The notes under the pieces: model-generated
Databases searched by the model: none
What the model saw: the letters and a program-made list of their open reading frames with translations, nothing else
What the model was told of the DNA's origin: nothing
Made by a program: the position numbers and the translations under genes
Part shown: positions 1 through 64,000 of the stretch, one piece after another
Layout: each line of letters begins with the position of its first letter
Position numbering within the stretch: the first letter of the stretch is position 1
NCBI GenBank assembly: GCA_020852375.1
Contig: JADZAY010000009.1
Coordinates: 12,690-76,689 of the forward strand
Reading direction: 5' to 3'
DNA from: Candidatus Yanofskybacteria bacterium
GTDB lineage: Bacteria; Patescibacteriota; Minisyncoccia; 2-02-FULL-40-12; GWA2-44-9
Length of the DNA stretch: 64,000 bases

Positions 1-297
1 GAACCGCTCACGAATTTCCCACGTCGCAGCACCAAGAAATGTTACAACGAGCACCGCAATGCTTGATTGCCACCACGCAACCGCGCCTCCGAGGAACACG
101 AGTCCCGCCATGAGCATGTAGTGACGCTGCCAGGCGCGTCCCTGCAGGGGATGATGCGCCTCCCACGAGATCGTGCGCGGCGCCACAAGACCAGCGAACA
201 CCGACGCGCTTCCCGATTCGGGAGCAGCGGTTTCCGCCCCAACCGCCTCGTCGTTGATGGTCTCCGGATTCTTGAGATCAAGCACGTTGCTCATGCG
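1..297 (-). CDS. hypothetical membrane protein, 5' part only (continues past window start)
   Basis: ATG at 295-297 on the minus strand. The frame stays open to position 1, so it is absent from the ORF track (no stop in window). Translation MSNVLDLKNPETINDEAVGAETAAPESGSASVFAGLVAPRTISWEAHHPLQGRAWQRHYMLMAGLVFLGGAVAWWQSSIAVLVVTFLGAATW contains one hydrophobic helix. Confidence 0.4.
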
Positions 298-331
298 GGT
301 AGTATACCATCATTTTTCTCCGCCTCGGCTC

Positions 332-583
332 CTACCGATGCGGGCAACCGGCCCAACAGCACGGCCGCCGCATGCCTTTGCGCATCTTATCGAGACCAAC
401 CGCAATGCGCCGCTCGCGCGTTTCCGACTGCTTCGCGGAAGTTACCCAACAGATCCACTCATTGCGGGCGAGCGGCGTGATATCCGCCCACACACTCCGA
501 GCTTTCGGGTCCGACTCGATCGCCGCGCGAAGGTCCGCCGGCGCCTTGTGAACCGCGTTGTCCCGGATGCGTCGCCTCATTGG
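332..583 (-). CDS. YdeI/OmpD-associated (OmdA, DUF1801-like) family protein
   Basis: C-terminal motif PADLRAAIESDPKARSVWADITPLARNEWICWVTSAKQSETRERRIAV is typical of the family. Start taken at the internal Met (MRRRIRD) to limit overlap with the upstream gene; the true start is uncertain. Confidence 0.45.
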   Translation of the reverse strand, partial: PMRRRIRDNAVHKAPADLRAAIESDPKARSVWADITPLARNEWICWVTSAKQSETRERRIAVGLDKMRKGMRRPCCWAGCPHR

Positions 584-1068
584 GTGAGCGCTCCCGCCAG
601 CTTTTCGAGGCACTGCTCCATGCCCATCTTGGACATCTCGGCCATCTGTCCAGGCGCCCAACCTTTTTCCGTCACCGTAAGCCTGGTCCTACCATCACCG
701 AGGTCTTTGAATGTTACGATATGAATTTGGTTCTCGGGAAAATCGGATGGCATACCGACCGACGCAGGGGAGATTGTGTTTCCATCTTTATCCGCCAAGT
801 TGTGAACGTACTCTATCCGCTCCAGAGGAACAACCCGAAGATATCGCCACGTACTGTATTGCTCCGGAAATCCTAATTTTGGTGACGCCATACTGACAAG
901 CGAAACACCACCCTCACGGACATCCATCACAGCGGTCGGACACTCAAAATTGTCCGGGCCCCACCACTGCCGCAGCGCGTCAGACTCTGTCCAGGCGCGC
1001 CACACCTTCGCAACGGGCGCGTCGAACGTGTGAGTGAATACAAGGTCTTGCGTTGGCGCGTTCGTCAT
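577..1068 (-). CDS. SRPBCC superfamily protein, AHSA1 (activator of Hsp90 ATPase) domain
   Basis: 163 aa; MTNAPTQDLVFTHTFDAPVAKVWRAWTESDALRQWWGP is a typical AHSA1/SRPBCC N-terminus. Confidence 0.7.
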   Translation of the reverse strand: MTNAPTQDLVFTHTFDAPVAKVWRAWTESDALRQWWGPDNFECPTAVMDVREGGVSLVSMASPKLGFPEQYSTWRYLRVVPLERIEYVHNLADKDGNTISPASVGMPSDFPENQIHIVTFKDLGDGRTRLTVTEKGWAPGQMAEMSKMGMEQCLEKLAGALTQ

Positions 1069-1301
1069 ATGGTTATGATGGTGATTTCACTCTCAATTTG
1101 GCGGGCAGGATTGCCGGAACTTTGAACCGGCAAAACGAATAAATTTCGGTTTAGTTGATAAAAGTATACAGAAATTAAGGAAGATTTACAGAGAAAAACC
1201 AGAATGGTTTGAAATTCCCGATTTTGCTCAAAAAGTCTACTGAATATCAAAATGTCTAACCGAAGTGAGAAAAATTCTCACTTCCATTGCACAAACTGCA
1301 T

Positions 1302-2186
1302 TTATGACCCCTCGTGAGGCCACTGGCCTCGAGCGACCATGTTAATGGAAGTAATATGGGCATCAGAAGTGAGAATACTTACAATTGCCTTTCCAACTGC
1401 CGAAGGGGGTGTACAAAAAAGGTTTGTTTTTGAGTAGTCATAGCCAAAATTCTTACCCATCATTGAAACTGTATTCTGAACCACCCTTGAGTCATACATA
1501 CCAGTATCTACAATCCCTGGTCTTACATCTGTAATAAAAATTTTATCTTTATCGAGTTCAATCATTGCCGCGTTGGTAAAACGGCTGATTGAGCCTTTGG
1601 CGGCCATGTGCATACTTCCAGAAACAACAGAACGGATCGCGCTCATTGAGGAAACGATGCAAACTCGAGTTTCTTTTTGTTTACGGAATCGCGGAAGTAA
1701 CAAGCGCAATAAACTTACGGTGTTTTTTAAAACTGAAAGTTCTGCTTCGATTAATTCTTCAGATAAATCATCGATGAGCAAATACGGATTGTCGTCTTTG
1801 AGTTGAACCGTTCCCGCGCCCAATCCGACTGACTGAACCCAATACAGTGGCAGGTCGTTTGGAATTGATTCAACTAATTTTTCCAGAGCCGATATATTAC
1901 CCAAATCAACAGCAGAATATTCTACTTTTGCTCCAGAAATTTTTTCTTCTATCCATTTCTTAACAATCTGCAATTTGCTTTCAGTGCGAGCTACGATATG
2001 AACAATGGCACCAGCTTTGGCGCATTCAAACGCTGTGGCGGCACCAATATTTGCCTTGTATTCTTTTCCATCAATATCAACTAAAGTGTGCGACGGTTCG
2101 CCGGTCGTTATGTCTTTAAAAACAAAATCGACCGGTTTTATTCCAACTCCTGTTATGAGAATTCTTTTGTTGTTTAGATTATTCAT
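1302..2186 (-). CDS. short-chain dehydrogenase/reductase (SDR) family oxidoreductase, atypical
   Basis: Rossmann motif IGAATAFECAKAGAIVHIVAR and a PG..DT motif (RPGIVDTGM). The catalytic YxxxK appears replaced by HMAAK. The gene is markedly AT-rich relative to its surroundings. Confidence 0.65.
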   Translation of the reverse strand: MNNLNNKRILITGVGIKPVDFVFKDITTGEPSHTLVDIDGKEYKANIGAATAFECAKAGAIVHIVARTESKLQIVKKWIEEKISGAKVEYSAVDLGNISALEKLVESIPNDLPLYWVQSVGLGAGTVQLKDDNPYLLIDDLSEELIEAELSVLKNTVSLLRLLLPRFRKQKETRVCIVSSMSAIRSVVSGSMHMAAKGSISRFTNAAMIELDKDKIFITDVRPGIVDTGMYDSRVVQNTVSMMGKNFGYDYSKTNLFCTPPSAVGKAIVSILTSDAHITSINMVARGQWPHEGS

Positions 2187-2289
2187 AACCTGGTTCGAAT
2201 CCCTTCGGGGTTAACCTCATTTTATCAAAATTCTTTTTCAAAAAGTAGCGTAAAATAAGGATTTTCTACTTCTCATTTTTCAAAATTAC

Positions 2290-2377
2290 TGGCGGAGGGG
2301 GTGGGATTCGAACCCACGATCCCTTACGGGATGCCGCATTTCAAGTGCGGTGGAATAAACCACTATCCGACCCCTCC
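2290..2377 (-). tRNA. tRNA-Ser (anticodon TGA), long variable arm, CCA encoded
   Basis: Cloverleaf read by eye on the minus strand: acceptor GGAGGGG/CCCCTCC, anticodon loop cTTGAaa read as UGA, long variable arm, 3' CCA present. Confidence 0.8.
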
Positions 2378-2383
2378 ATTCGC

Positions 2384-2755
2384 CTACGCTATCCGCTTCC
2401 TCAGCCAGCTTCTCTCTAGATAGTGTTCTTCATAATGACAGTTCGGGCAGATCAATGCCAGATTTGCGAGATCATTATTACTCCTATCTCTGTCTTTATG
2501 ATGCACTTGCAAGATCTCTGGCTTGTCGTATCCGCACCGCTCACAAGTGCGCCCTCGTTCTCGCAAAAGCCGCATCTTCAGGGCCTTGAGCGCCGTCACC
2601 TTATCTCTTGGCCTATTCAGTTTATACCGTATACCAGCTCGCTGCTTGTTCGCGCATCTCTTGCTACAGGTCTTCTTGTTATCCCCAGACAGAATGGAAG
2701 CACCGCATACGGGGCAGAGGATCTCCTTCCTGCAAGATATGCCGTAGCAAGTCAT
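2384..2755 (-). CDS. HNH endonuclease (zinc-ribbon N-terminus)
   Basis: C-terminal HNH motif CERCGYDKPEILQVHHKDRDRSNNDLANLALICPNCH. The ORF-track extension to 3025 runs through tRNA-Ser(CGA) and is rejected. Start set at Met 2755, but a non-ATG start up to about 2830 (adding a CLVC..C Zn motif) is possible. Confidence 0.7.
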   Translation of the reverse strand: MTCYGISCRKEILCPVCGASILSGDNKKTCSKRCANKQRAGIRYKLNRPRDKVTALKALKMRLLRERGRTCERCGYDKPEILQVHHKDRDRSNNDLANLALICPNCHYEEHYLERSWLRKRIA

Positions 2756-2935
2756 ACTACAGAACGCTCGTCCGCCAGCTCTCTGCAACTCGACCGGGCG
2801 ACGGTATATCGGCGCAGCGCACACAAGGCAAGCAGTATTCGGCTTTCTTTGATATGGCTCGACCACCCATCCACTATACCATTTCGGAGGAGAATTGCCA
2901 AAAAACCAAATAATGATATACTTTTCTCCGCACAC

Positions 2936-3022
2936 GGAGGCGTGGCAGAGTGGTCTAACGCGCCGCACTCGAAATGCGGTTGGGGAGAAATCCCCTCGGA
3001 GGTTCGAATCCTCCCGCCTCCG
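2936..3022 (+). tRNA. tRNA-Ser (anticodon CGA), long variable arm
   Basis: Acceptor GGAGGCG/CGCCTCC, anticodon loop ctCGAaa, long variable arm, T-arm GGAGGttcgaatCCTCC. Confidence 0.85.
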
Positions 3023-3024
3023 CA

Positions 3025-3192
3025 AATGATCTTCGGAATGCCGTTTGGCATTGTGAAGATCATCCGCAAGAGATGTGGGGGATTCGAAGGGCGGACCGCT
3101 GCGACATCAGCTGATGTCGCCGGGAGCCCGTGCCCAGGCCGAGGCGAGCGACGGCGAGCCGAGAGCCGAGGGAGAATCCTCCCGCCTCCGCA
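3025..3192 (+). repeat. tRNA-3'-linked structured repeat (hairpin + GC-rich core + 19-bp copy of tRNA-Ser 3' end)
   Basis: Hairpin 3029-3062; core GGGGGATTCGAAGGGCGG..CGACATCAGCTGATGTCGCC..GGCCGAGGCGAGCGACGGCGAGCCGAGAG. GAATCCTCCCGCCTCCGCA at 3174-3192 is an exact copy of tRNA 3006-3024. Confidence 0.6.
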
Positions 3193-3210
3193 GTCAGATA
3201 AGGAGGTTCC

Positions 3211-3402
3211 GTGGCGACATTGCTGTTGGACGACATGGACGACGACACGCGCCGCTTGCTCACCGAGCGAAGGCGGTACTCGTGCGGCCACTGCCAGAGC
3301 CGCTGGGAAACGCCTGCGTTCCAAAGCTCGACGGAGTGCCCGTCGTGCGGCGGACACTGGATCATCTTCGAGACCGTGCCGGACACTCAATGGGACCCGT
3401 AA
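3211..3402 (+). CDS. small zinc-ribbon protein (63 aa), hypothetical
   Basis: GTG start 4 nt after AGGAGG (3201-3206). CxxC..CxxC (CGHCQSRW...CPSCGGHW). Stop lies inside a strong terminator hairpin. Confidence 0.4.
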   Translation: MATLLLDDMDDDTRRLLTERRRYSCGHCQSRWETPAFQSSTECPSCGGHWIIFETVPDTQWDP

Positions 3403-3416
3403 GGGTCCCGTTTTTC
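3392..3416. terminator. Rho-independent terminator (bidirectional)
   Basis: GGGACCC-gtaa-GGGTCCC followed by GTTTTT. Lies between the convergent small ORF and the LOG gene. Confidence 0.6.
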
Positions 3417-3425
3417 TATTCACTA

Positions 3426-4154
3426 TTAGTAGTAGATCTCCTTGCGAGGAGGCGATGCTTTGATGATATCGAACGCCTCCTGCGCAGTGTCGACGAGATG
3501 GTAAAGTTGCATATCTTCTTTGTCGATCGCCCGGTACCGCTCGTACACCATGTCGTTGATGTAGGAAAGCAGGGGAGTCCAGAACTCTTTGCCGATCAGG
3601 ATGAGCGGCACGGTATCGCGGTCGACTTTCTTGGTCTGAACCAATGTGACCAGCTCGAAGAACTCGTCGAGCGTTCCGAATCCGCCGGGGAAGAACACAT
3701 ACGCCTGCGCAGTGTAGAAGAGCATGACCTTCCGGACAAAGAAATAATAGAAGGGCTGCTTCTTGGTAAGATACGGGTTCTCGCGCTGCTCGAACGGGAG
3801 CTTGATGTTGATGCCGATGCTCTCCCCACCGGCCTCGAACGCGCCGCGGTTACCACCCTCCATGATGCCCGGCCCGCCGCCGGTCACAACACCGATCTTC
3901 GCTTTCGCGAGCAAGACGCCCAGCTCCCGCGCGACTTGATACCACTTATTCGTCTCCTCGAATCGAGCGGAGCCCAGAATGGAAACGGTGTTCTTGTAAT
4001 CGGTGACGAACTGCCATCCGTCGACGAACTCCGCCATGATGCGAAAGACGCGCCAGTGGAAGCTGGAACGAAAGTCGAGCGGCATGTCCTGCGCCTGCTC
4101 CCATGGCAGCTTCGACGCCGGAACATTGAGCGAGCCTTTTGGATCGTCTCCCAT
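3426..4154 (-). CDS. LOG family protein (cytokinin riboside 5'-monophosphate phosphoribohydrolase / lysine decarboxylase-like)
   Basis: Motifs GVVTGGGPGIMEGGNRGA and PGGFGTLDEFFE. Start at internal Met (MGDDPKG), because the upstream extension lacks homology. Confidence 0.85.
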   Translation of the reverse strand: MGDDPKGSLNVPASKLPWEQAQDMPLDFRSSFHWRVFRIMAEFVDGWQFVTDYKNTVSILGSARFEETNKWYQVARELGVLLAKAKIGVVTGGGPGIMEGGNRGAFEAGGESIGINIKLPFEQRENPYLTKKQPFYYFFVRKVMLFYTAQAYVFFPGGFGTLDEFFELVTLVQTKKVDRDTVPLILIGKEFWTPLLSYINDMVYERYRAIDKEDMQLYHLVDTAQEAFDIIKASPPRKEIYY

Positions 4155-4243
4155 TGCGAATAGTATACCACACGCGCGACCAGTGACGGAGAATTTGGAA
4201 AACAAAAAGCTCCGCGACGGCCGCGGAGCAGGGAGTTGGAAGC

Positions 4244-5245
4244 TTAGGGGCGCTGACGGGAAAGAACGTGCGCGTGAATATCTTTGACGAACCCGTCGCC
4301 GTTGAAGCACATCGTGGGAGGGACACTGTATCGCGCCCACAGGTGGAGAAAATTGTTGTGCGCACACGCACAAAGGTAGTCGAACTCCCATGCGAGCATG
4401 ATCGCGGGATTGTACTGCCCGCTTTCGATGTCCATCCCGCGAGGAAACCAGCGGGGTATACGCCCGAGACGGACGTACACGAGACCGTCGTGATGGCGAA
4501 GCCCACCAACCACAGTTCCGGGAATGAACTCGTTCCAGTGCCTGCCGTTCACTTCGCAAGCCGCGTAGAACACGACCTTATTGCCGACGCGGAACCAGTC
4601 GTGCGGACGACGCGCCGGGAACACCGGCTTCTTCTCGGCCTGCGTACAGAGCGGTAGGAGCACCCGGATCTTCTGGTCAACGACACGCTTCGCTCCGACC
4701 GACCGCGCGCGAGCCGCCACGAGTCCGGAACGGATCTCGCCCATAAGCGCCCCGGACGCATTCGGGAGAAAACACCTCGAATCGAAGAGGTGCTCCTCGG
4801 GGCTGACGCCGGAGACCTTCTGAAATTCGCACGCTCCGCTGATAGTGTAGTTGAAGCGCTGGCGATCGCCGGTGGTATGCTCACACCAACCGCAGACATT
4901 GAAGGTGGTCGCCCCAGCAGACCGCGCCCGCGACAGGCCGTCCATCGGTTCGATGGGGCCGTCGTGCCCATTCTCCACATACCGCCCGCGGAGTGGGAAG
5001 TGGGGATCCACGAAGCGCCGCGCCAGAGCGCGGAAATCGCTCGCCGTCTTTCCGTGCAACGCCTTCAAGAGCTTGTCCGCCCGCTTGATATCCTCCGCAT
5101 GCTCCTTGGCGCGATGTCGCCAGAAGCGGACCATCTGACGGATGTTTGCCTGCCCGGTGAACAGGACGTCGTGCATGGTCAGACAGGGGAGACGCCAGTC
5201 GTCGGGAATAAGCGCCCGGACTTCGGCATTGGTAAGGTGCTCCAT
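4244..5245 (-). CDS. hypothetical protein (333 aa)
   Basis: Long ORF. AGGAGG 6 nt upstream of ATG at 5245 (MEHLTNAEV...). No family recognised. Confidence 0.6.
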   Translation of the reverse strand: MEHLTNAEVRALIPDDWRLPCLTMHDVLFTGQANIRQMVRFWRHRAKEHAEDIKRADKLLKALHGKTASDFRALARRFVDPHFPLRGRYVENGHDGPIEPMDGLSRARSAGATTFNVCGWCEHTTGDRQRFNYTISGACEFQKVSGVSPEEHLFDSRCFLPNASGALMGEIRSGLVAARARSVGAKRVVDQKIRVLLPLCTQAEKKPVFPARRPHDWFRVGNKVVFYAACEVNGRHWNEFIPGTVVGGLRHHDGLVYVRLGRIPRWFPRGMDIESGQYNPAIMLAWEFDYLCACAHNNFLHLWARYSVPPTMCFNGDGFVKDIHAHVLSRQRP

Positions 5246-5383
5246 GGGATCCTCCTGCGCGGTGCGCCCTATCACAGAGCGGAGATCCGCGCCGACCCTC
5301 GTGGCACGCATGATCGCATGCCGTCGCAACCTTACAAGTAGCCATTGTAGACGTCAACGCACCCGCCACTCGGGCGGGTGCGT

Positions 5384-5557
5384 GCTCTGTGGACCTACGG
5401 GGAGTCGGCCTCGCCTCTCGGCGCGCCGCCGCGCACCTCGGGCTGGCCACCGCCTCACGGTGCCGCCGACTGGCGGCACATCGCTCCGGCGTTCGTCTCC
5501 CCGTATATATTCGCTGTAGCAATACGGACAACCCTTGAGGGTTGTCCGTATTGCTCT
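5384..5557 (-). repeat. tRNA-3'-linked structured repeat (24-bp copy of tRNA-Ala 3' end + core + hairpin)
   Basis: GCTCTGTGGACCTACGGGGAGTCG at 5384-5407 duplicates 5553-5576. Minus-strand core ACGGGGAGACGAACGCCGGAGCGATGTGCCGCC..GAGGCGGTGGCCAGCCCGAGGTGCGCGGCGGCGCGCCGAGAGGCGAGGCC. Hairpin 5519-5554. Confidence 0.6.
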
Positions 5558-5558
5558 G

Positions 5559-5629
5559 TGGACCTACGGGGAGTCGAACCCCGACTTCATCCATGCCATG
5601 GATGCGTGATACCGCTTCACTATAGGCCC
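5559..5629 (-). tRNA. tRNA-Ala (anticodon GGC)
   Basis: G3:U70 in the acceptor (GGGCCTA/TAGGTCC). Anticodon loop atGGCat. Confidence 0.85.
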
Positions 5630-5753
5630 AAATGAGGACGGGTGGGATGCGGTCGGCATCACAGTCCGTCGGAACGACAGGCCTCTATGTAATCATATAG
5701 GCCCAAGGCGCCTGGAAAAATAGCACGAAAATGGTAGTATCGCAAGGTATTCC

Positions 5754-5825
5754 GCCCCCGTAGCTCAACGGATAGAGCAGACCCGTCCTAAGGGTACGAT
5801 GGAGGTTCGATTCCTTCCGGGGGCA
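5754..5825 (+). tRNA. tRNA-Arg (anticodon CCT)
   Basis: Acceptor GCCCCCG/CGGGGGC. Anticodon loop gtCCTaa; the first anticodon-stem pair is mismatched. Confidence 0.75.
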
Positions 5826-5839
5826 CACTACAACCATTC

Positions 5840-7273
5840 ATGGAGATCCATCCGAAGGTACGAGAGGTGCTCACAACTCTTGAGGAGCACAGCCATCGCG
5901 CGTATGCGGTGGGCGGTTGCGTGCGCGACATCATGATGGGGCGCACGCCGACCGACTGGGATATCACGACCAGCGCCACACCCGAACAGATCCAAGAGCT
6001 CTTCCCGGACAACTTCTACGACAACGCGTTCGGAACGGTCACCGTCAAAACCCGCGATGAGGATCCGCTCGTTCGCACGATCCAGATCACCCCATTCCGC
6101 ATCGAGGGGAAGTATAGCGATCAGCGCCACCCTGATGAGATCCGCTTCGCAAAAACGATCGAGGAAGACCTGTCGCGCCGCGACTTCACCGTGAACGCGA
6201 TGGCGCTGTCAGCAGACGGCACGCTTGTCGATCCGTATGACGGCCGCGCCGATCTTGCCGCCAAGGTCATCCGCGCGGTAGGGGATGCCGACGCTCGTAT
6301 CACCGAGGACGCACTCCGCATGATGCGCGCGGTACGCTTTGCAGCAACACTCGACTTCAGCATCCACGAAGCAACCCTCAAGGCCCTGACCCGTCACGCC
6401 GCGCTTCTGGAGCGCATCTCGGCGGAGCGGATACGCGATGAGCTCACGAAGATCATCAATTCGGCGCGGGCGATGGAGGGTATCCAACTCCTCGACGACA
6501 CCGGCCTTTTACGATTCATTATCCCCGAACTCCGCGAAGGGGTCGGCGTCGAGCAGAATCTCCACCACATCTACACTGTGTGGGAGCACAACCTGCGCAC
6601 CATGCACTATGCCGCCCAGAAGGGATACTCGTTCCCGGTCCGTATGGCGTGCCTCTTGCACGATGTCGGGAAGCCACGCACCAAGCGCGGACAAGGGCGC
6701 CACTGCACATTCTATGCCCACGATGCCGTGGGGGCGACCATGGCGAAAAAGATCATGGAACGTCTGCGCTACCCCGGGGAAGTCGTCGACGCCGTCGTAC
6801 GCCTGGTGCGCTACCACATGTTCTACTACAGCGTAGGGGAGGTTACCGAATCGTCCGTCCGCCGCCTTATCGCGAATGTCGGGCTCGAACACATCGACGA
6901 TCTCCTCCGCCTCCGCGAGGGCGACCGCATCGGCTCTGGGACTCCGAAGGCTGTGCCATACAAGCTTCGCCACCTAAAATACATGATCGACAAGGTCAGC
7001 CATGATCCGATCTCGGTAAAGATGCTCAAAGTGAACGGCGAGGACATTATGCAATCGCTGGGCATCCCTCCCGGTCCGAAGATTGGTCTCATCCTCAACA
7101 CGCTCCTGGCAGAGGCGCTCGATGATCCGAACATCAACACGCGCGAGCTCCTGCTCAAGCGCGCCGAGGGACTGAACACCTCCTCCGCGGCCGACCTCAA
7201 GAGCTCCCTCGAGCGGATCGAGCGGGCCCGCGACGCCGAAGAGAAGGAGCGTATGAAGAAGTACTACGTGTAG
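5840..7273 (+). CDS. cca: CCA-adding enzyme (tRNA nucleotidyltransferase, HD domain)
   Basis: GGCVRD..TPTDWDITT polymerase-beta head plus HD motif LLHDVGK; 477 aa. Most tRNAs in the window lack encoded CCA. Confidence 0.9.
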   Translation: MEIHPKVREVLTTLEEHSHRAYAVGGCVRDIMMGRTPTDWDITTSATPEQIQELFPDNFYDNAFGTVTVKTRDEDPLVRTIQITPFRIEGKYSDQRHPDEIRFAKTIEEDLSRRDFTVNAMALSADGTLVDPYDGRADLAAKVIRAVGDADARITEDALRMMRAVRFAATLDFSIHEATLKALTRHAALLERISAERIRDELTKIINSARAMEGIQLLDDTGLLRFIIPELREGVGVEQNLHHIYTVWEHNLRTMHYAAQKGYSFPVRMACLLHDVGKPRTKRGQGRHCTFYAHDAVGATMAKKIMERLRYPGEVVDAVVRLVRYHMFYYSVGEVTESSVRRLIANVGLEHIDDLLRLREGDRIGSGTPKAVPYKLRHLKYMIDKVSHDPISVKMLKVNGEDIMQSLGIPPGPKIGLILNTLLAEALDDPNINTRELLLKRAEGLNTSSAADLKSSLERIERARDAEEKERMKKYYV

Positions 7274-7354
7274 GTCGACAGAACAACGGAATCGTGCTAC
7301 AGTCTCCGGGCGTCGCGGGCTCTTATGTGTGCCTGCCCGTATGAGGCGTAGCGT

Positions 7355-7425
7355 CGGGCTGTAGTATACCGGTAGTACGCATGATTCGGGTTCATGAAGA
7401 CTGGGTTCGATTCCCAGCAGCCCGA
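7355..7425 (+). tRNA. tRNA-Pro (anticodon CGG)
   Basis: C1:G72 acceptor (CGGGCTG/CAGCCCG), typical of bacterial tRNA-Pro. Anticodon loop ttCGGgt. Confidence 0.85.
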
Positions 7426-7439
7426 CAGTGCGCCTCATC

Positions 7440-7483
7440 CAAACAACAAAACAGCACCCGGATAGGGTGCTGTTTTGTTGTTG
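7440..7483. terminator. hairpin terminator (bidirectional)
   Basis: AACAACAAAACAGCACCC-ggatag-GGTGCTGTTTTGTTGTT. Confidence 0.5.
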
Positions 7484-8080
7484 TTAGTAGAACCTTTGTG
7501 CTTGGGCCTCTTCCTCACCAAGATCACGCTCGATCCGCTGGGCTTCCCGAAGCTCCTCATCGTCGTTCGAATCGCTTTTGCGACTCCGACCGATCAGGGC
7601 CTCTTGTTCGTCGCCATCGTCCGTTGCATCATCGATCTCGACGTCTTCGTCGTCGGGTATCTGATCGTCGTCGGCTTCCTCGATCTCCTCGTGCGATTTC
7701 TCCTGCTCGAACTCTTCAAACGCATCGTCCGGTGCGCCATCTTCATCGTTCAGCTGACGCTCGATCTGACGCATCTGCACGTCGAGCCACTCGTCATCAT
7801 CGCGGGTAAATGCGGCCTCGATCCGATCGTTCACCTGCAAGCGGAAACCATAGAGCGCGTCGTCCGGGCGCGCCGAGTTCGCGGAAACCGTCACGCCGCC
7901 AAATGCCACGATTGCCACAACAGCAAAGGTCGCGGTAGCGTGCCGCATGAACCACAGGCGCGAAGGGCTCGCATGCGTGGCCGCCAGCGCGCGAATCACG
8001 CCGCCCATCCGCTCCTGCTCCGCATCATTCATCCGAATGCGGGAGAGTTCGTGTATAAATTGTTCGGAATGGTCGTTCAT
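7484..8080 (-). CDS. putative anti-sigma factor (single TM helix, acidic C-terminal domain)
   Basis: Overlaps the ECF sigma gene by 4 bp. One TM helix (ATATFAVVAIVAFGGVTV) followed by a D/E-rich tail. Function inferred from context only. Confidence 0.4.
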   Translation of the reverse strand: MNDHSEQFIHELSRIRMNDAEQERMGGVIRALAATHASPSRLWFMRHATATFAVVAIVAFGGVTVSANSARPDDALYGFRLQVNDRIEAAFTRDDDEWLDVQMRQIERQLNDEDGAPDDAFEEFEQEKSHEEIEEADDDQIPDDEDVEIDDATDDGDEQEALIGRSRKSDSNDDEELREAQRIERDLGEEEAQAQRFY

Positions 8081-8574
8081 ATCTGCATTAATTCTCGCAA
8101 CTTCTGCATACCTCTCGTAATGCGTACGGAAATGACGTTCTCGCTTTCTCCGATGATCTCCGCGATCTCCCGTGGCATCAGATCGTTCACATATCGAAGG
8201 GCAACCGCTTCTCGGTATGGCTCCTCGATACGAGCAATACAGCGAATGGCCCTGTTCGCCTCCGCGGACAGAAGGGGATCAAGGAGCGAATCGTCCCGCA
8301 CATCGAATCCAATCTCCCGGAGCGCTTCGAGCGAATCGGCGCCAGGCTTCCGCGACAGGTCGATACAGGCGTTGCGGGCTGTTCGATACAAAAATGGCTT
8401 CATATCCCGCACCGTCGTACCGCTCAGAAGCGCGCGCCAGGTCCGGGTAAACGCCTCCTGGGTCATATCAAGCGCTCGGTCGCGGTCGCCCGTATGGGCA
8501 TAGCAAAACCGGAAGATCGCATCTCCAAGCTCCCGATATGCCTCTGTCAGCTGCCGTTCTGGCGAGCGCACCAT
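8077..8574 (-). CDS. RNA polymerase sigma-70 family ECF sigma factor
   Basis: Region 2 (YRELGDAIFRFCYAHTGDRDRALDMTQEAF) and region 4 (VALRYVNDLMPREIAEIIGESENVISVRITRGMQKL). Start may be Met 8613 or 8574. Confidence 0.8.
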   Translation of the reverse strand: MVRSPERQLTEAYRELGDAIFRFCYAHTGDRDRALDMTQEAFTRTWRALLSGTTVRDMKPFLYRTARNACIDLSRKPGADSLEALREIGFDVRDDSLLDPLLSAEANRAIRCIARIEEPYREAVALRYVNDLMPREIAEIIGESENVISVRITRGMQKLRELMQI

Positions 8575-8611
8575 AGTATATGACGAACGATATCGTTGAC
8601 TCTTACTGAAC

Positions 8612-8648
8612 ACAACACCGAACGGCGTGACCCGCCGTTCGGTGTTGT
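8612..8648. terminator. hairpin terminator
   Basis: ACAACACCGAACGGCG-tgaccc-GCCGTTCGGTGTTGT, downstream of the minus-strand gene ending at 8661. Confidence 0.5.
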
Positions 8649-8660
8649 AGGGGCTCCGAC

Positions 8661-9311
8661 CTACTGACTCGGCGTCGGAGTGGGGGAAGCGGACGCAGAA
8701 GCCGACGGGGTTGGGGTTGGACTACCGCCGCCGATTCCTCGCATCGAGACGATGACCCGAATAAGCGCCTGGTGCGCCTCCCGGATCTTTCCGGTCACAC
8801 CCTTGTGCAGATCACGAATCTTCTGCATCGCATCGGAAAGCGAATTGCTCGCGATGATCGAACCGATCTGACCGGCCGCATCATCAAGCGCCTTCCTTGC
8901 GGCATCGATCTTCACGCGGGCCGCAGCAAGATCTGCCTTTTGGGTGGTCACATTCTTCCCGTTCGCCTCAGCCTTCTCCAATCGATCCTCAATGCGATCG
9001 GCGAGTTTGCGCTGGCGCTCGATCAGCTTCGCGAGACGCTCGCTGGTCTTCTTCCAAAACTTCTCGAGCCGCGTCTTCTGTTCCTCGGCCTTCTTCTGCT
9101 CACGCTCCTGACGGAGCTGTTCGCTTTTTGATGCGACCTCGTCACGCTTCTGCTCACGCTCCTGCTCGCGTTCATCGCGATTCTTCTGCCGCTCTTCACG
9201 AAGGCGCTCAAAGAACCCCTGCGAAGAGGATGAGTCGTCCGCAAGGGCGGGGGAGATGAGGCCTCCGACCATGGCGACCGTTACTGCCGCTACGAGGAAG
9301 TGTTTGTTCAT
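8661..9311 (-). CDS. secreted coiled-coil protein with Pro/Thr-rich C-terminus, hypothetical
   Basis: Signal peptide MNKHFLVAAVTVAMVGGLISPALA. Charged heptad-like region. C-terminal SPTPTPSASASPTPTPSQ. Confidence 0.55.
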   Translation of the reverse strand: MNKHFLVAAVTVAMVGGLISPALADDSSSSQGFFERLREERQKNRDEREQEREQKRDEVASKSEQLRQEREQKKAEEQKTRLEKFWKKTSERLAKLIERQRKLADRIEDRLEKAEANGKNVTTQKADLAAARVKIDAARKALDDAAGQIGSIIASNSLSDAMQKIRDLHKGVTGKIREAHQALIRVIVSMRGIGGGSPTPTPSASASASPTPTPSQ

Positions 9312-9417
9312 AACGCTAGTATATACGATATCCGCTACGCAGGGTATGACGCTCCCCGCGTCGATCTCTTACAGCACTGGCAAAAATGCGCCTTTTGTGC
9401 TATATTCCATACACTTT

Positions 9418-9488
9418 GGGCCTGTAGTTAAGTGGTATAACGGCGCATTCGCATTGCGCAAGCGGGAGTTCGATTCTCCCCAGGTCCA
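9418..9488 (+). tRNA. tRNA-Ala (anticodon CGC)
   Basis: G3:U70. Anticodon loop ttCGCat. Confidence 0.85.
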
Positions 9489-9498
9489 CCGATTGCCC

Positions 9499-11481
9499 AT
9501 GAATCCCATCCTCGACGGCCTCAATGAAAAGCAGGTCGAAGCCGTCACCACCACCGAAGGGCCCGTGCTGGTCATCTCGGGACCCGGGTCCGGGAAAACG
9601 CGCGCGCTCACGCACCGCATCGCGTACCTCATCGCGTCCGGCGTCCGCCCCGAGCATATCCTCGCCGTCACCTTCACCAACAAGGCGGCAGGGGAGATCA
9701 AAGAGCGGGTGACCTCGCTCCTCGGGCACCGTACCTCGCCGGCGGCGCGCCATCCCATTCCGACCATCGGCACGTTTCACTCAATCGGACTCCGCATACT
9801 TCGCCGACACGCGGAACGCATCGGATACGGTACGAACTTCACGATCCTCGACAGCGGAGATCAGCAGGCGCTCATTCGGCGCATCAGCGCCGATCTTGAG
9901 CTCGACTCGAAACGATACAGTCCGGGATCACTGCTCGGCAAGATCCAGAAACTCAAAACGGAACTCGTCGGACACCATCAGTACACCGGCACCGGACACA
10001 CGGAAAAGATCCTCGAGCGCGTGTACCGAGCGTACCAGGGTAGATTGGAATCGATGAACGCCGTCGACTTTGGAGACCTCATCTTCCTGACCGTCCGACT
10101 TCTCCGCGAACACCCCGATATTCTCGCGCACTATCAGGGCTTGTGGCGCTACCTCCTGGTAGACGAGTATCAGGACACCAGCCACGATCAGTACACGCTC
10201 ATCAATCTTCTTGCGGCAGGGCACGGTAACATCTTCTGCATCGGGGACGACGCGCAGTCGATCTACCTCTTTCGCCAAGCAGACATTCGGAACATCCTGA
10301 ACTTCCAGCGTGATTGGCCGAACGGAAAAGTCATCCTTCTTGAACAAAACTACCGCTCAACGAAAACCATCCTCGCGGCGGCACAGGCAGTCATCTCGAA
10401 TAACGCATCACAGATCCCGAAGGAGCTGTGGACCAACAATGCAGCGGGGGAGCAGATCACGGTTACCGAAACGGTCAGCGAGCGCCATGAGGCGCAGCAC
10501 CTTATTGAAACCCTCCGGACGCTCCAGCGCCGCCGATACACGCTGGCCGACTGCGCCGTTCTGTATCGGACCCATGCGCAGAGCCGCGCGCTCGAAGAGC
10601 AGCTCGTCCGCGCCGGCATCCCGTACCGCATCGTTGGTGGTATCCGGTTCTACGAACGAAGAGAGGTGAAGGATATTCTCGCGTATGCGCGCCTCCTCGC
10701 AAATCCGAACGACACGGTGAGCTTCGAGCGCATCGCCAATGTTCCCGCGCGCGGCATCGGGACGACGACCATCGACCGCCTCCTCGCCACTGACGCTCCG
10801 GATCGCATCTCGGCCGTCGGCATCCTCGCGCAAGAATATCCACCGACCGGAAGGGCGGGGAAGTCGCTCGATTCGCTTCATTCGCTTCTCGTGCGTCTCC
10901 AGCGCATTGCGCAAGAAAAGAAGCCGAGCGAAGTCATTCGTGCCATCCTCAAGCACACCGCATACGAAGACTATCTCCGCACTCAAAAGGGCCAGGATGC
11001 CGAGAGCGCCGAGGAGCGCGTTGAGAACGTACGCGAACTGCTGACCGTCGCGGCAAAGTACGACTCCGAAGGCTCTGCCGGTATGCGAACATTCCTCGAA
11101 GAGGTCGCGCTCCTTCAGGACACCGATCAGCTCGCCGCCGAAGACGCCGCCGTCACGCTCATGACCATGCACGCCGCAAAAGGCCTCGAGTTTCCAGTCG
11201 TATATGTTTGCGGCATGGAGGAGGGCCTCTTCCCGCACAGTCGGACCGTGTGGGCCCCGCATGAGCTCGAAGAGGAGCGCCGTCTCTGCTATGTTGCCAT
11301 TACTCGGGCTAAGGAACGCCTGTTCATCAGTCTTGCGAAGTGGCGCAACATTTTCGGTTCTCGGCAAGCGAACATTCCTTCCCGTTTTCTTTCGGAGATT
11401 CCCGCGCACCTGCTCTCGTGGCAGCGGATCGAACCCGACGACCGCTCTGCCGACGACGAGCGCATTGACTATGACTTCTAA
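9499..11481 (+). CDS. ATP-dependent DNA helicase, UvrD/PcrA/Rep family
   Basis: Walker A GPGSGKTRALTHR, motifs DEYQDTS, VGDDAQSIY, TMHAAKGLEFPVV. The ORF-track N-terminal extension through tRNA-Ala(CGC) is rejected; start at ATG 9499. Confidence 0.9.
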   Translation: MNPILDGLNEKQVEAVTTTEGPVLVISGPGSGKTRALTHRIAYLIASGVRPEHILAVTFTNKAAGEIKERVTSLLGHRTSPAARHPIPTIGTFHSIGLRILRRHAERIGYGTNFTILDSGDQQALIRRISADLELDSKRYSPGSLLGKIQKLKTELVGHHQYTGTGHTEKILERVYRAYQGRLESMNAVDFGDLIFLTVRLLREHPDILAHYQGLWRYLLVDEYQDTSHDQYTLINLLAAGHGNIFCIGDDAQSIYLFRQADIRNILNFQRDWPNGKVILLEQNYRSTKTILAAAQAVISNNASQIPKELWTNNAAGEQITVTETVSERHEAQHLIETLRTLQRRRYTLADCAVLYRTHAQSRALEEQLVRAGIPYRIVGGIRFYERREVKDILAYARLLANPNDTVSFERIANVPARGIGTTTIDRLLATDAPDRISAVGILAQEYPPTGRAGKSLDSLHSLLVRLQRIAQEKKPSEVIRAILKHTAYEDYLRTQKGQDAESAEERVENVRELLTVAAKYDSEGSAGMRTFLEEVALLQDTDQLAAEDAAVTLMTMHAAKGLEFPVVYVCGMEEGLFPHSRTVWAPHELEEERRLCYVAITRAKERLFISLAKWRNIFGSRQANIPSRFLSEIPAHLLSWQRIEPDDRSADDERIDYDF

Positions 11482-12241
11482 GATCTCTATTCCCGCAAAG
11501 CGATCGCTCGGCCAGAACTTTCTCGTCAATGAAGGCGTGCTCGACCGCATCGTCAGTGCCGCCGACATTCACCCCGGCGACACCGTGCTTGAGATCGGTC
11601 CGGGCAGGGGAGCGCTCACGCAGAAGCTCGCCGAAACCGGTGCTCGCATTGTTGCCGTTGAGAAAGACCGCCGCCTCATCGCTCCGCTCACAGAACTGTT
11701 CGCCGCGCACACGAACGTCGCCATCCGAGAGGGCGACGTCCTGAAACTTGATACCGACGACCTTTCGCTGGAGGCGGGCGCGTATAAACTGGTCGCGAAT
11801 ATTCCGTATTACCTGACCGGACACCTTTTCCGCCTCATGCTCGAAGCGTGGCCGCCACCGTCGTGCGCGGTGCTCATGGTGCAGCGCGAAGTCGCTGACC
11901 GCATCATGGCGGAACCGCCAGACATGAACCTCCTCGCGCTTTCAGTGCGCCTGCACGCGACTCCAAGCATCGTCATGCGCGTTTCTCGCGGCAGCTTCCG
12001 CCCCATTCCGGATGTCGATTCTGCGGTCGTTCGCCTCGCTCTTTCACCGCTGACAGCCGCCGAGCGCTCATCGAACAAAGATATTCTCGCTATTGCAAAG
12101 CGGGCATTCGGACAAAAGCGGAAACAACTCACTGCGAGCATCGATGAGGCCGTCCTCCAAGCCGCCGGCATCCCGCCACACGCACGACCCCAAGAGCTTT
12201 CCGTCGACGACTGGCGACGGATCGCACTGGCCTTTCATTAG
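11471..12241 (+). CDS. rsmA: 16S rRNA (adenine1518-N6/adenine1519-N6)-dimethyltransferase
   Basis: SLGQNFLVNEGVLDRIV, EIGPGRGALT, NIPYYLTGHL motifs. Overlaps the helicase stop by 11 bp. Confidence 0.9.
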   Translation: MTSKISIPAKRSLGQNFLVNEGVLDRIVSAADIHPGDTVLEIGPGRGALTQKLAETGARIVAVEKDRRLIAPLTELFAAHTNVAIREGDVLKLDTDDLSLEAGAYKLVANIPYYLTGHLFRLMLEAWPPPSCAVLMVQREVADRIMAEPPDMNLLALSVRLHATPSIVMRVSRGSFRPIPDVDSAVVRLALSPLTAAERSSNKDILAIAKRAFGQKRKQLTASIDEAVLQAAGIPPHARPQELSVDDWRRIALAFH

Positions 12242-12295
12242 ATATACACACAAGGCCTCATTTTTTGCGAAAAAAGAATGATAGAATGAGGTCAC

Positions 12296-13213
12296 ATGAG
12301 CGGAAGACTGAAATTCCTTCTCGCTGTTTTGGCTGTGGGTGCCGGCCTTCTTTTCTGGTACTTCGCAAGCTACGGCCCAGCACCCTCGAAGCAGGCGGTC
12401 TCTGCGTCGCTCTACCAGAAGACCACCGCGACGCTCCAAGACACCGATAGCGATGGCCTCGGGGATCACGAAGAGACCTATTGGGGAACGGATTTCAAAA
12501 ACCCTGACAGCGACGGCGATGGATTCTCCGACGGGGAAGAGGTGTTGAGCGGGCACAATCCCGCAAAGAAAGGTCCTGACGACTTTTTGAATGAACGCCG
12601 TAATCTGACCGAACGAACCAGCACACTTCTGTTGGGCGGCCTCGTTGCCGGAGACCTGAATCCAGAAAGCCCCCAGTACGAAGCATCAGTCACTGCACTC
12701 GTCGACCAGTTGTTCGATCAATACAGCGCGAACACCGCCGTCGAGCTCGATTCGCTCACCTACAGCGACAACTCCACGGACGCCCTTATTCGCTACGGTC
12801 TCGCCATGAGCCGGATTCTTCCGAAATTGTTCTCCGAAACCGCAGAAGGATTCGTGAAGACGCTCGGAGTCGTGGGAAGCACCCCCATCGATGCACTCTC
12901 GAAGCTTCAGAAAGAGCAACCGGAAACCTACCGCACATTCGCCGCATCCATCGACACCCAGATTGTGCTCCTGGAGACCTACGCGGCAGACCTTAAGAAG
13001 CTCAAGGTTCCACCATCCATGCGCACCGCGCACCAGAATATGCTCCTCTTCGTCCGCGGATACCAACAGCAGTACCGCGCGGTACGCGACATCAGCCGCG
13101 ACCCGCTCCAGGGCATTATCGCACTCCAGGTGCTTGAGTCGCTCACCGCGGACACCTCCATAGAAATCAGCTCTGATTTTTCAAATCGCCTCGCCCGGGC
13201 ATTCCAGCAATGA
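12296..13213 (+). CDS. membrane-anchored protein with thrombospondin type-3-like Ca-binding repeats, hypothetical
   Basis: N-terminal TM helix. DTDSDGLGDHEE and DSDGDGFSDGEE repeats. First gene of the co-directional T4SS-like operon. Confidence 0.55.
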   Translation: MSGRLKFLLAVLAVGAGLLFWYFASYGPAPSKQAVSASLYQKTTATLQDTDSDGLGDHEETYWGTDFKNPDSDGDGFSDGEEVLSGHNPAKKGPDDFLNERRNLTERTSTLLLGGLVAGDLNPESPQYEASVTALVDQLFDQYSANTAVELDSLTYSDNSTDALIRYGLAMSRILPKLFSETAEGFVKTLGVVGSTPIDALSKLQKEQPETYRTFAASIDTQIVLLETYAADLKKLKVPPSMRTAHQNMLLFVRGYQQQYRAVRDISRDPLQGIIALQVLESLTADTSIEISSDFSNRLARAFQQ

Positions 13214-14874
13214 AATCCCGCTTCATCGCAATTTCCATACTCGCAATCGCCTCGCTCTTTGCGATTGTTCTGGGAGGAGCTCGCCCCGCCACCGCTGCAT
13301 TCGACACTACCCAGCTCTCCCCAGGACAACCCGTGAGCCAGGAAACGAGCACCACGCTTTCCGATATCATAAAAAACCGCGGTCTTACCGGGGATCGCTA
13401 CAAACAGATCTGCGTCGCCGGAAACATCTTTACCCTTTTCAAGGGGAATCTTGATGAAATTGGAAAGCGAATACTGAACCAGCTTGGGGGAATACTGAAA
13501 GACGTGTTCGCGATCATGAAAAAGACTTTGGTCGCATGCGCGGCGAATAGCATTCTAAACAGATTCGGCCTCCCCTCGATCCCTTGTAGCCAGATCGTCG
13601 CATCGGAAACAACCGCATATTTGAAAGCACGCGCCGAAGTCGACTTGAAACAGAGCTTCATAGCGCGATGCGTGGTAGACCAGCAGATCAACGACATCAC
13701 CAACACCATCGACCGCATGATCCAGGAGCAGGGGCCGGAAGGCGGCCCCGCATGGGCAACCAACTGGATCGAGAACTCATACGTGAACCCCGACCGCCAG
13801 GCATACCGCCGCTTCTGGACCCTGCTCGTGAACACTGATATCTGCGAGTACATGCGGCAGGACGTATACAACTACTTCGATGTCCCGCAGTCGTACCGTG
13901 AAAATCCGCCGGTAATGAACCTCACCGAGCTCAGCGTTGACGGGGGAACCCCGTTCCCGCTATCAGCCGCATGCACTGCAAAAGGTTGGGCCCCGGGCAA
14001 GATCACCGATACCCAGACATTCGCCACGAATGGTGGCTTCGCTCTTCTGAGCCGCCTTTCAGAGCCCCAAAACAACCCTACCGGCTTCATCCGTCTCGCC
14101 GAAGCAGAGCTGAGAAAACAGCGGGCGACGATGATAGATTCGGTCACCAACCAACTCGTCAGCGGCGGTGGCGTGTTCCCGGTCTACGGAACGAAAGAGG
14201 AGAGCTGCAACATGGACCCCGATGGCAACTGCGTCACGAATGGCCGCATCCGTCAGGCGCCCGGCGTCGCTCGCGACCTCATCAACTCCTCGTTCAACGC
14301 ACAACTAACATTTCTCAATAACACCAACGGAACGACTGCGAAGGCCATGGAGGATATTTCCGCTCGCATCCGTGCGCGCATGCTCGATATGGCAAACCAG
14401 CCGCTCCCCATTAAGCTCGAACTCGGCCTTGAGGACGACCCGGACAACGTCATCACCCCAACCCCGACACCGAGCGTCTCCCCGGGCGAATATCCGCCCG
14501 ATGATCCATCCTGCACGGGCGGGAACCCACAGTGCACCTGCGTACGGAGCGAACCGAACGCCGTTGCGCTCGTCGGCTCGGTCGTCCGGAGCGCCGTCGA
14601 GCGAGCCATGCAGCTGAACCCGGCATTCTTTGATCCCCCGGGGAGCAACCGCATCGCTTCCGGCGTGAACTACCGGACCGTTCTTCAGGCGGTATGCGAT
14701 CAGATGCAGCCGCCGCAGGGAACCATCTGCAAGCCGCACCCGGGGCAAGACGATGAGATCGTACTGGTGACGCAAATCATGAGCATTTCAGTCGACGTGA
14801 TCACCGGCGACGGAGGATTGCGTTCGAACGGAGGCAACCCCGTCGCCGCATGTGAGCTTGGAGTTCAAGACTAG
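13210..14874 (+). CDS. large secreted protein, hypothetical (554 aa)
   Basis: Signal peptide. Cys-rich. PTPTPSVSP linker. 4-bp overlap with the upstream gene. Confidence 0.55.
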   Translation: MKSRFIAISILAIASLFAIVLGGARPATAAFDTTQLSPGQPVSQETSTTLSDIIKNRGLTGDRYKQICVAGNIFTLFKGNLDEIGKRILNQLGGILKDVFAIMKKTLVACAANSILNRFGLPSIPCSQIVASETTAYLKARAEVDLKQSFIARCVVDQQINDITNTIDRMIQEQGPEGGPAWATNWIENSYVNPDRQAYRRFWTLLVNTDICEYMRQDVYNYFDVPQSYRENPPVMNLTELSVDGGTPFPLSAACTAKGWAPGKITDTQTFATNGGFALLSRLSEPQNNPTGFIRLAEAELRKQRATMIDSVTNQLVSGGGVFPVYGTKEESCNMDPDGNCVTNGRIRQAPGVARDLINSSFNAQLTFLNNTNGTTAKAMEDISARIRARMLDMANQPLPIKLELGLEDDPDNVITPTPTPSVSPGEYPPDDPSCTGGNPQCTCVRSEPNAVALVGSVVRSAVERAMQLNPAFFDPPGSNRIASGVNYRTVLQAVCDQMQPPQGTICKPHPGQDDEIVLVTQIMSISVDVITGDGGLRSNGGNPVAACELGVQD

Positions 14875-14876
14875 CC

Positions 14877-17465
14877 ATGACCCTACGCCGATCCATAGTA
14901 TTTATAGGACTCCTCACCATCGCAGTCGCGGTCGTGCCGCATGCGGCGCATGCGGCATCAAGCCCTGTCGAGTTTTTGACTGACCCTGGACTGTACATCA
15001 CCGTCATGATCCGGGATGTCCTGCAGTTCGTCGCCGGCGTCTTGACGGACTTTATTGTATGGATCGGAGACCGTCTTCAAGAAATTCTAAACCTACCGCT
15101 CAGCACCGGTGGCGTCGCCGTGTATGCGGTATGGAAGATGCTCCGCGACATGTGCAACATGCTGTTCATCGTTGCATTTATCGTTATGTCATTCGCGACC
15201 ATCTTCGGGGTGTTTCTGAAAGGGGACTATTACTACAGCAACGCCATCAAGGGCGTGCTTATCGCGGCGATCACGATCAACTTTAGTCTCGCGGTTGGTC
15301 AGACGATCATTTGGGGAGGGAATGAAGCCACAAAAATGGTCCTCGATCTCCTCCCAGAAAACACCGGGGCATCGATTGCGTTAAAACTAAGGGTCCTCGA
15401 TGTCATCGGTGGGGCCCAGGAAGGCAACGCAATTTCTTCACCGAACCAAAACACTGCCCGCGGTCGACTCACGCCGGCGCAGCGGATCGTTTATGACGCG
15501 TGGAGTAAGGATGGCAACACCGATGCAAAAAAGGTTCTTGAGGACTGCTTAGCGCACAATGGAACCCCTGCACAATGCATGGAGCAGGCCACGCAGTCGA
15601 CGTCCTTCGCCGAAGACGTCTTGAGCGCGGCCGGAGCTGCCTACTCAACAACAGGGGAGGCGCTTACCGCCGGCGTCGAGGCGCTCGCCGGGCAAGTGGT
15701 GCCAGGTGGGGCAACAATCCTCCGATCGCTAACGGGAAGAGAAACTAAAGGGGATAAAGACTGGAAAACCCAGCTCGAAATAATCGAGTCGATCATCATC
15801 CAAATCCTCTTCCTGCTGGTTCTGTCACTCTCATTCCTCGCGGTGCTCGTCTTCATGATCATACGGATACCTGCGATGTGGCTCCTTCTTTCCGTATCGC
15901 CGCTCGCATTCTTCTCGCTTGCGATCCCGGGACAGAGTCGCTTCAAGGACTGGTTCAACGGTGTTCTCGCGTGGTCTATCTTCTCGCCTCTGTACCTATT
16001 CATCGTCTACATCGGCCTCTACCTCGTCGAACGCCAAGGCGCGCTCCTAGAGAGTCTCCGCGATCCAGGCGGCAACATCCCGTTTATCGCCGGGAACCTC
16101 GCATCACTTCTCTTCCTCATCATCGCAGGAGCTATCTTTATCGGTGGCGCTGGATGGGCGATGAAATACTCGTTCAGCCTCGGGAAAGGCATCGGCAACC
16201 TCGCCGTCGGAACTTGGTGGGGCGCTACCGCGGGGAGGTGGTTCGGTATGTCGGAGAAAGAGCCGGTACTATTTAGACTTGCCGGAAGCCTCACCGGCAT
16301 TACACCAAGACTCCAGGCCAGAAAAGAGCAGATCGCACAGAAATACGGGGATATCGTTGCTGGAGCCCGCGGACGATTCCCGTCGCTCCTGCGAACCGAA
16401 GAGGAGGCGCTCGCGTTGCGTCGAGAACAGCGCGGCGTACGTGGAGCGGACAAAAAATATGCAGATGCCATCGCAAAGCGCGTAGACACCCAAAAAGCCA
16501 TCATCGAATCGAACAGGCTTAAGACGGAGGACCTCAAGAAGCTCCTCAAAAGCGGCAACCGAGATGCCAAGCTTGCTGCCGGAGAGATTCTCCTCGGAAA
16601 AGGGGAGCTCACCGCCGAGGAGCGCGAAGTTGTGCTCAAGCAATACGGAGAAATATCGGGGCTTGCAAAGAAGAACTTCCAAACGAAGGTCACCGCGCAG
16701 CTCCAAAAGGAATCCGCGCGCACCTGGGCGAAATACACCGACACCGGGAAAGAGGGCGGGGCATTCGACTTCGAGAAGTTTATCGCCACCGCGCAGCAGG
16801 CGGGCGGATCCGAAGACAAACGCAAATTCCTCGAGGCGGCCATGCGCGGCGAGGTCGGTTCGCGAGCACGATTCGATGCGAGCCAACTCCAGAAACTAGC
16901 CGACACGCTCGACAACAATGAAGACAAGCGCCTCCTCTTCGAAACCGTTTCGAGGAGCGGCCGCAACAAGGTTGTCGCCATCGAAACTATGGCTGCCCTC
17001 GGACTTATCACCGATCGCGCCGGAAAACGCCTCGACGCCGCGGGAGCGATCGCCGATCGTATCGACTCTCTATCATCGCCAGACGATCTTCTAGATGCAG
17101 AAGATTATTACCAGCGATCCGGAAACCCGATGCCAACCCCAATCCAAGAAAAGTTTAATGCATCGCTATTCCGGGATCGCTCGAAGTCGGCGAAAATGCT
17201 CCGAAACGCAAACCCGGAACAAGTCGACCGGCTCTACGGTTCGCTTGTCCAGGAGGCTGAGCGCGTACGATCGGCTCAAGAGGGGATCGAATCCCAGAAG
17301 ACATCGGAGCGGCGCATCAAAAAGATCGAGGATCGCTGGCGAAGGCGCATGAAGGGGATTAAGAGCCAGCCAGCCCGAAGAAGTATTGAACGAAAAATTG
17401 AAAAACTCGGAGATATCCGCGAGAAACTTAAGCGGTCGTACGAACGCGCACGCAAAACGCTATGA
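14877..17465 (+). CDS. VirB6/TrbL-like polytopic membrane protein with long C-terminal charged coiled-coil domain
   Basis: Signal peptide, multiple TM helices interrupted by a large extracytoplasmic loop, about 400-aa K/E/R-rich tail. Assignment based on topology and its position just upstream of the VirB4 ATPase. Confidence 0.5.
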   Translation: MTLRRSIVFIGLLTIAVAVVPHAAHAASSPVEFLTDPGLYITVMIRDVLQFVAGVLTDFIVWIGDRLQEILNLPLSTGGVAVYAVWKMLRDMCNMLFIVAFIVMSFATIFGVFLKGDYYYSNAIKGVLIAAITINFSLAVGQTIIWGGNEATKMVLDLLPENTGASIALKLRVLDVIGGAQEGNAISSPNQNTARGRLTPAQRIVYDAWSKDGNTDAKKVLEDCLAHNGTPAQCMEQATQSTSFAEDVLSAAGAAYSTTGEALTAGVEALAGQVVPGGATILRSLTGRETKGDKDWKTQLEIIESIIIQILFLLVLSLSFLAVLVFMIIRIPAMWLLLSVSPLAFFSLAIPGQSRFKDWFNGVLAWSIFSPLYLFIVYIGLYLVERQGALLESLRDPGGNIPFIAGNLASLLFLIIAGAIFIGGAGWAMKYSFSLGKGIGNLAVGTWWGATAGRWFGMSEKEPVLFRLAGSLTGITPRLQARKEQIAQKYGDIVAGARGRFPSLLRTEEEALALRREQRGVRGADKKYADAIAKRVDTQKAIIESNRLKTEDLKKLLKSGNRDAKLAAGEILLGKGELTAEEREVVLKQYGEISGLAKKNFQTKVTAQLQKESARTWAKYTDTGKEGGAFDFEKFIATAQQAGGSEDKRKFLEAAMRGEVGSRARFDASQLQKLADTLDNNEDKRLLFETVSRSGRNKVVAIETMAALGLITDRAGKRLDAAGAIADRIDSLSSPDDLLDAEDYYQRSGNPMPTPIQEKFNASLFRDRSKSAKMLRNANPEQVDRLYGSLVQEAERVRSAQEGIESQKTSERRIKKIEDRWRRRMKGIKSQPARRSIERKIEKLGDIREKLKRSYERARKTL

Positions 17466-17986
17466 TCGAACCAACCGACCCACGAAGCCCGGAGGTGATC
17501 GAATATATCTCCCTGAGTCCCTACGCGGCGGCACTGCAGGGGAAAGACCCTATCGATCGGGAGTTGTTCGGTCTGGTCTTCGACGACCTCCCGGAGCCAG
17601 TGAAAGACACGCTAACCGATCCGACCACGGTGGAAACCATCAAGCAATGGGCGCGCGACGGTCTCTTTCCGGCAACACATGCTCCGGCCATCGCGAAGCT
17701 CATCGGGCTCGTCGCGCTCGACGAGGTTGCCTTCGAGGCCATCCCTCAACTCCTTGAGCGTATCGGGCTTTCCCGGGACCAAGCGGGGCGAACCACTGCC
17801 GCGATCACAAAACTCCTGCAGGCACTCACTGATGCGCGCGCGAACGAAACAGCAGAAGAGGCGGCGCCGCAGGAACTCCGTGAGCTCCCGCCGCTTACCC
17901 AACGCGTGCCTCCGCAAGGACCCCATTCTGGCACCGAGACGCCCGCGCGTAATATAATAGACTTACGCAAGAAGCCCGAAGCATGA
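17462..17986 (+). CDS. hypothetical protein (T4SS-like operon)
   Basis: 174-aa ORF translationally coupled to both neighbours. Confidence 0.45.
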   Translation: MIEPTDPRSPEVIEYISLSPYAAALQGKDPIDRELFGLVFDDLPEPVKDTLTDPTTVETIKQWARDGLFPATHAPAIAKLIGLVALDEVAFEAIPQLLERIGLSRDQAGRTTAAITKLLQALTDARANETAEEAAPQELRELPPLTQRVPPQGPHSGTETPARNIIDLRKKPEA

Positions 17987-18294
17987 AATTTCAAGTTCCT
18001 CAATTCATCGAGACGGAAACAAAGCTCATCGGGCCACTTACGCTCCGACAGTTCCTCTTCGTCGCTGGCGGCGTCAGCATGACCGCTATGGCGTATATCG
18101 CGCTGAATGGCATCTACTTTGCGATCGCCGCGATCCTCATTCTGGGATTCTTCGGAGCGCTCGCATTCGTACGGATCGACGGACAACCGTTCTTCAATTA
18201 TCTCGCCTACATGCTCGCGTACACGCTCGGCGCGAAGCGGTACATCTACCGAACCGGCGGGAACCAGAATCAATTCACACCACCTCATGCCTGA
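17983..18294 (+). CDS. PrgI-like / VirB3-like small two-TM membrane protein
   Basis: 103 aa, two TM helices (LFVAGGVSMTAMAYIALNGIYFAIAAILILGFFGALAFV), immediately upstream of VirB4. This arrangement is typical of Gram-positive and CPR T4SS loci. Confidence 0.5.
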   Translation: MKFQVPQFIETETKLIGPLTLRQFLFVAGGVSMTAMAYIALNGIYFAIAAILILGFFGALAFVRIDGQPFFNYLAYMLAYTLGAKRYIYRTGGNQNQFTPPHA

Positions 18295-18925
18295 ACCATC
18301 GACGACCGAACTGATCCAACTCCAATCCGTCTCGGACGGAGTCATCATCCTGAAGGACGACTCGCTCCGCGCTATCGTCGAGGTTACCGCCATCAACTTC
18401 GAGCTCCGAAGCGGCGAAGAACAGGCCGCCATTTTGCAACAATTCGCCGCATTTCTGAACTCCGTCGATTTCCCGGTCCAGCTCGTCGTCCACTCGCGCA
18501 GATTCGACATCAGCACCTACCTCGCCTCCGTACAGCAAGCCACCCAAGCACTGACTAATGACCTCCTGAAAGTGCAGGCGGAGGAATATATCCGGTTCGT
18601 CTCTGAGCTCTCAGACCTCGCGAACATCATGGCAAAGCGGTTCTACATCGTGCTGCCGCTTTCGGTCGTGCCGGTCGCCGCCAGCGGGGGATTTATCTCG
18701 GGAATCACCGGCCTGTTCAAAAAGAAGCCGAAAGAAACGGCGATCTCCCCAGAGCGCATCGCCCAATACAAGTCTCAGCTTCAGCAACGCGCGGAGATCG
18801 TCATCGGCGGCATCTCCGGCATGGGTTTGCGTGGGCGCATGCTCGAACAAGCGGAGGTCGTCACCCTGTTCAACGCGCTCTACAATCCGGTCATTCCCGC
18901 AACCAAGAAACCAGAAACACCGTAA
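18287..18925 (+). CDS. VirB4/TrbE-family protein, N-terminal domain fragment (split from ATPase domain)
   Basis: 213 aa starting MPEPSTTELIQLQSVSDGVIILKDDSLRAIVEVTAINFELRSGEEQ, resembling the N-terminus of conjugal-transfer ATPases. Ends with TAA 2 nt before the ATG of the ATPase ORF, in a different frame. Confidence 0.5.
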   Translation: MPEPSTTELIQLQSVSDGVIILKDDSLRAIVEVTAINFELRSGEEQAAILQQFAAFLNSVDFPVQLVVHSRRFDISTYLASVQQATQALTNDLLKVQAEEYIRFVSELSDLANIMAKRFYIVLPLSVVPVAASGGFISGITGLFKKKPKETAISPERIAQYKSQLQQRAEIVIGGISGMGLRGRMLEQAEVVTLFNALYNPVIPATKKPETP

Positions 18926-18927
18926 CC

Positions 18928-20670
18928 ATGGACGAATCCCTCTCGATCGCACAATCCATCGCACCGTCAGCGCTCCACATCACCCCGAACTACCTCCAGG
19001 TGGGGGACAAGTATGCGCGTACCATCGTGATCGCTTCGTACCCACGGTATTTGAACGCGAGTTGGCTCTCTCCGATCATCAATTTCGACAAGGTTCTCGA
19101 CATATCGATCTTCGTGAATCCGCAACAGACCTCCACAGTTCTCAAACAGTTGCGCGACAAGCTTGCACACGTCCAGGCCCAGATCATGGAGGAGGAGGCG
19201 GCTGGGAAGGTTCGGAACCCGGTACTCGAGACGGCCGCGCAAGACATCGAAGCGCTCCGCGATGAGCTTCAGCAGGGGACCGAACGCTTCTTCCAGGTTG
19301 GCCTCTATATCACCATCTACGAGAACAGCCCGCAGGAGCTGGACGAAACCGAAAAGACCATCCGCAGCATCCTCGACGGCCAGCTGGTCGTTGCCAAGCA
19401 GGCGACATTCCGTATGCTCGAGGGATTCCTGACCACATCGCCGCTCGCCGACGACCGCATTCAGGCGCTTACCGCACTCAACACGCAGCCGGTAGCATCG
19501 ATGTTCCCGTTCATATCGAGCGATCTTACCAGCGACTCCGGCATCTTGTATGGAGTGAACACGACGAACAATTCGCTCGTGCTCTTCGATCGCTTCTCGC
19601 TCGAGAACGCGAACACCGTGCTGTTCGCAAAGTCCGGTGCCGGAAAAAGCTACACCGTGAAGCTCGAGATCCTGCGTTCACTGATCATGGGGACGCAGAT
19701 CCTCGTCATCGACCCTGAGGACGAATATAAATATCTGAGCGACACGGTCGGCGGCACGAACGTGAAGATCTCGATCAACTCCGATCAGCACATCAATCCA
19801 TTCGACCTCCCGACACCAAAAGACGAGGAATCGTGGAGCGACGTGTTCAACTCACACATCCTTGGCCTCGCTGGCCTCATAAAACTGCTCATGGGAGGCC
19901 AGTTGTCACCGGAAGAGGAATCGATGATCGACCAGGCGCTCATCCAGACATACGCCCTGAAAGACATTACCCCCGATACCGACTTCTCGAATCTACCGCC
20001 GCCAGTGTTGAGCGACCTCCAAAGCATCCTCGAGGGGATGGCGGGGGCGGAACGCATGGCAACGCGCCTCAAGAAGTTCACCGAAGGAACATTCGCAGGA
20101 TTCCTCAACAATCCGACCAATGTTCCACTCGACAACCAGCTCGTCGTCTTCGGCATCAGAGACCTGGAAGACGAGCTTCGCCCGATCGCTATGTACTCGG
20201 TGCTCAACTACATCTGGACACAGGTGCGTCGCGAGCGGAAGAAGCGCATCCTCGTCGTCGATGAGGCCTGGTGGATCATGAAATTCCCGGTTGGAGCTGA
20301 CTTCTTGTTTAACATCGCGAAGCGCGGCCGAAAATATTACGTCGGACTCACCACGATCAGCCAGGACATCCCCGACTTCATGAGCGCGCCGCAAGGAAAG
20401 GCGATCGTGACGAACTCCTCCATTCAGGTGCTCATGAAGCAGTCTCCGGCGGCTATCGATATTATCCAGCAGACTTTCAACCTTACCGATTCGGAGAAAT
20501 ACTACCTCCTTGAAGCGCGCGTCGGGTTCGGGTTGTTCTTCCTCGGCGCAAACCATGTCGGGCTCCGGGTGCTCGCTTCCTACGCAGAAGACCAGATCAT
20601 CACCTCAGATCCGAAACAGCTCATCGAGATCGAAAAAGCAAAGCAAGAGTGGGCGAAGCTAAATACATAG
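18928..20670 (+). CDS. virB4: VirB4/TrbE/CagE-family type IV secretion ATPase (C-terminal and middle domains)
   Basis: Walker A FAKSGAGKSYT, Walker B ILVVDEAWWIM; 580 aa. Confidence 0.85.
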   Translation: MDESLSIAQSIAPSALHITPNYLQVGDKYARTIVIASYPRYLNASWLSPIINFDKVLDISIFVNPQQTSTVLKQLRDKLAHVQAQIMEEEAAGKVRNPVLETAAQDIEALRDELQQGTERFFQVGLYITIYENSPQELDETEKTIRSILDGQLVVAKQATFRMLEGFLTTSPLADDRIQALTALNTQPVASMFPFISSDLTSDSGILYGVNTTNNSLVLFDRFSLENANTVLFAKSGAGKSYTVKLEILRSLIMGTQILVIDPEDEYKYLSDTVGGTNVKISINSDQHINPFDLPTPKDEESWSDVFNSHILGLAGLIKLLMGGQLSPEEESMIDQALIQTYALKDITPDTDFSNLPPPVLSDLQSILEGMAGAERMATRLKKFTEGTFAGFLNNPTNVPLDNQLVVFGIRDLEDELRPIAMYSVLNYIWTQVRRERKKRILVVDEAWWIMKFPVGADFLFNIAKRGRKYYVGLTTISQDIPDFMSAPQGKAIVTNSSIQVLMKQSPAAIDIIQQTFNLTDSEKYYLLEARVGFGLFFLGANHVGLRVLASYAEDQIITSDPKQLIEIEKAKQEWAKLNT

Positions 20671-20671
20671 T

Positions 20672-21697
20672 ATGCCAGGAGAAGTATCGCCCCAAACACC
20701 AACAAACATCGTTCCACCGCCTCCGCAAAATGGTGGAGGTACACCGAAACCAGTCGATGGGGTCGGGGTGGGGGGCGCTATCGAGACGAGCGTAAACATT
20801 GCTGAGCGCCGTAAAGTCAAAAGAGATATCCGGGAAACGCGCCGCGTCTATGACATCGCAGCCGCCTCAGGAGCAACAACCCGAACCCGAGGAGCCAGAA
20901 CGGCGGGCGCCGTGCTTTCGTCGCCAGACCTTCCCCAAGAAGTCCGCGGACTCGCCGAGCGGCTCCGCTCGCTCATCTCTGACAACAAACGGAAAAGCGA
21001 AGATCGGACAAAGGAGTTCGACGCCATCCGCCGATCCATCAAGCGGTCGTTCATCGGTATCACCGGACTCGCACTGTATATCGCAATCTCCGCCGACATC
21101 CTCAGCATCTTTGACGCGGGGTGGATCATCTCGTGGGCAATTCCGATCGTGCTATTCTTCGTGGCTCGCCGCATCGGAGCGATCAATAAAGGAGCTGAGC
21201 GCGCGCAAAAGGCGTACGCAGCAACCCTCCGGGAGCTTCAGCTCATCAACCAACGCCTCGGCACCATCCCTGGGCAGCAACAGCGGCCCGTCCTTGCCGG
21301 TCTTACTGAACAGCTTCAGGGAAAAGTCGGTCAGTACATGACCCGGTTCGTCCTCGAAACCGCTGGCATACAAGGATTCGAGCTCATACCGATCCTGGAC
21401 TGGCTTCCCGCATACACCGGCGGAGTTGTGAAGGTAGCCATCGACCAGTACAACGCGTACCAAAAAGCTCAGCGCATGCTCCCGCCGCTTCAGGAGGCGT
21501 TCGCTCGCCTCGAACAGCTCGAGACGGAAGAAGTTGCGGCGCTCGAAGCGCAGCTCAGTGAAGCGCTTGCGTTGTATCAGCCGGAATTCACCGAGCGGTT
21601 TTATGTATCAGAAGAGGCCCCCCGTATCATGGATATAACCCGACCCTCGACGCGACCGCTCGAAGCGCCGTTGCTCGTACCCGAACCCGCACTATGA
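20672..21697 (+). CDS. membrane protein, hypothetical (T4SS-like operon)
   Basis: Pro-rich N-terminus, central TM pair, coiled-coil C-terminus. Coupled to VirB4. Confidence 0.5.
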   Translation: MPGEVSPQTPTNIVPPPPQNGGGTPKPVDGVGVGGAIETSVNIAERRKVKRDIRETRRVYDIAAASGATTRTRGARTAGAVLSSPDLPQEVRGLAERLRSLISDNKRKSEDRTKEFDAIRRSIKRSFIGITGLALYIAISADILSIFDAGWIISWAIPIVLFFVARRIGAINKGAERAQKAYAATLRELQLINQRLGTIPGQQQRPVLAGLTEQLQGKVGQYMTRFVLETAGIQGFELIPILDWLPAYTGGVVKVAIDQYNAYQKAQRMLPPLQEAFARLEQLETEEVAALEAQLSEALALYQPEFTERFYVSEEAPRIMDITRPSTRPLEAPLLVPEPAL

Positions 21698-22851
21698 AAC
21701 CCTTCCGCGCAAACCTGAATTTTGTCCACGAACGACGCATTGCCTCAGCCGGAGTTGTGATCGGCGCGCTTGTGGCAACCGTCGTCGTCACGGCGTTCGT
21801 GTGGAGCGGAGTAGCTCCGCGTTCTCGACAGACAGCATCGATTGCAAACATCCCGGCAGATACAACACCTCCGCAAACTTTGTCACCGAAGGCTGTTCGA
21901 GTTGCTCCAGAGCCTATCAGCGAACACGCTGTCAGCTCTGTGGCCCACAGTCGAACGCCCGATACCGTCCGCTACTACGAGCAAGAGACTGGGCGTGCGT
22001 TCCAAGTCGACCTCCGCACACTCAAGACGGAAACCCTTTCGGATCGCAAGCTCCCCGGATTCATTCAGTCGTTCTGGGTCCCGAATGCAGATGCGGTAGT
22101 CTCGTTGTTCGATGAAGCGGGGAGCAAAAAGTACCGCTACTATGACTACCAGACACGAACCGCAAAAACGATTGGGTCTGCTGTATCGACGCTCGCCGTC
22201 TCTCCAAGCGGACGCCGCATCGCGTTTATCGATACGACTGGTGAATATCAAGCTCTCTATATCGGCGACACTGATGGAACCGCGGTCCGCAAGGTATTCG
22301 ATACTCGCGCGCAGCACGTCGCTCTCTCGTGGCCCCGCGAAGACGCCTTGGTGCTCACCTCACGCAGGCCGGACCGCGCTGGAACGGATATGTCGGTCAT
22401 CGGACTGAACGGCGAGCTTCGTGTCCTCATGTCGAACCGCGAAAACCTGGAGTACACATGGTCGCCAGATGGGTCGAACCTCCTCTTCTCGTACTTCTTT
22501 CCAGGGAGGGGGATTACACTATGGTATCGCTCTCTCGATAGCGCCCTTGAGATTCCCGTCCCGCTCGCCACGAGCGCTTGGAAGTGCGCCTGGCACAACT
22601 CCAACGAAAAGATCACATGCGGCGTCCCAACCACAACGCTCTCGCGAGATGTGGCGTCCGACAAAACCGCAACGATCGACACCATCGCGACCATCGATCT
22701 TCGCAGCGGGAAGGTCTCGAATCTTTACACTGGCAGTCGGGAGCCCCTCATCGGGGTCATAAATCCCTCAATCTCATCATCGCAACGATACTTCGTCTTC
22801 ACAAACCTCTTCGACCGGCGGCTGATGGAGCTCGAGTTGCCCGCGTATTAG
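21694..22851 (+). CDS. membrane-anchored beta-propeller (TolB-like) protein, hypothetical
   Basis: N-terminal TM helix followed by a WD40/TolB-like repeat pattern. Last gene of the operon. Confidence 0.5.
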   Translation: MKPFRANLNFVHERRIASAGVVIGALVATVVVTAFVWSGVAPRSRQTASIANIPADTTPPQTLSPKAVRVAPEPISEHAVSSVAHSRTPDTVRYYEQETGRAFQVDLRTLKTETLSDRKLPGFIQSFWVPNADAVVSLFDEAGSKKYRYYDYQTRTAKTIGSAVSTLAVSPSGRRIAFIDTTGEYQALYIGDTDGTAVRKVFDTRAQHVALSWPREDALVLTSRRPDRAGTDMSVIGLNGELRVLMSNRENLEYTWSPDGSNLLFSYFFPGRGITLWYRSLDSALEIPVPLATSAWKCAWHNSNEKITCGVPTTTLSRDVASDKTATIDTIATIDLRSGKVSNLYTGSREPLIGVINPSISSSQRYFVFTNLFDRRLMELELPAY

Positions 22852-23306
22852 AGCGGCTTAATGACGACTCGGCGGTGCGGCTCCTGGCCGACACTTTCCG
22901 TGGTGAGATCGCTATACGAAGCGAGTTCTGTGTGCACGATTCTGCGCTCGTACGGACTCATCGGGTTGAGCGCTTCCGACTTCCCGGTGACGCGGACGCG
23001 TTCGGCAGTATTCCGCACGTGCGCGACAAGCTCCTGGGCGCGCTCAGCATGATAGTCGTTCACATCAACAGTGATCGCTCGCTGTTCGGGGTATTTCCGC
23101 ATCCACATCATCCGAATAATATGCTCGAGAGCCTTTAGATTTTGGCCGCCCTTCCCAATAAGAAGCCGCCCGTGCTCATCGGAACGCACCGAGACGCAAA
23201 TAGGACCGCTCTCCGGAGTGGAGACCGCCACATCGCAGGGGATCTGCAAATACTCCGTGAGCTCTTTCACGAGAGTTGTGAGACCTTCGGCATCGATGTT
23301 TTGCAT
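22848..23306 (-). CDS. jag: Jag/KhpB RNA-binding protein (KH + R3H domains)
   Basis: LIGKGGQNLKALEHI (KH) and NPMSPYERRIVH (R3H). Sits downstream of yidC in the conserved operon. Confidence 0.8.
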   Translation of the reverse strand: MQNIDAEGLTTLVKELTEYLQIPCDVAVSTPESGPICVSVRSDEHGRLLIGKGGQNLKALEHIIRMMWMRKYPEQRAITVDVNDYHAERAQELVAHVRNTAERVRVTGKSEALNPMSPYERRIVHTELASYSDLTTESVGQEPHRRVVIKPL

Positions 23307-23320
23307 GGTGACAGTATGGA

Positions 23321-23992
23321 TTATCGCCGCTTCAAATACAACTGTTCTCCGATAGACCACGCGGTAGTAACAACCCAATACAGTGCGAGACCGGCTGGGA
23401 GGCTCCAGCTCACCACAACAATGATGATCGGCAACAGGTACATCATTTGCTGGTTCATGGCGGCGGCCTGCCCGGATGCCGCTTGTCCTCCCATGGAGAC
23501 ACGCGCTTGTATGAATTGCATCGCTCCGGCAACAATGGCAAGTACGGGGCTCCGTTTACTGATATCGAACACGCCCAGCATGATGTGGTTCACCGTTCCT
23601 GGATCGGGGACGAATCGATAGAGGAGGTCGAGAGTCTCCGGCTTGAAGATGTTCAAAAAGACCCGATACACCCCAAACAGGACGGGGAGTTGCAGTACAA
23701 GCGGCAGACATCCGGCTAGCGGATTCACTCCTTTTTCTTTGTACAGCGCCATCACTGCCTCCGATTGTGCCTGCGTATTCCCTTTATGCTTCTCTTTAAT
23801 GGCCTCGATCTCCGGGGCAAGCTCGGCCATCCCACGCTGGGACCGAGCGGTCTTCAGAGAGAGCGGGGAGAGGGCTGCCCGGATAAGGATGGTCATCGCA
23901 ACAATGGCGACCCCGAGATCGGCAAATGCGACCGTTCCATAGAGGTACATCGTCAAATTCAGAATCGGTCGGTAGATGATCTCGGTAAACAT
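23321..23992 (-). CDS. yidC: membrane protein insertase YidC/Oxa1 family
   Basis: Conserved LYKEKGVNPLAGCLP and LLPIIIV..SWSLPAGLALYW motifs. Start uncertain (24046 or 23992). Confidence 0.85.
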   Translation of the reverse strand: MFTEIIYRPILNLTMYLYGTVAFADLGVAIVAMTILIRAALSPLSLKTARSQRGMAELAPEIEAIKEKHKGNTQAQSEAVMALYKEKGVNPLAGCLPLVLQLPVLFGVYRVFLNIFKPETLDLLYRFVPDPGTVNHIMLGVFDISKRSPVLAIVAGAMQFIQARVSMGGQAASGQAAAMNQQMMYLLPIIIVVVSWSLPAGLALYWVVTTAWSIGEQLYLKRR

Positions 23993-24006
23993 GCGAGGAG
24001 GGGTGA

Positions 24007-24237
24007 TTAGCGGAGTGTGGCGTGACGTATTGCGAACGGGTTGCACTTCAAAAAGCGAAGCGTTGCGACAGCAGCTCCTCGCAGAACCCCGCGTTCACTG
24101 ATCGCCCGGATCGCATAGTCAGAGCACGTAGGCCATGAACGACATCCAGAGACGGGGAGCGCGAACGGTGAGGCGCTCAGTAGGTGTCTCCCGAACCGCT
24201 GATACATTCGGATACCCTGAATGATGAGCCGCTTCAT
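24007..24237 (-). CDS. yidD: membrane protein insertion efficiency factor YidD
   Basis: YQRFGRHLLSASPFALPVSGCRSWPTCSDYAIRAI is typical of YidD. Confidence 0.85.
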   Translation of the reverse strand: MKRLIIQGIRMYQRFGRHLLSASPFALPVSGCRSWPTCSDYAIRAISERGVLRGAAVATLRFLKCNPFAIRHATLR

Positions 24238-24587
24238 CGGACTAGGATAGCAGATTTTTGGAGGAGCGACACCACCTCAGCATGAAGAGTTGCCGCGTTG
24301 GGGAGGGGGAGTTTTTTCACTGAGAACACCGCGATGGAGCCGTCCGGGATATCGCGCCGACTCACCACCCGACGGACCACCTCCGAGACGCTTCTACGAA
24401 CCGCGTTTCGAAGCACCGCTTTCGGGGCGAGTTTTACCGATACAGTCACTCCGAAGCGCGTGTTCTGTGATTCGCGTATGCGTCGTACTCTCAGCGCGAG
24501 ATGCTCCGATGAGATTGGGCGCACTTCTTTGAATACTGTTGCGTACTGCTTTGCTCCGGTGAGTCGATGTTTTGAGGGTATCGCCAT
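24234..24587 (-). CDS. rnpA: ribonuclease P protein component
   Basis: 117 aa, basic; RLTGAKQYATVF...RNAVRR motif. Between rpmH and yidD. Confidence 0.85.
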   Translation of the reverse strand: MAIPSKHRLTGAKQYATVFKEVRPISSEHLALRVRRIRESQNTRFGVTVSVKLAPKAVLRNAVRRSVSEVVRRVVSRRDIPDGSIAVFSVKKLPLPNAATLHAEVVSLLQKSAILVR

Positions 24588-24600
24588 TACACGCTACAAA

Positions 24601-24631
24601 TATCCGCCCCGACGGATCGCCGGGGCGGATA
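24601..24631. terminator. hairpin terminator after rpmH
   Basis: TATCCGCCCCG-acggatcgc-CGGGGCGGATA. Confidence 0.5.
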
Positions 24632-24634
24632 TGT

Positions 24635-24772
24635 TTAGACAGTCAGCTTTGCCCGTCCCTTGCTCCTCCGACGAGCGAGGACCTTTCTCCCGGATTTTGT
24701 CTTCGTTCGAGAGAGGAATCCGTGCTTCCGACTTCGTTTTGCTTTCTTGGGACGATAGCGAGTTATTTTCAT
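24635..24772 (-). CDS. rpmH: 50S ribosomal protein L34
   Basis: Hand translation gives [45 protein letters not shown]. Not in the ORF track because it is shorter than 60 aa. Confidence 0.9.
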
Positions 24773-24936
24773 AATAGGGGTTCGCCGGTGGCGCGCACAC
24801 GACGTTCATTCATACGGAGTTTACTATGTTTGATTGTGCAAGTCAATATTTACCCGTTTTTTCCACTTGTTATAAACACTCTATCAACGTTTTTGCGATT
24901 TCTCCCTTCTTGAGCGAGGTGCGCTGAACGGTATAC

Positions 24937-26334
24937 TTGCGGCACATGTCATCCATTCCTCCGGAAGATATTTGGAAAGCAGTGTTGGGAGAAATGGAGC
25001 TTTCTCTTTCTCGCGCGCATTTTACGACGTGGTTCAAGAACACGTCGATCGTCTCTCGTGATTCAAATTCGGTAACGGTGAGTGTTCCGAATGGTTTCGT
25101 AAAGGAATGGCTTGAGAATAAGTTCAACCGCCAAATCCTCGCTTCCGTCCGAAAGCTTTGCAATGAGATTCGAGAGGTCCGCTATATCGTCGGACAACCG
25201 AAACCAGAACCGGCACGCCAGGACATCTCTAAAATCATTATTGAGAAAGAATTCCAGGAACAGTCGGCTGTCGATCAAAGCCAAGAAATCGATAAGGTTA
25301 CCCATCTGAACAAGAAGTACTCCTTCGATTCATTCATCGTCGGCTCATCGAATGAGCTTGCCTTTGCGTGTGCCCAGTCGGTTGCCGCGAATCCTGGGAA
25401 AAACTACAACCCGCTCTTTATTTATGGTGGAGTTGGCCTAGGAAAGACGCATTTGATCCAATCCATCGGAAACAAGCTCCTCACCGATGTCCCTGAACGG
25501 AAGGTGTTGTACACATCGGGTGAGAAACTCACATCGATTATTGTGGAAGCGATCCGAAATCGAACTATCGAAGATATCAAATCGGTGTACTCCCGCCTCG
25601 ATCTCCTTGTTATTGATGACATCCAATTCATAGCCGGAAAAGACAAGACCCAAGAAGTCGTGTTCACGATCTTCAACGAGCTTCACAACCACAACAAACA
25701 GGTTGTGTGCACATCGGATCGGCCCCCGAAAGCGATCCCTGCCATCGAAGAGCGTCTTCAGTCTCGCCTCGAAGGGGGAATGTTGGTTGATATCAATATG
25801 CCCGATTTTGAAACGCGATTGGCGATTTTGAAACAAAAATCAGTTGAGCGGTCCTCACCGCTTACCGATGAAGTCCTTTCATATATAGCAACCCATATCC
25901 AAAAAAATGTTCGCGAACTCGAGGGGGCTCTTAATCGAGTGATCGCCCTGGCGCAGATCTACAACCGTCCGCCAGACCTTAAAGAGGTGAAAAACATCCT
26001 CACCGCATACTTGTCGGTTCCGTACCGAAAAACATCCCCGCAGGCTATTTTGAAAACGGTCGCCGATTTCTACAATATTTCTTCAGCCGACCTTACGAAG
26101 CGGAGTCGAAAGAAAGAGGTTGTAAAGCCGCGGCAAGTCGCCATGTTCCTTTTGCGAGAAGAAATAAAGCTTTCTTTCCCGGAAATCGGACAGAAGCTTG
26201 GTGGCCGCGACCACTCGACAGTCATCCACGCATGCGAAAAGATAAAGAAAGAAGAGGGAATCGACGAGCCACTCAAGAACGAGCTCACTATGATCCGCCA
26301 GCGTATTTACGACTCTTTCGAGCACTCGGGATAG
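24937..26334 (+). CDS. dnaA: chromosomal replication initiator protein DnaA
   Basis: AAA+ motifs [16 protein letters not shown] and [10 protein letters not shown]-terminal DNA-binding domain. Confidence 0.95.
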
Positions 26335-26564
26335 GTTGTTGAAAACCCTGTGGATGACCTTTGTGTGCGCTGTGGGTGAAATGTGTGAATTATTCCCGCC
26401 TCCGGAAACGACCCACAAACACACCCGGGAAATAAGGTTCCCGTCCACATTCGGAATCCTTGGTTTCTCCGCGAAAGGAAAGAGAAATAGCGAGCTCCAT
26501 CCCCATATCAACACCCATAATAAGATATAGTAATATAAGTTAGATTATAGAGCAGAAAAACACT
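26335..26564. promoter_or_regulatory. candidate oriC: DnaA-box-like motifs plus AT-rich unwinding region in the dnaA-dnaN spacer
   Basis: TGTGGATGA 26349-26357, TGTGGGTGA 26371-26379, TGTGTGAAT 26382-26390, GTCCACATT about 26443-26451. The run ATAATAAGATATAGTAATATAAGTTAGATTATAG 26517-26550 is nearly pure AT. Confidence 0.5.
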
Positions 26565-27659
26565 ATGAAGATCACGGTCCATAAAGAACGCTTCGCACGG
26601 GCCCTCGGGTTTGTTGAGCGGATAACCTCTCGAAATTCTTCTCTTCCGATCCTTAATAATGTTCTCTTAAAAACAGAACATGGGAGATTAAAGGTTTCCG
26701 CAACAAATCTCGAGATCGGTGTAACATCGGTTATCGGGGCGAGCGTTGAGCGTGAGGGTCAGATCGCTGTCCCCGGGAAGACGATCGCCGATTTTGTGCG
26801 AAGTGTGCCCGGAGAGACTCTTGATATCAATGTCGATCAGCATACGCTTTCTGCAAGCTCAGGGTCTTACCAGACATCGATTCTTTGTTTTGACCCGGCA
26901 GAGTATCCAATCATCCCAAAGATAGATGGAGGGGAGCAGTTTGTTGTTTCAGTCGAGACTCTCCAGCGGCTTATCGATACCGTGAGCGACTCCATCGCAA
27001 CATCGGATTCACGCCCCGAACTCTCTGGTGCGCTCCTTCGCTTTGATACCGGTATCGTTTCGATGGCGGCGACCGACATCTTTCGTCTTGCAGAACAACG
27101 AGAGGATGGTGAATTTTCGTCCTCTGGTGCCGCTATTGTGCCCCGTGGGACGATATACGAGCTTAGAAGGGTTCTCGGTGGTCTTTCGGGAGATATTACC
27201 GTTCACCTAACAGATAACCAGATCGCATTCGTCCACGAAGACTGCGAGATCGTTTCTCGTCTTATCGATGGGAAGTATCCTGATTATAAAAAAATAATCC
27301 CGGAACGAGCAAACGCTCGCGTGCTTGTCCGGAGAGAAGAAATAGAGAATGCGGTAAAAACAGCAGCTCTCTTTTCCTCAAGCATCTCGGACATCAAGCT
27401 CGAGTGCTCCGGTGCGGAGCTGAAGATCACCGGGAAGAACTCGAATAAAGGGGAAGCGTATGCAGGAGTAGAGGCGAATTTAAAGGGTGATCCGTTCGAT
27501 GTTTCGATGAACTATCATTACCTTCTTGATGGTTTGCGGGCTGTGCCAACGGAAAAAATCATCCTAGAGTTTACCGGCAAAGGAAGCCCATTTGTCCTTC
27601 GGCCGCACAGTGACGATCCTCGGACGGTGTATTTGATCATGCCTCTCCGGAGTTCCTAA
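26565..27659 (+). CDS. dnaN: DNA polymerase III subunit beta (sliding clamp)
   Basis: 364 aa; MKITVHKERFARALGFVERI...NLEIGVTS is typical of DnaN. Confidence 0.95.
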   Translation: MKITVHKERFARALGFVERITSRNSSLPILNNVLLKTEHGRLKVSATNLEIGVTSVIGASVEREGQIAVPGKTIADFVRSVPGETLDINVDQHTLSASSGSYQTSILCFDPAEYPIIPKIDGGEQFVVSVETLQRLIDTVSDSIATSDSRPELSGALLRFDTGIVSMAATDIFRLAEQREDGEFSSSGAAIVPRGTIYELRRVLGGLSGDITVHLTDNQIAFVHEDCEIVSRLIDGKYPDYKKIIPERANARVLVRREEIENAVKTAALFSSSISDIKLECSGAELKITGKNSNKGEAYAGVEANLKGDPFDVSMNYHYLLDGLRAVPTEKIILEFTGKGSPFVLRPHSDDPRTVYLIMPLRSS

Positions 27660-27660
27660 G

Positions 27661-27936
27661 ATGCTGAAACCGATCCAAGCGGCCCTTGCTCAGCGTCACG
27701 CAACACTCCAACAGAACGAGCACACCACCGCAAAGGCGCAGCGGTGTGTTCGCGAGTTTGTGCAGGAACGCTACCCGAAAGCGGTTGTTGAGGTCCTCTA
27801 CCAAGAGCGGCAACGGTGTGTCGTTGTGAAAGCGCGAGGAAAGGCTTTGGCAGGAGAGTTACTCCTCCAAGCGATTGATCTCCGTGCGCACCTTCGCACT
27901 CACGGGGTGCGGGTCGAGCGGGTTATTATTCAGTAG
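27661..27936 (+). CDS. DUF721/DciA-like protein
   Basis: 91 aa immediately after dnaN. C-terminal pattern VVVKARGKALAGELLLQAIDLRAHLRTHGVRVERVII resembles the DUF721 consensus. Confidence 0.45.
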   Translation: MLKPIQAALAQRHATLQQNEHTTAKAQRCVREFVQERYPKAVVEVLYQERQRCVVVKARGKALAGELLLQAIDLRAHLRTHGVRVERVIIQ

Positions 27937-30074
27937 CCGAGCCCAGCCTGAGCGCTCACAGCCGCTTCCCAGTTTTTGAACTGGGGGTCTTGGTCTGGAT
28001 ATGCAGGGAATGGGCCGGTTGGATCATTCCGATCCACGTACCACAGGATCGAGTGTGGTTGCGGGTATTCTTGCGAGACATACAACCCGTTCAGCATGAT
28101 CTTGTTCGTTACAATCGGATCCGGCTTAACGAACGATTCGGCGGGGGTGCTGTTCAACGCCGAGACCATAAAAGCATTCCAAAGCGGCCCGGCGGCACTA
28201 ATACCAGCTCCTGCGGCGGTCATTGATTGATTACGATTGTTTCCGATCCATACCACTGTCGCGATTGATGGGGTGTAGCCAACAACCCACGCATCCCGAT
28301 TTTCTTGCGTCGTACCGGTTTTAGCGGCGACATCGCGACCCGGCACAACAAGCGCGTTGTTAGCTCCAAACACCGCTGAGCGCGCCCCATTGTCACTCAA
28401 CACATCGTTTACAAGACGGGCTGTTTGCGCATCGAGCACACGCTCTTGCGTAGCTCTTCGTTCTTCGAGAACCGTTCCATCATTCGCTTCGATGCGCTGG
28501 ATCATACTCCACGGTGTGCGGATGCCTTCATTCGCAAACACTCCGTATGCCGAGACAAGATCGACGGGGCGAACTTCAGCGCCGCCAAGGACCAACGAAA
28601 GACCGAAGCGAGAGCGGTCGGAAAGGGTTGTGATGCCCATGCGTGTCGCAAGGTCGATCGTATCATCGACGCCAGCAAGGTAGAGCGTTTTTACCGATGT
28701 GGTGTTGAGCGAGCGAGCGAGCGATTGGCGGAGAGTGACCGGGCCAGAATATTTTCCGTTATAGTTTTGTGGATGATAACAGTCTTGTCCGGTCGAGTCT
28801 TTCTTTGCTGATGCGTCAGGTGGGCAGAGCGGGTTGAACTCTGTTTTCACATCCCATAATACCGTGGTGTCGGGGAATCCCTTCGCGAATGCCGCAGCAT
28901 ACGCGAAGGGCTTGAATGCTGACCCCGGCTGTCGCTGTGCGGTGGCAACGTTGTAGTTTCCTTCGTTTTCGGTATCAAAGTAGTTTGCGGAACCGACCAA
29001 CGCGAGCACACCACCCGTCTTGGGGTCGAGCGCAACGAGCGCTGCGTTCGAAGCCTTGTACTTTTCCTTGTTGATCGCGGCGTATTTTGCGACAAGCTCT
29101 TCCGCCTTCTTTTGCAGTTCTGCATCGAGCGTTGTGATGATCTTAAATCCGCCCGAAGAAACAATGTCGCTTCCGTATTTCTGGGTGACATACTCTCGCG
29201 CCATAACAACAAAATGAGGCGCAACGAGTGCGCTCGATTTTGGTTTGAAGGTGAGTGTCTCCGCGAGCGCCGAATTACGCGCTTGTTCGCTAATGTATCC
29301 GAGTTGGAACATTCGGCCTATGACATAATCCTTTCGAGCCATCAACTCGTCTCTGTGGCTGCCGTACGGAGAAAGGTATGATGGACGCTGAACAAGCGAT
29401 GCGAGGAGGGCTGCCTGTGCGATGGTGAGGTCGGCCGCCGGTGTGCCGAAGTATGTTTGGCTCGCCGCCTCGATCCCGTAGGCGTTCGAACCATACGGAA
29501 CTTGGTTGAGATACATTTCGAATATCTGGTCCTTGGTGAAGCGGCGCTCGACTTCGATGGCTAAGATAAGCTCCTCAACCTTTCGTGTGATCGTCTTTTC
29601 TCGGCCAACAAGAGCGTTTCCAACGAGTTGCTGGGTGAGTGTGGATCCGCCGCCCGATCCGTATCCGCGCTCAACATTGCGCAGCAGTGAACGCGCGATG
29701 CCTTTTATATCGAAACCTTTGTGTTCATAGAACCCGCTGTCTTCGACGGCGAGGGTCGCGTGTTTGATGTTTTCTCCCATCCGATCCCATGGGACAACGG
29801 TGCGCTTTTCCTCGTCGAAAATGTCGTATAAAACGACCGTACCAGTTCGGTCATAGATCTTTGTCGATTCTTTGACTTGGCGGGATACGATAGACTCGGG
29901 ATCCGGGGTTCTGCTTTTCGCATACAGAACGAACAACGAGACTCCAATAAGGCCGAGTGTGATACACCAAGCAATAATGGTAAGAAGGCCGTGTGCGCGG
30001 GCGGCGAGCGTCGTCGGAGAGTGGAACGTGTTTCGGTTGAGGGGAACGCGCCGAAAGAAAGGATGAAGTTTCAC
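27930..30074 (-). CDS. penicillin-binding protein 1A (bifunctional glycosyltransferase/transpeptidase)
   Basis: GT51 motifs EDSGFYEHKGFD and RGYGSGGGSTLTQQL; transpeptidase SAFKPF..SLN. Start set at GTG 30074 just before the TM helix, because there is no ATG upstream of the TM; the start is uncertain. Confidence 0.8.
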   Translation of the reverse strand: MKLHPFFRRVPLNRNTFHSPTTLAARAHGLLTIIAWCITLGLIGVSLFVLYAKSRTPDPESIVSRQVKESTKIYDRTGTVVLYDIFDEEKRTVVPWDRMGENIKHATLAVEDSGFYEHKGFDIKGIARSLLRNVERGYGSGGGSTLTQQLVGNALVGREKTITRKVEELILAIEVERRFTKDQIFEMYLNQVPYGSNAYGIEAASQTYFGTPAADLTIAQAALLASLVQRPSYLSPYGSHRDELMARKDYVIGRMFQLGYISEQARNSALAETLTFKPKSSALVAPHFVVMAREYVTQKYGSDIVSSGGFKIITTLDAELQKKAEELVAKYAAINKEKYKASNAALVALDPKTGGVLALVGSANYFDTENEGNYNVATAQRQPGSAFKPFAYAAAFAKGFPDTTVLWDVKTEFNPLCPPDASAKKDSTGQDCYHPQNYNGKYSGPVTLRQSLARSLNTTSVKTLYLAGVDDTIDLATRMGITTLSDRSRFGLSLVLGGAEVRPVDLVSAYGVFANEGIRTPWSMIQRIEANDGTVLEERRATQERVLDAQTARLVNDVLSDNGARSAVFGANNALVVPGRDVAAKTGTTQENRDAWVVGYTPSIATVVWIGNNRNQSMTAAGAGISAAGPLWNAFMVSALNSTPAESFVKPDPIVTNKIMLNGLYVSQEYPQPHSILWYVDRNDPTGPFPAYPDQDPQFKNWEAAVSAQAGLGY

Positions 30075-30137
30075 AGAGCGAATATACCACAAAAACACCG
30101 TATTTACAATGATTTTGAGAAACGGTACAATGCCAAC

Positions 30138-31289
30138 ATGGATGCACACGAGAGAATAGATTTCGCCAAAAAACTCCTCAGTCGCAGATCCGAAGCGCGG
30201 TATCCCTCTGATGATATTGTGCTTGAGCGCATCGCGGGAGAGAAGAAGCTCACCATCTACTTCGGTATCGACCCGACGGGAGCCGACATCCACCTCGGGC
30301 ACACGGTCGCACTCCTCCTACTCAAAGGCCTTGCCGAGCTCGGGCACGATATTGTGCTGCTCGTCGGCGACTTTACTGCGCGCATCGGGGATCCAACCGG
30401 TAAGGACGCGGCTCGCGTCGCGCTCTCCGGTGAGCAGATCGATGAGAACATGAAAACCTATCAGGAGCAGGTGGCAAAGGTTCTTCCAGCGCAACGCTTT
30501 CGAATCGCATATAACGGCGAGTGGTTGAGCGCCCTGACCATGGAGCAGGTACTAAAGCTTACGAGTATGGTAACCGTGCAGCAGATGATGCAGCGCGACA
30601 TGTTCCAACGGCGGCAAGCCGAGGGGAGGCCTATTCATGTGAGCGAATTCCTGTACCCGCTCATGCAGGGGTACGACTCGGTCGCACTTCAAACCGACGG
30701 CGAGGTTGGCGGGAACGACCAAACGTTCAACATGCTCGTTGGGCGCGAGCTTGAGCGCGAGATCATTGGGAAGGATAAGATCGTGATCACAACGCCGCTT
30801 CTAGTAGACGCGACGACCGGGAAGAAAATGAGCAAATCGGAGGGAACGCTCATTGCGCTCAGCGATTCACCGCAGGAGATCAGACGGAAGGTTCTCGATG
30901 TGGACGACAAAATGATCCGGACCCTTTTTGAGTTGTGCACGGAGCGAGACCAAGCGTGGATCGACGAACGCTGCCCGGAGGGGAGGGCCCCCAATGATCC
31001 TCGCGGGATGAAAGAGGATCTTGCGGCTGAGCTGGTCCGCATGTATCACGGCGAAGAGGCTGTTGTGGATGCCGGGAAGGCCGCCGAGGTAGCGATCAAA
31101 GAGGGTAGTATGCCGATCGCCATGTTTCTCAAAGAGTACGGTTTCGCACGCTCTATGTCGGAGGCGAAGACCCTTGTATCAGAGGGCGCGGTGCGTGTGA
31201 ATGATGAAATTCAGAAAGGGTGGGAGTATGAGGTTAAGAAGGGGGACACGATCAAGATCGGAAAGGGGCGGTTCGCGAGATTGGTCTAA
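30138..31289 (+). CDS. tyrS: tyrosine--tRNA ligase
   Basis: HIGH-type motif DIHLGHTV and KMSKS; C-terminal S4-like domain. Confidence 0.9.
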   Translation: MDAHERIDFAKKLLSRRSEARYPSDDIVLERIAGEKKLTIYFGIDPTGADIHLGHTVALLLLKGLAELGHDIVLLVGDFTARIGDPTGKDAARVALSGEQIDENMKTYQEQVAKVLPAQRFRIAYNGEWLSALTMEQVLKLTSMVTVQQMMQRDMFQRRQAEGRPIHVSEFLYPLMQGYDSVALQTDGEVGGNDQTFNMLVGRELEREIIGKDKIVITTPLLVDATTGKKMSKSEGTLIALSDSPQEIRRKVLDVDDKMIRTLFELCTERDQAWIDERCPEGRAPNDPRGMKEDLAAELVRMYHGEEAVVDAGKAAEVAIKEGSMPIAMFLKEYGFARSMSEAKTLVSEGAVRVNDEIQKGWEYEVKKGDTIKIGKGRFARLV

Positions 31290-31290
31290 A

Positions 31291-31323
31291 ACAATTCCCG
31301 GGATGTCCCGGGAATTGTTTTAT
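31291..31323. terminator. Rho-independent terminator (bidirectional)
   Basis: ACAATTCCCGGGA-tgt-CCCGGGAATTGT followed by TTTTA. Confidence 0.6.
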
Positions 31324-31457
31324 TCGAGGTCTTCCTCATCATCAGCCTCATCTTCTTCGCGCTTCTTTTTCTCATCCTCGCCCTCTTCCTCCTCATCGTC
31401 TTCCTCGTCATCCGCTTCCTCCTCTTCGTCGTAGTCCTCGTACTCGTCCTCAGCCAT
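31320..31457 (-). CDS. putative 45-aa extremely acidic peptide
   Basis: Hand translation gives MAEDEYEDYDEEEEADDEEDDEEEEGEDEKKKREEDEADDEEDLE. No obvious RBS. The opposite-strand poly-Ser ORF 31201..31434 is rejected. Confidence 0.25.
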   Translation of the reverse strand: MAEDEYEDYDEEEEADDEEDDEEEEGEDEKKKREEDEADDEEDLE

Positions 31458-31591
31458 TAAAAACATTCGAAGATCGTCCATAGCGTGCGGTGCGAGCTTC
31501 TCCCCGGGTGAATACGAGAAAGTAGTAGTTCTCCCGAGGGTTCGCGCAACACCTCGTTACGAAAGGTATTGTAGTCAGGCGGCGCTGCCTG

Positions 31592-32068
31592 TCAACGCGG
31601 TGCTCGGTGTGCGGCGCTTGAACAGAGAGCGATGGCAAGCGCGTCCGCAGCGTCATCGGGGCGGATCGTTTCCGAGATGCGAAGGATCATCCGAACCATG
31701 TGCTGCACTTGATCTTTTTTTGCGCCACCGTGCCCGCATACCTGCTGCTTTACCTGGAGGGGCGTGAACTCATAGATCGGGAGCGCTCGCTGGGCGAGGG
31801 TGAGCATGAGAACGCCGCGCATCTCACTTACTGGCATTGCCGACTTCTTATTGTTCAAGAAAAAAAGCCGCTCAATGCCTACCGCATCGGGTTTCCAGGT
31901 GTTGAGGAGCTCCAAGCACTGCTGGGCGACCGATACTTTATCGGCCTGCCCATCTTTTCCTGGTGTTGTAAGAACACCCCATGCGAGCGGGGTGAGCACC
32001 GCTCCGGAGTCTTCAATGACCCCGTATCCGATGCGTGTGGTGCCGGGGTCGATGCCGAGAAATCTCAT
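31592..32068 (-). CDS. ruvC: crossover junction endodeoxyribonuclease RuvC
   Basis: MRFLGIDPGTTRIGYGV...; catalytic DD..E..D signature. Confidence 0.9.
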   Translation of the reverse strand: MRFLGIDPGTTRIGYGVIEDSGAVLTPLAWGVLTTPGKDGQADKVSVAQQCLELLNTWKPDAVGIERLFFLNNKKSAMPVSEMRGVLMLTLAQRALPIYEFTPLQVKQQVCGHGGAKKDQVQHMVRMILRISETIRPDDAADALAIALCSSAAHRAPR

Positions 32069-32778
32069 GTGTATTCGAATGAGCGCTCGTACGTTGTGTA
32101 TACAGCCTGAACGTCGTCATGATCTTCAAGGGCGCTTACAAAAGCGTCTGCTGCAGCACGCTCAGCCTCGTTGGATATCGGAGCCGGTGTAGTGGGGATG
32201 AGGGTGATCTCCGCTGATGCGACGATGTCTCCCAACACAGAGCGGACGGCATCGAGTTTTTCTGGAGACGTGTAAATAACCGACACGCCGTCTTCATCGA
32301 GGACGTCGTCGGCGCCAGCGTCGATCGCTCGCAGCTGGAGATCCGGGGTAGCGGGTGCCGCAAGAACGATCAGCCCGATCTTCTTAAACATCCACACCAC
32401 CGATCCTTGTCCGGCAAGCCGCGCATTGTGGGACGCGGCGATCTGACGCAGCTCATTGATGGTTCTATTGCTCGAATCAGTGATCGCACGAACGACCACC
32501 CCTGCATTTCCGGGACCGATGAATTCTAGGGATAGCTCGGAGAGCGTGTCGGCCGCCTCCGTGGTCTTTCGGATCGCGCGTTCAATATTTTCGAGCGGCA
32601 TATTCACCGCGCGAGCCCGCTCAATCTCCGCCTTGAGGCGGCTATTCGTTGCGGGGTCAGTGTTTCCCCGAGCGGCGATCGTGATCGCGCGTGAGAGCTT
32701 TCCGAACAGCGCCCCCTTTTTTGCATCCGCGATCGCCTTCTTGTGCTTGATTTGTGACCACTTTGAATGTCCGGCCAT
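32065..32778 (-). CDS. YebC/PmpR family DNA-binding transcriptional regulator
   Basis: MAGHSKWSQIKHKKAIADAKKG N-terminus. Start at internal Met 32778. Confidence 0.85.
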   Translation of the reverse strand: MAGHSKWSQIKHKKAIADAKKGALFGKLSRAITIAARGNTDPATNSRLKAEIERARAVNMPLENIERAIRKTTEAADTLSELSLEFIGPGNAGVVVRAITDSSNRTINELRQIAASHNARLAGQGSVVWMFKKIGLIVLAAPATPDLQLRAIDAGADDVLDEDGVSVIYTSPEKLDAVRSVLGDIVASAEITLIPTTPAPISNEAERAAADAFVSALEDHDDVQAVYTTYERSFEYT

Positions 32779-32791
32779 GAGTGTATCCGAC

Positions 32792-33814
32792 TCAAAAATC
32801 CAATCCGAGCGTGTCGGGATCGGAGACCCCGATATGCTCGCGGCCAGCTTTGGTGATAACCCGCCCCTTCGTCGTCCTCGCAAGGAATCCAAGCCGCATG
32901 AGGTAGGGCTCGTACACGTCTTCAATGGTGGCTTCTTCTTCGGCAACCGTGGCAGCTATCGACTTTAAGCCGACGGGACCCCCGGAAAAGGTTGTGGCGA
33001 TCGCGCGGAGGATCCGGCGATCGGTCTCCTCAAGGCCCTGAGGGTCGACTTCAAGGAGTTGGAGCGCTGCTTGCGCTACGGTATTGGTGATCGTATCGAT
33101 CCCGTTCACTTGGGCATAATCGCGAACACGCTTCAAGAGGCGATTGGCGACGCGGGGGGTTGCACGGGCTGACCGGGCAATACGGGAGAGCGCCTGTGGT
33201 TCGATCGCTACTGACAGAAGACTTGCGGAGCGAGCAAGAATTCGCTCGATTTCTTCCGGTGTGTAGTACTCGAGCCGGAAGCTTGACCCGAACCGGGATC
33301 GGAACGGAGCCGACAGCATGGATATTTTTGTTGTCGCGGCGACAAGCGTAAAGCGGGGGAGATCGATTTGGAGTGTTTTTGCGGCGTTTCCTTTTCCGAT
33401 GACGATGTCCAGTTTGAAGTTCTCCATCGCGGGGTAGATGACCTCTTCAATGGTCTTGTTGAGGCGATGAACCTCGTCAATGAAAAGCACGTCACCGTCC
33501 TGGAGCCCAGTGAGAATGGAGCCGACGTCGCCAGCCTTCTCGAGGGCTGTCCCCGATGTCATGCGGACGTTCGTGTTGAGCTCGCGCGCAATAAGATACG
33601 CAAGCGTTGTTTTCCCAAGGCCGGAGGGGCCATGGAGAAGGACGTGCTCCGGAGTCTCATTGCGTTTTTTTGCCGCCCCTAATACAATACGAAGATTCTC
33701 CTTCGTTTTTTCTTGCCCGATATACTCGTCGAAGGTGCGGGGGCGAAGGGTTAGGTCGAGGACCTGGTCATCCGGGCCGGTCTGTGGCCCGGTTTGTGGG
33801 CTCTTGACATTCAT
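32792..33814 (-). CDS. ruvB: Holliday junction branch migration DNA helicase RuvB
   Basis: Walker A GPSGLGKTT, Walker B VLFIDEVHR, sensor motifs. Confidence 0.95.
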   Translation of the reverse strand: MNVKSPQTGPQTGPDDQVLDLTLRPRTFDEYIGQEKTKENLRIVLGAAKKRNETPEHVLLHGPSGLGKTTLAYLIARELNTNVRMTSGTALEKAGDVGSILTGLQDGDVLFIDEVHRLNKTIEEVIYPAMENFKLDIVIGKGNAAKTLQIDLPRFTLVAATTKISMLSAPFRSRFGSSFRLEYYTPEEIERILARSASLLSVAIEPQALSRIARSARATPRVANRLLKRVRDYAQVNGIDTITNTVAQAALQLLEVDPQGLEETDRRILRAIATTFSGGPVGLKSIAATVAEEEATIEDVYEPYLMRLGFLARTTKGRVITKAGREHIGVSDPDTLGLDF

Positions 33815-33864
33815 TACAAAATAGAATAAAATAGTTTCACGATAGCAGCAGAACGGTTGAGTGT

Positions 33865-34037
33865 GAGAGGACCTCTATAATCTGTAGGCAACTGAGCTCA
33901 GTGCCCTTAGCACCCCGGGCTCAGTCGGGATATTATCTTAGCTTGGAAGGTCTGGTTCCGACTGGATCTCTCCTCGGAATTATCCTGTCCCACGTCCCTA
34001 TGGATGTGGATATTGCCTACAGGTTATAAAGGTCCTC
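33865..34037. repeat. about 170-bp element bounded by 25-bp near-perfect inverted repeats (candidate MITE or structured ncRNA)
   Basis: GAGGACCTCTATAATCTGTAGGCAA at 33867-33891 against TTGCCTACAGGTTATAAAGGTCCTC at 34013-34037 (2 mismatches). Nested internal palindromes (CTGAGC..GCTCAG, CAGTCGG..CCGACTG). Followed by CTTTTC. Confidence 0.4.
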
Positions 34038-34061
34038 TTTTCGTATCTGACACCGTGCTCG

Positions 34062-35750
34062 CTATCCCAACACCCGGCGGACCTCCTCTAAGGATGTGGC
34101 TCCTTCCAGCATCTTCAGGTATCCGTCCTGGAGCATGGTGACCATTCCTTCTTGTATCGCCATGTCTCGGATGTCGGTCACCGATGGGGCCGTGAGGATG
34201 AGGCGCTCCATCTCACGGGTCACCTCGAACACTTCGTACACGCCGACGCGCCCCTTATACCCGATGCCGTTGCACTCCTGACATCCGACCGGCTCCCATA
34301 CAGAGGTATCCGGTCCGATGGCTTTCAGGCCGAATCGTTCAGCGATGGGGGAAATCTCGGCGCCGATCCTTTTTTGATCTTCCGCGGAAAGCCGCCCCTC
34401 TTTCTTACATGCTTGGCATAACCGGCGCACGAGCCGCTGTCCCATCGCCATAGTGAGCGCCGGGGCTATGGTTTCGGGCTTCACTCCGAGCGCCAGAAGG
34501 CGGGGGATGGTGCCCGCGGCGTCATTCGTGTGAATGGTCGAGAGGACCAGGTGGCCGGTGAGGGCCGCCTCCATTGCGATGTCGGCTGTTTCGAGGTCGC
34601 GAATCTCACCGATGAGAATGATGTCGGGGTCCTGACGAACGATCGCCCGAAGTCCGCCAGCGAAGGTGTAGCCCTTTTCCGGTTCGACTTGGGTCTGGTT
34701 GATGCCCTTGATGTGGTATTCGATCGGATCCTCGACGGTGATGATCTTTGTGTCGGGCGTGTTCAGCTCGTTCACGAATGCGTAGAGCGTGGTCGTTTTC
34801 CCTGAACCGGTCGGTCCGGTCGTCAGGAATGTCCCTTGCGGCTTCTTGATGAGCTCGCGAACGCGCTCAAGTACGTCGGGGCGCATGCCGAGATCCTCTA
34901 TGGATGCGCGGACGCTCCGCGGATCAAGAAGGCGCATGACGATGGACTCCCCATACTCGCTCGGGAGCACCGAAACGCGAACCTCGATTTCCACATCACT
35001 CTGGCGGATCGTGAAGCGGCCATCTTGGGGCGCTGCAGTGATGTTCAGCTTCAGTTTCGAGAGCACCTTTATCCGGTTTAGAACCCGATGATAGCGTGGC
35101 GACGCAAGCACGAGAACGTCGTGGAGTAGGCCGTCGAGGCGATACCGGAGACGCGTTCCGTCAACTTCCGGTTCGAAGTGAATATCCGAGGCGCTCAACG
35201 AGAGGGCTCCGGCGACGAGTATCTCAAGAAGTTGGGTATCCGAGACCGATGAGACCGAACCCTTCAGGTCTTCGATGCTTTGGATACGCTCCTGTGCCTG
35301 AGCCATAGCGGCGTCATCAACGCGGATAGAGCCGACCTCGAACGCAGTCGCTGATTTAATGGTCGCGTAGCGCTCAAGAACCTGGTCGAACGTCTCTTGG
35401 GAAACGATGAGTGTGACGAGTGCCGGAAAGCGGCTCCCGAGGGTCTCGAGGGTTTGCTTTGCTGCCGGAGTTCGAGGGTCGACGGTGATGGCGACTGCTG
35501 GGCCACCGGACGACTGAATGAGGGCGACGCCGGACGCTCGAGAATCGCTTTCGGGGAGCCCGGCAAGCGCTTCCGGATCGACAACGAGGTCTTTCAGCTC
35601 AGCGAACGGGAGAGAAAGTTCTTGGGCGAGCGACTGGGCGGACAGAGCGCGCCCTTTCGCGCCGATCTCCGAGAGCTTTTTCTCAAGCTCCGCGGCTGCG
35701 GTGTCTGCAGGCTTCGTTCCCGATGATGTCGACATATCTGCATGCACCAT
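34062..35750 (-). CDS. pilB: type IV pilus assembly ATPase PilB / GspE family
   Basis: Walker A GPTGSGKTTT, Asp box, Walker B IILIGEIRD, His box, C-terminal tetracysteine (CQAC..CQEC). Confidence 0.85.
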   Translation of the reverse strand: MVHADMSTSSGTKPADTAAAELEKKLSEIGAKGRALSAQSLAQELSLPFAELKDLVVDPEALAGLPESDSRASGVALIQSSGGPAVAITVDPRTPAAKQTLETLGSRFPALVTLIVSQETFDQVLERYATIKSATAFEVGSIRVDDAAMAQAQERIQSIEDLKGSVSSVSDTQLLEILVAGALSLSASDIHFEPEVDGTRLRYRLDGLLHDVLVLASPRYHRVLNRIKVLSKLKLNITAAPQDGRFTIRQSDVEIEVRVSVLPSEYGESIVMRLLDPRSVRASIEDLGMRPDVLERVRELIKKPQGTFLTTGPTGSGKTTTLYAFVNELNTPDTKIITVEDPIEYHIKGINQTQVEPEKGYTFAGGLRAIVRQDPDIILIGEIRDLETADIAMEAALTGHLVLSTIHTNDAAGTIPRLLALGVKPETIAPALTMAMGQRLVRRLCQACKKEGRLSAEDQKRIGAEISPIAERFGLKAIGPDTSVWEPVGCQECNGIGYKGRVGVYEVFEVTREMERLILTAPSVTDIRDMAIQEGMVTMLQDGYLKMLEGATSLEEVRRVLG

Positions 35751-35924
35751 ACTGGAGGGCGGCCTTTTGTAAACGACGGAATGTGGACAACAACTCGCCG
35801 ACGGACCCGACTTTGCGGAGAGGGGTTGACTTTGTGGATATTTTTGATACCATGTCCTTATTCATTCGAGGTCCGCATACGCGGGCCTCGAAGTGTATCG
35901 TACCAACAATTTCATATCGGAAGC

Positions 35925-37178
35925 ATGATAGACATCAAGCAGTTTATGTCTGCTATCAAGCAGATCGCAGAGGAGAAGGGTATCTCCCAGGAGAACGTCC
36001 TGGAGACCGTTGAGGCGGCGCTCGCAGCCGCGTACAAGCGCGACTACGGCAAGAAGGGACAGATCATCAAGGTGAAGCTCAACGCCGATTCTGGCGAGAT
36101 GGATATCACTCAGACCCACTTCGTGGTGGAGGGGGTTGATGAGGAGGGGTATATCACCGGACAGCTTCCCGAAAAAGTTGCACAGGATCGCATCGATATC
36201 GTCGACATTCAGCGCCAGCGCGAAGCTGGGCAGGCGATTGTCGGGGATCACGTTGTCACCGAGGAGGGGACCCTTCGTGTGAAGTTCAACCCGGAGAAGC
36301 ACATCACCATCGAAGACGCGCGTGCAAAGAAGAAGGACGCTGCCGTTGGCGACGAGATCATCGAGACGCTCGAGGCGAAGAGCGACTTCGGGCGCATTGC
36401 CGCGCAGACGGCGAAACAGGTGGTCATCCAGCGTCTCCGAGAAGCTGAGCGCGGCGCGGTAATGACCGAATATAAAGGCAAAGAAGGGACCCTGATCAGT
36501 GGCGTTGTGCAGCGCCGTGAAGGGCCGCTGGTGTTCATCGATCTCGGGAAGGTGAGCGGAATTCTCCCGGTGGCCGAGCAGATGCCGAGTGACCATTATC
36601 GTATCGGCCAGCGCCTTCGCTTCTATGTCGTGAAGGTCGAGGATACCGTTCGCGGTCCTGCGATCATCTTGTCGCGCGCACATCCGAACCTGGTCCGTGA
36701 GCTGTTCCGCATGGAGGTTCCGGAGATCGACAGCGGCGCCGTCAAAGTTCTCGGCATTGCTCGTGAGGCGGGGAGCCGGACGAAGATCGCCGTCGCATCG
36801 GCGGAGGACGGCGTTGATCCGATCGGATCGCTCGTCGGGCAGCGTGGGGTACGCGTCCAGACCGTGATCAACGATCTCGCCGGTGAGAAGATCGATATCA
36901 TCCAGTACGACGAAGACGCGGCGCGATACATCGCGAACGCGCTGTCTCCGGCGAAGATCCTTCAGGTGAATCTGACCGATATGGAGCACCGCATCGCCCT
37001 CGCCGAAGTCGCCGATGATCAATTCTCACTTGCGATCGGGAAGGGCGGACAGAACGTCCGTCTTGCCGCCAAGCTGACCGGATGGAAGATCGATGTGCGG
37101 AGCCCGAAGGAGACCGCATCATCGGAGGTCTCGACCGAGCAAGGCGCCGCCGAAGAGGCCGCTCCGGCTGCGGAGTAA
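35925..37178 (+). CDS. nusA: transcription termination/antitermination factor NusA
   Basis: S1 and tandem KH domains (LAIGKGGQNVRLAAKLTGWKIDV). Start at internal Met 35925. Confidence 0.9.
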   Translation: MIDIKQFMSAIKQIAEEKGISQENVLETVEAALAAAYKRDYGKKGQIIKVKLNADSGEMDITQTHFVVEGVDEEGYITGQLPEKVAQDRIDIVDIQRQREAGQAIVGDHVVTEEGTLRVKFNPEKHITIEDARAKKKDAAVGDEIIETLEAKSDFGRIAAQTAKQVVIQRLREAERGAVMTEYKGKEGTLISGVVQRREGPLVFIDLGKVSGILPVAEQMPSDHYRIGQRLRFYVVKVEDTVRGPAIILSRAHPNLVRELFRMEVPEIDSGAVKVLGIAREAGSRTKIAVASAEDGVDPIGSLVGQRGVRVQTVINDLAGEKIDIIQYDEDAARYIANALSPAKILQVNLTDMEHRIALAEVADDQFSLAIGKGGQNVRLAAKLTGWKIDVRSPKETASSEVSTEQGAAEEAAPAAE

Positions 37179-37198
37179 TCGGATCTCCGCATCATCCT

Positions 37199-38482
37199 AT
37201 GAACATTACTCCGAAACCGTCGGGTGACTATCAGTACGATGTTGTCGTCGAGCTGTCCGCGGAAGATCTTACTGGGTACGTTGATGAGGCGCGCCGCCGT
37301 ATTGGGGCGGAGGTGACCATCGATGGATTCCGAAAGGGTAAGGCACCGCAGGCGCTTGTAGAGAAGAAGATCACTCCATCCGCGATACAGAGTGAGGCTC
37401 TTGAGCTCGCGCTGGAGGGGAGCTTCGAGCAGGTGGTTCGCGAACAAGGGTGGGACGTGCTGCGCACCACCGATCTCAAAGTCGAAAAGAATGACACAAC
37501 CGGGCTTCGGTACTCGATCCACGTTGCCGTGTGGCCAGAAGTGAAACTTCCCGACCTCACGACCATTCGAGTGTCGCGCGCGCCAATCGAGGTTTCGGAA
37601 GCCGACATCGATGAGGCGATCGATACGCTATGCAATATGCGGGCGACGTTCATGGAGAAGAGCGCGCCGGCTATGACCGGTGACCGCGTCGAAGTCGATT
37701 TTGACGCTTCCGTCGGCGGTGCCGTCGTAGAGGGAGGATCGAGCCGAAACCACCCGCTTGTCATTGGCGGAAAGAGCTTTATGCCGGGATTCGAAGATGA
37801 ACTCGTCGGTCTCGCTCCCGGGCAGGAAAAACGATTCACCATCATCGCGCCTGCCGATTATTATGAACCGAAGCTCGCGGGGAAGAACGTCGATTTCACG
37901 GTCACCATGCGGCGGGTGCAGTCGGTGCTGAAACCCGCGGCTGATGATGCATTTGCAAAGTCGTTGGGGCGGTTCAATGCCATTGAGGAGCTCCGAGCAA
38001 ATGTTCGCGAGGGACTTATGAACGAGAAACGAGCGAGCGAGCAACGACGGATCCGGCTGGCCATTCTCGATGCCATGGCGGCGGCAGTATCGGTGCCCGC
38101 GCCTGCGGAGATGGTTACGAGTGAGCTCGACGATATGATCCATCGGTTTCGGCACGACCTCCAGAACCAAGGGATCGATCTCAGCATGTACCTCGCGCGC
38201 ATGAAGAAGACGGAAGATGAGCTTCGACGCGACTGGACGCCGGAGGCGCAGCGACAGGTTCGAATGACCTTGCTGATCCGAGCGACGGCGAAAGAAAAGA
38301 GTATCGTCGTTTCTCCCGAGGAGCTGGATGTTGCGATGAACGGCGTGATCGCGGAGATGGTTCGGCAGGGGCGCGCGACCGAGTCGCAGGCGGACCCTCA
38401 GCGGATCCGGACAGCGTTGCTCGACCGCATGCTGACCGATCGCGCACTCGAGTTCCTCGAGGGAGTGTGCGCGACGGGGTAG
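37199..38482 (+). CDS. tig: trigger factor
   Basis: N-terminal ribosome-binding motif GFRKGKAP; PPIase and C-terminal arm domains. Confidence 0.9.
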   Translation: MNITPKPSGDYQYDVVVELSAEDLTGYVDEARRRIGAEVTIDGFRKGKAPQALVEKKITPSAIQSEALELALEGSFEQVVREQGWDVLRTTDLKVEKNDTTGLRYSIHVAVWPEVKLPDLTTIRVSRAPIEVSEADIDEAIDTLCNMRATFMEKSAPAMTGDRVEVDFDASVGGAVVEGGSSRNHPLVIGGKSFMPGFEDELVGLAPGQEKRFTIIAPADYYEPKLAGKNVDFTVTMRRVQSVLKPAADDAFAKSLGRFNAIEELRANVREGLMNEKRASEQRRIRLAILDAMAAAVSVPAPAEMVTSELDDMIHRFRHDLQNQGIDLSMYLARMKKTEDELRRDWTPEAQRQVRMTLLIRATAKEKSIVVSPEELDVAMNGVIAEMVRQGRATESQADPQRIRTALLDRMLTDRALEFLEGVCATG

Positions 38483-38528
38483 CTATGCACATTCACCAGC
38501 GCGGCGGCGCCGCGTATACTGGTGATGT

Positions 38529-38906
38529 ATGTTCGAGTCGCTGCGCTACTCTCAGCTGTCGCTTCGCATCGGATTAGCATTCGTGTTCCTTTGGTTCGGT
38601 GTCGATGCCTTTCTGCAGCCGGCGTATTGGGTTCAGGCCTGGATGCCCGACTTTGTGCAGCGATTGACCGTGGGTGTCGGCATGGGGACCGAGAATGCGA
38701 TGTTCTTGTTCGGGATGTTCGAGGTGATCGTCGCGGTGAGCATTGCAACGGGATTCTTTATGCGGTATTTCGCTGCTGCCGCGGCGGCGTTCTTGCTTGG
38801 TATCCTTGTGACACATGGCCTGAACGAGGTCGTCGTCCGCGATGTCGGCATCATTGCCGGGCTCATCGCTCTTGTGCTGTGGCCTGAGCGGCGATACTTC
38901 TCGTAG
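38529..38906 (+). CDS. DoxX family membrane protein
   Basis: 125 aa, 4 TM helices; LRIGLAFVFLWFGVDAF. Confidence 0.6.
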   Translation: MFESLRYSQLSLRIGLAFVFLWFGVDAFLQPAYWVQAWMPDFVQRLTVGVGMGTENAMFLFGMFEVIVAVSIATGFFMRYFAAAAAAFLLGILVTHGLNEVVVRDVGIIAGLIALVLWPERRYFS

Positions 38907-38955
38907 TGTGGTTCGCTTCGGAGACGCCTATGCGCCGTCTGGGCGCAGTGTTCGT

Positions 38956-40113
38956 ATGGCAAAACATATTTATCTCGACAACGCAGCTGCAACGCCGATC
39001 GATCCGGCAGTCGTCCGGGAGGTTGTTGCTGCGTCAAAGACCGTGGGAAATCCCTCGGCCTTCAACGCCGCAGGTCGCGATGCGGCTGCGGTCGTACATC
39101 GCGCGCGACAGGTCGTCGCCACATTTCTGCATGCGCATCCGAGCGAGATCGTCTTCTGCGCTTCCGGCTCCGAGGCGAACACCCTTGCTCTACTGGGAAG
39201 CTTTCCGGCGGGGGAGACGGGAGGCGTCGTTACGACGCCGATCGAGCACCGCTCGGTGCTCGAAGCGGTTCGGAAGCTGAGAGCCGCGGGGGCCGACGTC
39301 GCGACCGTTCAAGTTGGTCCCGACGGGGTTGTTCGGGCTGAGGACGTTGTTGCCGCGATCACGCCGCATACGCGAATCGTCTCAGTGATGTACGCGAACA
39401 ACGAGGTCGGTGCGCTCCAGCCGGTCGCCCGGATCGGTGCCATGATCGCGAGGTGGCGCCGAGAGCGCAAATCCCGGTTTCCGATCTTTCATGTAGACGC
39501 ATGCCAGGCCGCTGGGTATGAACGGATGGACGTTCAGCGTCTCGGGGTTGATCTCCTGACATTCAATGGGACGAAAATCTACGGGCCGAGAGGGTGTGCG
39601 GTACTGTTCGTGCGCCGGGGGATCACCGTTGAGCCGCGCGTTCTGGGAGGGGTGCAGGAGGGTGGAAGGCGAGCCGGAACCGAGGATGTCGCGAACATTG
39701 CCGGTCTCGCTGCCGCTGTCCAGCGGGTGTCGGCCGTTCCTGCTGCTCGGATTGCCCGACTTCGCGACCGACTCGCGGAGGGTATTCTGAAGGCCGTTCC
39801 GGATGCTCGCATACACGGACCAGCGGAGGGCGCCCGGCTTCCGAATATCGTAAGCGTTTCGATTCCCGGAGCGCACAGCGAACGATTGTTGTTGGAGCTT
39901 GATCGGTTCGGCATTTCGGCCGGCTCCGGATCGGCGTGTACGGCTCATAGTGTGGAGTCTTCCCACGTATTGCGGGCCATGGGGGTTCCGAAGCGCTTTC
40001 TGGAAGGGGTCTTGCGATTCTCTCTCTCGAAGTACACGACCCGGCAGGACATCGACCGCGTGATCCAGGCGTTCCCGGAGGTTGTTGCGCGGGCCCGCAG
40101 AACCCGAGGATAG
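38956..40113 (+). CDS. cysteine desulfurase (class V aminotransferase, NifS/IscS family)
   Basis: PLP lysine motif LTFNGTKIYGPRG. Active-site Cys in SAGSGSACTAHS. Start at internal Met 38956. Confidence 0.85.
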   Translation: MAKHIYLDNAAATPIDPAVVREVVAASKTVGNPSAFNAAGRDAAAVVHRARQVVATFLHAHPSEIVFCASGSEANTLALLGSFPAGETGGVVTTPIEHRSVLEAVRKLRAAGADVATVQVGPDGVVRAEDVVAAITPHTRIVSVMYANNEVGALQPVARIGAMIARWRRERKSRFPIFHVDACQAAGYERMDVQRLGVDLLTFNGTKIYGPRGCAVLFVRRGITVEPRVLGGVQEGGRRAGTEDVANIAGLAAAVQRVSAVPAARIARLRDRLAEGILKAVPDARIHGPAEGARLPNIVSVSIPGAHSERLLLELDRFGISAGSGSACTAHSVESSHVLRAMGVPKRFLEGVLRFSLSKYTTRQDIDRVIQAFPEVVARARRTRG

Positions 40114-40119
40114 CGGTTC

Positions 40120-40148
40120 TTGAGTCTGGGGCCCTTTTGTGCTAGAAT
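40120..40148 (+). promoter_or_regulatory. sigma-70-like promoter for the tRNA-Arg/tRNA-Lys unit
   Basis: TTGAGT (40120-40125), 17-bp spacer, TAGAAT (40143-40148). tRNA-Arg begins 23 nt downstream. Confidence 0.5.
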
Positions 40149-40171
40149 ATCTGCGTTTCGAGGAGAGTTGC

Positions 40172-40243
40172 GTCCCCGTAGCTCAACGGATAGAGCAGCA
40201 GCCTTCGAAGCTGTTGATGGGGGTTCGATTCCCTCCGGGGACA
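40172..40243 (+). tRNA. tRNA-Arg (anticodon TCG)
   Basis: Acceptor GTCCCCG/CGGGGAC. Anticodon loop ctTCGaa. Confidence 0.85.
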
Positions 40244-40300
40244 CAGCAAAGCTGTGGACCCGAGCGAACCACCTGCGTGGTTCCCGTTTAGAGAAAATAT

Positions 40301-40373
40301 CCGCCCTTAGCTCAGTTGGTAGAGCTGCTCCCTCTTAAGGAGAAGGTCGTAGGTTCGAATCCTACAGGGCGGA
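40301..40373 (+). tRNA. tRNA-Lys (anticodon CTT)
   Basis: Acceptor CCGCCCT/AGGGCGG. Anticodon loop ctCTTaa. Confidence 0.8.
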
Positions 40374-40378
40374 CCGAT

Positions 40379-40416
40379 ACAGAAAAGCAACACCCGTTTG
40401 GGTGTTGCTTTTCTGT
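40379..40416. terminator. perfect 15-bp hairpin
   Basis: AGAAAAGCAACACCC-gttt-GGGTGTTGCTTTTCT. Confidence 0.5.
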
Positions 40417-40424
40417 ATATTGGT

Positions 40425-40555
40425 GGCCCGCTGTAGGGTTTGAAGCCCGGAGCGATGTGGCGGCAGCGGCCGACACCGCGAGGGCCGGAGCCCGGAGGCG
40501 GACGGCTCAGACCGGGGGCCGTTCGACCGGAGGGTGAATCCTACAGGGCGGACCA
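40425..40555 (+). repeat. tRNA-3'-linked structured repeat (core + 19-bp copy of tRNA-Lys 3' end)
   Basis: CTGTAGGGTTTGAAGCCCGGAGCGATGTGGCGGCAGC..GAGGGCCGGAGCCCGGAGG..GACCGGAGGGT, then GAATCCTACAGGGCGGACC 40536-40554, which equals 40357-40375. Followed by hairpin 40560-40590. Confidence 0.6.
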
Positions 40556-40597
40556 CATAAACCAAAACACCCCGCGAGGGGTGTTTTGGTTGAGGCC

Positions 40598-41143
40598 TTA
40601 CTGGATGACCTCGATCTGGACGAGGCGGCGACCCAGCTTGAGTGCGGCGGCCTTATCGGCAAACCACACGTCAACGTTCTTCTGGTACCGGGTGTTCATG
40701 CGGTCCTCGACAACGAAGATCTTGTCACCGAACAGTGACGGGATCTTGATGACGGTACCGAACGGGAACATGTTCGTGGCGACGATACCGTCACGCACGT
40801 GGGTACCCTTTGCGGTAATGAACGGGCTGTCGTCGGTCTGAGCGGCCTCGGAGTTGTACGCAGACACCTCAACAAGGTAGGTCTTTCGCAGAGCCTTCTT
40901 CGTACCGCCGACCGGCGAGTTTGCCGGGACCACGGCATTTGCCATGAGCATCGGCCTCTCGTCGTCGGTAGCTCCCGAAGAGAGCACCGAAGCGTACAGT
41001 TGGTCGAAGGATCCCTCGTGGGCAACCTGGGAGCTAGCACCGTTTGAGCGGAACCAGTCCATAAGGCCTGCCTGGGCTGACAGGGAGGTCGACAGTGTGA
41101 TGGCAATGAGCGTAGCTACCAGAATCAGCTTGCGCGTCTTCAT
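40598..41143 (-). CDS. 3D domain-containing (MltA-like fold) cell-wall protein
   Basis: C-terminal 3D motif VATNMFPFGTVIKIPSLFGDKIFVVEDRMNTRYQKNVDVWF. Signal peptide/TM helix. Start at internal Met (MKTRKLIL). Confidence 0.6.
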   Translation of the reverse strand: MKTRKLILVATLIAITLSTSLSAQAGLMDWFRSNGASSQVAHEGSFDQLYASVLSSGATDDERPMLMANAVVPANSPVGGTKKALRKTYLVEVSAYNSEAAQTDDSPFITAKGTHVRDGIVATNMFPFGTVIKIPSLFGDKIFVVEDRMNTRYQKNVDVWFADKAAALKLGRRLVQIEVIQ

Positions 41144-41436
41144 GGTGATGCCGTCTCCGATATCCGCAGATGAGCCGCAGTTGGCTTTCGCTGGGCAGCT
41201 CACGGACAACGCAGAGGGCGGTATTGCAATCCGGCTCAGGTACGGGGGAGGGATGAAAAAATGGCCTATCAAGCCATTCCTGCATTTGCCTCATCTACAC
41301 GCTGGATTGTACATACAGTATAGCAAAACCGGCTCAAAAAGTCAATAGCCAAAAAGCCCTTAAAATAGGCTTAAAATAAGAAAAAAATGAACATTTTTGC
41401 CCAGAGATCAGCGGATTCTTCCGGAGGGGTAGGGGG

Positions 41437-41464
41437 TTGATTTTCGGCGTGTTCAGGCTATACT
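41437..41464 (+). promoter_or_regulatory. candidate promoter for tRNA-Gly
   Basis: TTGATT, 16-bp spacer, TATACT. tRNA begins 9 nt after the -10. Confidence 0.4.
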
Positions 41465-41473
41465 AGGCAATAC

Positions 41474-41544
41474 GCGGGCATCGTATAGTGGTAATACGCG
41501 ACCTTGCCAAGGTCGAGCCAGGGGTCCGATTCCCCTTGCCCGCT
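41474..41544 (+). tRNA. tRNA-Gly (anticodon GCC)
   Basis: Acceptor GCGGGCA/TGCCCGC with U73. Anticodon loop ttGCCaa. Followed by terminator GCCCCCCG-cac-GGGGGTTTTCT at 41556-41582. Confidence 0.85.
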
Positions 41545-41793
41545 CAGACCAGAGAAAGCCCCCCGCACGGGGGTTTTCTGTTGGGGGAGGTGGTTGTGTC
41601 GCAAAATACATACTTCGCACAATATCGCACTGAGTGGATCGGTGTGGATATGCCCGGTGATTACGGCCGTGTCGCACAACCGTATCGCGGACGGTTCCCG
41701 TGTGGATATCGAGCGGGGATATCGAGAATGTCGCACAACCATTTGAGAAGCGGCGGCCTTGCGTGGCGCGATGGACGGTGCCACAATAAGGCC

Positions 41794-42159
41794 ATGGATA
41801 AACTACTGTTCGTCTATGGGACCCTCATGCAAGGCATGCGGAACCATGTGTACCTGGAAAAAGCGACCCTTGTGGGACCGGCTGAAACGAAGCCGGAGTA
41901 CGAGCTTCTGTATAACGGATCGATCCCTGCCATGCGCCCGGGTAGCGAGTCCGTAAAGGGAGAGTTGTACGAGGTGAATGACGAGATACTCGCGGGCCTC
42001 GATGTGGTGGAGGATGTCGCGGCAAACCTTTATGAACGGCATGAGATCGAGGTTGGGGGGAAAACGGCGATAGCATACCTGGGAGGGAATATCTTCAACC
42101 AGGATTCCTGGGAGCATGTCCCGAATGGGGACTACCGGGCCCTCATGGAGGCAAAATAG
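41794..42159 (+). CDS. gamma-glutamylcyclotransferase (AIG2/GGCT-like) family protein
   Basis: MDKLLFVYGTLMQGMRNH...GELYEV. The ORF-track extension back through tRNA-Gly is rejected. Confidence 0.7.
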   Translation: MDKLLFVYGTLMQGMRNHVYLEKATLVGPAETKPEYELLYNGSIPAMRPGSESVKGELYEVNDEILAGLDVVEDVAANLYERHEIEVGGKTAIAYLGGNIFNQDSWEHVPNGDYRALMEAK

Positions 42160-42197
42160 GAGCCGACTGCACCGCGCTTTCGGGCCGCGTTCCCGCC

Positions 42198-42226
42198 TTG
42201 AAAATGCGGGCAAAATGGTGTAGGAT
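42198..42226 (+). promoter_or_regulatory. candidate promoter for tRNA-Leu
   Basis: TTGAAA, 17-bp spacer, TAGGAT. tRNA begins 12 nt downstream. Confidence 0.45.
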
Positions 42227-42238
42227 ATGCCTGCTAAT

Positions 42239-42322
42239 GCGCGGGTGGCGAAACTGGCAGACGCACTACCTTGAGGTGGTAGCGCCCGCAAGGGCATGGA
42301 GGTTCGAGTCCTCTCCCGCGCA
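42239..42322 (+). tRNA. tRNA-Leu (anticodon GAG), long variable arm
   Basis: Acceptor GCGCGGG/CCCGCGC. Anticodon loop ttGAGgt. Variable arm CGCCCGCAAGGGCAT. Confidence 0.85.
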
Positions 42323-42405
42323 CACTTGGCCACTCCTTATTCTGCATGTATGAAGGAAGTGGCTGGCCAAGTGTCCTGAGCGCATAGGCGCGAAGGACTA
42401 CAGTG
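42323..42405 (+). promoter_or_regulatory. conserved hairpin + -10 module (copy 1 of 3) upstream of tRNA-Val(GAC)
   Basis: CACTTGGCCACTCCTTATTCTGCATGTATGAAGGAAGTGGCTGGCCAAGTG hairpin, then TCCTGAGCGCATAGG..., then TACAGT 11 nt before the tRNA. Confidence 0.4.
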
Positions 42406-42478
42406 GTTGCGGTATGCGCGCTTAGCTCAGTTGGTAGAGCATCTCATTGACGTTGAGAGGGTCGTAGGTTCGAGTCCT
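42406..42478 (+). tRNA. tRNA-Val (anticodon GAC)
   Basis: Acceptor GCGCGCT/AGCGCGC. Anticodon loop ttGACgt. Confidence 0.85.
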
Positions 42479-42496
42479 ACAGCGCGCACAAATTTG

Positions 42497-42871
42497 TTAG
42501 TTTTTTAGTCTCTTCCCCCGATAGTGAGCCGCTTCGGCGAGGAATCGTTCGTCATCTTTTGTGCTATGCCTGACGGCGTGGCAATTCGCACAGAGAAGAG
42601 TGCATTTCAGGATCTCTGCCCGGATGCTCTCCCAGCTCTTGTTCGCGACATTACCGAGAGTGAAGTCTTTCTTTTGTGGATCAAGATGATGGAATTGAAG
42701 GGCGGCCTGATGGCCCCTCCAGCCACAATCCACGCACTTTCCGCCGAGGATGCGTATGGCAGCCGCCTTGGTTCGATAGCGCCGGATCTTGGTGTTGCAG
42801 GCCCCGCATCTGGCGCGCATTTTCCCCTGGTAATCGTTGTACTCTTTGCCGCATAGTTTACAGATCGTCAT
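42497..42871 (-). CDS. HNH endonuclease (free-standing, zinc-ribbon N-terminus)
   Basis: CKLCGKEY..CGAC N-terminus. HNH core CVDCGWRGHQAALQFHHLDP...LLCANCHAVRH. Paralogous in architecture to the HNH gene at 2384-2755. Confidence 0.75.
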   Translation of the reverse strand: MTICKLCGKEYNDYQGKMRARCGACNTKIRRYRTKAAAIRILGGKCVDCGWRGHQAALQFHHLDPQKKDFTLGNVANKSWESIRAEILKCTLLCANCHAVRHSTKDDERFLAEAAHYRGKRLKN

Positions 42872-42945
42872 GCCTTGAGTATAGCAAAATGCGCTCTACC
42901 AAGAGAGATTGCAGGGGGACGGATTTTGTGATACCGTATACACAT

Positions 42946-43223
42946 GCCGCGGTAGCTCAGTGGTAGAGCGCAGCCCTAAATCTTTGGGGCTTTCCGCAGG
43001 AATGCGGATTGAGAAATCGGGTGAATTCGGGGGAACTCCGGAACGGTCTGGACAATCCCGAGCCGAGCTCCGTGGGGTATCCAAAACGGAGAAGGTGTAG
43101 AGACTAGCGGGTGAGCCCAACAATACTCCCGCACAAGCGCCCGACCTCCAGAACGGAGGATGATATAGTCCAATTCAGCTTCGGAAGAGGCTGGCGTCGG
43201 GGGTTCAATTCCCTCCCGCGGCA
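42946..43223 (+). tRNA. intron-containing tRNA, most likely tRNA-Phe (anticodon GAA); exons 42946-42977 and 43184-43223
   Basis: 5' exon GCCGCGGTAGCTCAGTGGTAGAGCGCAGCCCT and 3' exon GAAGAGGCTGGCGTCGGGGGTTCAATTCCCTCCCGCGGCA together give a 72-nt cloverleaf with anticodon loop ctGAAga. Identity rests on the splice-junction assignment, including an unusual G37. Confidence 0.7.
42978..43183 (+). ncRNA. group I self-splicing intron (Azoarcus-type) in tRNA anticodon loop
   Basis: 206 nt. Internal guide GGGGCT (42986-42991) pairs with exon end AGCCCU with a U.G pair at the splice site. P2 hairpin CCGCAGGAATGCGG. Core GAAGGTGTAGAGACTAGCGGGTGAGCCC closely resembles the Azoarcus tRNA-Ile intron P7 region, with ATATAGTCC as the P7 3' strand. 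The intron ends in G. Confidence 0.75.
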
Positions 43224-43224
43224 C

Positions 43225-43267
43225 AAAGTAAACTAAAACCGCCCCTCAGGGCGGTTTTAGTTTACTT
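43225..43267. terminator. perfect 20-bp hairpin after tRNA-Phe
   Basis: AAAGTAAACTAAAACCGCCC-ctca-GGGCGGTTTTAGTTTACTTT. Confidence 0.5.
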
Positions 43268-43411
43268 TCCTGCTCGCGGCCGGGAATTGAAGGGCATCGA
43301 GCCGAGCGAACTGCTTCGCTCGGTGAGAGCCCGGGCTCCGGGGGAGCATCGAAGCGTCCGCCGAAGGCGGCTGCGAAGATGCGGAGGAGGAGAATTCCCT
43401 CCCGCGGCACA
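43268..43411 (+). repeat. tRNA-3'-linked structured repeat, unit 1 of tandem pair (divergent core + 19-bp copy of tRNA-Phe 3' end)
   Basis: AATTCCCTCCCGCGGCACA at 43393-43411 equals tRNA 43207-43225. 5' flank GCGGCCGGGAATTGAAGGGC is roughly complementary to the T-arm. Followed by hairpin 43414-43449. Confidence 0.55.
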
Positions 43412-43452
43412 GAAGCAAAAGCCGACCCCATGTGGGGCCGGTTTTTGCTTTT

Positions 43453-43588
43453 ACGTATCGTGGCGGGAGGGAATTGAACGCCGGAGCGATGCGGTATCAG
43501 CTGATATCGCCGCGAGGCGGTGGCCAGCCCGAGCGTCGCGACGGCGCCGCGAGAGGCGAGGCCAATGACTGACCCCTCCCGCGGCACC
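43453..43588 (+). repeat. tRNA-3'-linked structured repeat, unit 2 of tandem pair (canonical core)
   Basis: CGTGGCGGGAGGGAATTGAACGCCGGAGCGATGCGGTATCAGCTGATATCGCCGCGAGGCGGTGGCCAGCCCGAGCGTCGCGACGGCGCCGCGAGAGGCGAGGCC, then CCCTCCCGCGGCAC (a partial copy of the tRNA 3' end). Followed by hairpin 43595-43623. Confidence 0.6.
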
Positions 43589-43594
43589 GGTACA

Positions 43595-43623
43595 CAAAGC
43601 CCCCGAGAATCGGGGGCTTTGGT
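43595..43623. terminator. hairpin terminator (bidirectional, also serves rplS)
   Basis: CAAAGCCCCCG-agaat-CGGGGGCTTTG. Confidence 0.5.
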
Positions 43624-43631
43624 TTGGAGCA

Positions 43632-44048
43632 TTACTCGGTGGCAGCCTCTTCGGGTGCCGATTCCTCGGCCTCGACCGCTTTGGCGGCGACCGCCTCGGC
43701 GCGGGTCTTCTTGCGGATCTCCTTGGCGCTCTTCTCGCGGAGGTAGTACATCTTCGAGCGGCGGGTGCGGCCGGTCTTTACGACCTCAACCTTCTCGATG
43801 GAGGGGAGGCGGATGGGGTAGACCTTCTCGACGCCATATCCTCCGGCTGAGCGGCGAACGGTGATGGTGCCGCCGGCCTCGGTGCCATGCTTGCGGGCGA
43901 TGACGATACCCTCAAAAACGCTCGCCTTGCCCTTTTCGCCCTGCTTGAGCTTCTGGTGGACGCGAACGGTCATACCAACGGAAACACCCGTGAAGCGGTC
44001 TTCAGGGTTATGCTTTGCCGAGAATGCAGAAATGACGTGTTGAGACAT
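43632..44048 (-). CDS. rplS: 50S ribosomal protein L19 (with Ala/Glu-rich C-terminal extension)
   Basis: Core RFTGVSVGMTVRVHQKL..GIVIARKHGTEAGGTITVRRSAGGYGVEKVYPIRLPSIEKVEVV. Confidence 0.9.
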   Translation of the reverse strand: MSQHVISAFSAKHNPEDRFTGVSVGMTVRVHQKLKQGEKGKASVFEGIVIARKHGTEAGGTITVRRSAGGYGVEKVYPIRLPSIEKVEVVKTGRTRRSKMYYLREKSAKEIRKKTRAEAVAAKAVEAEESAPEEAATE

Positions 44049-44063
44049 GGGGGAGTTGCAAAC

Positions 44064-44765
44064 TTAAACGCCGGAAGATTCTAGCATATCCAAGGTTTTT
44101 TGCAAGTCCTGGGGGAGGTCGGCTTCCAGGGCAAGGGCTTTGCCGTCCGGGCTTGTGAGGCGGAGCTTCCAGGCGTGCAGGAAGAGGCGCTCAAGGCCCG
44201 GCGGGAGAGGCTTCTTTGCCGCGTAGAGCTTGTCGCCGGCGAGGGGGCAACCGATATGCTTTAGATGTACCCGGATCTGGTGGGTGCGGCCCGTTTTTGG
44301 CATGGCGCGCACGAGTGTGTAGTCGGGGTACGAGCGGAGGACCTCATAGTCGGTGACGGCATCCCGGACAACGAGCTCGCGCTTGCCTTTGATCTGGGTG
44401 GTCTGCTTGGTGCCCAGTTTTCCCAGCGGGGCGTCGATGGTTCCCGATGCCTGCGCGGGGCGTCCGTGCACAAGGGCGAGGTATTCTTTTTGGGTCTGCC
44501 GGGTCTGGAAGAGGTTCTTGAGGTACTCGAATGTCGGCTGGTCCTTCGCGATGACCATGATGCCCGACGTCTCCTTATCCAAGCGATGCACGATGCCGGG
44601 GCGGAGCGGGGATTCGCCAACGCCGGCGAGGTACGGTCGTTCGGCGACGAGCATATCCGCCACCGTGATCTGGGGGTCGGTGGGGCTTACTTTGTGCACC
44701 GCAATGCCATACGGTTTGTTGATGGCAAAGAGATGTGCGTCTTCATAGATGACGGGGAGGGTCAT
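44064..44765 (-). CDS. RluA family pseudouridine synthase
   Basis: Catalytic motif HRLDKETSGIMVIAK. Lacks an N-terminal S4 domain. Confidence 0.85.
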   Translation of the reverse strand: MTLPVIYEDAHLFAINKPYGIAVHKVSPTDPQITVADMLVAERPYLAGVGESPLRPGIVHRLDKETSGIMVIAKDQPTFEYLKNLFQTRQTQKEYLALVHGRPAQASGTIDAPLGKLGTKQTTQIKGKRELVVRDAVTDYEVLRSYPDYTLVRAMPKTGRTHQIRVHLKHIGCPLAGDKLYAAKKPLPPGLERLFLHAWKLRLTSPDGKALALEADLPQDLQKTLDMLESSGV

Positions 44766-45190
44766 GCGTTCAATGCTTTCTTGAACATTGAGAGAGCGAG
44801 GTCTGCGCTGATAAGGTTGACGGGGATTTCATTGAGTCCGAACCACTGCCACTTCTCAAACTTCTCGGGTTCCATGAGCTTTGGTTCTTGGTCGGTTGCT
44901 ACCTCGAACACGAATACATGGTCGCGTCCGGTCTCATCAATGTATGCGCCCGGATACTCACCGAGCTTCCGGACAATGCGAGCGTCCGTGACCCCGATTT
45001 CCTCCTCGATTTCTCGGATGACGGTGGACTCGGGAGCTTCACCGGCGTCGCATCTGCCACCGGGAGCGACCCATAGTGAGGTATCGTGGTAGTGGCGAAG
45101 ACCGAGTAGAATCTTCCCATTTCGAATGATGACCGATGATGTGCAGTTGTGGTTCTTTGGGGAATGAGATTCGTAGAATTTCGGCGACAT
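44762..45190 (-). CDS. NUDIX hydrolase
   Basis: Nudix box GGRCDAGEAPESTVIREIEEEIG. Confidence 0.8.
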   Translation of the reverse strand: MSPKFYESHSPKNHNCTSSVIIRNGKILLGLRHYHDTSLWVAPGGRCDAGEAPESTVIREIEEEIGVTDARIVRKLGEYPGAYIDETGRDHVFVFEVATDQEPKLMEPEKFEKWQWFGLNEIPVNLISADLALSMFKKALNA

Positions 45191-45221
45191 GGCGATGAGA
45201 AGGTGGTAAATACGTTTCTTG

Positions 45222-45330
45222 TGGCGGAATTATTGTAACTCTCCGCGCCTGCCTGCCGGTAGGCAGGCCCATGCGCTCGGGGCACTTGGCCAGCCACCCC
45301 CTTCATACATGCAGGATAAGGAATGGCTAA
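45222..45330 (-). promoter_or_regulatory. conserved hairpin + TACAAT module (copy 2 of 3) upstream of the NUDIX gene
   Basis: Minus-strand reading: CACTTAGCCATTCCTTATCCTGCATGTATGAAGGGGGTGGCTGGCCAAGTG hairpin, then CCCCGAGCGCATGGG.., GCCTGCC-hairpin, then GAGAGT-TACAAT-AATTCC. ATG 40 nt downstream. Confidence 0.4.
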
Positions 45331-45332
45331 GT

Positions 45333-45455
45333 GTGGGCGGTAGAGGACTCGGCTTTGTCTCTCGCGTCGCCGTTGCGACGCTCGGATTAGCCACCGCCTC
45401 GCGGCGCCACCTACTGGCGGCGCATCGCTCCGGCGTTCGAGCCTCTACCATTCGC
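45333..45455 (-). repeat. tRNA-3'-linked structured repeat (core + 19-bp copy of tRNA-Val(TAC) 3' end)
   Basis: Minus-strand reading: GGTAGAGGCTCGAACGCCGGAGCGATGCGCCGCCAGTAGGTGGCGCCGCGAGGCGGTGGCTAATCCGAGCGTCGCAACGGCGACGCGAGAGACAAAGCCGAGTCCTCTACCGCCCACAC. The 19-bp copy at 45333-45351 equals 45502-45520. Hairpin 45457-45500 separates it from the tRNA. Confidence 0.6.
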
Positions 45456-45502
45456 TAACTGTATCAAATACAACATGCCAAATGGCATCTTGTATTTGAT
45501 AG

Positions 45503-45576
45503 TGGGCGGTAGAGGACTCGAACCCCTGACCCTCGCTGTGTAAAAGCGATGCTCTACCAACTGAGCTAACCGCCCG
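45503..45576 (-). tRNA. tRNA-Val (anticodon TAC)
   Basis: Acceptor GGGCGGT/ACCGCCC. Anticodon loop ttTACac. Confidence 0.85.
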
Positions 45577-45660
45577 GAATTATTGTAGCCCCGCGAACCC
45601 ATGTTCTCGGGACACTTCGCCAGCCAACTCCTTCATACATACAGAATAAGGAGTGGCGAA
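45577..45660 (-). promoter_or_regulatory. conserved hairpin + TACAAT module (copy 3 of 3) upstream of tRNA-Val(TAC)
   Basis: Minus-strand reading: CACTTCGCCACTCCTTATTCTGTATGTATGAAGGAGTTGGCTGGCGAAGTG hairpin, TCCCGAGAACATGGG.., then GGGGC-TACAAT-AATTCC directly abutting the tRNA 5' end. Confidence 0.45.
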
Positions 45661-45790
45661 GTGTGGGGGGAGCCTGGATTCACCCTCCGGTCAGGCCTGC
45701 GCCGTCGCTTGGCCTGCCTTCGGGCTCCGGCCCTCACGGTCGCGCCTGCTGGCGCGACATCGCTCCGGGCTTCGAATCCTATCACTCCAA
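45661..45790 (-). repeat. tRNA-3'-linked structured repeat (Lys-type core + diverged copy of tRNA-Ile 3' end)
   Basis: Minus-strand reading: GATAGGATTCGAAGCCCGGAGCGATGTCGCGCCAGCAGGCGCGACCGTGAGGGCCGGAGCCCGAAGG..GACCGGAGGGTGAATCCAGGCTCCCCCCACAC. Hairpin 45791-45836 separates it from tRNA-Ile. Confidence 0.55.
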
Positions 45791-45838
45791 CTACTACTTG
45801 AAACCGACCCGCCGCAGGGGCGGCTCGATTTCAAGATG

Positions 45839-45912
45839 TGGGGGAGCTAGGATTCGAACCTAGGACCACCAAGGTATAAGCTTGGCGCTCTAACCAGCTG
45901 AGCTACTCCCCC
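45839..45912 (-). tRNA. tRNA-Ile (anticodon TAT)
   Basis: Reverse complement folds as GGGGGAG-UA-GCUC..CCAAG-CUUAUAC-CUUGG..CUCCCCC-A. The loop CUUAUAC gives anticodon UAU, which is unusual. Confidence 0.7.
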
Positions 45913-46145
45913 TGAATCAATTGTAGTTTGTACGCTTTTCCCTGACGTTTGATCTGCTGCTCTCGCTTGGTTGCCGAACCGCGATCCGGATGTCGCTCAG
46001 TATACAGCAGGGTGAACGGGCCGCGCCCTCGGGTGTACTTTGCCCCCGTACCCGCTCGATGCTGTGCGATGCGCGCGGCGATGTCGGTCGTGATCCCGGT
46101 GTACAGCGTACCATCACCGCACTTCAGGATGTAGACGACGTACAT
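45903..46145 (-). CDS. GIY-YIG nuclease family protein (free-standing, 80 aa)
   Basis: MYVVYILKCGDGTLYTGITTDIAARIAQH...E (GIY-YIG core with Arg and Glu). The last 10 nt overlap the 5' end of tRNA-Ile. Confidence 0.7.
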   Translation of the reverse strand: MYVVYILKCGDGTLYTGITTDIAARIAQHRAGTGAKYTRGRGPFTLLYTERHPDRGSATKREQQIKRQGKAYKLQLIQGE

Positions 46146-46149
46146 GCGC

Positions 46150-48000
46150 TTACGCGGATGCCGGAGCTGGGGCCGGCATGCCTATGAGCGCATAGAACTG
46201 CTCCTGCTCCAGCGTCTCCGTGGTGATGAGCTCCTGCGCAACCTTCTTCAGGGTGTCCATGTGTTCGGTGATGACGCTTCGGGCGGTCGCTGCGGCTCGC
46301 TCGACGATCGCGCGAACTTCCGCATCGATCTGCTGGGCAACCTGCTCGCTGTAGGTTCGGTCATGCATCAACTCTCGGCCCAGGAAGATGCTCTCATGGC
46401 TCTCGCCATAGGCGAGCGGACCCATCGCATCGCTCATACCGTACTGCGTGACCATGCGGCGGGCAAGCTCGGATGCGACCTTCAGGTCGTTGCTTGCGCC
46501 GGTCGTAAGTTCGTCGTATACCAGGCGTTCCGCCGAATACCCTCCCATGAGCACTGCAAGCTCTGCTTCGAATTCGCTTTTCGTCTTGAGGTATTTGTCT
46601 TGGCTCGGAAGCTTGAGCGTATATCCGCCCGCGCGGCCGCGGGATATGATGCTTACCTTATGGACCGGATCGCTGTGCGGGAGATGTGCGGCCACGATAG
46701 CGTGTCCCGCTTCGTGATGGGCGGTGACCGCTTTTTCCTTCGCGGAGAGCACATGGCTTCGACGTTCAGGACCGAGCATAACCTTTTCGATCGACTCGAG
46801 GAGGTTGTCTTGGGTGATGGTCTTTTGTCCTTTCCGTGCCGCGAGGATAGCCGCTTCATTCAAGAGGTTTGCCAAGTCTGCGCCGGAGAATCCAGGGGTC
46901 CGCTCGGCGACGACCCGAAAGTTCACATTCTTTGCCACGGGCTTACCGACGGCGTGAACGGTGAGCACATCGATGCGGTCGTTGAGCGACGGCTCGTCCA
47001 AAATGATGCGGCGGTCGAAGCGGCCGGGACGCAGGAGTGCGGGATCAAGGATGTCGGGGCGATTGGTGGCGGCCATCACGATAACGGCATCGTTCGTATC
47101 AAACCCGTCCATCTCGACGAGAATCTGGTTGAGGGTTTGTTCGCGCTCATCATGGCCGCCGCCGATACCGGCGCCGCGCTGTCGTCCGACCGCGTCGATC
47201 TCATCGACAAACACGATCGCGGGAGCCGCCTGCTTCGCCGTTTCGAACGTGTCGCGGACGCGATTCGCGCCGACGCCCACGAACATCTCAACAAACTCCG
47301 AACCCGATACATAGAAGAAGGGAACGCGAGCTTCGTTGGCGACTGCCTTGGCGAGGAGGGTTTTTCCGGTGCCCGGTGATCCAACCAGGAGAATGCCGCG
47401 AGGAATGCGTGCGCCGAGGCGGTGGAATTTCGCAGGATCCTTCAGGAATTCGACGACTTCACTGACTTCCTCTTTTGCTTCGTGCAACCCGGCGACATCT
47501 CGAAACGTGATTTTGCGGTCGTCGGCGTTCATGCCGGCGAGCTTTGCGCGCGACTTTCCGAAACTGAACGCCTGCATGGATCCCTGACGTGCCTGGCGAT
47601 ACATGTACCAGAACATACCGAGCACCAAGAGGAACGGAAGCAGGAACGGAAGAACACTGCTCACGAGCACGGAAGCTCCCGACGGGTCTTTCACTTCGAT
47701 CGTGGTTGCGGCGATCTTCTCTTCGGGGACACCCGTATTTGCGAGCGTCTCGAAGATCGAAACGCCCGGCTCTTTCTGTGCCGTGAATGCCGCGCCGTCG
47801 CCGGCGGTCGCCGACACGGTTTCGCCGCGGACCGTGATGGTCTTGATGGCGCCATCCCGCACTTTCGCGGCGAGTTCGCTGATGGCGATGTCGGTCGGGC
47901 GCGGACCATTGTCGGCGAATAGCGACACCGCGAACGCGAGGCTAATAAGGAGGGCGAAGACGAGTGTGGTTGAGCGAAGAATGTGGCGCATACGTAGCAT
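46150..48000 (-). CDS. ftsH: ATP-dependent zinc metalloprotease FtsH
   Basis: AAA+ Walker [12 protein letters not shown] region, zinc motif HEAGHA. Two N-terminal TM helices. Start Met uncertain (48024, 48000 or 47991). Confidence 0.9.
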
Positions 48001-48115
48001 GCAATGTACCACGAAAATGGGCACCGGGCAACTGCGCGATCATTGACAGAATGCAGGATTCACGATACTTTCGCGCGGTACGTCCGCTGTTTCACAATCA
48101 ATCCGAGGAGGCTTG

Positions 48116-49396
48116 ATGTCAGCGGTTTCCTTCGAGTCGTGGGGGAGTGCGGACACTATCGGTCCGAGCTGTCAGACGCTTCGGTTTGGTGATTTCCGAG
48201 TCGGTGTCGATTTCGGTGCCGCCGTGAAGGGAGAGCAACGAGCGCCTATCATCAATGGGAGGCTCGACGCGCTGTTCGTGACGCATGGTCACATGGATCA
48301 CCACGGGATGGTTCCCTGTGCGCTTCGCGAGTGGCCAAACCTGCGCGTATGGGCGACCTTCGAAACGAAGCGGTTCATGGCATGGGCCTGGGATGACCAA
48401 CTTCGCATCTGTGCGACCGACGGCAAGGAGCCGCCGTTCACGCGAGCCGAGGCGGATCTCGCCCTCCGTCGAACGCGGGCGATGTCCGTTGGAACAACGA
48501 TCCAGCTCGCGGAAGACCTGACGGTAACCCCGTATTATGCGGGGCACATCCTTGGAGCGGTCTCACTCTTGTTCTGCTACCGCGGCGAATACATCTTCGT
48601 GACCGGTGACATCGGCCTTCTGGATCACTGGTTTGTTCCGAGGGCCCAGCCGCCCACACTCGATCGCTGCGCGCTCCTTGTGCGCGAGTCCACCTACGCG
48701 GGGCTGCGGTGGGAGCAGGCTCGCGACGAGATCGAAGACGACCTTGTCGGGTCCATTCTGGAGGTGCTCTGCGGTGGTGGGCGTGTTGTCATTCCGACGC
48801 TTGCCATAGATCGCATGCCGAACATCTGCCAGATTCTCCGGCAGTCCTGCATTGGCAAAGACTGGCCTGTGTGGGTGACCGGCGGCGTCGAGCCGACGAA
48901 CATCTACGCGCGGCTTGCCCCAGAGGCGGCTTGGCTCGGAACGGTGAATCGGTTTAGGTCGTCGTGGCACGAACGAGAGGTGATGTGGTCCGGAAAGCCG
49001 CTCGTCGTCATCGCCAGCTCGGGGATGGTGATGCCGCACACGCCGTCGCATCGATGGGTCACGAGCGTTATCCAAGATCTGCGGAGCGCTATCTTCATGG
49101 TGAACTACCAAGATCCGACGGCACCGGGCGGCCTCATTCTCAAGAGTAAGCTCGGGGAACGGATCGAGCTTGAGCCGGGGTCCGGCCGCACGCGCCAGCG
49201 CCTCTGTGCGGTTCGGCGATTCGATCTCTCGACGCACGCGAAAGAAGATGAGATGGCCGAGCTCGAGCGTATGCTCAATCCCGACCTCATTGCCCATGTG
49301 CATGGAGAAGGCGACCGCATCCAAGCGTTCATCGATGCGCAGACGAGCGGTCCCCAGCGCGTCCGCACGCGCGTTGGCCAAGAGATCAAGCTCTGA
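48116..49396 (+). CDS. MBL-fold metallo-hydrolase, beta-CASP family (RNA-metabolising type)
   Basis: HGHMDHHG motif, downstream Asp/His motifs. GAGGAGG RBS upstream. Confidence 0.7.
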   Translation: MSAVSFESWGSADTIGPSCQTLRFGDFRVGVDFGAAVKGEQRAPIINGRLDALFVTHGHMDHHGMVPCALREWPNLRVWATFETKRFMAWAWDDQLRICATDGKEPPFTRAEADLALRRTRAMSVGTTIQLAEDLTVTPYYAGHILGAVSLLFCYRGEYIFVTGDIGLLDHWFVPRAQPPTLDRCALLVRESTYAGLRWEQARDEIEDDLVGSILEVLCGGGRVVIPTLAIDRMPNICQILRQSCIGKDWPVWVTGGVEPTNIYARLAPEAAWLGTVNRFRSSWHEREVMWSGKPLVVIASSGMVMPHTPSHRWVTSVIQDLRSAIFMVNYQDPTAPGGLILKSKLGERIELEPGSGRTRQRLCAVRRFDLSTHAKEDEMAELERMLNPDLIAHVHGEGDRIQAFIDAQTSGPQRVRTRVGQEIKL

Positions 49397-49453
49397 ACGG
49401 ACACCGCCCTCTCCAGTGGAGAGGGCGGTTTTTCATATTCTCGGAAGCGCTGG

Positions 49454-50530
49454 CTACGCCTTCTGCTCGAGCGTCAGAATCAGCTTGTGGTCCTTCGGAT
49501 CGATGCTGACGATGGCGAACGTGTATACGGTGCCGACCGTGACGACATCCGCAGCCGGACGACCACCGAACTCTGCCGTTGGGAGAAGTCCGACGATGTC
49601 GTCGTTGAGTTGGACGAATGCGCCGTTCGAGCGGATCTTGATGACGGTTCCCTTGACCTTCTGGCCGACCGAGAAGGTCTCGTTGACCGTAAGCCACGGG
49701 TCGGGGCGGAGCGCCTTCAGCGACAGCGCTACGCGGCCACCGTCGAGAGAGATGACCTTGGCGGTCACAGTGTCCCCGCTGTGGAGGATCTGCCGAGGAT
49801 CTTCGACGAACTTCCAGTCGATCTCGCTCGAGTGGATAAGGCCATCGAGATTCTCCGACAATCGGACGAATGCGCCGAAGTCGGTCACCTCGGTGATGAC
49901 GCCCTCGACCGTTTCTCCGACGGTAAGCTTCGCAAGCTCACCCTTCGCGGCTTCCTCCTGGATCGCGCGCTCGGAGACGATAAGCTTGCCTTCTTGTTCG
50001 TTGTAGTCGAGCACCTTCACCTTGAAGGCCTGCCCCTTGAACTTCTGGAGCGCCTGGACGATCTTCGTGGTGTCGCCGCCCTCAACCTTCGGGTAGTGCT
50101 CGCTGGAGAGCTGGGAGAGCGGGAGGAATCCCTGCACGCCCTCGACCTGCACGATGAGGCCGCCTTTGTTGATGTTCTGAATGATGGTCGTGAGCACTGA
50201 GCTGGTGTCGCGGAGTTCCTTGATACGCTGCCACGCGGTGGTCAGCTGAGCCGCCTTCAAGGAGAGCTCGCGATAACCGTCTTCATTCTCGAGCTCAAGA
50301 AGCACTGCGGTCACTTCCTCACCCGGCTTCAATGCGCGGACTCGGTCCGGATTGTCGTAGAACTGGCCAGGGTACACGATGCCGATACCGGCAGAGCCAA
50401 GGTCAAGCATGACATTGGACTTCGACACGCTGATGACCCGCCCGGTGAGAATCTGCCCTGCACGGGGGAGCTGGAACTCCTCTTTTGCGAGGAGGTCCTT
50501 CATGGTTTTCGCTGGAGATGCGGTTGCCAT
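49454..50530 (-). CDS. rpsA: 30S ribosomal protein S1 (four S1 domains)
   Basis: Repeated S1 OB-fold pattern (GxV..V..G.FV.L..G..G..H.S). Start uncertain (50557 or 50530). Confidence 0.8.
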   Translation of the reverse strand: MATASPAKTMKDLLAKEEFQLPRAGQILTGRVISVSKSNVMLDLGSAGIGIVYPGQFYDNPDRVRALKPGEEVTAVLLELENEDGYRELSLKAAQLTTAWQRIKELRDTSSVLTTIIQNINKGGLIVQVEGVQGFLPLSQLSSEHYPKVEGGDTTKIVQALQKFKGQAFKVKVLDYNEQEGKLIVSERAIQEEAAKGELAKLTVGETVEGVITEVTDFGAFVRLSENLDGLIHSSEIDWKFVEDPRQILHSGDTVTAKVISLDGGRVALSLKALRPDPWLTVNETFSVGQKVKGTVIKIRSNGAFVQLNDDIVGLLPTAEFGGRPAADVVTVGTVYTFAIVSIDPKDHKLILTLEQKA

Positions 50531-50650
50531 AGCAATAAAAATGTCTCTCCGTCGCACTTTGGCGACCCTTGAGACTGGACTCTACTATACCTGAGGCGAC
50601 CGGGAAAATCAAGGCTTGAAAGAAGCCATTTTTCGGGTATCATAGAGGGG

Positions 50651-51289
50651 ATGAATATCTCCTGGTACGGGCATCGATGCATCCGAATCGAGTGCAAAGA
50701 GGGCACAGTGCTCATTGATCCGTTCGACCCAAAAAAGGTCGGGCTTCGCGGCCCCAATGTGGGCGACGATCTTGTGCTTATCAGTGAAGCCGACCCGGGC
50801 TCTGCCGTTCTCGAGCGCATCGGGGACGCCTCGTTCGTGGTTCGAGGCCCCGGGGAATATGAACGAAAAGGGATCGCAGTGCGAGGCCTACAGGCGTGGC
50901 AGGATACCCAGAAGGGGCACGAGCTCGGGCTGTGCACGATCTATAGCATCGTGGCGGAAGACATTTCCGTGTGCCATCTCGGTGCGATCGGCCAGGATAA
51001 GCTTACCAGCGAGCAGCTCGAAGCGATTGGAGACCCTGACATCCTCATTGTGCCCGTGGGTGTGCAGAGCGCGTTCGACGTGAAGGCGGCAGCGGCGCTG
51101 GTGACCGATGTCGAACCGAAGATCGTTATCCCTATTCAGTTCTCGTTGCCGAACGCATCGTATGAAGCGGCCGCACTCGAGAAGTTCGTCAAAGAGATCG
51201 GATTACAGCCTGAGCGAGTAGATACCTTCCGCGTCGCGAAGAAGCAGCTTCCAGTCGATCGAACTCAACTTGTTGTGCTTGAAGCATAG
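50651..51289 (+). CDS. MBL-fold metal-dependent hydrolase (UPF0173-like)
   Basis: MNISWYGHRCIRIE...LIDPF pattern and conserved His residues. Confidence 0.7.
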   Translation: MNISWYGHRCIRIECKEGTVLIDPFDPKKVGLRGPNVGDDLVLISEADPGSAVLERIGDASFVVRGPGEYERKGIAVRGLQAWQDTQKGHELGLCTIYSIVAEDISVCHLGAIGQDKLTSEQLEAIGDPDILIVPVGVQSAFDVKAAAALVTDVEPKIVIPIQFSLPNASYEAAALEKFVKEIGLQPERVDTFRVAKKQLPVDRTQLVVLEA

Positions 51290-51293
51290 TTCC

Positions 51294-51638
51294 ATGTCGT
51301 TGATCCACGAGATACACGCGCAGAAGCCGGCGGTCCGATACACACTGTTCGGGCTCTCGCTGCTCATCGCACTGTCGCTGGTCGGCATATTCGGGCTCTC
51401 GGCGTTGCAGCGGCAGGCGTACCTGGCGCTGCATACTGACCCGGGAGATCAGCAGGCATATGACGAAGCGGTCGCGGCGCGTCGTCCGAAGCCGATTGCG
51501 GCATTCGTTCGGGCCGCGTCGTCGCTGACGGCGAGCATCGGTTCGGTGTTCGGATGGAAATCCGATGCTGGCTTTGACACTGGCGGGCGACTCGGTAATG
51601 ATCAGGGCGGCGTGCATCCGCTTCCGCTTTCGGAGTAG
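51294..51638 (+). CDS. small membrane protein, hypothetical
   Basis: One TM helix ([23 protein letters not shown]). Coding status uncertain. Confidence 0.3.
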
Positions 51639-51658
51639 GGCATTTTTCATGTTGTAGC

Positions 51659-54124
51659 ATGGCGACAAAATCAAAACCTTCCACAACCGAATCGCTTCCG
51701 CAGGTGGCGCCTCGGCGCGAGATCACCGAAGAGATCCAAAAGTCCTATCTCGAATACGCCATGAGCGTGATCATGGCGCGTGCGCTGCCGGATGTGCGCG
51801 ACGGACTCAAGCCGGTCAATCGCCGCATCCTGTACGTCATGCACAAGCTGGGCCTGACGTTCGGCGCAAAGCTCCGCAAGTCCGCCGCAGTGGTCGGTGA
51901 TGTGCTGGGCAATTATCATCCGCATGGCGACACGGCCGTATACGACGCCATGGTGCGCATGGCGCAGGACTTTTCGATGCGATACCCCCTCGTGCACGGA
52001 CAGGGGAACTTCGGTTCGGTCGACGGCGACAGTCCTGCGGCGATGCGGTACACGGAAGCGAAGATGGCGCGCATTACCGATGAGGTGCTTGCCGACATTG
52101 AAAAGGATACGGTCGAATTCCGGCCGAACTACGATGGCACCAAGCAGGAGCCCGCGGTGCTTCCTACGCGCATTCCGAACCTGCTGGTGAACGGGACCAC
52201 GGGCATCGCGGTCGGTATGGCGACGAACATCCCCCCGCACAATCTGGGGGAGGTGCTGGATGGTCTTATTCATCTGATCGAAGAGCCTGATGCCGACGTG
52301 AAAGACCTCATGCAGTATGTGAAGGGCCCTGACTTTCCGACGGGCGGCTCGATCTTCAACGAGAAGGATATTCTGAATGCATACGCGACCGGGCGCGGTC
52401 CGGTTGTCATGCGCGGCACCGCCGAGATCCTCGAAGGAAAGCGGGGGCAGCAAATCGTTATCACCGAGATCCCGTATCAGGTGAACAAGGCGGAGCTCAT
52501 CGTGAAGATCGCTGACCTGGTCAAAGAGAAGCGCATCGATGGTATTCGGGACATTCGCGACGAATCGGACCGGCAGGGCATGCGCATCGTCATCGAGCTC
52601 AAGCAGGATGCGTTCCCAAAGAAGGTGTTGAACGCGCTCTACAAGATGACCGAGCTGCAGAAGACCTTCCACTTCAATATGATCGCGCTGGTGGACGGCA
52701 TTCAGCCGCAGATCCTCGGCTTGAAGACGATCCTGGAGAAGTTCGTTGAGCACCGCCAAGTCGTCGTCCGTCGTCGCAGCATGTACGAGCTCGAGCGGGC
52801 TCTGGAGCGCGCACATATCCTGGAGGGGCTCTCGAAGGCGCTCGATCACATTGACGAGATCATCAAGACGATTAAGCAGTCGCCGACTCGCGAGGAAGCG
52901 TTTACGAACTTGATGAAGAAGTTCAAGTTCTCGGATCGGCAGGCGAACGCCATCCTTGAGATGCGACTCCAGTCGCTTGCCGGCCTTGAACGCAAGAAGA
53001 TCGAGGACGAATTGGAAGAGAAGCGCGCGTTGATCGCCGAACTCGAGGAGCTTCTCAAGTCCGCGAAGAAGCTGCTTGGCGTGGTGAAAAAAGAGTTCAC
53101 CGAGCTTCGCGAGCGCTATGCGGACGAGCGGCGAACGCGTGTCGTAAAGACCGCGTTGCGCGAGATCGGGGACGAAGAGCTGGTTCCCGAAGAGGATGCG
53201 CTCTTCATGATCACGCTCGGCGGCTATATCAAACGGCTACCGCCCGACGAGCTGCGCGCGCAGAAGCGCGGCGGAAAGGGCGTCGGCGGCATGGCGACGA
53301 AAGAAGAGGATGTCATCAACCACTTCTTCCTTGCGAACACGCACGACAACATTCTCTTCTTCACGAACTCGGGCAAGGTGTTTCAGATCAGGGGATACGA
53401 GGTGCCTGAGGCGAGTCGACAGAGCAAAGGACGAGCGATCACGAACTTCCTCCAGGTCACCGCAAACGACAGCATCACCGCGGTGGTGCCGCTCCCCAAA
53501 GAGAAGGAGCAGAAGGGGCGGTTTCTGTTCATGGCGACCACGAACGGCATCATCAAGAAGGTTGCCATGGATGCGTTCGCGAACGTTCGGAAGAACGGAT
53601 TGCTCGCTATCAACCTGAAAGGCGGAGATCGCTTGGGTTGGGTATTCGGAACCTCGGGTGACGACCAGGTGGTCATGACGACCGCATCAGGTTCCGCGAT
53701 CCGCTTCAGCGAGGCGGATGTGCGCCCGATGGGGCGGGCTGCCGCCGGGGTCATGGGCATGCGCCTCGAGGCAGGAGATCGGGTGGTGGGCGCCGATGTT
53801 ATTCGCGCAGGAACCGAGAAGGGCCTTACGCTCATGGCGCTCATGGCGAATGGATACGGCAAACGGACCCAGCTCAAGGAATATAAGCTCCAGCATCGCG
53901 GCGGTGTCGGTATTTTGACCGCGAATATCACCTCGAAGACAGGACAATTGGTGTCCGCACATGTAACGGGCGAGGAGAACGAAGAGCTCATCGCCGTGTC
54001 CAAGAAGGGCCAGGTCATTCGGACATCCATTAAGGAGGTTCCCATTCTCGGCCGCGCCACGCAGGGTGTTCGCATCATGCGTCTCGACTCCGGAGACCAC
54101 ATCGCCTCCGTGGTGCTCTTCTAG
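51659..54124 (+). CDS. gyrA: DNA gyrase subunit A
   Basis: Active-site region [10 protein letters not shown] with Tyr, GyrA box, C-terminal beta-pinwheel repeats; 821 aa. Confidence 0.95.
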
Positions 54125-54181
54125 TAGCCCGTTTTCCACTCGAGCGCACCACGCCGAGCGGCGGTGTGCTAAAATAGGGGC

Positions 54182-54730
54182 ATGACGAACCTTCCCGGAC
54201 CTGGGGCGTTTCTTGATACGCGACGCATCGTTGCGTCGCTTGGTTCTCTGACTGGATCCCGTATTGCTGACCTCGGGTGCGGCTCCGGATACTTTACGAT
54301 TGATCTTGCGCGGGCTGTCGGCAAGGACGGCGTCGTTACCGCGGTCGATGTCATGGAAGAGCCCCTCCAGGCGGTGCAGGCGAAGGCGTCTGCTGCTGGG
54401 CTTAAGAATGTCCGGCCTGTTCGTGCAGACCTCGAAGTGCTCGGAGGTACGAAGATCCCGGACGGCAGTCAGGACATGGTGCTGGTTGCGAACGTCTTGT
54501 TTCAGTCACAGAAGAAAGAGGCGATCCTCGCCGAAGCGGTGCGGATGCTGAAGTCCGGTGGGCGGCTACTGGTTATCGATTGGAAGCGGGGTGCCAGAGG
54601 GTTCGGCCCTCCCGAACAACTCCGGACTGATGAAGCCACCATGCAGGGACTTGTTGTTGCGGCCGGAGCCCGATTCGAGCGCGCGGTTGATGCGGGATCG
54701 TTTTATTACGGACTTCTTTTCATCAAATGA
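54182..54730 (+). CDS. class I SAM-dependent methyltransferase
   Basis: Motif I ADLGCGSGYFT. Motif post-I VTAVDVME. Confidence 0.8.
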   Translation: MTNLPGPGAFLDTRRIVASLGSLTGSRIADLGCGSGYFTIDLARAVGKDGVVTAVDVMEEPLQAVQAKASAAGLKNVRPVRADLEVLGGTKIPDGSQDMVLVANVLFQSQKKEAILAEAVRMLKSGGRLLVIDWKRGARGFGPPEQLRTDEATMQGLVVAAGARFERAVDAGSFYYGLLFIK

Positions 54731-56058
54731 ACATCTCCTCATTCGTTACCGATTCGCGGAAGCTCACCTATGTCCTCGGGGGAGCCATTGCTTTCATGGT
54801 ATTCATCGCGTTCATTTTCATCCTCCGGAATGTTGGCGGACAGCAGACCGGCGGTGATGTAACGCTGAAGGTGTGGGGCGTGTTCGACGATCGGGCGGTG
54901 TTCAGCGCCGCGTTCAAGGCATTTGAGACCGCCAACAAGGGAGTGCACATCGACTATCAGGTGTTCCCGCCGCAGGAATATGAGGCTGCGGTCATCAACG
55001 CCCTTGCCGCAGGACGGGGGCCGGATGTCTGGATGATGCATCACACATGGCTCCCCAAGCATATCGACAAGATACAGCCCATGCCTGAACGGCTGACGGG
55101 TGACAAAGAGCCGCTCATGACCATCAAGCAGTTCAAGGATCTGTTCGTGGATGTCGCCGCATATGATCTCGTGAACAACGGAAAGATCTATGGGCTGCCG
55201 CTCTATGTCGATACGCTTGCGCTGTACTACAACAAAGACATGTTCTCGAGCGCCGGCATCGCACAACCGCCGCGCACGTGGAACGACTTCATGGATGATG
55301 TGAAGAAGATCACGCAGTATGATGCGAATCGCAATATCACGCGGTTGGGTGCTGCAATGGGCTCGGCAAGGAACATCAACCGCTCTACGGATATCCTCAT
55401 GATGCTCATGCTCCAGTCGGGCGTGCAGATGACGAATGCCGATGGGACCCAAGCCACGTTCTCTCGTTCGGTTGATGGGCAGAATGTCGGCGAGCGCGCG
55501 CTTATGTTCTACACGGACTTCACGAATCCGCAGAAAGAGGTCTATACCTGGAACGATGCGATGGATTACTCCATCGATGCATTTGCTGAGGGGTCAACGG
55601 CGATGATGATCAACTATGCTCACCAGGTTTCCGTTATTCGCAGTAAGGCGCCGCGCCTGAACTGGGCCGTTGCCGCGGTTCCGCAGGCGAGTACGGTGGA
55701 TGCCCGAACCTACGCCAACTATTGGCCACTGGTCGTTTCGCTGAAATCGGAGCATCCCGAGACTGCATGGCGATTGGTGCATTACCTTGCTGCCGGAGAG
55801 GGAACCGTTCCCTACCTGAACGCGGCGAATCGTCCGTCGGCGCGGCGCGATCTCATCGAACAACAGAAGAGCGACCCCGATCTTGGCGTGTTTGCGTTGC
55901 AGGCTCTGACGGCACGTTCCTGGCTCCAAGCGAACAATCAGACCATTGAGACTATTTTTGCCGACATGATCGACGCGGTGAATCTTGGGCGGCAATCCAT
56001 TACGAATGCGCTTCGAGATGCGGAGACAAAGGTGTCGGTGCTCATGAGCGGCCGGTGA
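54727..56058 (+). CDS. ABC transporter substrate-binding protein (family 1, sugar-type), membrane-anchored
   Basis: N-terminal TM helix, then an SBP fold (KVWGVFDD..., LPLYVDTLALYYNKDMF). Confidence 0.75.
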   Translation: MNISSFVTDSRKLTYVLGGAIAFMVFIAFIFILRNVGGQQTGGDVTLKVWGVFDDRAVFSAAFKAFETANKGVHIDYQVFPPQEYEAAVINALAAGRGPDVWMMHHTWLPKHIDKIQPMPERLTGDKEPLMTIKQFKDLFVDVAAYDLVNNGKIYGLPLYVDTLALYYNKDMFSSAGIAQPPRTWNDFMDDVKKITQYDANRNITRLGAAMGSARNINRSTDILMMLMLQSGVQMTNADGTQATFSRSVDGQNVGERALMFYTDFTNPQKEVYTWNDAMDYSIDAFAEGSTAMMINYAHQVSVIRSKAPRLNWAVAAVPQASTVDARTYANYWPLVVSLKSEHPETAWRLVHYLAAGEGTVPYLNAANRPSARRDLIEQQKSDPDLGVFALQALTARSWLQANNQTIETIFADMIDAVNLGRQSITNALRDAETKVSVLMSGR

Positions 56059-56065
56059 TACCACG

Positions 56066-57184
56066 ATGTTGCGCATTCTCCGAAAACGGATAGGCCCTGT
56101 GATCGCGCTTACCTGGATTGCTGCGGTTTTCTTGCTCCCACATATCGCTCGGGCTGAATTCTTCCCGCTCATACCGTGTGGATCCGAGGCGGCAGGGCAG
56201 GTGCCGTGCACCCCATGTGATCTGTTCAAGACCGCAAAGAATCTCATTGACCTGGTACTCTACGGCGTCACGGGGCCAATCGCGGCGTTCATGATCGTGA
56301 TCGCCGGTGGCATGATCCTCTTGGGTGGCGAATACCCGGATCGCCTCAAGCAGGGAAAGGAGCTACTCCGGAACACACTGATCGGGGTCGCGATCATCTT
56401 ATTCTCGTGGGTTGCCGTAACGACGCTCATTAAGATGTTGGGTGCAGGGAGCAAGTATGACGCGTGGTACGAGTTTAGCTGTCCGATCGGGCTATCGAAT
56501 ATTCCGCCCATCGTGACCGCTACCCCAACGTCCACGGCCGTGGTCCTCCCGCCGCGGCCGGTGGCGACTCCGCCGCCAAATGTCGGCGCTCGAACGATGG
56601 CTGATGTGCTTCCGATCTGCGGGACGACGGGGGCGAACGGGAAACCATTTCAGTGCGGGGACTGCACACAGAAGGTGGATCTGGCGACCGGGAAGACATA
56701 CGGGAGCATTATGCAGCAGTATGCGGGTGGTCCGGTCACGGCTAGCCTGCTCGACGCGATCATGTATCAGGAGTCACGGTGTCAGACCGGTCTCGCAAGC
56801 AAGGCGGGAGCGTATGGCATCATGCAGATACTTCCGAGTACCGCGAACGGCTTTCGTGGCGCGTGCGGCGTTTCAGAGCGCATTAATGCCGGGTGGCTTA
56901 TGAGCGAGGTAAATACTGAGAAGAGCATTTGTATCGCCGCTGCGTATCTGAAATCGCTGGTCGGTGCTTGTGGGAACAGCCCGGTTCACCTGGCGGCAAA
57001 CTACAACGGAAGCAATGCATGCGCACCGAGCAGGGATTGCGCGAATGTGCAGAGCTGCACGGGAGAAGGAGCGATGCGCCGCTGGGAATGCCCGTGGAAC
57101 GACCCGCAACACACCAGTTCGAACACGGGGTTTATCGAGACGCGCAAATACGCACCGAATGTTGGGTACTGTGCATCACGCTAA
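56066..57184 (+). CDS. fusion protein: VirB2/TrbC-like pilin domain + lytic transglycosylase (SLT/VirB1-like) domain
   Basis: N-terminus: signal peptide, Cys pair CGSEAAGQVPCTPCDLF, then two TM helices (the pilin-like pattern also seen in the downstream paralogs). C-terminus: SLT motifs ESRCQ..AYGIMQILPSTA. Confidence 0.55.
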   Translation: MLRILRKRIGPVIALTWIAAVFLLPHIARAEFFPLIPCGSEAAGQVPCTPCDLFKTAKNLIDLVLYGVTGPIAAFMIVIAGGMILLGGEYPDRLKQGKELLRNTLIGVAIILFSWVAVTTLIKMLGAGSKYDAWYEFSCPIGLSNIPPIVTATPTSTAVVLPPRPVATPPPNVGARTMADVLPICGTTGANGKPFQCGDCTQKVDLATGKTYGSIMQQYAGGPVTASLLDAIMYQESRCQTGLASKAGAYGIMQILPSTANGFRGACGVSERINAGWLMSEVNTEKSICIAAAYLKSLVGACGNSPVHLAANYNGSNACAPSRDCANVQSCTGEGAMRRWECPWNDPQHTSSNTGFIETRKYAPNVGYCASR

Positions 57185-57187
57185 TTT

Positions 57188-57775
57188 ATGCGACACATCA
57201 TTATTCTCTTCACGATGCTCGTAGTTGCCGGTGGCGGAGTAGTTGGGTTTGCCCGCGCTGACGACATCACCCCACAGGAGTTCTTGTACGCATTTCACCT
57301 TCGGTGGGCCGGCGGCGTTCCGACGTGGGCCGAGTCGTATGAGCTGACGACTGGCGGGCAGGTGACTCCGGAGCCGGGCGCTTGGAGACTTCGCATTATT
57401 GCTTCGAATGGGACGGTGCTCGAGGAGTACCCGGTGAACCAGCAGCAGGATGGGAAGGAAGATATGATTCTGGCCTATACCGGTCGCGGAGCGCGTGCGG
57501 TGTTGCTTGATGCGCAAGGAGTGTCGCGTTTGGAGGTGGATCTTTCTGGGAGTCAGGTGTGTAACGATGATGGTGTGTGCGATGGGCAATATGGGGAGGA
57601 CGGACGAAACTGTCCCGTAGATTGCGCCGGGAGCGTCGGCTCCGCCACGATCAGCGAGCAGGGATCGTTTGGGCGACAGGTGGGCGCATGGATGATGCGG
57701 GTGAGCTTTGCGCTTGTCGGCGTGCTCTTGCTTGGAGCCGCCCTGCGGACGCTAGACAGTCGTAGGCGAGCATAG
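57188..57775 (+). CDS. secreted protein with C-terminal membrane anchor, hypothetical
   Basis: Signal peptide. Cys-rich motif CNDDGVCDGQYGEDGRNCPVDC. C-terminal TM helix. Confidence 0.45.
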   Translation: MRHIIILFTMLVVAGGGVVGFARADDITPQEFLYAFHLRWAGGVPTWAESYELTTGGQVTPEPGAWRLRIIASNGTVLEEYPVNQQQDGKEDMILAYTGRGARAVLLDAQGVSRLEVDLSGSQVCNDDGVCDGQYGEDGRNCPVDCAGSVGSATISEQGSFGRQVGAWMMRVSFALVGVLLLGAALRTLDSRRRA

Positions 57776-57779
57776 GATA

Positions 57780-58061
57780 ATGCACGATATGGCCGAAGTC
57801 TTTCCTATCAGAAACCCCATCGGTGTCGACAATCTGCAGGATCTGTTTGCGATGCTCAGCGAGCGCATTCTTGATATTGTCATCCCTATCGCAGTGCTCA
57901 TGTATGTTTGGGCGGGAGTGAACCTTCTGATCGCCGCGGGCGATACGGGCAAGATCAAGAAAGCGAAGGACATTATGAAGTGGACGACGGCCGGCCTGCT
58001 TATCATTTTTATCGGAGGCGGGTTCGTCGATCTGATCCGTAGTATTCTGAACGCCGGGTGA
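57780..58061 (+). CDS. VirB2/TrbC-like pilin paralog 1
   Basis: 93 aa, two TM helices separated by a short charged loop (AAGDTGKIKKAKD). Confidence 0.5.
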   Translation: MHDMAEVFPIRNPIGVDNLQDLFAMLSERILDIVIPIAVLMYVWAGVNLLIAAGDTGKIKKAKDIMKWTTAGLLIIFIGGGFVDLIRSILNAG

Positions 58062-58330
58062 TCATGGACACGACGAACACATTCGGATTCGATCGGGTGG
58101 TTGCAGTGCTGAACTACCTTGCCGATACGGCTCTTCTGCTCGCCGGACTCCTGGCGGTCGTCATGATCATATGGTTCGGGCTTCGCATGGCGACCGCAAA
58201 GGGCGATCCGAAGGTATTCGATGATGCGAAGAATCACCTCATCAAGGCCGTCATCGGGGCGATGATCATCTTTGGCGTGTATACTATCATCAACACCATT
58301 GGCGGCGCAGCAGAGACGCTCACTCAATAA
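58058..58330 (+). CDS. VirB2/TrbC-like pilin paralog 2
   Basis: 90 aa, two TM helices, loop TAKGDPKVFDDAKNH. Overlaps paralog 1 by 4 bp. Confidence 0.5.
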   Translation: MIMDTTNTFGFDRVVAVLNYLADTALLLAGLLAVVMIIWFGLRMATAKGDPKVFDDAKNHLIKAVIGAMIIFGVYTIINTIGGAAETLTQ

Positions 58331-58354
58331 GGACTTATCTGGTATACTTGCTCT

Positions 58355-58717
58355 ATGAGGCTTCCAAAACCACTCGCCAAGCTTGTCGTAATTCTCGGCT
58401 CATCTTCTCCGCTGCTCGCTGTGGCGCAGTCGGTTCCTGTTCCAATTGATGGAGACACCCTGACTCTTTCGAAGGTTGTAGTGCTGGTGGAAGATCTTAT
58501 TAATACGTTTTTCATCCTTGTTTCGGTGGTCATCGTGGGTGTTATGGTGTTCGCCGGCTTGAAAATGGCGACTGCACGAGGAGACGAGAAAGAGTTTGCT
58601 AAAGCGAAGCTTATGCTGAGGCAGGCAGTTATTGGTGCCGTTATCGTATTCGGGGTAGGTGTCATCATTAAAACGATCGCGGACTTTGCAACGAATCCTA
58701 CGCAAATCCTGCGCTAG
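58355..58717 (+). CDS. VirB2/TrbC-like pilin paralog 3 (with signal peptide)
   Basis: 120 aa. Signal peptide plus two TM helices, loop TARGDEKEFAKAK. Confidence 0.5.
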   Translation: MRLPKPLAKLVVILGSSSPLLAVAQSVPVPIDGDTLTLSKVVVLVEDLINTFFILVSVVIVGVMVFAGLKMATARGDEKEFAKAKLMLRQAVIGAVIVFGVGVIIKTIADFATNPTQILR

Positions 58718-58732
58718 AAAGGGGGTGTCGCT

Positions 58733-59110
58733 ATGAAACGAACTATTCAGAAATACGGAGCAGCTGCAGCATTGTTCGCGCTGATGGTCGCACCGACCGT
58801 TGCGCTTGCGATCACGCAGCCGACGATCCCGCCGGGTGTTTCGGGGCAGACCATTAAGGGGTCTGATGTGGTGCGCATCATCAATGATGTGGTGCAGACT
58901 CTCATCACGATCAGTGTGGTTGTCGCCATCGGATACTTCATCCTTGGTGCGATCAACTACGCAACTGGGCAGAAGTTTTTGGCGGGAGATAAGGGTGATG
59001 GGAAGAGCATGATGAAGAACGCGGTGTGGGGCATCGCCCTCATGCTGGCTATCGGGCTCATCATCAACACGGTCGCCGGATTCATCAATCGCGGTCTCAA
59101 TCTCGGCTAG
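58733..59110 (+). CDS. VirB2/TrbC-like pilin paralog 4 (with signal peptide)
   Basis: 125 aa. Signal peptide plus two TM helices, loop FLAGDKGDGKSMMKN. Followed by terminator 59131-59160. Confidence 0.5.
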   Translation: MKRTIQKYGAAAALFALMVAPTVALAITQPTIPPGVSGQTIKGSDVVRIINDVVQTLITISVVVAIGYFILGAINYATGQKFLAGDKGDGKSMMKNAVWGIALMLAIGLIINTVAGFINRGLNLG

Positions 59111-59130
59111 TCCATCCGTGGCCACGGATA

Positions 59131-59160
59131 CCACAAACCCCCGGAATCGGGGGTTTGTGG
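59131..59160. terminator. hairpin terminator after the pilin array
   Basis: CCACAAACCCCCG-gaat-CGGGGGTTTGTGG. Confidence 0.55.
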
Positions 59161-59167
59161 TAGGGAG

Positions 59168-59248
59168 TGCGCCCGGAGGGAGTTGAACCCCCACGCCTTA
59201 CGGCACCGCCTCCTAAGGGCGGCGTGTCTGCCAATTCCACCACGGGCG
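59168..59248 (-). tRNA. tRNA-Leu (anticodon TAG), long variable arm
   Basis: Acceptor GCGCCCG/CGGGCGC. Anticodon loop ctTAGga. Variable arm TGCCGTAAGGCGT. Confidence 0.85.
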
Positions 59249-59283
59249 CGTGCTCGGTATTGTACCGTCGGAGCGACAAAAAT

Positions 59284-59313
59284 GAAAGCCGGTACCTACG
59301 GGTGCCGGCTTTC
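59284..59313. terminator. hairpin terminator after hsp20
   Basis: GAAAGCCGG-tacctacgggtg-CCGGCTTTC, with a T-run on the minus strand. Confidence 0.5.
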
Positions 59314-59321
59314 TGGTGGGG

Positions 59322-59723
59322 CTACTTCAATTCTATCTTCAGCCGCTTGGTCTTTGCTTTTTCGAGTGTCGGGAGGCGGATCGTGAGGATGCCGTTCTTC
59401 ATGCTTGCCTTGGCGCCGTCGGCGTCGACTTCTTCGGGAAGAATGATCGAGCGTGAGAACGGACCCCAGTAGAGCTCTTGGTAGTAGTAATTCTGGGAGC
59501 GCACCTTGGATTCAGGGGAGCGGGAGCCCTTAATGGTCACCATGTCATTCAGGATGCTGATGTCGATGTCGGCGGCAGTCGCGCCAGCGATCGTGGACTG
59601 GATGACAATGTCGCCTTCGTCGCGATAGACATCAACGGTGAGCGAGCCCTCGGGCTGTTCTTGGTCTTTCCGTGATGCGGCGAGCTGGATGTCGAGCTCT
59701 TCGTCGTTTGGGGTGTAGGGCAT
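59322..59723 (-). CDS. Hsp20/alpha-crystallin family small heat shock protein
   Basis: ACD motifs; GILTIRLP near the C-terminus. Confidence 0.85.
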   Translation of the reverse strand: MPYTPNDEELDIQLAASRKDQEQPEGSLTVDVYRDEGDIVIQSTIAGATAADIDISILNDMVTIKGSRSPESKVRSQNYYYQELYWGPFSRSIILPEEVDADGAKASMKNGILTIRLPTLEKAKTKRLKIELK

Positions 59724-59726
59724 AGA

Positions 59727-60452
59727 TCACGCAACGCTCGGGGTTACCCGGTCGCCTCGTTCTTTGATTTTATCAAATAACACCGATATAAGGAAAGCCA
59801 TACCCATCAACAGGGCAGTGGAGAAGAGGAGGCTTACCGAGCGGTGCATCTGCGAGATGAACAGATTGAATGTCCAATGGAATACGGTTGCAAGCGCGAA
59901 TCCGATGGCAAAGAGGGTCTTCCGGTTGGTGAAGTAGAACCATGCGAGGGCGATGAAGTATCCGAGGAGGGCGGATGATAGTGCGTGGAGCAGGGTGGCA
60001 CCGGCAAAGCGGAGCGACCAAATGCCGAGCGTTGCCGAGAGCCCATCCCCAATGACTCGGTTGATGACGAGGATGTTTTCCATTGCTGCGAATCCCATGG
60101 CCGCGGTGAGCATATAGATCATCGCATCCACTGGCTCATCGAAGTCAGGCGAGCGAAGGACTACAAAGAATACGGCGAGGTACTTTACCGCCTCCTCGAC
60201 CGCTGCGGCCCATAAATAGAATCCCGGGGTTCCTGATAGCGTTGCCGGATCTCCGCCGAACATCTTCGCGATGAGCTGGACGAAAAGGAGCTGGAACATG
60301 ATGGCAAGCGGCGACAACATGATGCCCAGGAGCAGCACCTTCGTGATGAGAACTTTCGGCTCCGGATGGCAGTCTTTGCGCAGCCAATACGCAAGCCAAA
60401 TCAGGCTAGGGAGCGAGCCAACGAATACGAGCAAGAGGTATGACCCCATCAC
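59727..60452 (-). CDS. PrsW family intramembrane metalloprotease
   Basis: Multi-TM protein with EEAVKY, FAAMEN and HALSSALLGY motifs. Confidence 0.7.
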   Translation of the reverse strand: MMGSYLLLVFVGSLPSLIWLAYWLRKDCHPEPKVLITKVLLLGIMLSPLAIMFQLLFVQLIAKMFGGDPATLSGTPGFYLWAAAVEEAVKYLAVFFVVLRSPDFDEPVDAMIYMLTAAMGFAAMENILVINRVIGDGLSATLGIWSLRFAGATLLHALSSALLGYFIALAWFYFTNRKTLFAIGFALATVFHWTFNLFISQMHRSVSLLFSTALLMGMAFLISVLFDKIKERGDRVTPSVA

Positions 60453-60455
60453 TCT

Positions 60456-62633
60456 CTATGGTAGCACGACCGGCCATGGTTGAACCATGAGGAGATCCTT
60501 CGGGTCGGTGGCTTCCGTGACGCGGCCCCAAAGCTCTTCGGTCACGAATGGGGCGAACGGGTGGGCGAGTTTGAGAGTTGTAGTGATGACCCATAGCAGG
60601 ATCCGAAGCGTGTTCTCCTTGAGCGCGGGATCCTGGAGCTGCGTCTTGCTGGCTTCAAGGTAGACATCAGCAAGCTCGTGCCACGCGAACTGATAGACTT
60701 GCTGGGACGCCTCGTGAAGGACGAATCGGTCGAGGTTTCCGGTGACCGCCGTGGTAACCTCTGAGAGCTTTGCCAGGATGTCCCGGTCGGCATCGGTGCG
60801 GGCTTCCGGCGCGCTCTTTGGAATGAGCGCTGCGGTGTTGTCGCAGTTCGTGTGCACGAACCGGATGATGTTCCAGAGCTTGTTCGCGAAGTACTTGTAT
60901 GCTCGGATCTTATCTTCGCTGATGCGGCTGTCGGTTCCCGGTGTGTTCCCGACGACCAGCGCCATGCGTGCGGCATCGGCGCCGTACTTTGCGGCGACTT
61001 CGATGGGATCGATGCCGTTCCCCAGCGACTTGGACATCTTGCGGCCCTGGGCGTCGCGGACAGTGCCGTGAAGGTAGACCGTCGAGAACGGGATGGTATC
61101 GAGCGCGTATCCGGTCATGAGGATCATGCGGGCGACCCAGAAGAACAAGATCTCGTACCCGGTCTCGAGGACCGCGGTCGGGTGATACGCCTGCAGATCG
61201 GCGGTCGCGTCCGGCCAGCCGAGCGTGGAGAACGTCCAGAGTGCGGAGCTGAACCAGGTGTCGAGGGTGTCGGAATCCTGCTCCCATCCGTCTCCTGCAG
61301 GCGCCTCGCCGACAGCGATCTCGTCTCCGCGGTACCAAACCGGAATGCGATGTCCGTACCAGATCTGCCGACTGATACACCAGTCGCGGAGGTTGTCGAT
61401 CCAGTGGAAGTATGTCTTTCCGAAGTGCTCGGGGATAATGCGAATGCGTCCGTCGGCGACGGGTGTGCGCATGATGTCTTTCAGGGTCGCACCGCGTCCT
61501 GGAATCTCTTTGTTCACATTCACGAACCATTGGAGCTTGGGAAGCGGCTCGATGATCCCGCCGGTGCGCTCGGCGGTTGCCACGCTCTGCGCGACCGCCT
61601 CCTCTTTTTCTAGGAGGCTTTGTTCGCGGAGCCACGCGACCACAACCTCGCGAGCTTCTGCAACTTTCTTATCCTTCAGCTCCGGTCCACCGACCGTCAT
61701 GCGAGCGTATTCATTGATGACCTGACGCGCCGGGAGATTGTGGCGCTGAGCGATCTCCCAGTCGGTCATGCTGTGGGCGGGTGTGACGCCGACGGCACCG
61801 GTTCCGAATGTTGGGTCGGCAGCCGGGTCACCGACGACCGTGATGTGCAGGGGGACGCCGCAGAATTCGACATCGTACTCCTTGCCGATGTAGGCGCGGT
61901 AGCGCTCGTCGTCCGGGTGCACGGCGACCGCGGTGTCGCCGACCTTTGTTTCGGGACGGGTCGTTGAGATAGGGATGGGGAAGTCCTTGGAGTATTTGAA
62001 CGTGTAGAGCGTTGCGGAGCGTTCTTCGTAGACGATCTCATCATCGGAAATGGTGGTTTGCCCCTTGGGGTCCCAGTTGACGATGCGGTTTCCGCGATAG
62101 ATAAGGCCATCATCATACATGCGCTTGAACACGGTGCGCACGGCGCGGGAGCGAGCGTCGTCGAGCGTGAACGCTTCTCGGTTCCAGTCGCATGACGCCC
62201 CCATAACCTTGATCTGTTCGGTGATGACGTCGTGATGGTGCCCGACGAACGCATCAATGCGTCGGAGGAGCTCTTCTCGCCCGAGATCGTGACGACTCTT
62301 TCCTTCCTTTTTCGCAATATCTTTTTCGACGACCGCTTGCGTAGCGATGGCGGCATGATCGGTGCCGGGGAGCCACAGTGTGCGGAGCCCTCGCATGCGA
62401 GCAAAGCGGATCATGATATCTTCGACCGTCAGCATGAGCGCGTGCCCCATATGCAGAACGCCGGTGACGTTCGGGGGCGGCATGATCATTGAGAACGTCG
62501 GGGCATCGGGCTTCGTAACGCCGGCGGCGATGCAAGTGTCCGGATCGAAGAAGCCGCTGGATTCCCAGCGGGCATAGATGGCCTTTTCGGCCGAGGCGGG
62601 ATCGTAGTTTTTTGGGAACTCTGACTGGTTCAT
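60456..62633 (-). CDS. valS: valine--tRNA ligase (short form lacking C-terminal coiled coil)
   Basis: PPPNVTGVLHMGHA (ValRS-type HIGH region) and KMSKSLGN. Confidence 0.9.
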   Translation of the reverse strand: MNQSEFPKNYDPASAEKAIYARWESSGFFDPDTCIAAGVTKPDAPTFSMIMPPPNVTGVLHMGHALMLTVEDIMIRFARMRGLRTLWLPGTDHAAIATQAVVEKDIAKKEGKSRHDLGREELLRRIDAFVGHHHDVITEQIKVMGASCDWNREAFTLDDARSRAVRTVFKRMYDDGLIYRGNRIVNWDPKGQTTISDDEIVYEERSATLYTFKYSKDFPIPISTTRPETKVGDTAVAVHPDDERYRAYIGKEYDVEFCGVPLHITVVGDPAADPTFGTGAVGVTPAHSMTDWEIAQRHNLPARQVINEYARMTVGGPELKDKKVAEAREVVVAWLREQSLLEKEEAVAQSVATAERTGGIIEPLPKLQWFVNVNKEIPGRGATLKDIMRTPVADGRIRIIPEHFGKTYFHWIDNLRDWCISRQIWYGHRIPVWYRGDEIAVGEAPAGDGWEQDSDTLDTWFSSALWTFSTLGWPDATADLQAYHPTAVLETGYEILFFWVARMILMTGYALDTIPFSTVYLHGTVRDAQGRKMSKSLGNGIDPIEVAAKYGADAARMALVVGNTPGTDSRISEDKIRAYKYFANKLWNIIRFVHTNCDNTAALIPKSAPEARTDADRDILAKLSEVTTAVTGNLDRFVLHEASQQVYQFAWHELADVYLEASKTQLQDPALKENTLRILLWVITTTLKLAHPFAPFVTEELWGRVTEATDPKDLLMVQPWPVVLP

Positions 62634-63676
62634 GCTGTTGTATTCTGCCCCAACCGGAGGTTTGCGTCCATGGCTGGCTGCTCTGGCGTCGGGGATGAGT
62701 AGTATCCCGCGACTGCGATCATAGCGGCGTTGTCGGTTGTGTAGCGCAGCTCAGGAAGGATGCAGATCATGCCATTGGCCTGGCATGCGGCGGCGAGGCG
62801 TTCGCGAAGCAGGGCATTCGCGCTCACCCCTCCGGAAAGCAGGAGGGTGCCGATGCCGTGGTGTGTAGCAGCGCGGATCGCTTTTTGGACCACGACGTCG
62901 ATCGCCGCTTCTTGGAACGATGCCGCAATGTCCGCCTTCTCCTGATCGGTCAGTGGCCGCGCGTTGTTCGTGATGTCTCGGATCAGGTAGAGGACGGCGG
63001 TCTTCAGCCCGCTGTAGGAGAAATTGAACGTGTCGGATTTGAGCATGGGGCGAGGGAGCTGATAGCGCATCGGATCTCCGGAGCGGGCGAGCGCCGATAT
63101 CTTCGGGCCGCCCGGGTATGACAATCCGAGCAGGCGAGCGACCTTGTCGAATGCTTCACCAATGGCGTCGTCGAGTGTTTCTCCGACGATCTCATATGAG
63201 CCATGGTCGCGCATGAGAACGAGGTCCGTGTGGCCTCCCGATACGATGAGATTGAGCGCTGGAAAGCGGATGTCGGCAGCCGGGAAGTGCTCCGAGAGCC
63301 AGTTCGAGTGGATGTGCCCGTCCATGTGGTCCACGCCGACAACGGGAATCTCAAGTTTCCACGAGAGCGCTCGTGCGAATGTAAGACCCACTAGGAGGGC
63401 GGGAGCGAGGCCCGGGCCGCGAGTGACGGCGATGCGATCGATGTGCGGATGTCCGGCTTCTGCGAGCGCGCGCTCAACAACGGGTCCGATATTTGCCGCA
63501 TGCTCTCGCGCGGCGAGCGCCGGAACGACACCGCCGTATTGTTCGTGCAGTGCCACCTGCGATGAGACGACGTTCGCGTGCACCCGAACGTCAGCTCCCC
63601 CGTCGGTGCGGGGGAGGAGCTCAACGACAGCCGCTGCCGTCTCATCACATGATGTCTCGATGCCGAGTATCTTCAT
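62630..63676 (-). CDS. tsaD: tRNA N6-adenosine threonylcarbamoyltransferase TsaD
   Basis: MKILGIETSCDETAAAVV N-terminus. Overlaps valS by 4 bp. Confidence 0.9.
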   Translation of the reverse strand: MKILGIETSCDETAAAVVELLPRTDGGADVRVHANVVSSQVALHEQYGGVVPALAAREHAANIGPVVERALAEAGHPHIDRIAVTRGPGLAPALLVGLTFARALSWKLEIPVVGVDHMDGHIHSNWLSEHFPAADIRFPALNLIVSGGHTDLVLMRDHGSYEIVGETLDDAIGEAFDKVARLLGLSYPGGPKISALARSGDPMRYQLPRPMLKSDTFNFSYSGLKTAVLYLIRDITNNARPLTDQEKADIAASFQEAAIDVVVQKAIRAATHHGIGTLLLSGGVSANALLRERLAAACQANGMICILPELRYTTDNAAMIAVAGYYSSPTPEQPAMDANLRLGQNTTA

Positions 63677-63679
63677 TTG

Positions 63680-63754
63680 TAGCGCCGACGGGATTTGAAC
63701 CCGTGTTACTGGGATGAAAACCCAGCGTCCTAGACCGGGCTAGACGACGGCGCC
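63680..63754 (-). tRNA. tRNA-Glu (anticodon TTC)
   Basis: Acceptor GGCGCCG/CGGCGCT. Anticodon loop ttTTCat. Confidence 0.85.
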
Positions 63755-63803
63755 ATTTGACAACAATTTATTTTAACAGAATTATTGGTTTTTTCAATAC
63801 TTC

Positions 63804-63841
63804 CTCACGAAAAATCCCCCGTGTGGGGGATTTTTCGTGAG
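63804..63841. terminator. hairpin terminator after rplT
   Basis: CTCACGAAAAATCCCCC-gtgt-GGGGGATTTTTCGTGAG. Confidence 0.55.
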
Positions 63842-63846
63842 ACATA

Positions 63847-64000
63847 CTACTTTGTTGCGAGGATCTGGGAGAAGATCTCGGGGTGCTTCGCGGCGAGAAC
63901 CGAGAGGACTTTTCGATCGAGGGCAATGTTCGCCGCTTTGAGCTGGGCGATGAGCTTCGAGTACGAGACGCCATTCTCCTGAGCAGCCGCATTCACGCGG
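63847..64000 (-). CDS. rplT: 50S ribosomal protein L20, C-terminal part only (gene continues past window end)
   Basis: Translation ...RVNAAAQENGVSYSKLIAQLKAANIALDRKVLSVLAAKHPEIFSQILATK* matches the conserved L20 C-terminus. Confidence 0.8.
   Translation of the reverse strand, partial: RVNAAAQENGVSYSKLIAQLKAANIALDRKVLSVLAAKHPEIFSQILATK

Follow-up and report, generated by a model that had tools for sequence, protein, structure and literature searches.

A short insertion behind tRNA-Lys in a Patescibacteria genome may represent a protein-less family of mobile elements aimed by their own guides

In the 64-kb window, by which we mean the whole stretch of DNA that was analysed, an intact tRNA-Lys(CTT) gene (40301-40375, plus strand; ARAGORN, and Rfam tRNA at 68.7 bits) is followed by a second copy of its own 3′ end. 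How did this copy arise, and what is the DNA that separates it from the gene? The 19-mer GAATCCTACAGGGCGGACC occurs exactly twice, at 40357-40375 and 40536-40554 on the plus strand, with 19/19 positions identical and a spacing of 179 nt; by our own arithmetic about 5e-5 exact 19-mer recurrences within 200 nt are expected per 64 kb. The left copy (X-left) starts directly after T54-T55-C56 and comprises G57-C75, the tRNA's own nucleotides 57-75. The right copy (X-right) is joined to native downstream DNA, as judged from the exact repeat and from synteny with two relatives, L122 and L121. A preliminary description of this DNA had already recorded the repeat as a 3′-end copy. The copy is indeed exact, and more precisely it is a duplication of the target with a fixed left edge, at T-loop nucleotides 56|57.

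Between the two copies, all on the plus strand, lie a hairpin, a guide and a G+C-rich core. Hairpin H (hairpin 1, 40377-40418) has a perfect 19-bp stem, the arms of which (40377-40395 and 40400-40418) are 100% complementary around a 4-nt GTTT loop. The guide X′, CTGTAGGGTTTGAA, is a 14-mer at 40431-40444 with an upstream extension GTGGCCCG (40423-40430) that in MFE folds forms an imperfect duplex with the acceptor 3′ strand of X-left or X-right. X′ pairs with TTCGAATCCTACAG (40354-40367), in the T-loop and T-stem, through 12 Watson-Crick (86%) and two G:U pairs, which bears out the earlier claim that the 5′ flank is complementary to the tRNA-Lys T-arm. The 5′ 11 nt of X′ lie opposite target positions +1 to +11, whilst its last three, GAA (40442-40444), lie opposite T54-T55-C56 and hence upstream of the junction; this GAA end is nearly invariant among the aligned tRNA-linked units. 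We also considered X′ as a direct copy of the 5′ half of the T-arm, left by a broken tRNA, and rejected this: X′ has the extra base of the reverse complement (GGATTCGAA) and nothing tRNA-like lies upstream.

The core spans about 90 nt (40445-40535). Its P2 domain (40445-40485) is closed by P2 (GCCC/GGGC at 40445-40448 / 40482-40485) and contains a GGA/GA internal loop, the helix P2a (GCG/CGC), an AU bulge and the hairpin hp1 (40457-40476); the family signature CCGGAGCGATG-N19-CGCGAGG is found inside this domain, at 40447-40483. In the P3 domain (40486-40535), P3 (GCCC/GGGT at 40490-40493 / 40532-40535) encloses the hairpin hp2 (40497-40528). The core ends at T40535, abutting X-right. A covariance model, R1, built from 34 full-length units, matches the tRNA-Lys unit at 40431-40549 with 60.8 bits and an E-value of 2.7e-14.

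Downstream of X-right stands hairpin 2 (40560-40591), with a perfect 14-bp stem (arms 40560-40573 / 40578-40591), which ends 6 nt from the stop codon (40598-40600) of a convergent gene on the minus strand (40598-41272). The earlier label of this gene as a 3D-domain gene finds no backing, as it gives no Pfam match even at E≤10; for its L121 orthologue no Pfam match is on record. Both hairpins had been presented as perfect flanking stems of 14-15 bp. Both are perfect, and the length is right for hairpin 2 (14 bp) and wrong for hairpin 1 (19 bp). A simple terminator scan calls neither of them, their T-runs sitting inside the long stems. H probably terminates the tRNA operon. No promoter-like site was found in front of the tRNA-Lys unit and, given that H is terminator-like, transcription of the core would need read-through.

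We compared the locus with L121 and L122, two syntenic relatives reached through homologues of window proteins; the neighbouring cysteine desulfurase is 69% identical at the amino acid level in L121 and 61% in L122. The L122 site is empty: aaaagcaaaacaccccgtgaggggtgttttgctttgagg and the convergent gene come immediately after tRNA-Lys. The aaaagcaaaacaccccgtgaggggtgttttgctttgagg hairpin is the orthologue of hairpin 2, and hairpin H is missing. Since this hairpin directly follows tRNA-Lys in L122, hairpin 2 is native, and the extra DNA in the window is the stretch between the 19-mers plus one 19-mer. Therefore, the two hairpins are not equivalent, hairpin 1 having arrived with the insert and hairpin 2 being host sequence. 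In three genomes hairpin 2 stands where two convergent transcription units end, and it is a probable bidirectional terminator, in agreement with the previous suggestion that it also serves the convergent gene. The comparison thus indicates that the tRNA-Lys unit is an insertion. The insert is placed at 40376-40535, equivalently 40357-40516 given the repeat; it amounts to about 180 bp, and the 179-bp insert contains no ORF.

L121 carries a tRNA-Lys unit at the same place, with a guide slightly different from that of the window. Its hairpin 1 differs at six stem positions, each changed on both strands, such that the stem is kept. Elsewhere the two genomes diverge in content. L121 is without units behind tRNA-Val(TAC) and tRNA-Ile(TAT), where the window has one each, and at tRNA-Phe it has the tRNA-adjacent unit only, lacking the second, downstream unit that lies at 43465-43577 in the window. 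In the window this second unit is flanked by X plus terminator on one side and by a diverged X plus terminator on the other, about 65% alike by eye, and the sequence of the L121 tRNA-Phe terminator suggests a hybrid of these two. Recombination between the duplicated copies would leave exactly the L121 arrangement. By the R1 model there is one unit in L121 and none in L122. Copies are thus gained and lost between related genomes.

The preliminary description had placed the tRNA-Lys unit in a tRNA-tied repeat family, and the window supports this, with seven units behind six tRNAs of the same architecture. Exact matches to the family motif CCGGAGCGATG-N19-CGYGAGG number 5 in the window, where 0.39 would be expected. 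Units are found behind 6 of the 16 window tRNA genes, always on the tRNA's own strand, in the order tRNA, hairpin, guide to the T-loop and T-stem of that tRNA, core and copy of the tRNA 3′ end. In addition to the Lys(CTT) unit, the R1 model places units at Ser(CGA) (3075-3187, plus), Ala(GGC) (5393-5505, minus), Phe (the second unit, 43465-43577, plus), Val(TAC) (45336-45449, minus) and Ile(TAT) (45668-45784, minus). The seventh (43280-43411) has a different core and stands in tandem with the second Phe unit, at 43280-43577 together; further tandem units are found in L108 and L024. The tRNA-Phe gene is itself split by a group I intron (42968-43193), which Rfam recognises. The core subtype GAAGCCCGGAGCGATG...GAGGGCCGGAGCCCG...GACCGGAGGGT is common to the Lys and Ile units, as had been noted, and another is common to the Ala, Val and second Phe units. 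Displaced right-hand copies have decayed: substitutions in the Ile copy break the T-stem, and the second Phe copy has a 7-nt insertion. The window also holds dnaA and dnaN (24.9-27.7 kb) and a GC-skew switch. As units lie behind tRNAs running both with and against the replication fork, their orientation follows the gene and not replication. A phage origin of the window was rejected, as megablast of 38-44 kb against phage records matched only a tRNA, the genes are cellular housekeeping genes and the DNA belongs to a Candidatus Yanofskybacteria metagenome-assembled genome.

In contigs representing one genome per species the motif marks at least 118 loci. Among the matches listed, a hairpin-forming N19 distinguishes about 100 true members from the rest, which are chance matches in coding DNA of unrelated phyla. 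Nearly all true members among those listed are from the Patescibacteria, bacteria of tiny genome size that are mostly uncultured, with a few metagenome-assembled genomes labelled Elusimicrobia or otherwise; the groups include Saccharibacteria, Paceibacterota, Kaiserbacteria, Komeilibacteria and Yanofskybacteria. A scan of IMG/VR viral contigs with the motif gave only two chance matches, in coding DNA. The R1 model matches 108 units in 98 loci, 6 in the window and 1 in L121, 115 in total. The literature outside much of the subscription journals, searched in full text and with the motif itself, gave no description of the element, and it is filed here as an undescribed variant of the miniature non-autonomous insertion elements.

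The sense strand of each unit folds into the same three-way junction, P1/P2/P3. P1 forms between the guide and the downstream copy of the target. P2, with the consensus cgCC/GGcg, encloses the GGA/GA internal loop, a 3-bp helix, the AU bulge and hp1 and is nearly invariant in sequence, whilst P3, which encloses hp2, is variable and falls into several subtypes. Alignment A2 has standard pairs in 83.4% of cells compared with 67.7% in shuffles, and slid partners reach about 40%. Both sides change in 29 of 36 pairs, giving 220 double-change cells compared with 76 in shuffles, and none of 500 shuffles of this alignment reaches any of the measures of pairing or covariation. There are at least 68 distinct hp1 sequences, all of which pair, and P2 and P3 covary as well (cgCC/GGcg to gcCC/GGgc; GGCT/AGCC to GGTT/AACC). 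Moreover, G:U outnumbers A:C by 66:40 overall (p=0.015) and by 13:1 in P2a plus hp1, the excess outside hp1 being weak. An excess of G:U over A:C favours a structure read on the sense strand of the gene, either as RNA or as that DNA strand. P1, hp1 and P3 repeatedly contain tandem G.A pairs, in many copies opposite +1/+2. The conserved loops are AGCA in hp1, GCGACGGC in hp2 and aaCUGCuu in H. The core sequence is highly conserved across phyla.

Could so regular a family reflect chance similarity or faulty assembly? All of the genomes are metagenome assemblies, and nothing more speaks for this idea. It is refuted by the exact 19-mer repeat, by 115 matches whose source assemblies are independent and come from many studies, and by covariation far above controls; we regard its probability as negligible. 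Taken together, the family is a structured RNA candidate, widespread and with strong covariation, for which Rfam has no entry.

A tRNA lies just upstream on the same strand in 80 of the 115 units, and on the opposite strand in none. This 80:0 orientation does not decide in favour of targeting at the RNA level, because only co-oriented insertions with the duplication downstream keep the gene intact. T-loop units are found at tRNAs of at least 16 amino-acid specificities, with the duplication starting at C56|G57 (R57) in the 44 units measured. A second group of tRNA units lies at the acceptor end or in the trailer. At least 10 further units lie 24-32 nt past the stop codon of a same-strand ORF, with guides complementary to its last codons; one such target is a gene of about 740 codons ending in zinc-ribbon motifs (L002, L046 and L096). 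In every case the guide spans the junction: its final 3 nt pair with target positions -3 to -1, which are outside the duplicated segment. These pairs are GAA:TTC in T-loops, and GTC:GAC, GGG:CCC, GCG:CGC and CCG:CGG elsewhere. The spread across Patescibacteria, the protein-gene targets and a guide that spans the insertion point can be added to the preliminary description, which was without them.

The two ends of the insert behave differently. The 3′ junction is exact: counted from the 3′ end of the guide within its duplex with the target, the core 3′ end is joined 3 bp in. The duplication varies at its right end, giving lengths from 15 to more than 100 nt (19 nt at tRNA-Lys, 25-35 nt in L008, L021 and L023 and, reaching well past the tRNA end, 57 nt in L073 and about 100 nt in L014). 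The unit-specific 5′ part ranges from about 21 nt, where it is the guide only (L023), to 71 nt with H, and has no conserved start. At protein genes, the two copies of the duplicated coding end in L096 differ by 10 substitutions, all synonymous, and the downstream copy keeps an open frame in L002, L046 and L096, in L046 by way of two 1-nt deletions that restore the frame. The ten all-synonymous differences are unlike a neutral relic and fit either a 3′ end from a diverged donor or expression of both copies. Where X-left and X-right differ, which is so in only 8 cases, these split 4:3:1 as to which copy X′ follows. Ungapped scoring of guide sites is crude for guides with G.A pairs or bulges, and with it the shuffled control overlaps the observed at 10-11 of 12.

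The main rival to an insertion aimed by the guide is recombination of the Campbell type, in which a mini-circle carrying the core, X...gene end, H and X′ would recombine with the chromosomal X, by means of a recombinase acting in trans or of short homology, the left X being a surrogate 3′ end that the circle brought along. It predicts the synonymous differences of L096, as expected where one copy stems from a diverged donor, and also duplications that end with the tRNA. Beginning in the T-loop, the direct repeat stops at the tRNA 3′ end (0 or +1) in 21/44 units, the others ending at +4 to +80. Integrase subfamilies use T-loop and acceptor-end sublocations in tRNAs, and the tRNA units described here have the same two. 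The L121 tRNA-Phe locus is likewise consistent with loss by recombination between repeats. However, no integrase was found near any of about 95 loci, nor among the window ORFs scanned, and at least 16 tRNA specificities together with several protein genes share no common crossover sequence, such that no single site-specific recombinase fits all. Long perfect duplications take in the host terminator and trailer (54 nt with the terminator in L087; about 100 nt in L014); these look target-generated. Moreover, a mini-circle leaves the covarying core of about 90 nt and the junction-spanning guide without a role. We consider it improbable.

We sought a partner enzyme for the element. All-against-all BLAST of the ORFs within ±4 kb of about 95 loci found no family in more than 7 loci, and no reverse transcriptase, transposase or integrase was present among the window ORFs scanned. 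In common with integrase-mediated tRNA elements, the direct repeat covers the 3′ part of the tRNA from the crossover region; an integrase gene is lacking, as the 179-bp insert is without an ORF and no neighbour protein recurs. An origin as a MITE or IS-derived miniature was rejected because X′/X is target-derived and differs at every target, the duplication runs from 15 to more than 100 nt and the 5′ end is not conserved. The RNAs of IS110/IS1111 have two internal loops with target and donor guides and lie near a DEDD/serine recombinase, with a duplication of 2 bp or none. A bridge or seek RNA of this kind was rejected: the only guide lies in a terminal helix, the covarying structure offers no programmable internal loops, no ORF is adjacent and the duplication is long.

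Known RNA families fared no better. Against Rfam 15 (4227 models), only tRNAs and one group I intron in the window reach threshold. Relaxing the cut-off to E≤10 brings only noise for the Lys, Ala and L023 units, with no more than 16 bits on the core compared with thresholds of 40-83. None of the small self-cleaving ribozymes (hammerhead, hairpin, twister, pistol, hatchet and HDV-like) has an Rfam match to the units, and by hand comparison the P2 loop fits neither K-turn, box C/D, hammerhead nor group II domain V, Rfam offering no more than a 14-bit noise match to an archaeal H/ACA sRNA. A group I intron was rejected, there being no Rfam match on the unit; the nucleotide at -1 varies from target to target (C, G, A or T) and the core ends in T, A or C, so there is neither a U.G pair nor a terminal G. 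A group II intron was rejected on the grounds of a core of about 90 nt with three helices, no Rfam match and no recurrent neighbouring ORF.

These results also bear on the idea that the insert is an intron-like RNA in the T-loop, with the segment from G57 of X-left to the core 3′ end removed from the RNA by a small ribozyme, X′:X-left acting as P1 and X′:X-right as P10. A fold of tRNA plus element as a single transcript had been suggested, to see whether the 5′ flank could invade the tRNA T-arm. On thermodynamics only, the predicted MFE does pair X′ with the tRNA T-arm and 3′ end, and the 5′ half of tRNA-Lys with the downstream copy. This whole-transcript MFE (z = -9.4) shows the topology of the intron-like reading, the guide is oriented like an internal guide sequence, with pairing on either side of the junction, and the open frame in the downstream copies of L002, L046 and L096 fits continued use. 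Set against this, the tRNA ahead of the unit is whole as it stands, and most transcripts would stop at H. X-right is decayed at tRNA-Ile and at the second tRNA-Phe unit and so is not needed there. Moreover, neither 'splice site' has a conserved nucleotide, there is no U.G pair, Rfam detects no group I or group II core in the unit and, to our knowledge, the known self-splicing cores are far larger than 90 nt. We hold such splicing to be very unlikely.

Alternatively, the unit could serve the host as a cis-acting RNA, for example by terminating tRNA operons or processing their 3′ ends, or by pairing with the T-arm as a decoy or regulator. Its invariable position downstream of, and co-oriented with, a gene would suit this, as would the preservation of H by compensatory changes and the conservation of the core sequence across phyla. 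Yet its presence varies at orthologous sites of related genomes, only 6/16 window tRNA genes have a unit, copies occur in tandem and their duplicated ends decay. The same module also follows unrelated protein genes, and a host function gives no role to the duplicated target 3′ end. We give this reading little credence; both it and the intron-like one are weaker than recombination of a mini-circle.

On balance we lean towards a protein-less, non-autonomous mobile element that is aimed by its own guide. It consists of an optional terminator-like hairpin H, a guide X′ of 12-16 nt and a conserved core of about 90 nt. Its copies are co-oriented with the target, near the 3′ end of the gene, in tRNAs at T-loop nucleotides 56/57 or at the acceptor end. 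As read from the aligned junctions, the core 3′ end joins the target at a point fixed by base pairing, whereas the 5′ end of the insert is not fixed. The target is duplicated from the junction onward and thus the gene stays whole. We hypothesise that the guide would choose the insertion site and that the 3′ end of the element would be attached first, at the site so defined. The 5′ side would then be joined imprecisely after a staggered second break and fill-in, which would create the duplication. The catalyst might be the core itself or a factor encoded elsewhere, and copies may be lost by recombination between the two duplicated target copies. A precise 3′ and variable 5′ geometry, as in target-primed or partial reverse-splicing insertion, suggests an RNA intermediate; given the junction asymmetry and the sense-strand G:U signal, this is a plausible and the most economical idea. 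A more specific version, which we put forward tentatively as the less probable claim, is a self-targeting mobile RNA of about 110 nt. Its own 12-16-nt guide would pair with the transcript or a DNA strand, and its three-way-junction core, as a ribozyme or as a handle for an unlinked host enzyme, would join its 3′ end 3 bp inside the duplex, followed by a DNA copy.

Four observations sit poorly with a guide-aimed element. The guide matches every new target, and whilst T-loops are alike between tRNAs, the protein-gene targets are not; the guide might be rewritten by gradual compensation, helped by T-loop similarity, or by templated correction in the X-left/H/X′ palindrome. The ten synonymous differences between the L096 copies are a second. 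Next, the tRNA 3′ end is the exact stopping point of about half of the duplications, as it would be for integrase elements with a surrogate end. Lastly, the terminator-like H stands ahead of the core, and the unit has no promoter-like site in front of it.

If the guide does set the insertion point, about a dozen complementary nucleotides would decide where DNA is inserted, with no protein encoded by the element and with the host gene spared through duplication of its end. This would be a new kind of bacterial mobile element, would explain the partial tRNA 3′ ends found behind tRNA genes in Patescibacteria and would offer a compact scaffold for programmable insertion. The self-targeting RNA, if true, would constitute a new class of naturally retargetable, protein-less bacterial insertion element. 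Even with an ordinary mechanism, the tRNA-like ends and pseudo-ORFs of these units are easily mis-annotated, which matters for gene calling and for tRNA annotation.

Individual traits link the element to several known systems, from each of which it departs in the defining features tested. As with prophages and islands that integrate into tRNA genes, a direct repeat of the tRNA 3′ part starts from the T-loop, the tRNA remains intact whilst the displaced copy decays, and loss proceeds via the repeats. Unlike them, it is about 180 bp long with no integrase nearby, has dozens of targets including protein genes, and combines an internal guide and a covarying RNA-like core with duplications that include the host trailer or terminator. 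REP/BIME, Correia and RPE sequences and the IS200/IS605-derived palindromes are likewise small, non-coding, multi-copy, hairpin-rich and strand-specific, and in IS200/IS605 short DNA guide-target pairing helps to define the cleavage sites. In contrast to such MITE-like repeats, the 'inverted repeat' X′/X is target-derived and site-specific, the core is conserved across phyla, and the duplication is long and variable rather than a fixed 2-10 bp or none.

Among RNAs, the internal guide sequence of group I introns (P1/P10) is similar in that the 3′ part of the guide pairs with the upstream flank and its 5′ part with the downstream flank, and in that the guide lies downstream of a hairpin loop; the element differs in lacking a U.G at the junction, an omega-G and a P3-P9 core, and Rfam recognises the intron at 42968-43193 and not the element. 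The hairpin ribozyme differs in sequence, has no Rfam match to the unit and has a much larger internal loop. The layout is nevertheless alike: a substrate-binding strand, whose arm is short on the upstream side of the junction and long on the downstream side, leads into a domain of helix, internal loop and helix, and many copies have tandem G.A opposite +1/+2. Group II introns retrohome guided by EBS/IBS pairing, those of bacterial class C insert after terminators, and linear ones carry out the first reverse-splicing step only; this partial reverse splicing leaves an imprecise 5′ junction. The element is without domain V/VI, GUGYG...AY ends and a reverse transcriptase ORF, has about 90 nt compared with more than 400, leaves a target duplication and need not splice. 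As in group II introns, base pairing across the junction sets the site, the 3′ end is joined precisely and the insert is co-oriented with the target gene. Non-LTR retroposons and SINEs are set apart from this bacterial element by its internal complementary guide, its lack of an A-tail and the fact that no partner reverse transcriptase was identified; in common with them, it is protein-less and has a defined 3′ end, a variable 5′ end and target duplications of variable length.

Two of the small protein-less insertions in the window genome, the Ala unit (5393-5505, -) and the second Phe unit (43465-43577, +), are identical in the sequences of the junction and of the core helices P2 and P3. Their hp1 and hp2 stems, which these helices enclose, differ almost throughout, with pairing kept. 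Across phyla, in the window units and in the unit alignment A2, the loops are also kept, namely C-AGCA-G in hp1 and GCGACGGC in hp2, and it is possible that they make tertiary or protein contacts.

A second core type shares the layout of the main units and is found in the window (43280-43411, +), in its syntenic relative L121 (8733-8862) and at the locus L024 of another assembly (~1000-1125). Here, the guide ends 3′ in GAA, and a hairpin with an aaCUGCuu loop is enclosed by a P2-like helix, GGGC/GCCC. The 3′ domain, GGCUCCG..GGAG...GAGGAG, is succeeded by the tRNA 3′ copy. This type was not picked up by R1, the covariance model built from 34 full-length units. In other Patescibacteria, many units of the main core type (type-I) also have this loop (aaCTGCtt in DNA) in their upstream hairpin, H.

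At L096, a unit-bearing locus from another assembly, the unit is flanked by two copies of a C-terminal coding end (locus minus strand; ~120 nt before the core start, which is at 1652, and ~230 nt after it). The frame is open in both copies, and all 10 nucleotide differences between them are synonymous (10/10). The downstream copy at a further such locus, L046, carries two 1-nt deletions that together restore the frame. Such a pattern would not be expected of a neutral relic.

Upstream of the real tRNA-Lys of L121 lies a partial copy of the tRNA-Lys 5′ end (6396-6475; tccgcccttagctcag ... ttggtagag), its D-loop broken by a 44-nt insert folding as two hairpins. A different kind of element may be present here, duplicating the target's 5′ end. 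Downstream of tRNA-Ser(TGA) (2290-2377), an A+T-rich stretch of the window contains an isolated, inverted T-arm-like string, gggattcgaacc (~2185-2205, -). No recognisable core lies beside it, and the string could be what is left of a guide or a chance resemblance.

Elsewhere in the window, dnaA and dnaN (24937-27659) adjoin a GC-skew sign change, which probably marks the replication origin. Upstream of them, a block of large ORFs (12296-22851) surrounds a TraG/HerA-like P-loop protein (18928-20670); these large ORFs gave no Pfam matches.

A separate long-hairpin repeat of ~65-70 nt (cacttggccactccttattctgcatgtatgaagg..ggctggccaagtg), distinct from the units, comes directly after tRNA-Leu(GAG) (42324-42392, +), tRNA-Val(TAC) (45268-45340, -) and tRNA-Ile(TAT) (45598-45670, -). 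It is kept in L121 (~10600-10665 and ~10790-10845, -), and its place in the window is downstream of the units. Lastly, tRNA-Phe(GAA) is a split gene (42946-43227, +): a group I intron (42968-43193, +; Rfam 72 bits), absent from the L121 orthologue, sits right beside the anticodon on its 5′ side. Immediately upstream of the gene, the opposite strand carries a small ORF that matches HNH weakly (42497-42871, -; E 0.0027).

Follow-up and report, generated by a model that had tools for sequence, protein, structure and literature searches.

[quoted passage not shown] A locus in Candidatus Yanofskybacteria, where such an intron lies beside a free-standing nuclease gene, raises the question of whether nucleases encoded next to tRNA genes act on those genes and help their introns to spread. 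The locus is part of a 64,000-nucleotide stretch of contig JADZAY010000009.1, which we analysed as a whole and call the window. A first-pass annotation had described three nuclease genes there, two HNH and one GIY-YIG, and had proposed that their products may act in trans on tRNA genes and mobilise both the intron and a set of repeat elements. The features around the HNH gene beside the intron, HNH-1, are:

42416-42489, plus strand: tRNA-Val(GAC), convergent with HNH-1 and 7 nt from its stop codon (ARAGORN)
42490-42941, no strand: HNH-1 cassette, inserted by comparison with locus L211, whose empty site lacks the segment
42497-42871, minus strand: HNH-1, free-standing Zn-ribbon and HNH endonuclease gene, 124 aa (intact ORF, PHROG match)
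42878-42902, minus strand: promoter-like motif of HNH-1, TTGGTAGAGC-N7-TGCTATACT, with an extended -10, directly upstream of the ATG (core conserved in most orthologues; putative promoter)
42946-42977, plus strand: 5′ exon of tRNA-Phe(GAA), 32 nt, last base U33 (ARAGORN with introns allowed; 100% identity to the L211 gene, which has no intron)
42978-43183, plus strand: group I intron of 206 nt without an ORF, splitting the anticodon loop between U33 and G34 (Rfam RF00028)
43184-43224, plus strand: 3′ exon of tRNA-Phe(GAA) (ARAGORN with introns allowed)

We characterized the HNH-1 protein by profile searches and alignment. The motifs CxxC...CxxC, HH, N and CANCH...H can be read in the ORF, which matched PHROG 2255 (annotated "HNH endonuclease") with an E-value of 5.8e-29; the Pfam HNH profile scored 18.2 bits, under its cut-off of 21.4. 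Across 52 homologues, C4, C7, C22, C25, C46, C49, H61 and H62 were invariant, as were C94, N96, C97, H98 and H102, and the HNH catalytic and Zn set (H61-H62, N74, N96, H98, H102, C46/C49 and C94/C97) was invariant or nearly so. By these residues and the PHROG match, HNH-1 is a predicted member of the HNH superfamily, as is the second HNH gene of the window, HNH-2, by a match to Pfam HNH_3. The AF2 model of HNH-1 had a pLDDT of 85.7, and Foldseek returned weak matches to it (best E-value 0.16), among them Cap5, the Gme HNH nickase 4h9d, PacI and the Cas9 HNH domain. Neither a PDB profile search nor Foldseek against the PDB identified a specific solved relative, the matches being generic and weak HNH ones. 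Pseudomonas-type matches (L019-L035) were left out, as they form a different family of ~285 aa that has no tRNA link.

The intron-containing tRNA-Phe gene begins 74 nt from the HNH-1 ATG. When we compared the sequences upstream of 13 HNH-1 genes (L004 and L037 being read from an offset start), the TGCTATACT core preceded most of them, in full or nearly, and the remaining spacer was unconserved. An 11-mer in the upstream region, TGGTAGAGCGC, is the reverse complement of the tRNA-Phe D-arm and might represent a tRNA remnant or a half-site. More simply, it would be part of a promoter or operator, as it belongs to the pattern TTGrTAGArC-N7-TGCTATACT conserved before most orthologues.

With introns allowed, ARAGORN called the whole tRNA-Phe gene at 42946-43224, with the intron after nt 32; the default run did not call this gene. 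The intron scored 72.2 bits over the full RF00028 model (gathering score 50), is preceded by U at -1 and ends in G, and is apparently ORF-less and splicing-competent. ARAGORN with introns allowed also gives many chimeric false calls, and for those group I introns below that were not also read directly in the sequence we relied mainly on calls that coincide with Rfam matches. The calls at L073 and L074 come from ARAGORN, with an nhmmer match at L074 only.

Comparison with other genomes revealed that the pairing of HNH-1 with tRNA-Phe is constant. HNH-1 relatives were divergent from tRNA-Phe(GAA), 74-99 nt off its 5′ end, at 14 of 14 Patescibacteria loci, every locus of the comparison but one having been retrieved with the HNH protein as query (orthologue loci named: the window, L001-L008 and L036-L039). 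A homologous ORF-less intron interrupted tRNA-Phe at six of the 14, always at the same site (besides the window, L001-L004 and L036). At seven loci tRNA-Phe was uninterrupted, with an anticodon loop identical to the intron homing site. We rejected immunity through target variation, as the anticodon stems of intron-containing, intronless and HNH-lacking tRNA-Phe genes displayed no consistent difference.

More distant relatives also adjoin tRNA genes. In Acidobacteriota, Bacteroidota, Chloroflexota and Actinomycetota, a tRNA lay within 100 nt at 10 of 11 loci, compared to 0.9 expected from random placement inside the same loci; tRNA adjacency is far above chance. Clades of these relatives follow one cognate tRNA each, Arg-TCT, Asn-GTT or Thr-TGT. 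A sister clade (44% identical to HNH-1, E-value 2e-23) is encoded within homologous group I introns, which interrupt tRNA-Asn at L074, L088, L090, L097 and L114 and tRNA-Thr at L083 and L115. Others flank tRNAs with ORF-less introns (L061, L073, L048, L082 and L100), flank tRNA-Arg, tRNA-Asn or tRNA-Thr genes, or occupy phage tRNA arrays, where IMG/VR yielded relatives of HNH-1 as well as of HNH-2. As the pairing with tRNA-Arg(TCT) is common to Bacteroidota and Chloroflexota, it suggests, together with the phage relatives, an older spread. Decayed relatives carrying a frameshift (L012) or a truncation (L014 and L016) fit the life cycle of a homing gene.

The locus L211, from a syntenic close relative (FtsH 87% and L19 89% identical in amino acids), lacks both HNH-1 and the intron. 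Its tRNA-Val(gac) and tRNA-Phe genes are 26 nt apart, and the exons of its tRNA-Phe are 100% identical to those of the window. Thus, HNH-1 is polymorphic for presence and absence at a conserved locus. A single loss would account for the L211 state no less easily than two gains would. Between the window and L001, HNH-1 is 75% identical and FtsH, RluA and L19 are 62-73% identical; HNH-1 divergence follows host divergence. Comparison of HNH with housekeeping divergence, and dN/dS, made no recent horizontal transfer of HNH-1 visible; because of saturation, synonymous sites can report on neither transfer nor a rate ratio. Constant placement beside tRNA-Phe over deep divergence is what vertical inheritance predicts.

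The second HNH gene occupies a comparable position between two tRNA genes:

2290-2377, minus strand: tRNA-Ser(UGA), conserved partner of HNH-2, 6 nt downstream and co-oriented (arrangement repeated in relatives)
2384-2866, minus strand: HNH-2, free-standing multi-Zn-ribbon and HNH endonuclease gene, 160 aa, GTG start (homologue alignment, profile matches)
2936-3023, plus strand: tRNA-Ser(CGA), divergent, 69 nt from the HNH-2 start (ARAGORN)

The first-pass annotation had placed the start of HNH-2 at 2755, which truncates the gene; alignment to eight homologues, with 60+ invariant columns, fixes the N-terminus at the GTG at 2866. HNH-2 matched Pfam HNH_3 above the cut-off (E-value 2.3e-7, 30.8 bits) and phrog_1271 (E-value 6.7e-17). 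As that annotation proposed, motifs and profile matches in both proteins indicate a common Zn-ribbon and HNH architecture, and both genes abut tRNA genes (Val and Phe for HNH-1, Ser for HNH-2). The alignment of the two that it called for gave 29% identity over the HNH core, which is consistent with the common architecture and points to different subfamilies. Each gene is wedged between tRNA genes and has its own extended -10 motif; TGGTATAGT lies upstream of HNH-2 at 2872-2880. Members of the HNH-2 family were directly upstream of tRNA-Ser(UGA) in six of six independent contexts (the window, L196/L197, L205, L208, L224 and L225), and orthologues, 58-69% identical, occur in groups from Parcubacteria to Roizmanbacteria. 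Of 80 viral relatives, 61 had a tRNA no more than 100 nt away, and the closest relatives directly adjoin tRNA-Ser.

We asked if the HNH genes could belong to defence systems. PADLOC gave no match for HNH-1; for HNH-2 its best match was "HEase" (E-value 1.3e-8), the others being to the HNH domain of ZorE. Neither PADLOC nor the neighbour genes, which are tRNAs and housekeeping genes, revealed a defence or restriction context, and the two do not qualify as restriction-modification or anti-phage defence nucleases.

The GIY-YIG gene proved to be of another kind:

45838-45912, minus strand: tRNA-Ile(UAU), nt 8-10 of which (TAG) double as the GIY-YIG stop codon (ARAGORN)
45903-46145, minus strand: GIY-YIG (UPF0213-type) gene, 80 aa, 4 nt after ftsH, its stop overlapping tRNA-Ile (Pfam and PDB matches)

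The 10-nt overlap of this 80-aa gene with tRNA-Ile had been described correctly. The protein matched Pfam GIY-YIG over residues 1-71 (E-value 6.9e-19), PDB 1zg2, "UPF0213 protein BH0048" (E-value 2.5e-19), and 1ywl (E-value 1.5e-13); PHROG and PADLOC searches of it gave no match. It consists of the catalytic domain alone, the C-terminal DNA-binding region being absent, and it is not a homing endonuclease of the I-TevI or Seg type. Homologues fell into 2115 clusters, including Alphaproteobacteria at 61% identity, and their contexts had no tRNA proximity in other bacteria (four independent contexts) or on viral contigs (0 of 22). Like the UPF0213 or YhbQ-type proteins 1zg2 and 1ywl, it aligns over its whole length and has single-domain size; it departs from them in nothing notable but its placement between ftsH and tRNA-Ile. 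It is predicted to be an ordinary, widespread protein of this type, outside the homing system. Profile searches were thus strong or above cut-off for HNH-2 and the GIY-YIG protein and below it for Pfam HNH on HNH-1. The view of all three as free-standing homing-type nucleases at tRNA genes is supported for the two HNH genes, given their one-tRNA linkage and, for HNH-1, the L211 empty site, and fails for the GIY-YIG gene. Likewise, the possibility that they belong to unrelated systems, raised by the same annotation, was borne out for the GIY-YIG protein and not for the HNH genes.

A model that accommodates these data is that HNH-1 and HNH-2 are free-standing homing-endonuclease cassettes, each HNH lineage being specialised on one tRNA gene as its putative cleavage target; we consider this probable. 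Constant linkage to a single tRNA, relatives in phage tRNA arrays, the L211 polymorphism and intron-encoded sisters together lead us to read them as homing-type nucleases. Each is a single, self-contained gene between tRNAs, outside any intron or intein. In genomes without the cassette, the HNH protein would nick or cut the DNA of its cognate tRNA locus, and recombinational repair from a cassette-bearing copy would then bring in the nuclease gene. Because tRNA genes are nearly invariant, they could supply both homology and target in any recipient. The layout of HNH-1 and the tRNA-Phe intron is best read as collaborative homing, in which cleavage, conversion and intron movement would be linked. 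The cassette lies ~106 nt from the intron site (74 nt of spacer and 32 nt of 5′ exon), a distance over which the two could travel together by co-conversion. A further possible effect of the intron is protection of the tRNA-Phe gene of the host itself. Whether HNH-1 cuts at the intron site has mixed pointers: its sister enzymes are intron-encoded, yet seven HNH-1 loci are uninterrupted there. Tentatively, and with less confidence than we would need to assert it, the whole HNH family may comprise tRNA-gene-specific homing endonucleases, one tDNA per clade (Phe, Ser, Asn, Thr, Arg and others). It may have kept all stages of the proposed route to mobile introns, from free-standing by an intronless tRNA, through free-standing by an ORF-less intron, to intron-encoded. 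In CPR bacteria it may act in trans to move tRNA group I introns, otherwise immobile, from one cellular genome to another.

The HNH genes could instead descend from homing enzymes and now be kept for a host function, staying beside tRNAs through shared transcription signals. Such domesticated nucleases might protect or maintain tRNA loci, defend against phages with cognate tRNA genes or serve another DNA transaction. Long-term purifying selection on HNH-1 would fit this equally well: it extends over the whole protein, with 42 invariant columns among 52 sequences and pN of 0.07-0.25 (pS saturated), and across more than 100 clusters the homologues have a steady length of ~124 aa. HNH-1 also diverges as housekeeping genes do and keeps its position and orientation at all 14 loci, and HNH-2 extends to Roizmanbacteria at the identities given above. 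However, the gene is dispensable in the close relative at L211, and the few hundred to ~1000 clusters recovered at 90% (a number limited by the search method) suggest patchy spread. Degenerate copies, sister enzymes inside introns or phage tRNA arrays, and the lack of conserved partner genes apart from the tRNA also argue against domestication, which we regard as rather unlikely.

Passive hitch-hiking, in which generic selfish or phage-derived genes gather in tolerant tRNA spacers and have no tRNA-DNA specificity, seems to us very unlikely. Integration is well known to favour tRNA genes, and the compact Patescibacteria genomes offer few non-coding spacers, those beside tRNAs among them. The GIY-YIG gene shows such lineage-specific placement, adjoining different tRNAs in the window and L001. 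However, each HNH clade has one tRNA partner despite differing other neighbours, Bacteroidota and Chloroflexota share the tRNA-Arg(TCT) pairing, and random placement in the same loci gives about 10 times fewer adjacencies. We find hardly credible the full model of the first-pass annotation, that all three nucleases mobilise repeat elements and intron in trans, and our data largely contradict it. It was correct that the cassettes lie near element copies or the intron-containing tRNA: copies adjoin the nuclease-neighbouring tRNA-Ser(cga), tRNA-Phe (two copies) and tRNA-Ile, and the window and L211 differ in their elements over the same timescale as in the HNH cassette. However, a check for co-occurrence failed to tie the nucleases to the elements. 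nhmmer detected seven copies in the window, two in L211 and none in ~220 other loci, including all others with these nuclease families. L211 has an element at tRNA-Phe and no HNH-1; in the window, three element-bearing tRNAs (Ala-ggc, Lys-ctt and Val-tac) have no adjoining nuclease, and no element adjoins two of the nuclease-adjacent tRNAs (Ser-tga and Val-gac). The GIY-YIG protein, which that model includes, is UPF0213-like, without a DNA-binding domain or tRNA-linked relatives. The elements, for which Rfam at a relaxed threshold gave sub-threshold noise alone, are specific to the lineage of the window and L211 and occur independently of the nucleases.

The reading of HNH-1 and HNH-2 as homing cassettes can be set against known systems. 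Collaborative homing has been described for phage genes (PMC3984707, PMC2790892). [quoted passage not shown] In contrast to that system, the intron here interrupts a tRNA gene on the chromosome of a CPR cell rather than a phage protein-coding gene, HNH-1 is also kept beside intronless tRNA-Phe, and homing is proposed here from sequence. The gene for T4 SegB is located in a tRNA cluster (PMC2330249), and HNH genes occur in mycobacterial and phage tRNA arrays (PMC5966550, PMC6409571); HNH-1 and HNH-2 are likewise free-standing homing-type genes between tRNA genes. In contrast, SegB is a GIY-YIG enzyme, and the known arrays are accessory multi-tRNA clusters on phages or plasmids, whereas the partners in the window are dispersed chromosomal tRNA genes, one cognate tRNA per HNH clade, and presumably the cell's only copies, the window being part of the genome. 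I-Ssp6803I is described as encoded in a cyanobacterial tRNA-fMet group I intron (Bonocora and Shub, 2001, as cited in PMC3984707). HNH-1 resembles it as an endonuclease associated with a group I intron that interrupts the anticodon loop of a bacterial tRNA, and the direct analogue of I-Ssp6803I is the sister clade encoded within introns (L090 and others). I-Ssp6803I is a PD-(D/E)XK enzyme, whereas HNH-1 is of the HNH type and is located outside the intron.

A neighbouring free-standing HNH gene with intron-encoded sisters offers a concrete, testable route for the spread of tRNA introns. The family also provides a natural series for the assembly of mobile introns, which to our knowledge has been seen so far in just a few phage protein-coding genes. 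For annotation, ORFs labelled "HNH endonuclease" or "hypothetical" at tRNA-Phe and tRNA-Ser(UGA) can be recognized as one recurrent system, and default tRNA finders miss the intron-split tRNA-Phe genes. The compact nucleases (124-160 aa), each apparently tied to one tRNA gene sequence, are possible sequence-specific nickases or cutters, and the HNH cassettes may serve as a marker for gene flow in CPR bacteria.

The window, part of a Candidatus Yanofskybacteria (Patescibacteria/CPR) genome bin, carries 15 tRNA genes in the default ARAGORN run, and the nuclease genes considered here lie beside tRNA genes:

42497-42871 (-), HNH-1, 124 aa, with an N-terminal CxxC...CxxC ribbon and an HNH core between two more CxxC pairs
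42946-43224, tRNA-Phe(GAA), with a 206-nt intron after nucleotide 32, between U33 and G34 (ARAGORN, introns allowed)
2384-2866 (-), HNH-2, 160 aa, between tRNA-Ser(UGA) and tRNA-Ser(CGA)
45903-46145 (-), GIY-YIG gene, 80 aa, beside tRNA-Ile(UAU)

The first-pass annotation described HNH-1 as a Zn-ribbon and HNH gene abutting a tRNA cluster, and its motifs and a match to PHROG 2255, 'HNH endonuclease' (E 5.8e-29), bear this out; the Pfam HNH score was 18.2 bits, slightly under the cut-off of 21.4. No catalytic or zinc-binding residue varies among 52 homologues. The AlphaFold model (pLDDT 85.7) gave only weak structural matches, to HNH nucleases such as Gme nickase, Cap5, PacI, and the Cas9 HNH domain. 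Most of 13 HNH-1 genes compared are preceded by TTGrTAGArC-N7-TGCTATACT, a putative promoter of the cassette's own, while the rest of the spacers is unconserved.

HNH-1 is consistently linked to tRNA-Phe. The tRNA gene, which ARAGORN missed by default, contains a group I intron (Rfam, 42968-43193), and its 5′ end lies 74 nt from the HNH-1 start codon, on the opposite strand. A divergent tRNA-Phe lies 84-99 nt upstream of the HNH-1 orthologue in all eight species-representative loci (62-76% protein identity), and four of four metagenomic loci (L036-L039) share this arrangement. Across every orthologous locus retrieved, window included, the linkage held in 14 of 14, with the remaining neighbours varying. 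Homologous introns of 202-224 nt occupy the same position in six HNH-1 loci (window, L001-L004, L036; pairwise identity 57-85%), and tRNA-Phe is intronless in the other seven. Comparison of the anticodon stems of intron-plus and intronless tRNA-Phe from HNH-1 loci revealed no diagnostic differences. Since seven genomes with HNH-1 have an uninterrupted insertion site, this site may not be the HNH-1 target.

A close Yanofskybacteria relative, L211, found through its GIY-YIG protein (89% identical to that of the window), is syntenic with window 38.8-52 kb (protein identities: FtsH 87%, RluA 86%, L19 89%). There, the gap between tRNA-Val(gac) and tRNA-Phe is only 26 nt: neither the HNH-1 segment of 452 nt nor the intron is present, each being precisely missing, and both tRNA-Phe exons are 100% identical to those of the window. 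Because a more distant locus (L001, FtsH 73%) keeps both gene and intron, the L211 lineage must have lost the pair once, or else there were two separate gains. Whether lost or gained, the HNH-1 cassette is dispensable and has clean boundaries.

Relatives of HNH-1 in other phyla (40-55% identity) are also tRNA-adjacent. A tRNA lies within 100 nt in 10 of 11 such loci, compared to 0.9 expected by random placement in the same loci. The partners are tRNA-Arg(TCT), 1-11 nt away, in Bacteroidota and Chloroflexota; tRNA-Cys, overlapped by the stop codon, in an Acidobacteriota relative; tRNA-Thr(TGT) in Ktedonobacteraceae; and tRNA-Asn or tRNA-Arg in Solirubrobacterales. Many metagenomic and IMG/VR relatives reside in dense phage-type tRNA arrays. 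In a neighbour-joining tree, which is crude and whose clades are only indicative, the proteins cluster by partner tRNA, and array-borne genes form the sister group of the Patescibacteria/tRNA-Phe clade. Among these array-borne genes, L040 stops 1 nt before a tRNA-Phe.

Using an HMM built from the six tRNA-Phe introns on the loci of HNH relatives, we detected homologous introns beside relatives that had previously seemed tRNA-free; ten of these are complete group I introns (Rfam). Reading the L090 and L097 sequences, together with ARAGORN with introns allowed, gave the following layouts (coordinates are those of the split metagenomic tRNA genes):

HNH ORF inside a tRNA-Asn(GTT) intron of 495-560 nt: L090 379-949, L097 4929-5503, L088 751-1333, L074 67-643, L114 4889-5523
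HNH ORF inside a tRNA-Thr(TGT) intron of about 555-561 nt: L083 1464-2098, L115 4851-5478
Free-standing HNH beside tRNA-Asn or tRNA-Thr with an ORF-less intron: L061, L073, L048, L082, L100

The intron-encoded protein of L090 is 44% identical to HNH-1 (E 2e-23). The family thus spans four layouts: intron-encoded, free-standing with an ORF-less intron, free-standing with an intronless tRNA, and array-borne. 'Collaborative homing', a route to mobile introns known from phage genes, predicts just such a series (PMC3984707, PMC2790892). Group I introns have been catalogued in many bacterial tRNA species and are frequent in unnamed (CPR-type) phyla, in a survey that drew no link to neighbouring nucleases (bioRxiv 10.1101/2020.01.27.920355). 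We found no description of HNH-encoding tRNA introns in the literature searched.

The first annotation of HNH-2 as an HNH gene holds (Pfam HNH_3, E 2.3e-7; phrog_1271, E 6.7e-17), but the extent then assigned, 2384-2755, was wrong, as a start at 2755 removes the zinc ribbons at the N-terminus. Eight aligned homologues put the start at a GTG at 2866, and an extended -10 motif, TGGTATAGT, lies directly 5′ of this codon. The two HNH proteins share the architecture attributed to both, yet they are 29% identical over 83 residues and belong to different subfamilies. Homologues of HNH-2 form more than 1,100 90% clusters (61-71% identity among the best matches listed), and the top PADLOC match was 'homing endonuclease'. 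All five independent contexts retrieved (L196/L197, L205, L208 from Roizmanbacteria, L224, and L225) have the gene immediately upstream of tRNA-Ser(UGA) and in the same orientation, often with an annotated stop that lies within the tRNA's first nucleotides; the window has a 6-nt gap. Of 80 IMG/VR relatives, 61 have a tRNA no more than 100 nt away, and the closest relatives adjoin tRNA-Ser genes.

The protein collection held no exact HNH-2 match (best 71%), and HNH-1 and GIY-YIG from the same contig were present at 100%; the GTG-start gene was probably missed by the deposited annotation. G+C content is 50-53% at window 1-4000, which holds HNH-2 and both tRNA-Ser genes, and at 24000-28000, compared to 56-61% elsewhere.

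The GIY-YIG gene (Pfam, E 6.9e-19) overlaps tRNA-Ile(UAU) by 10 nt, as first reported, its stop being the TAG at tRNA positions 8-10. It starts 4 nt after ftsH, without its own promoter, in both the window and L211. The protein consists of the catalytic domain only and matches two UPF0213 proteins of solved structure, BH0048 (E 2.5e-19) and EF2693 (E 1.5e-13), over its full length. Homologous clusters number 2,115, including Alphaproteobacteria at 61% identity. No tRNA was found near close relatives in four independent contexts, or within 100 nt of any of 22 viral relatives. In L001, a 55%-identical copy lies between tRNA-Ile and tRNA-Val and likewise ends at a tRNA's TAG, indicating some local mobility or paralogy. 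The UPF0213-type bare domain and the tRNA-free relatives give no support to a homing role, and we rejected this candidate.

The same 10-nt overlap occurs in four nuclease ORFs: the GIY-YIG genes of the window (45903-45912) and L001 (4408-4417), an HNH-2 relative (L196, 4480-4489), and an HNH-1 relative (L009, 6273-6282). Ending at the TAG of tRNA positions 8-10, such ORFs abut the tRNA 5′ end without a spacer. They are probably co-transcribed with their tRNAs, in which case RNase P cleavage would strip the stop codon from the nuclease message. The tRNA-Ile (window 45838-45912, -) has a TAT (UAU) anticodon, as it does in L001 and L211; such a tRNA would let AUA codons be read with no need for the lysidine-modified CAU tRNA that usually does so.

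The first-pass annotation had also linked the nucleases to a repeat element, copies of which nhmmer detected at the following positions:

Window, seven copies: 3074-3188 (+), 5392-5505 (-), 40432-40546 (+), 43279-43405 (+), 43466-43578 (+), 45336-45450 (-), 45667-45784 (-)
L211, two copies: 8293-8419 (-), 10431-10541 (-)

The element is absent from the roughly 220 other loci searched (nhmmer), including all other HNH-1 loci, and nhmmer gave no match in HNH-2 loci L196-L210. In L211 a copy lies at tRNA-Phe even though HNH-1 is missing. In the window, three tRNAs with an element lack a neighbouring nuclease gene, and two tRNAs next to a nuclease gene lack the element. Since copies were found only in the window and L211, independently of the nucleases, the proposed link is not supported.

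Each copy lies about 50 nt past a tRNA gene and its terminator hairpin and resembles a partial copy of the 3′ part of that tRNA, followed by a second hairpin. The order is T-stem 5′ strand, TTCGAA, a GC-rich structured T-loop insert of about 95 nt, T-stem 3′ strand, and acceptor 3′ strand. The ends are copy-specific, matching the copy's own tRNA, and the inner hairpins covary (double changes in 11 of 23 predicted pairs). Rfam gave no match to the element. A second small repeat, the long hairpin CACTTGGCCACTCCTTATTCTGCATGTATGAAGGAAGTGGCTGGCCAAGTG (window 42324-42380, ~45267-45337, and ~45600-45670; L211 ~6284-6373 and 6456-6560), is present after tRNA-Leu(gag) as well as after the repeat elements that lie downstream of tRNA-Val(tac) and tRNA-Ile(tat). 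The interval from tRNA-Val(tac) to rluA holds a NUDIX-like ORF in the window (44762-45190, -) and a RibD_C/DHFR-like gene in L211 (6573-7088), a gene replacement beside a tRNA.

The best reading of these sequence comparisons is that HNH-1 and HNH-2 are putative tRNA-locus-specific, free-standing homing endonuclease genes. The earlier proposal that all three nucleases target tRNA genes is thus retained for the two HNH genes, with their conserved tRNA linkage, and dropped for GIY-YIG, whose relatives are not tRNA-linked. Homing by HNH-1 could bring the nearby intron along by co-conversion. Weighing against this reading, or at least not favouring it, HNH-1 divergence is host-like (75% identity between window and L001, compared to 62-73% for housekeeping genes), and no recent transfer is visible, synonymous sites being saturated. 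With pN of 0.07-0.25 against these saturated sites, selection has kept the protein functional over a long time, a pattern that a domesticated function would fit equally well. Degenerate-looking copies in other clades fit the selfish life cycle of a homing endonuclease gene: the CANCH motif of a Bacteroidota copy (L012, 5983-6399) is frameshifted, and Solirubrobacterales copies (L014 and L016, around 6001-6200) lack the N-terminal part.

Nuclease genes in tRNA clusters, such as T4 SegB (PMC2330249), and HNH genes in tRNA arrays (PMC5966550, PMC6409571) were already known, as was collaborative homing itself. What appears to be new is that nuclease clades are specific to particular chromosomal tRNA genes in CPR bacteria, that a free-standing HNH gene is paired with an ORF-less tRNA-Phe intron, and that sister enzymes are encoded within introns of tRNA-Asn and tRNA-Thr.

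Follow-up and report, generated by a model that had tools for sequence, protein, structure and literature searches.

The 64,000 nt of Candidatus Yanofskybacteria DNA analyzed here (the window) raise a question with several layers: where is the tRNA-Phe gene, what interrupts it, and does the endonuclease gene beside it have anything to do with the interruption? Run with default settings, ARAGORN finds 15 tRNAs across the 64-kb window and none at 42946-43223. Once intron detection is switched on, the call tRNA-Phe(gaa) i(33,206) appears at precisely these positions, with the same boundaries (32 + 206 + 40 nt) that the initial annotation had drawn, and the joined exons form the canonical 72-nt cloverleaf with anticodon GAA. 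ARAGORN found no second tRNA-Phe gene in the 64-kb window. The Rfam group I intron model (Intron_gpI, RF00028), named by the initial annotation as a check, matches 42968-43193 with 72.2 bits against a gathering score of 50 (E 2.2e-16); the match spans model positions 1-253, which is the full model, and is the sole intron match in the window. It is far beyond chance, and the feature is real. Our overall explanation, which we hold with considerable confidence, is that this tRNA-Phe(GAA) gene is split between U33 and G34 by an ORF-less 206-nt intron of the IA-type lineage, and that the HNH gene beside it most likely encodes a homing endonuclease. Coordinates are collected in Table 1.

Table 1. 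Features of the split tRNA-Phe gene, its intron and its surroundings; positions count from the first nucleotide of the window.
Feature	Position	Strand	Description
tRNA-Phe exon 1	42946..42977	+	32 nt: acceptor 5' strand, D arm, anticodon stem 5' strand, C32, U33 (ARAGORN -i)
Group I intron	42978..43183	+	206 nt, omega-G at 43183, Rfam RF00028
tRNA-Phe exon 2	43184..43223	+	40 nt: G34 A35 A36 G37 A38, anticodon stem 3' strand, variable loop, T arm, acceptor 3' strand, A73
P1	42972..42991	+	exon AGCCCU (42972-77) with internal guide GGGGCU (42986-91), U.G at the 5' splice site
P10	42981-85 with 43184-88	+	guide UCUUU with exon 2 GAAGA, direct pairing
P2 hairpin	42994..43007	+	CCGC-AGGAAU-GCGG; 4/4 pairs with double-sided compensatory changes, 98.6% paired
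P3	43017-23 with 43138-44	+	98.9% paired, compensatory changes; encloses P4, P5, P6/P6a, the P7 5' strand and P7.1
P4	43027-32 / 43056-61	+	100% paired
P5	43037-41 / 43048-52	+	helix model
P6/P6a	43062-64 / 43094-96; 43068-72 / 43087-91	+	P6a 99.5% paired, compensatory changes
P7 (guanosine-binding helix)	43100..43106 with 43166-43171	+	5' strand G43100, bulged A, GACUA; with UAGUCC; 6/6 pairs invariant in 38 distinct sequences
P7.1-type hairpin	43107..43132	+	GCGGG-UGAGCCCAACAAUACU-CCCGC, 26 nt, between P7 and P3'; 5/5 pairs with compensatory changes
P8 hairpin	43145..43159	+	CCUCC-AGAAC-GGAGG; 5/5 pairs with compensatory changes
3'-tail hairpin	43176..43193	+	intron CAGCU with exon 2 anticodon-stem strand GGCUG; 3' splice site in the loop
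Terminator-like hairpin	43225..43268	+	perfect 20-bp hairpin and T-rich tail (inverted repeat I12), directly 3' of tRNA-Phe
HNH endonuclease gene, free-standing	42497..42871	-	124 aa, divergent from tRNA-Phe, start 74 nt from the tRNA 5' end
GIY-YIG gene	45903-46145	-	PF01541
Trailing units after tRNA-Phe	43269-43411, 43456-43587	own strand of the tRNA	
Other trailing units	~3064-3191	+	
Other trailing units	~5389-5503	-	
Other trailing units	~40419-40556	+	
Other trailing units	~45333-45461	-	
Other trailing units	~45676-45800	-	
Trailing units in other loci			L003, L017, L024, L064, L075, L127, L140, L158, L159, L176, L192, L198, L225

The spliced tRNA-Phe reads GCCGCGGUAGCUCAGUGGUAGAGCGCAGCCCUGAAGAGGCUGGCGUCGGGGGUUCAAUUCCCUCCCGCGGCA, and the CCA end is not encoded in exon 2. 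A73, U20, U59 and U60, the tRNA-Phe identity elements of E. coli, are all read in it. Among the matches listed, the closest relative of the intron is that of L072, a Paceibacterota MAG, and the spliced tRNA is identical at 72/72 positions in the window, L072 and L003, whose introns are only 85% and 81% identical to that of the window, respectively. A sigma-70 promoter scan around tRNA-Phe found nothing. The surrounding genes encode cellular proteins, namely ribosomal protein L19, FtsH, a NUDIX protein and a pseudouridine synthase of the RluA type. We also considered a phage origin of the window and rejected it, since BLAST against a phage collection matched tRNA segments only and the gene neighbours are those of a cell.

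An explicit helix model of the intron was applied to a MAFFT alignment of 39 tRNA-Phe introns (the window and 38 homologous loci). With the model in register 87% of cells are paired, compared with 35-51% when the 3' partner is slid, double-sided changes are seen at 36 pairs, and 0/500 shuffles attain any of the observed measures. Compensatory changes are abundant in P2, P3, P6a, P7.1 and P8, and P7 is invariant. Because MAFFT misaligned the exon ends, P1 and P10 were tested on the raw sequences. Six exon-matched variants of P1 occur (GGACU/GGUCC, GCCU/GGGC, GCCCU/GGGGC, GGCU/GGCC, GACU/GGUC and GGAUU/GAUCC), each of which has U.G at the splice site, and the P10 guide, just 5' of the P1 guide, reads UUUUC if tRNA position 37 is A and UCUU(C/U) if it is G. 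The elements originally picked out in the intron (P1 AGCCCU/GGGGCU with its U.G, the P2 hairpin, the terminal G and the quoted core strings) are all there, and, as the initial annotation had also stated, the 206 nt hold no ORF of endonuclease size. The P9 hairpin has been lost in the clade of the window and is retained in most homologs. Rfam aligns the hairpin at 43176-43193 as P9, and this hairpin is retained in the 6 closest relatives listed, with GU or compensatory variants; it may perhaps substitute for the missing P9. The P7.1 loop contains AGCCCA, and we asked whether it imitates the 5' exon AGCCCU and could thereby form an alternative P1. This was rejected because the loop is kept in Asn and Phe introns with differing exons, and AGCCCA is probably a tertiary-contact motif.

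Group I introns splice by attack of exogenous guanosine at the 5' splice site, followed by exon ligation. From this established chemistry and the conserved anatomy we infer the following course for the tRNA-Phe intron. P1 would form between the GGGGCU guide and the final six nucleotides of the exon, placing U33.G at the cleavage site, and exogenous guanosine held in P7 would attack the 5' splice site. The UCUUU guide would then pair with GAAGA of exon 2 as P10, the terminal G (43183) would replace the guanosine, and ligation of the exons would yield the 72-nt tRNA-Phe. With P9 lost in the clade, the 3' tail of the intron would take the freed anticodon-stem strand of exon 2 as its partner. It is very probable, given the anatomy, that the window copy self-splices. 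The opposite reading, in which the gene is a dead pseudogene that does not splice, could draw on the missing P9, but a pseudogene would hardly keep exons that are perfectly conserved with relatives and a catalytic core that is invariant or covarying. The window holds no other tRNA-Phe gene, and in a supplementary table of Nakagawa et al. (mSystems 2026, PMC13011429) Patescibacteria genomes typically have one. We regard a pseudogene as very improbable.

The insertion after U33 and the assignment to tRNA-Phe(GAA), both of which the initial annotation had proposed, agree with the ARAGORN -i call. Covariation of the P1 and P10 guides with the exons across the 38 homologous loci sets the junction at 33/34, with anticodon GAA; the predicted ligated junction is ...GCAGCCCU joined to GAAGAGGCUG (CCCU/GAAGA). 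In the homologs, ARAGORN -i set the intron at position 33, 34, 35 or 37 and twice gave anticodon AAA, and all of these cases resolve to U33/G34. Since the positions called by ARAGORN vary among homologs, the annotation of such genes in MAGs is unreliable. Might the true junction or anticodon differ from our call, for instance by 1-2 bases? Junction shifts of this kind turn Asn into Thr calls (PMC13011429), several homologs were called at the other positions or with AAA, and the intron end and the start of exon 2 are both G, which makes a one-base shift formally possible. Against this, only the 33/34 junction puts at -1 a U that makes U.G in P1, ends the intron in G and leaves P10 contiguous, which it does in 38/38 homologs and with covariation, and an anticodon AAA would still be Phe. 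We consider a shifted junction scarcely credible.

To which subgroup does the intron belong? It had been described as Azoarcus-like, which would make it an IC3 intron, the classical bacterial tRNA intron class. It resembles the tRNA-Ile(CAU) IC3 intron of Azoarcus sp. BH72 and the other classical bacterial introns (Leu 34/35, fMet 33/34, Arg 36/37) in being a small, ORF-less ribozyme (206 nt here) in the anticodon loop that uses the same chemistry; 33/34 is the tRNA-fMet site, and the J6/7-P7 sequence is similar. The J6/7-P7 string GAAGGUGUAGAGACUAG matches that of the Azoarcus intron, although GAAGGUGUAGAGACUAG is a generally conserved J6/7-P7 segment. What sets the window intron apart is the region that follows. 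In IC3 introns the 5' strand of P7 is joined directly to P3', with no hairpin between them, whereas here a covarying 26-nt hairpin (43107-43132) intervenes, with compensatory changes at all five of its pairs, and P9 is missing. Classical IA introns have P7.1 plus P7.2 between P7 and P3'. The window intron has one P7.1-type hairpin, and about 10 homologs have a two-hairpin version.

The published survey bears on the same point from both sides. IC introns are the majority class (81%) of bacterial tRNA introns, but nearly all Patescibacteria tRNA introns were assigned to IA and none to IC (PMC13011429). The IC3 tRNA introns in its supplement pass straight from P7 to P3', and the closest sequence relatives of the window intron are the Asn and Phe introns of its own phylum. 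An IC3 assignment is in our opinion improbable. The covarying hairpin at 43107-43132, together with this classification, argues for membership of the window intron in the IA-type tRNA intron lineage of the phylum, rather than a likeness to Azoarcus.

The initial annotation also regarded tRNA-Phe as an uncommon host and position, and this does not survive comparison with the literature or with other genomes. Williams (2020, bioRxiv 10.1101/2020.01.27.920355) had earlier raised the number of tRNA intron settings on record from 4 to 21. Nakagawa et al. surveyed 95 complete Patescibacteria genomes and 4,934 bacterial genomes, note that 33/34 is the usual tRNA-fMet site, and list a Phe(GAA) 33/34 intron in Doudnabacteria GCA_016699995.1 (Table 1 and Table S3 of PMC13011429), with its sequence in the supplement. 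We scanned GTDB, taking one genome per species, for AGAGACTA lying 115-145 nt downstream of a tRNA D-arm string, and obtained at least 119 loci, of which at least about 40 were called tRNA-Phe(GAA) by ARAGORN -i. Once one-base G/G ambiguities are resolved, at least 38 loci share the same junction, with U33 before the intron, G at its end and GAA after it, and introns of 200-254 nt. By record name, the hosts are Paceibacterota, Saccharibacteria, Moranii-, Magasanik-, Uhr-, Peregrini-, Berkel-, Harrison-, Taylor- and Wildermuthbacteria, and others. Because at least 38 species-level loci have the same junction, this host and position is, judged from the sequences, common in Patescibacteria and not rare. 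The intron type is already published, the claim of novelty fails, and the window intron adds another member.

The Doudnabacteria Phe intron is close to that of the window in host tRNA, insertion site, phylum and P10 logic, in length (211 nt vs 206 nt) and in the core blocks AAAUCGGGUGAA, GACAAUCCCGAGCC, GGAAGGUGUAGAGACUAG, GGUGAGCCCAACAAUA (an unusual segment), AGCGCCCGAC and GAUGAUAUAGUCCAA. It differs in class (the window comes from Yanofskybacteria, Paceibacteria) and in its P1 guide, which is fitted to a different anticodon stem, and no adjacent HNH gene was reported for it in PMC13011429. The tRNA-Asn(GUU) introns of Patescibacteria, which are IA introns (PMC13011429), have the same core blocks and share the P7.1 hairpin loop GUGAGCCCAACAAUA (GUGAGYCCCAACAAUA) with the window intron; for one of them, from GCA_016700035.1, self-splicing in vitro was demonstrated in the same study. 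Unlike the window intron they sit in another tRNA, at 35/36, have a P9 hairpin, and in four cases contain an HNH gene inside the intron rather than beside the gene.

Typical Patescibacteria tRNA-Phe introns also turned up in MAGs labelled Bdellovibrionales or Gammaproteobacteria (L006, L021, L036, L046 and L079), and the intron of L006 equals that of the Parcubacteria MAG L035 in start, end and length. These sequences are more suggestive of wrongly binned or labelled MAGs than of a broader range of hosts. In a separate observation, the Harrisonbacteria locus L244 has two further AGAGACTA motifs, at ~695 (+) and ~3016 (-), near tRNA-Leu(taa) and tRNA-Arg(tct); these may mark additional intron-bearing tRNA genes in the same 4-kb stretch.

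Free-standing HNH and GIY-YIG genes had been noted near the intron, and both are present, with linkage to the intron found for the HNH gene only. Homologs of the GIY-YIG gene occur in 5 of the 119 loci obtained, each time at a distance above 1 kb from the tRNA, and we rejected it as a partner endonuclease. The window HNH protein scores 18.2 bits on PF01844, below the 21.4 cutoff (E 0.0027), with profile positions 1-46 of 47 covered. The intron-encoded HNH of PMC13011429 scores a similar 19.5 bits, and several close homologs of the window protein carry a precomputed PF01844 match. In NCBI, a protein of a Candidatus Yanofskybacteria MAG that bears the name HNH endonuclease is 100% identical to the window HNH. 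An ORF inside the tRNA-Asn intron of GCA_023898525.1 is 47% identical to it (E 1e-20).

Searching the 119 loci obtained with tblastn, we found full-length HNH homologs (63-76% identity) in seven of them, L072, L075, L025, L076, L003, L028 and L034, each divergent from an intron-bearing tRNA-Phe gene and 80-105 nt upstream of it. Weaker homologs were found at most ~450 nt from intron-bearing tRNA-Asn, Thr or Glu genes. Neither the ~800 kb of fetched loci nor the 64-kb window gave any other HNH match, and the fetched loci also carry many intron-less tRNA genes (ARAGORN). A database search returned 241 clusters in the HNH family, and three members from long contigs (Jorgensenbacteria, Harrisonbacteria and another MAG) have the same arrangement. 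The HNH gene is next to an intron-bearing tRNA-Phe in all 11 sampled contexts (the window, the seven loci and the three long contigs). Conversely, HNH is present at only 5/36 Phe-intron loci with at least 500 nt of upstream sequence, all five of them in the G37 exon clade, and the intron therefore persists without HNH. The HNH orthologs are intact in 11/11 cases, with dN of 0.12-0.30 and dS saturated in all pairs, so that only a qualitative conclusion on dN/dS is possible. Loci L240-L244 are also listed with the HNH arrangement. In L240 the HNH and tRNA-Phe pair is inverted, compared with the window, relative to the tRNA-Val/Ile/FtsH block, and the two genes thus stay together through rearrangement.

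Collaborative (trans) homing is known for cyanophage psbA/F-CphI and for the DNA polymerase of T7-like phages (Hausner et al. 2014, PMC3984707). Those systems likewise combine an ORF-less intron with a free-standing homing endonuclease gene (HEG) immediately beside the host gene, and HEG homologs inside related introns are there a proposed route to composite mobile introns (PMC3984707). The known cases are in phage protein-coding genes, unlike this chromosomal tRNA gene of a cellular organism. What we find in all 11 contexts is a free-standing putative HEG adjoining a gene with an ORF-less intron. As a free-standing homing endonuclease, the HNH protein would cut intron-less tRNA-Phe alleles (the GCAGCCCUGAAGAGGCUG region), which would mobilize or retain HNH and intron together, with the host copy protected by its intron. 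We see this homing role as evenly balanced. That intron and HNH form a collaborative-homing module in a cellular chromosome, spreading jointly among Patescibacteria, is a tentative proposal that the sequence data place a little short of such a balance.

Among the sampled loci we observed no HNH gene beside an intron-less tRNA-Phe allele and no HNH target site, and the strict linkage could for this reason also reflect a domesticated function. The intron would then be a fixed, vertically inherited passenger, and the HNH protein would be domesticated or unrelated to it, for example a nuclease linked to tRNA genes or a factor in expression or splicing. Such an account fits purifying selection on HNH over deep divergence, which is unusual for selfish HEGs, the majority of intron copies that lack HNH, the empty target site that was not seen, and the limited mobility that Nakagawa et al. 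inferred. Their survey scored only intron-encoded endonucleases, in introns of more than 500 bp; free-standing endonuclease genes are not mentioned in it and collaborative homing is not considered (PMC13011429). The account sits less easily with an HNH that has a homolog encoded within tRNA-Asn introns of this phylum and weaker homologs flanking other intron-bearing tRNAs (Asn, Thr, Glu), and that adjoins 0/15 of the intron-less tRNAs in the window, with no extra copy in the ~800 kb of loci, or with an intron scattered sporadically over many Patescibacteria classes. We view a passenger intron with an unconnected HNH as possible but rather doubtful.

A second kind of element lies downstream of the split gene. 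The 3' end string of tRNA-Phe, CCCTCCCGCGGCAC, recurs at 43397 and 43574, and two tandem copies of a structured unit follow the gene. Units of this kind, ~130-170 nt long, trail six tRNAs of the window, each on the strand of its tRNA: Ser-cga, Ala-ggc, Lys-ctt, Phe, Val-tac and Ile-tat. In a unit, a hairpin is followed by an arm complementary to the T-loop and the T-stem 3' strand of the tRNA and by a conserved core made up of two long hairpins. Then come 14-19 nt that repeat the tRNA 3' end, T-loop through discriminator, and frequently another terminator-like hairpin. Searched with a covariance model of the core, the window yields these seven copies and no others. The model also matches behind other tRNAs in Saccharibacteria, Moraniibacteriota and metagenome contigs; in 7/10 of the metagenome matches a detected tRNA on the same strand ends 50-75 nt upstream, and an eighth has the 3' end of an undetected tRNA there.

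Across 21 copies, in an alignment that was itself fitted to the model, 90% of cells are paired and 28/30 pairs show double-sided change. About 40 G.A/A.G oppositions fall inside the modelled helices, and individual copies fold with z-scores of -3 to -4. G.U pairs outnumber A.C pairs 29 to 5 in the 21 copies, which identifies the tRNA-sense strand as the structured one. Behind tRNA-Phe, L072 has no unit, L003 has one and the window has two; since these close relatives differ in unit number, the units are gained or lost independently of the intron. We found no Rfam family for the trailing element, and a relaxed Rfam scan gave only sub-threshold matches on terminator hairpins. In 870 kb of viral contigs there were 0 model-confirmed matches, and we found no description of the element in the literature. 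We have considered a miniature integrative element with crossover in the T-loop, an sRNA with tRNA-type processing and a guide-RNA-like element. The window also contains a different repeat, a ~70-nt hairpin (ACTTGGCCACTCC...GGCTGGCCAAGTG) at 42324-42389 (+), 45267-45332 (-) and 45598-45670 (-), with copies 85-88% identical. It begins immediately behind the tRNA-Leu(gag) 3' end and, at the Val(tac) and Ile trailing units, immediately behind the 3'-end duplicate, and in two cases it precedes a tRNA-Val gene.

The correct annotation recovers a gene that standard tRNA finders miss and without which the genome would appear to lack tRNA-Phe. Its use is practical, in annotating Patescibacteria MAGs and judging their completeness, and existing knowledge of these introns is unchanged by it. 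The HNH linkage and the trailing element go beyond the original finding. Separately, the trailing element, with its duplicate of a tRNA 3' end, may represent a new family of RNAs or mobile elements. If the HNH gene does act in homing, the HNH inside tRNA-Asn introns and the free-standing HNH would capture both stages of the assembly of a mobile intron, and the inference that the tRNA introns of this phylum are largely immobile for want of internal endonuclease genes would be overturned. The pairing of HNH and tRNA-Phe intron, maintained by selection, offers a testable model for how ORF-less introns may be kept or spread in extremely reduced genomes.
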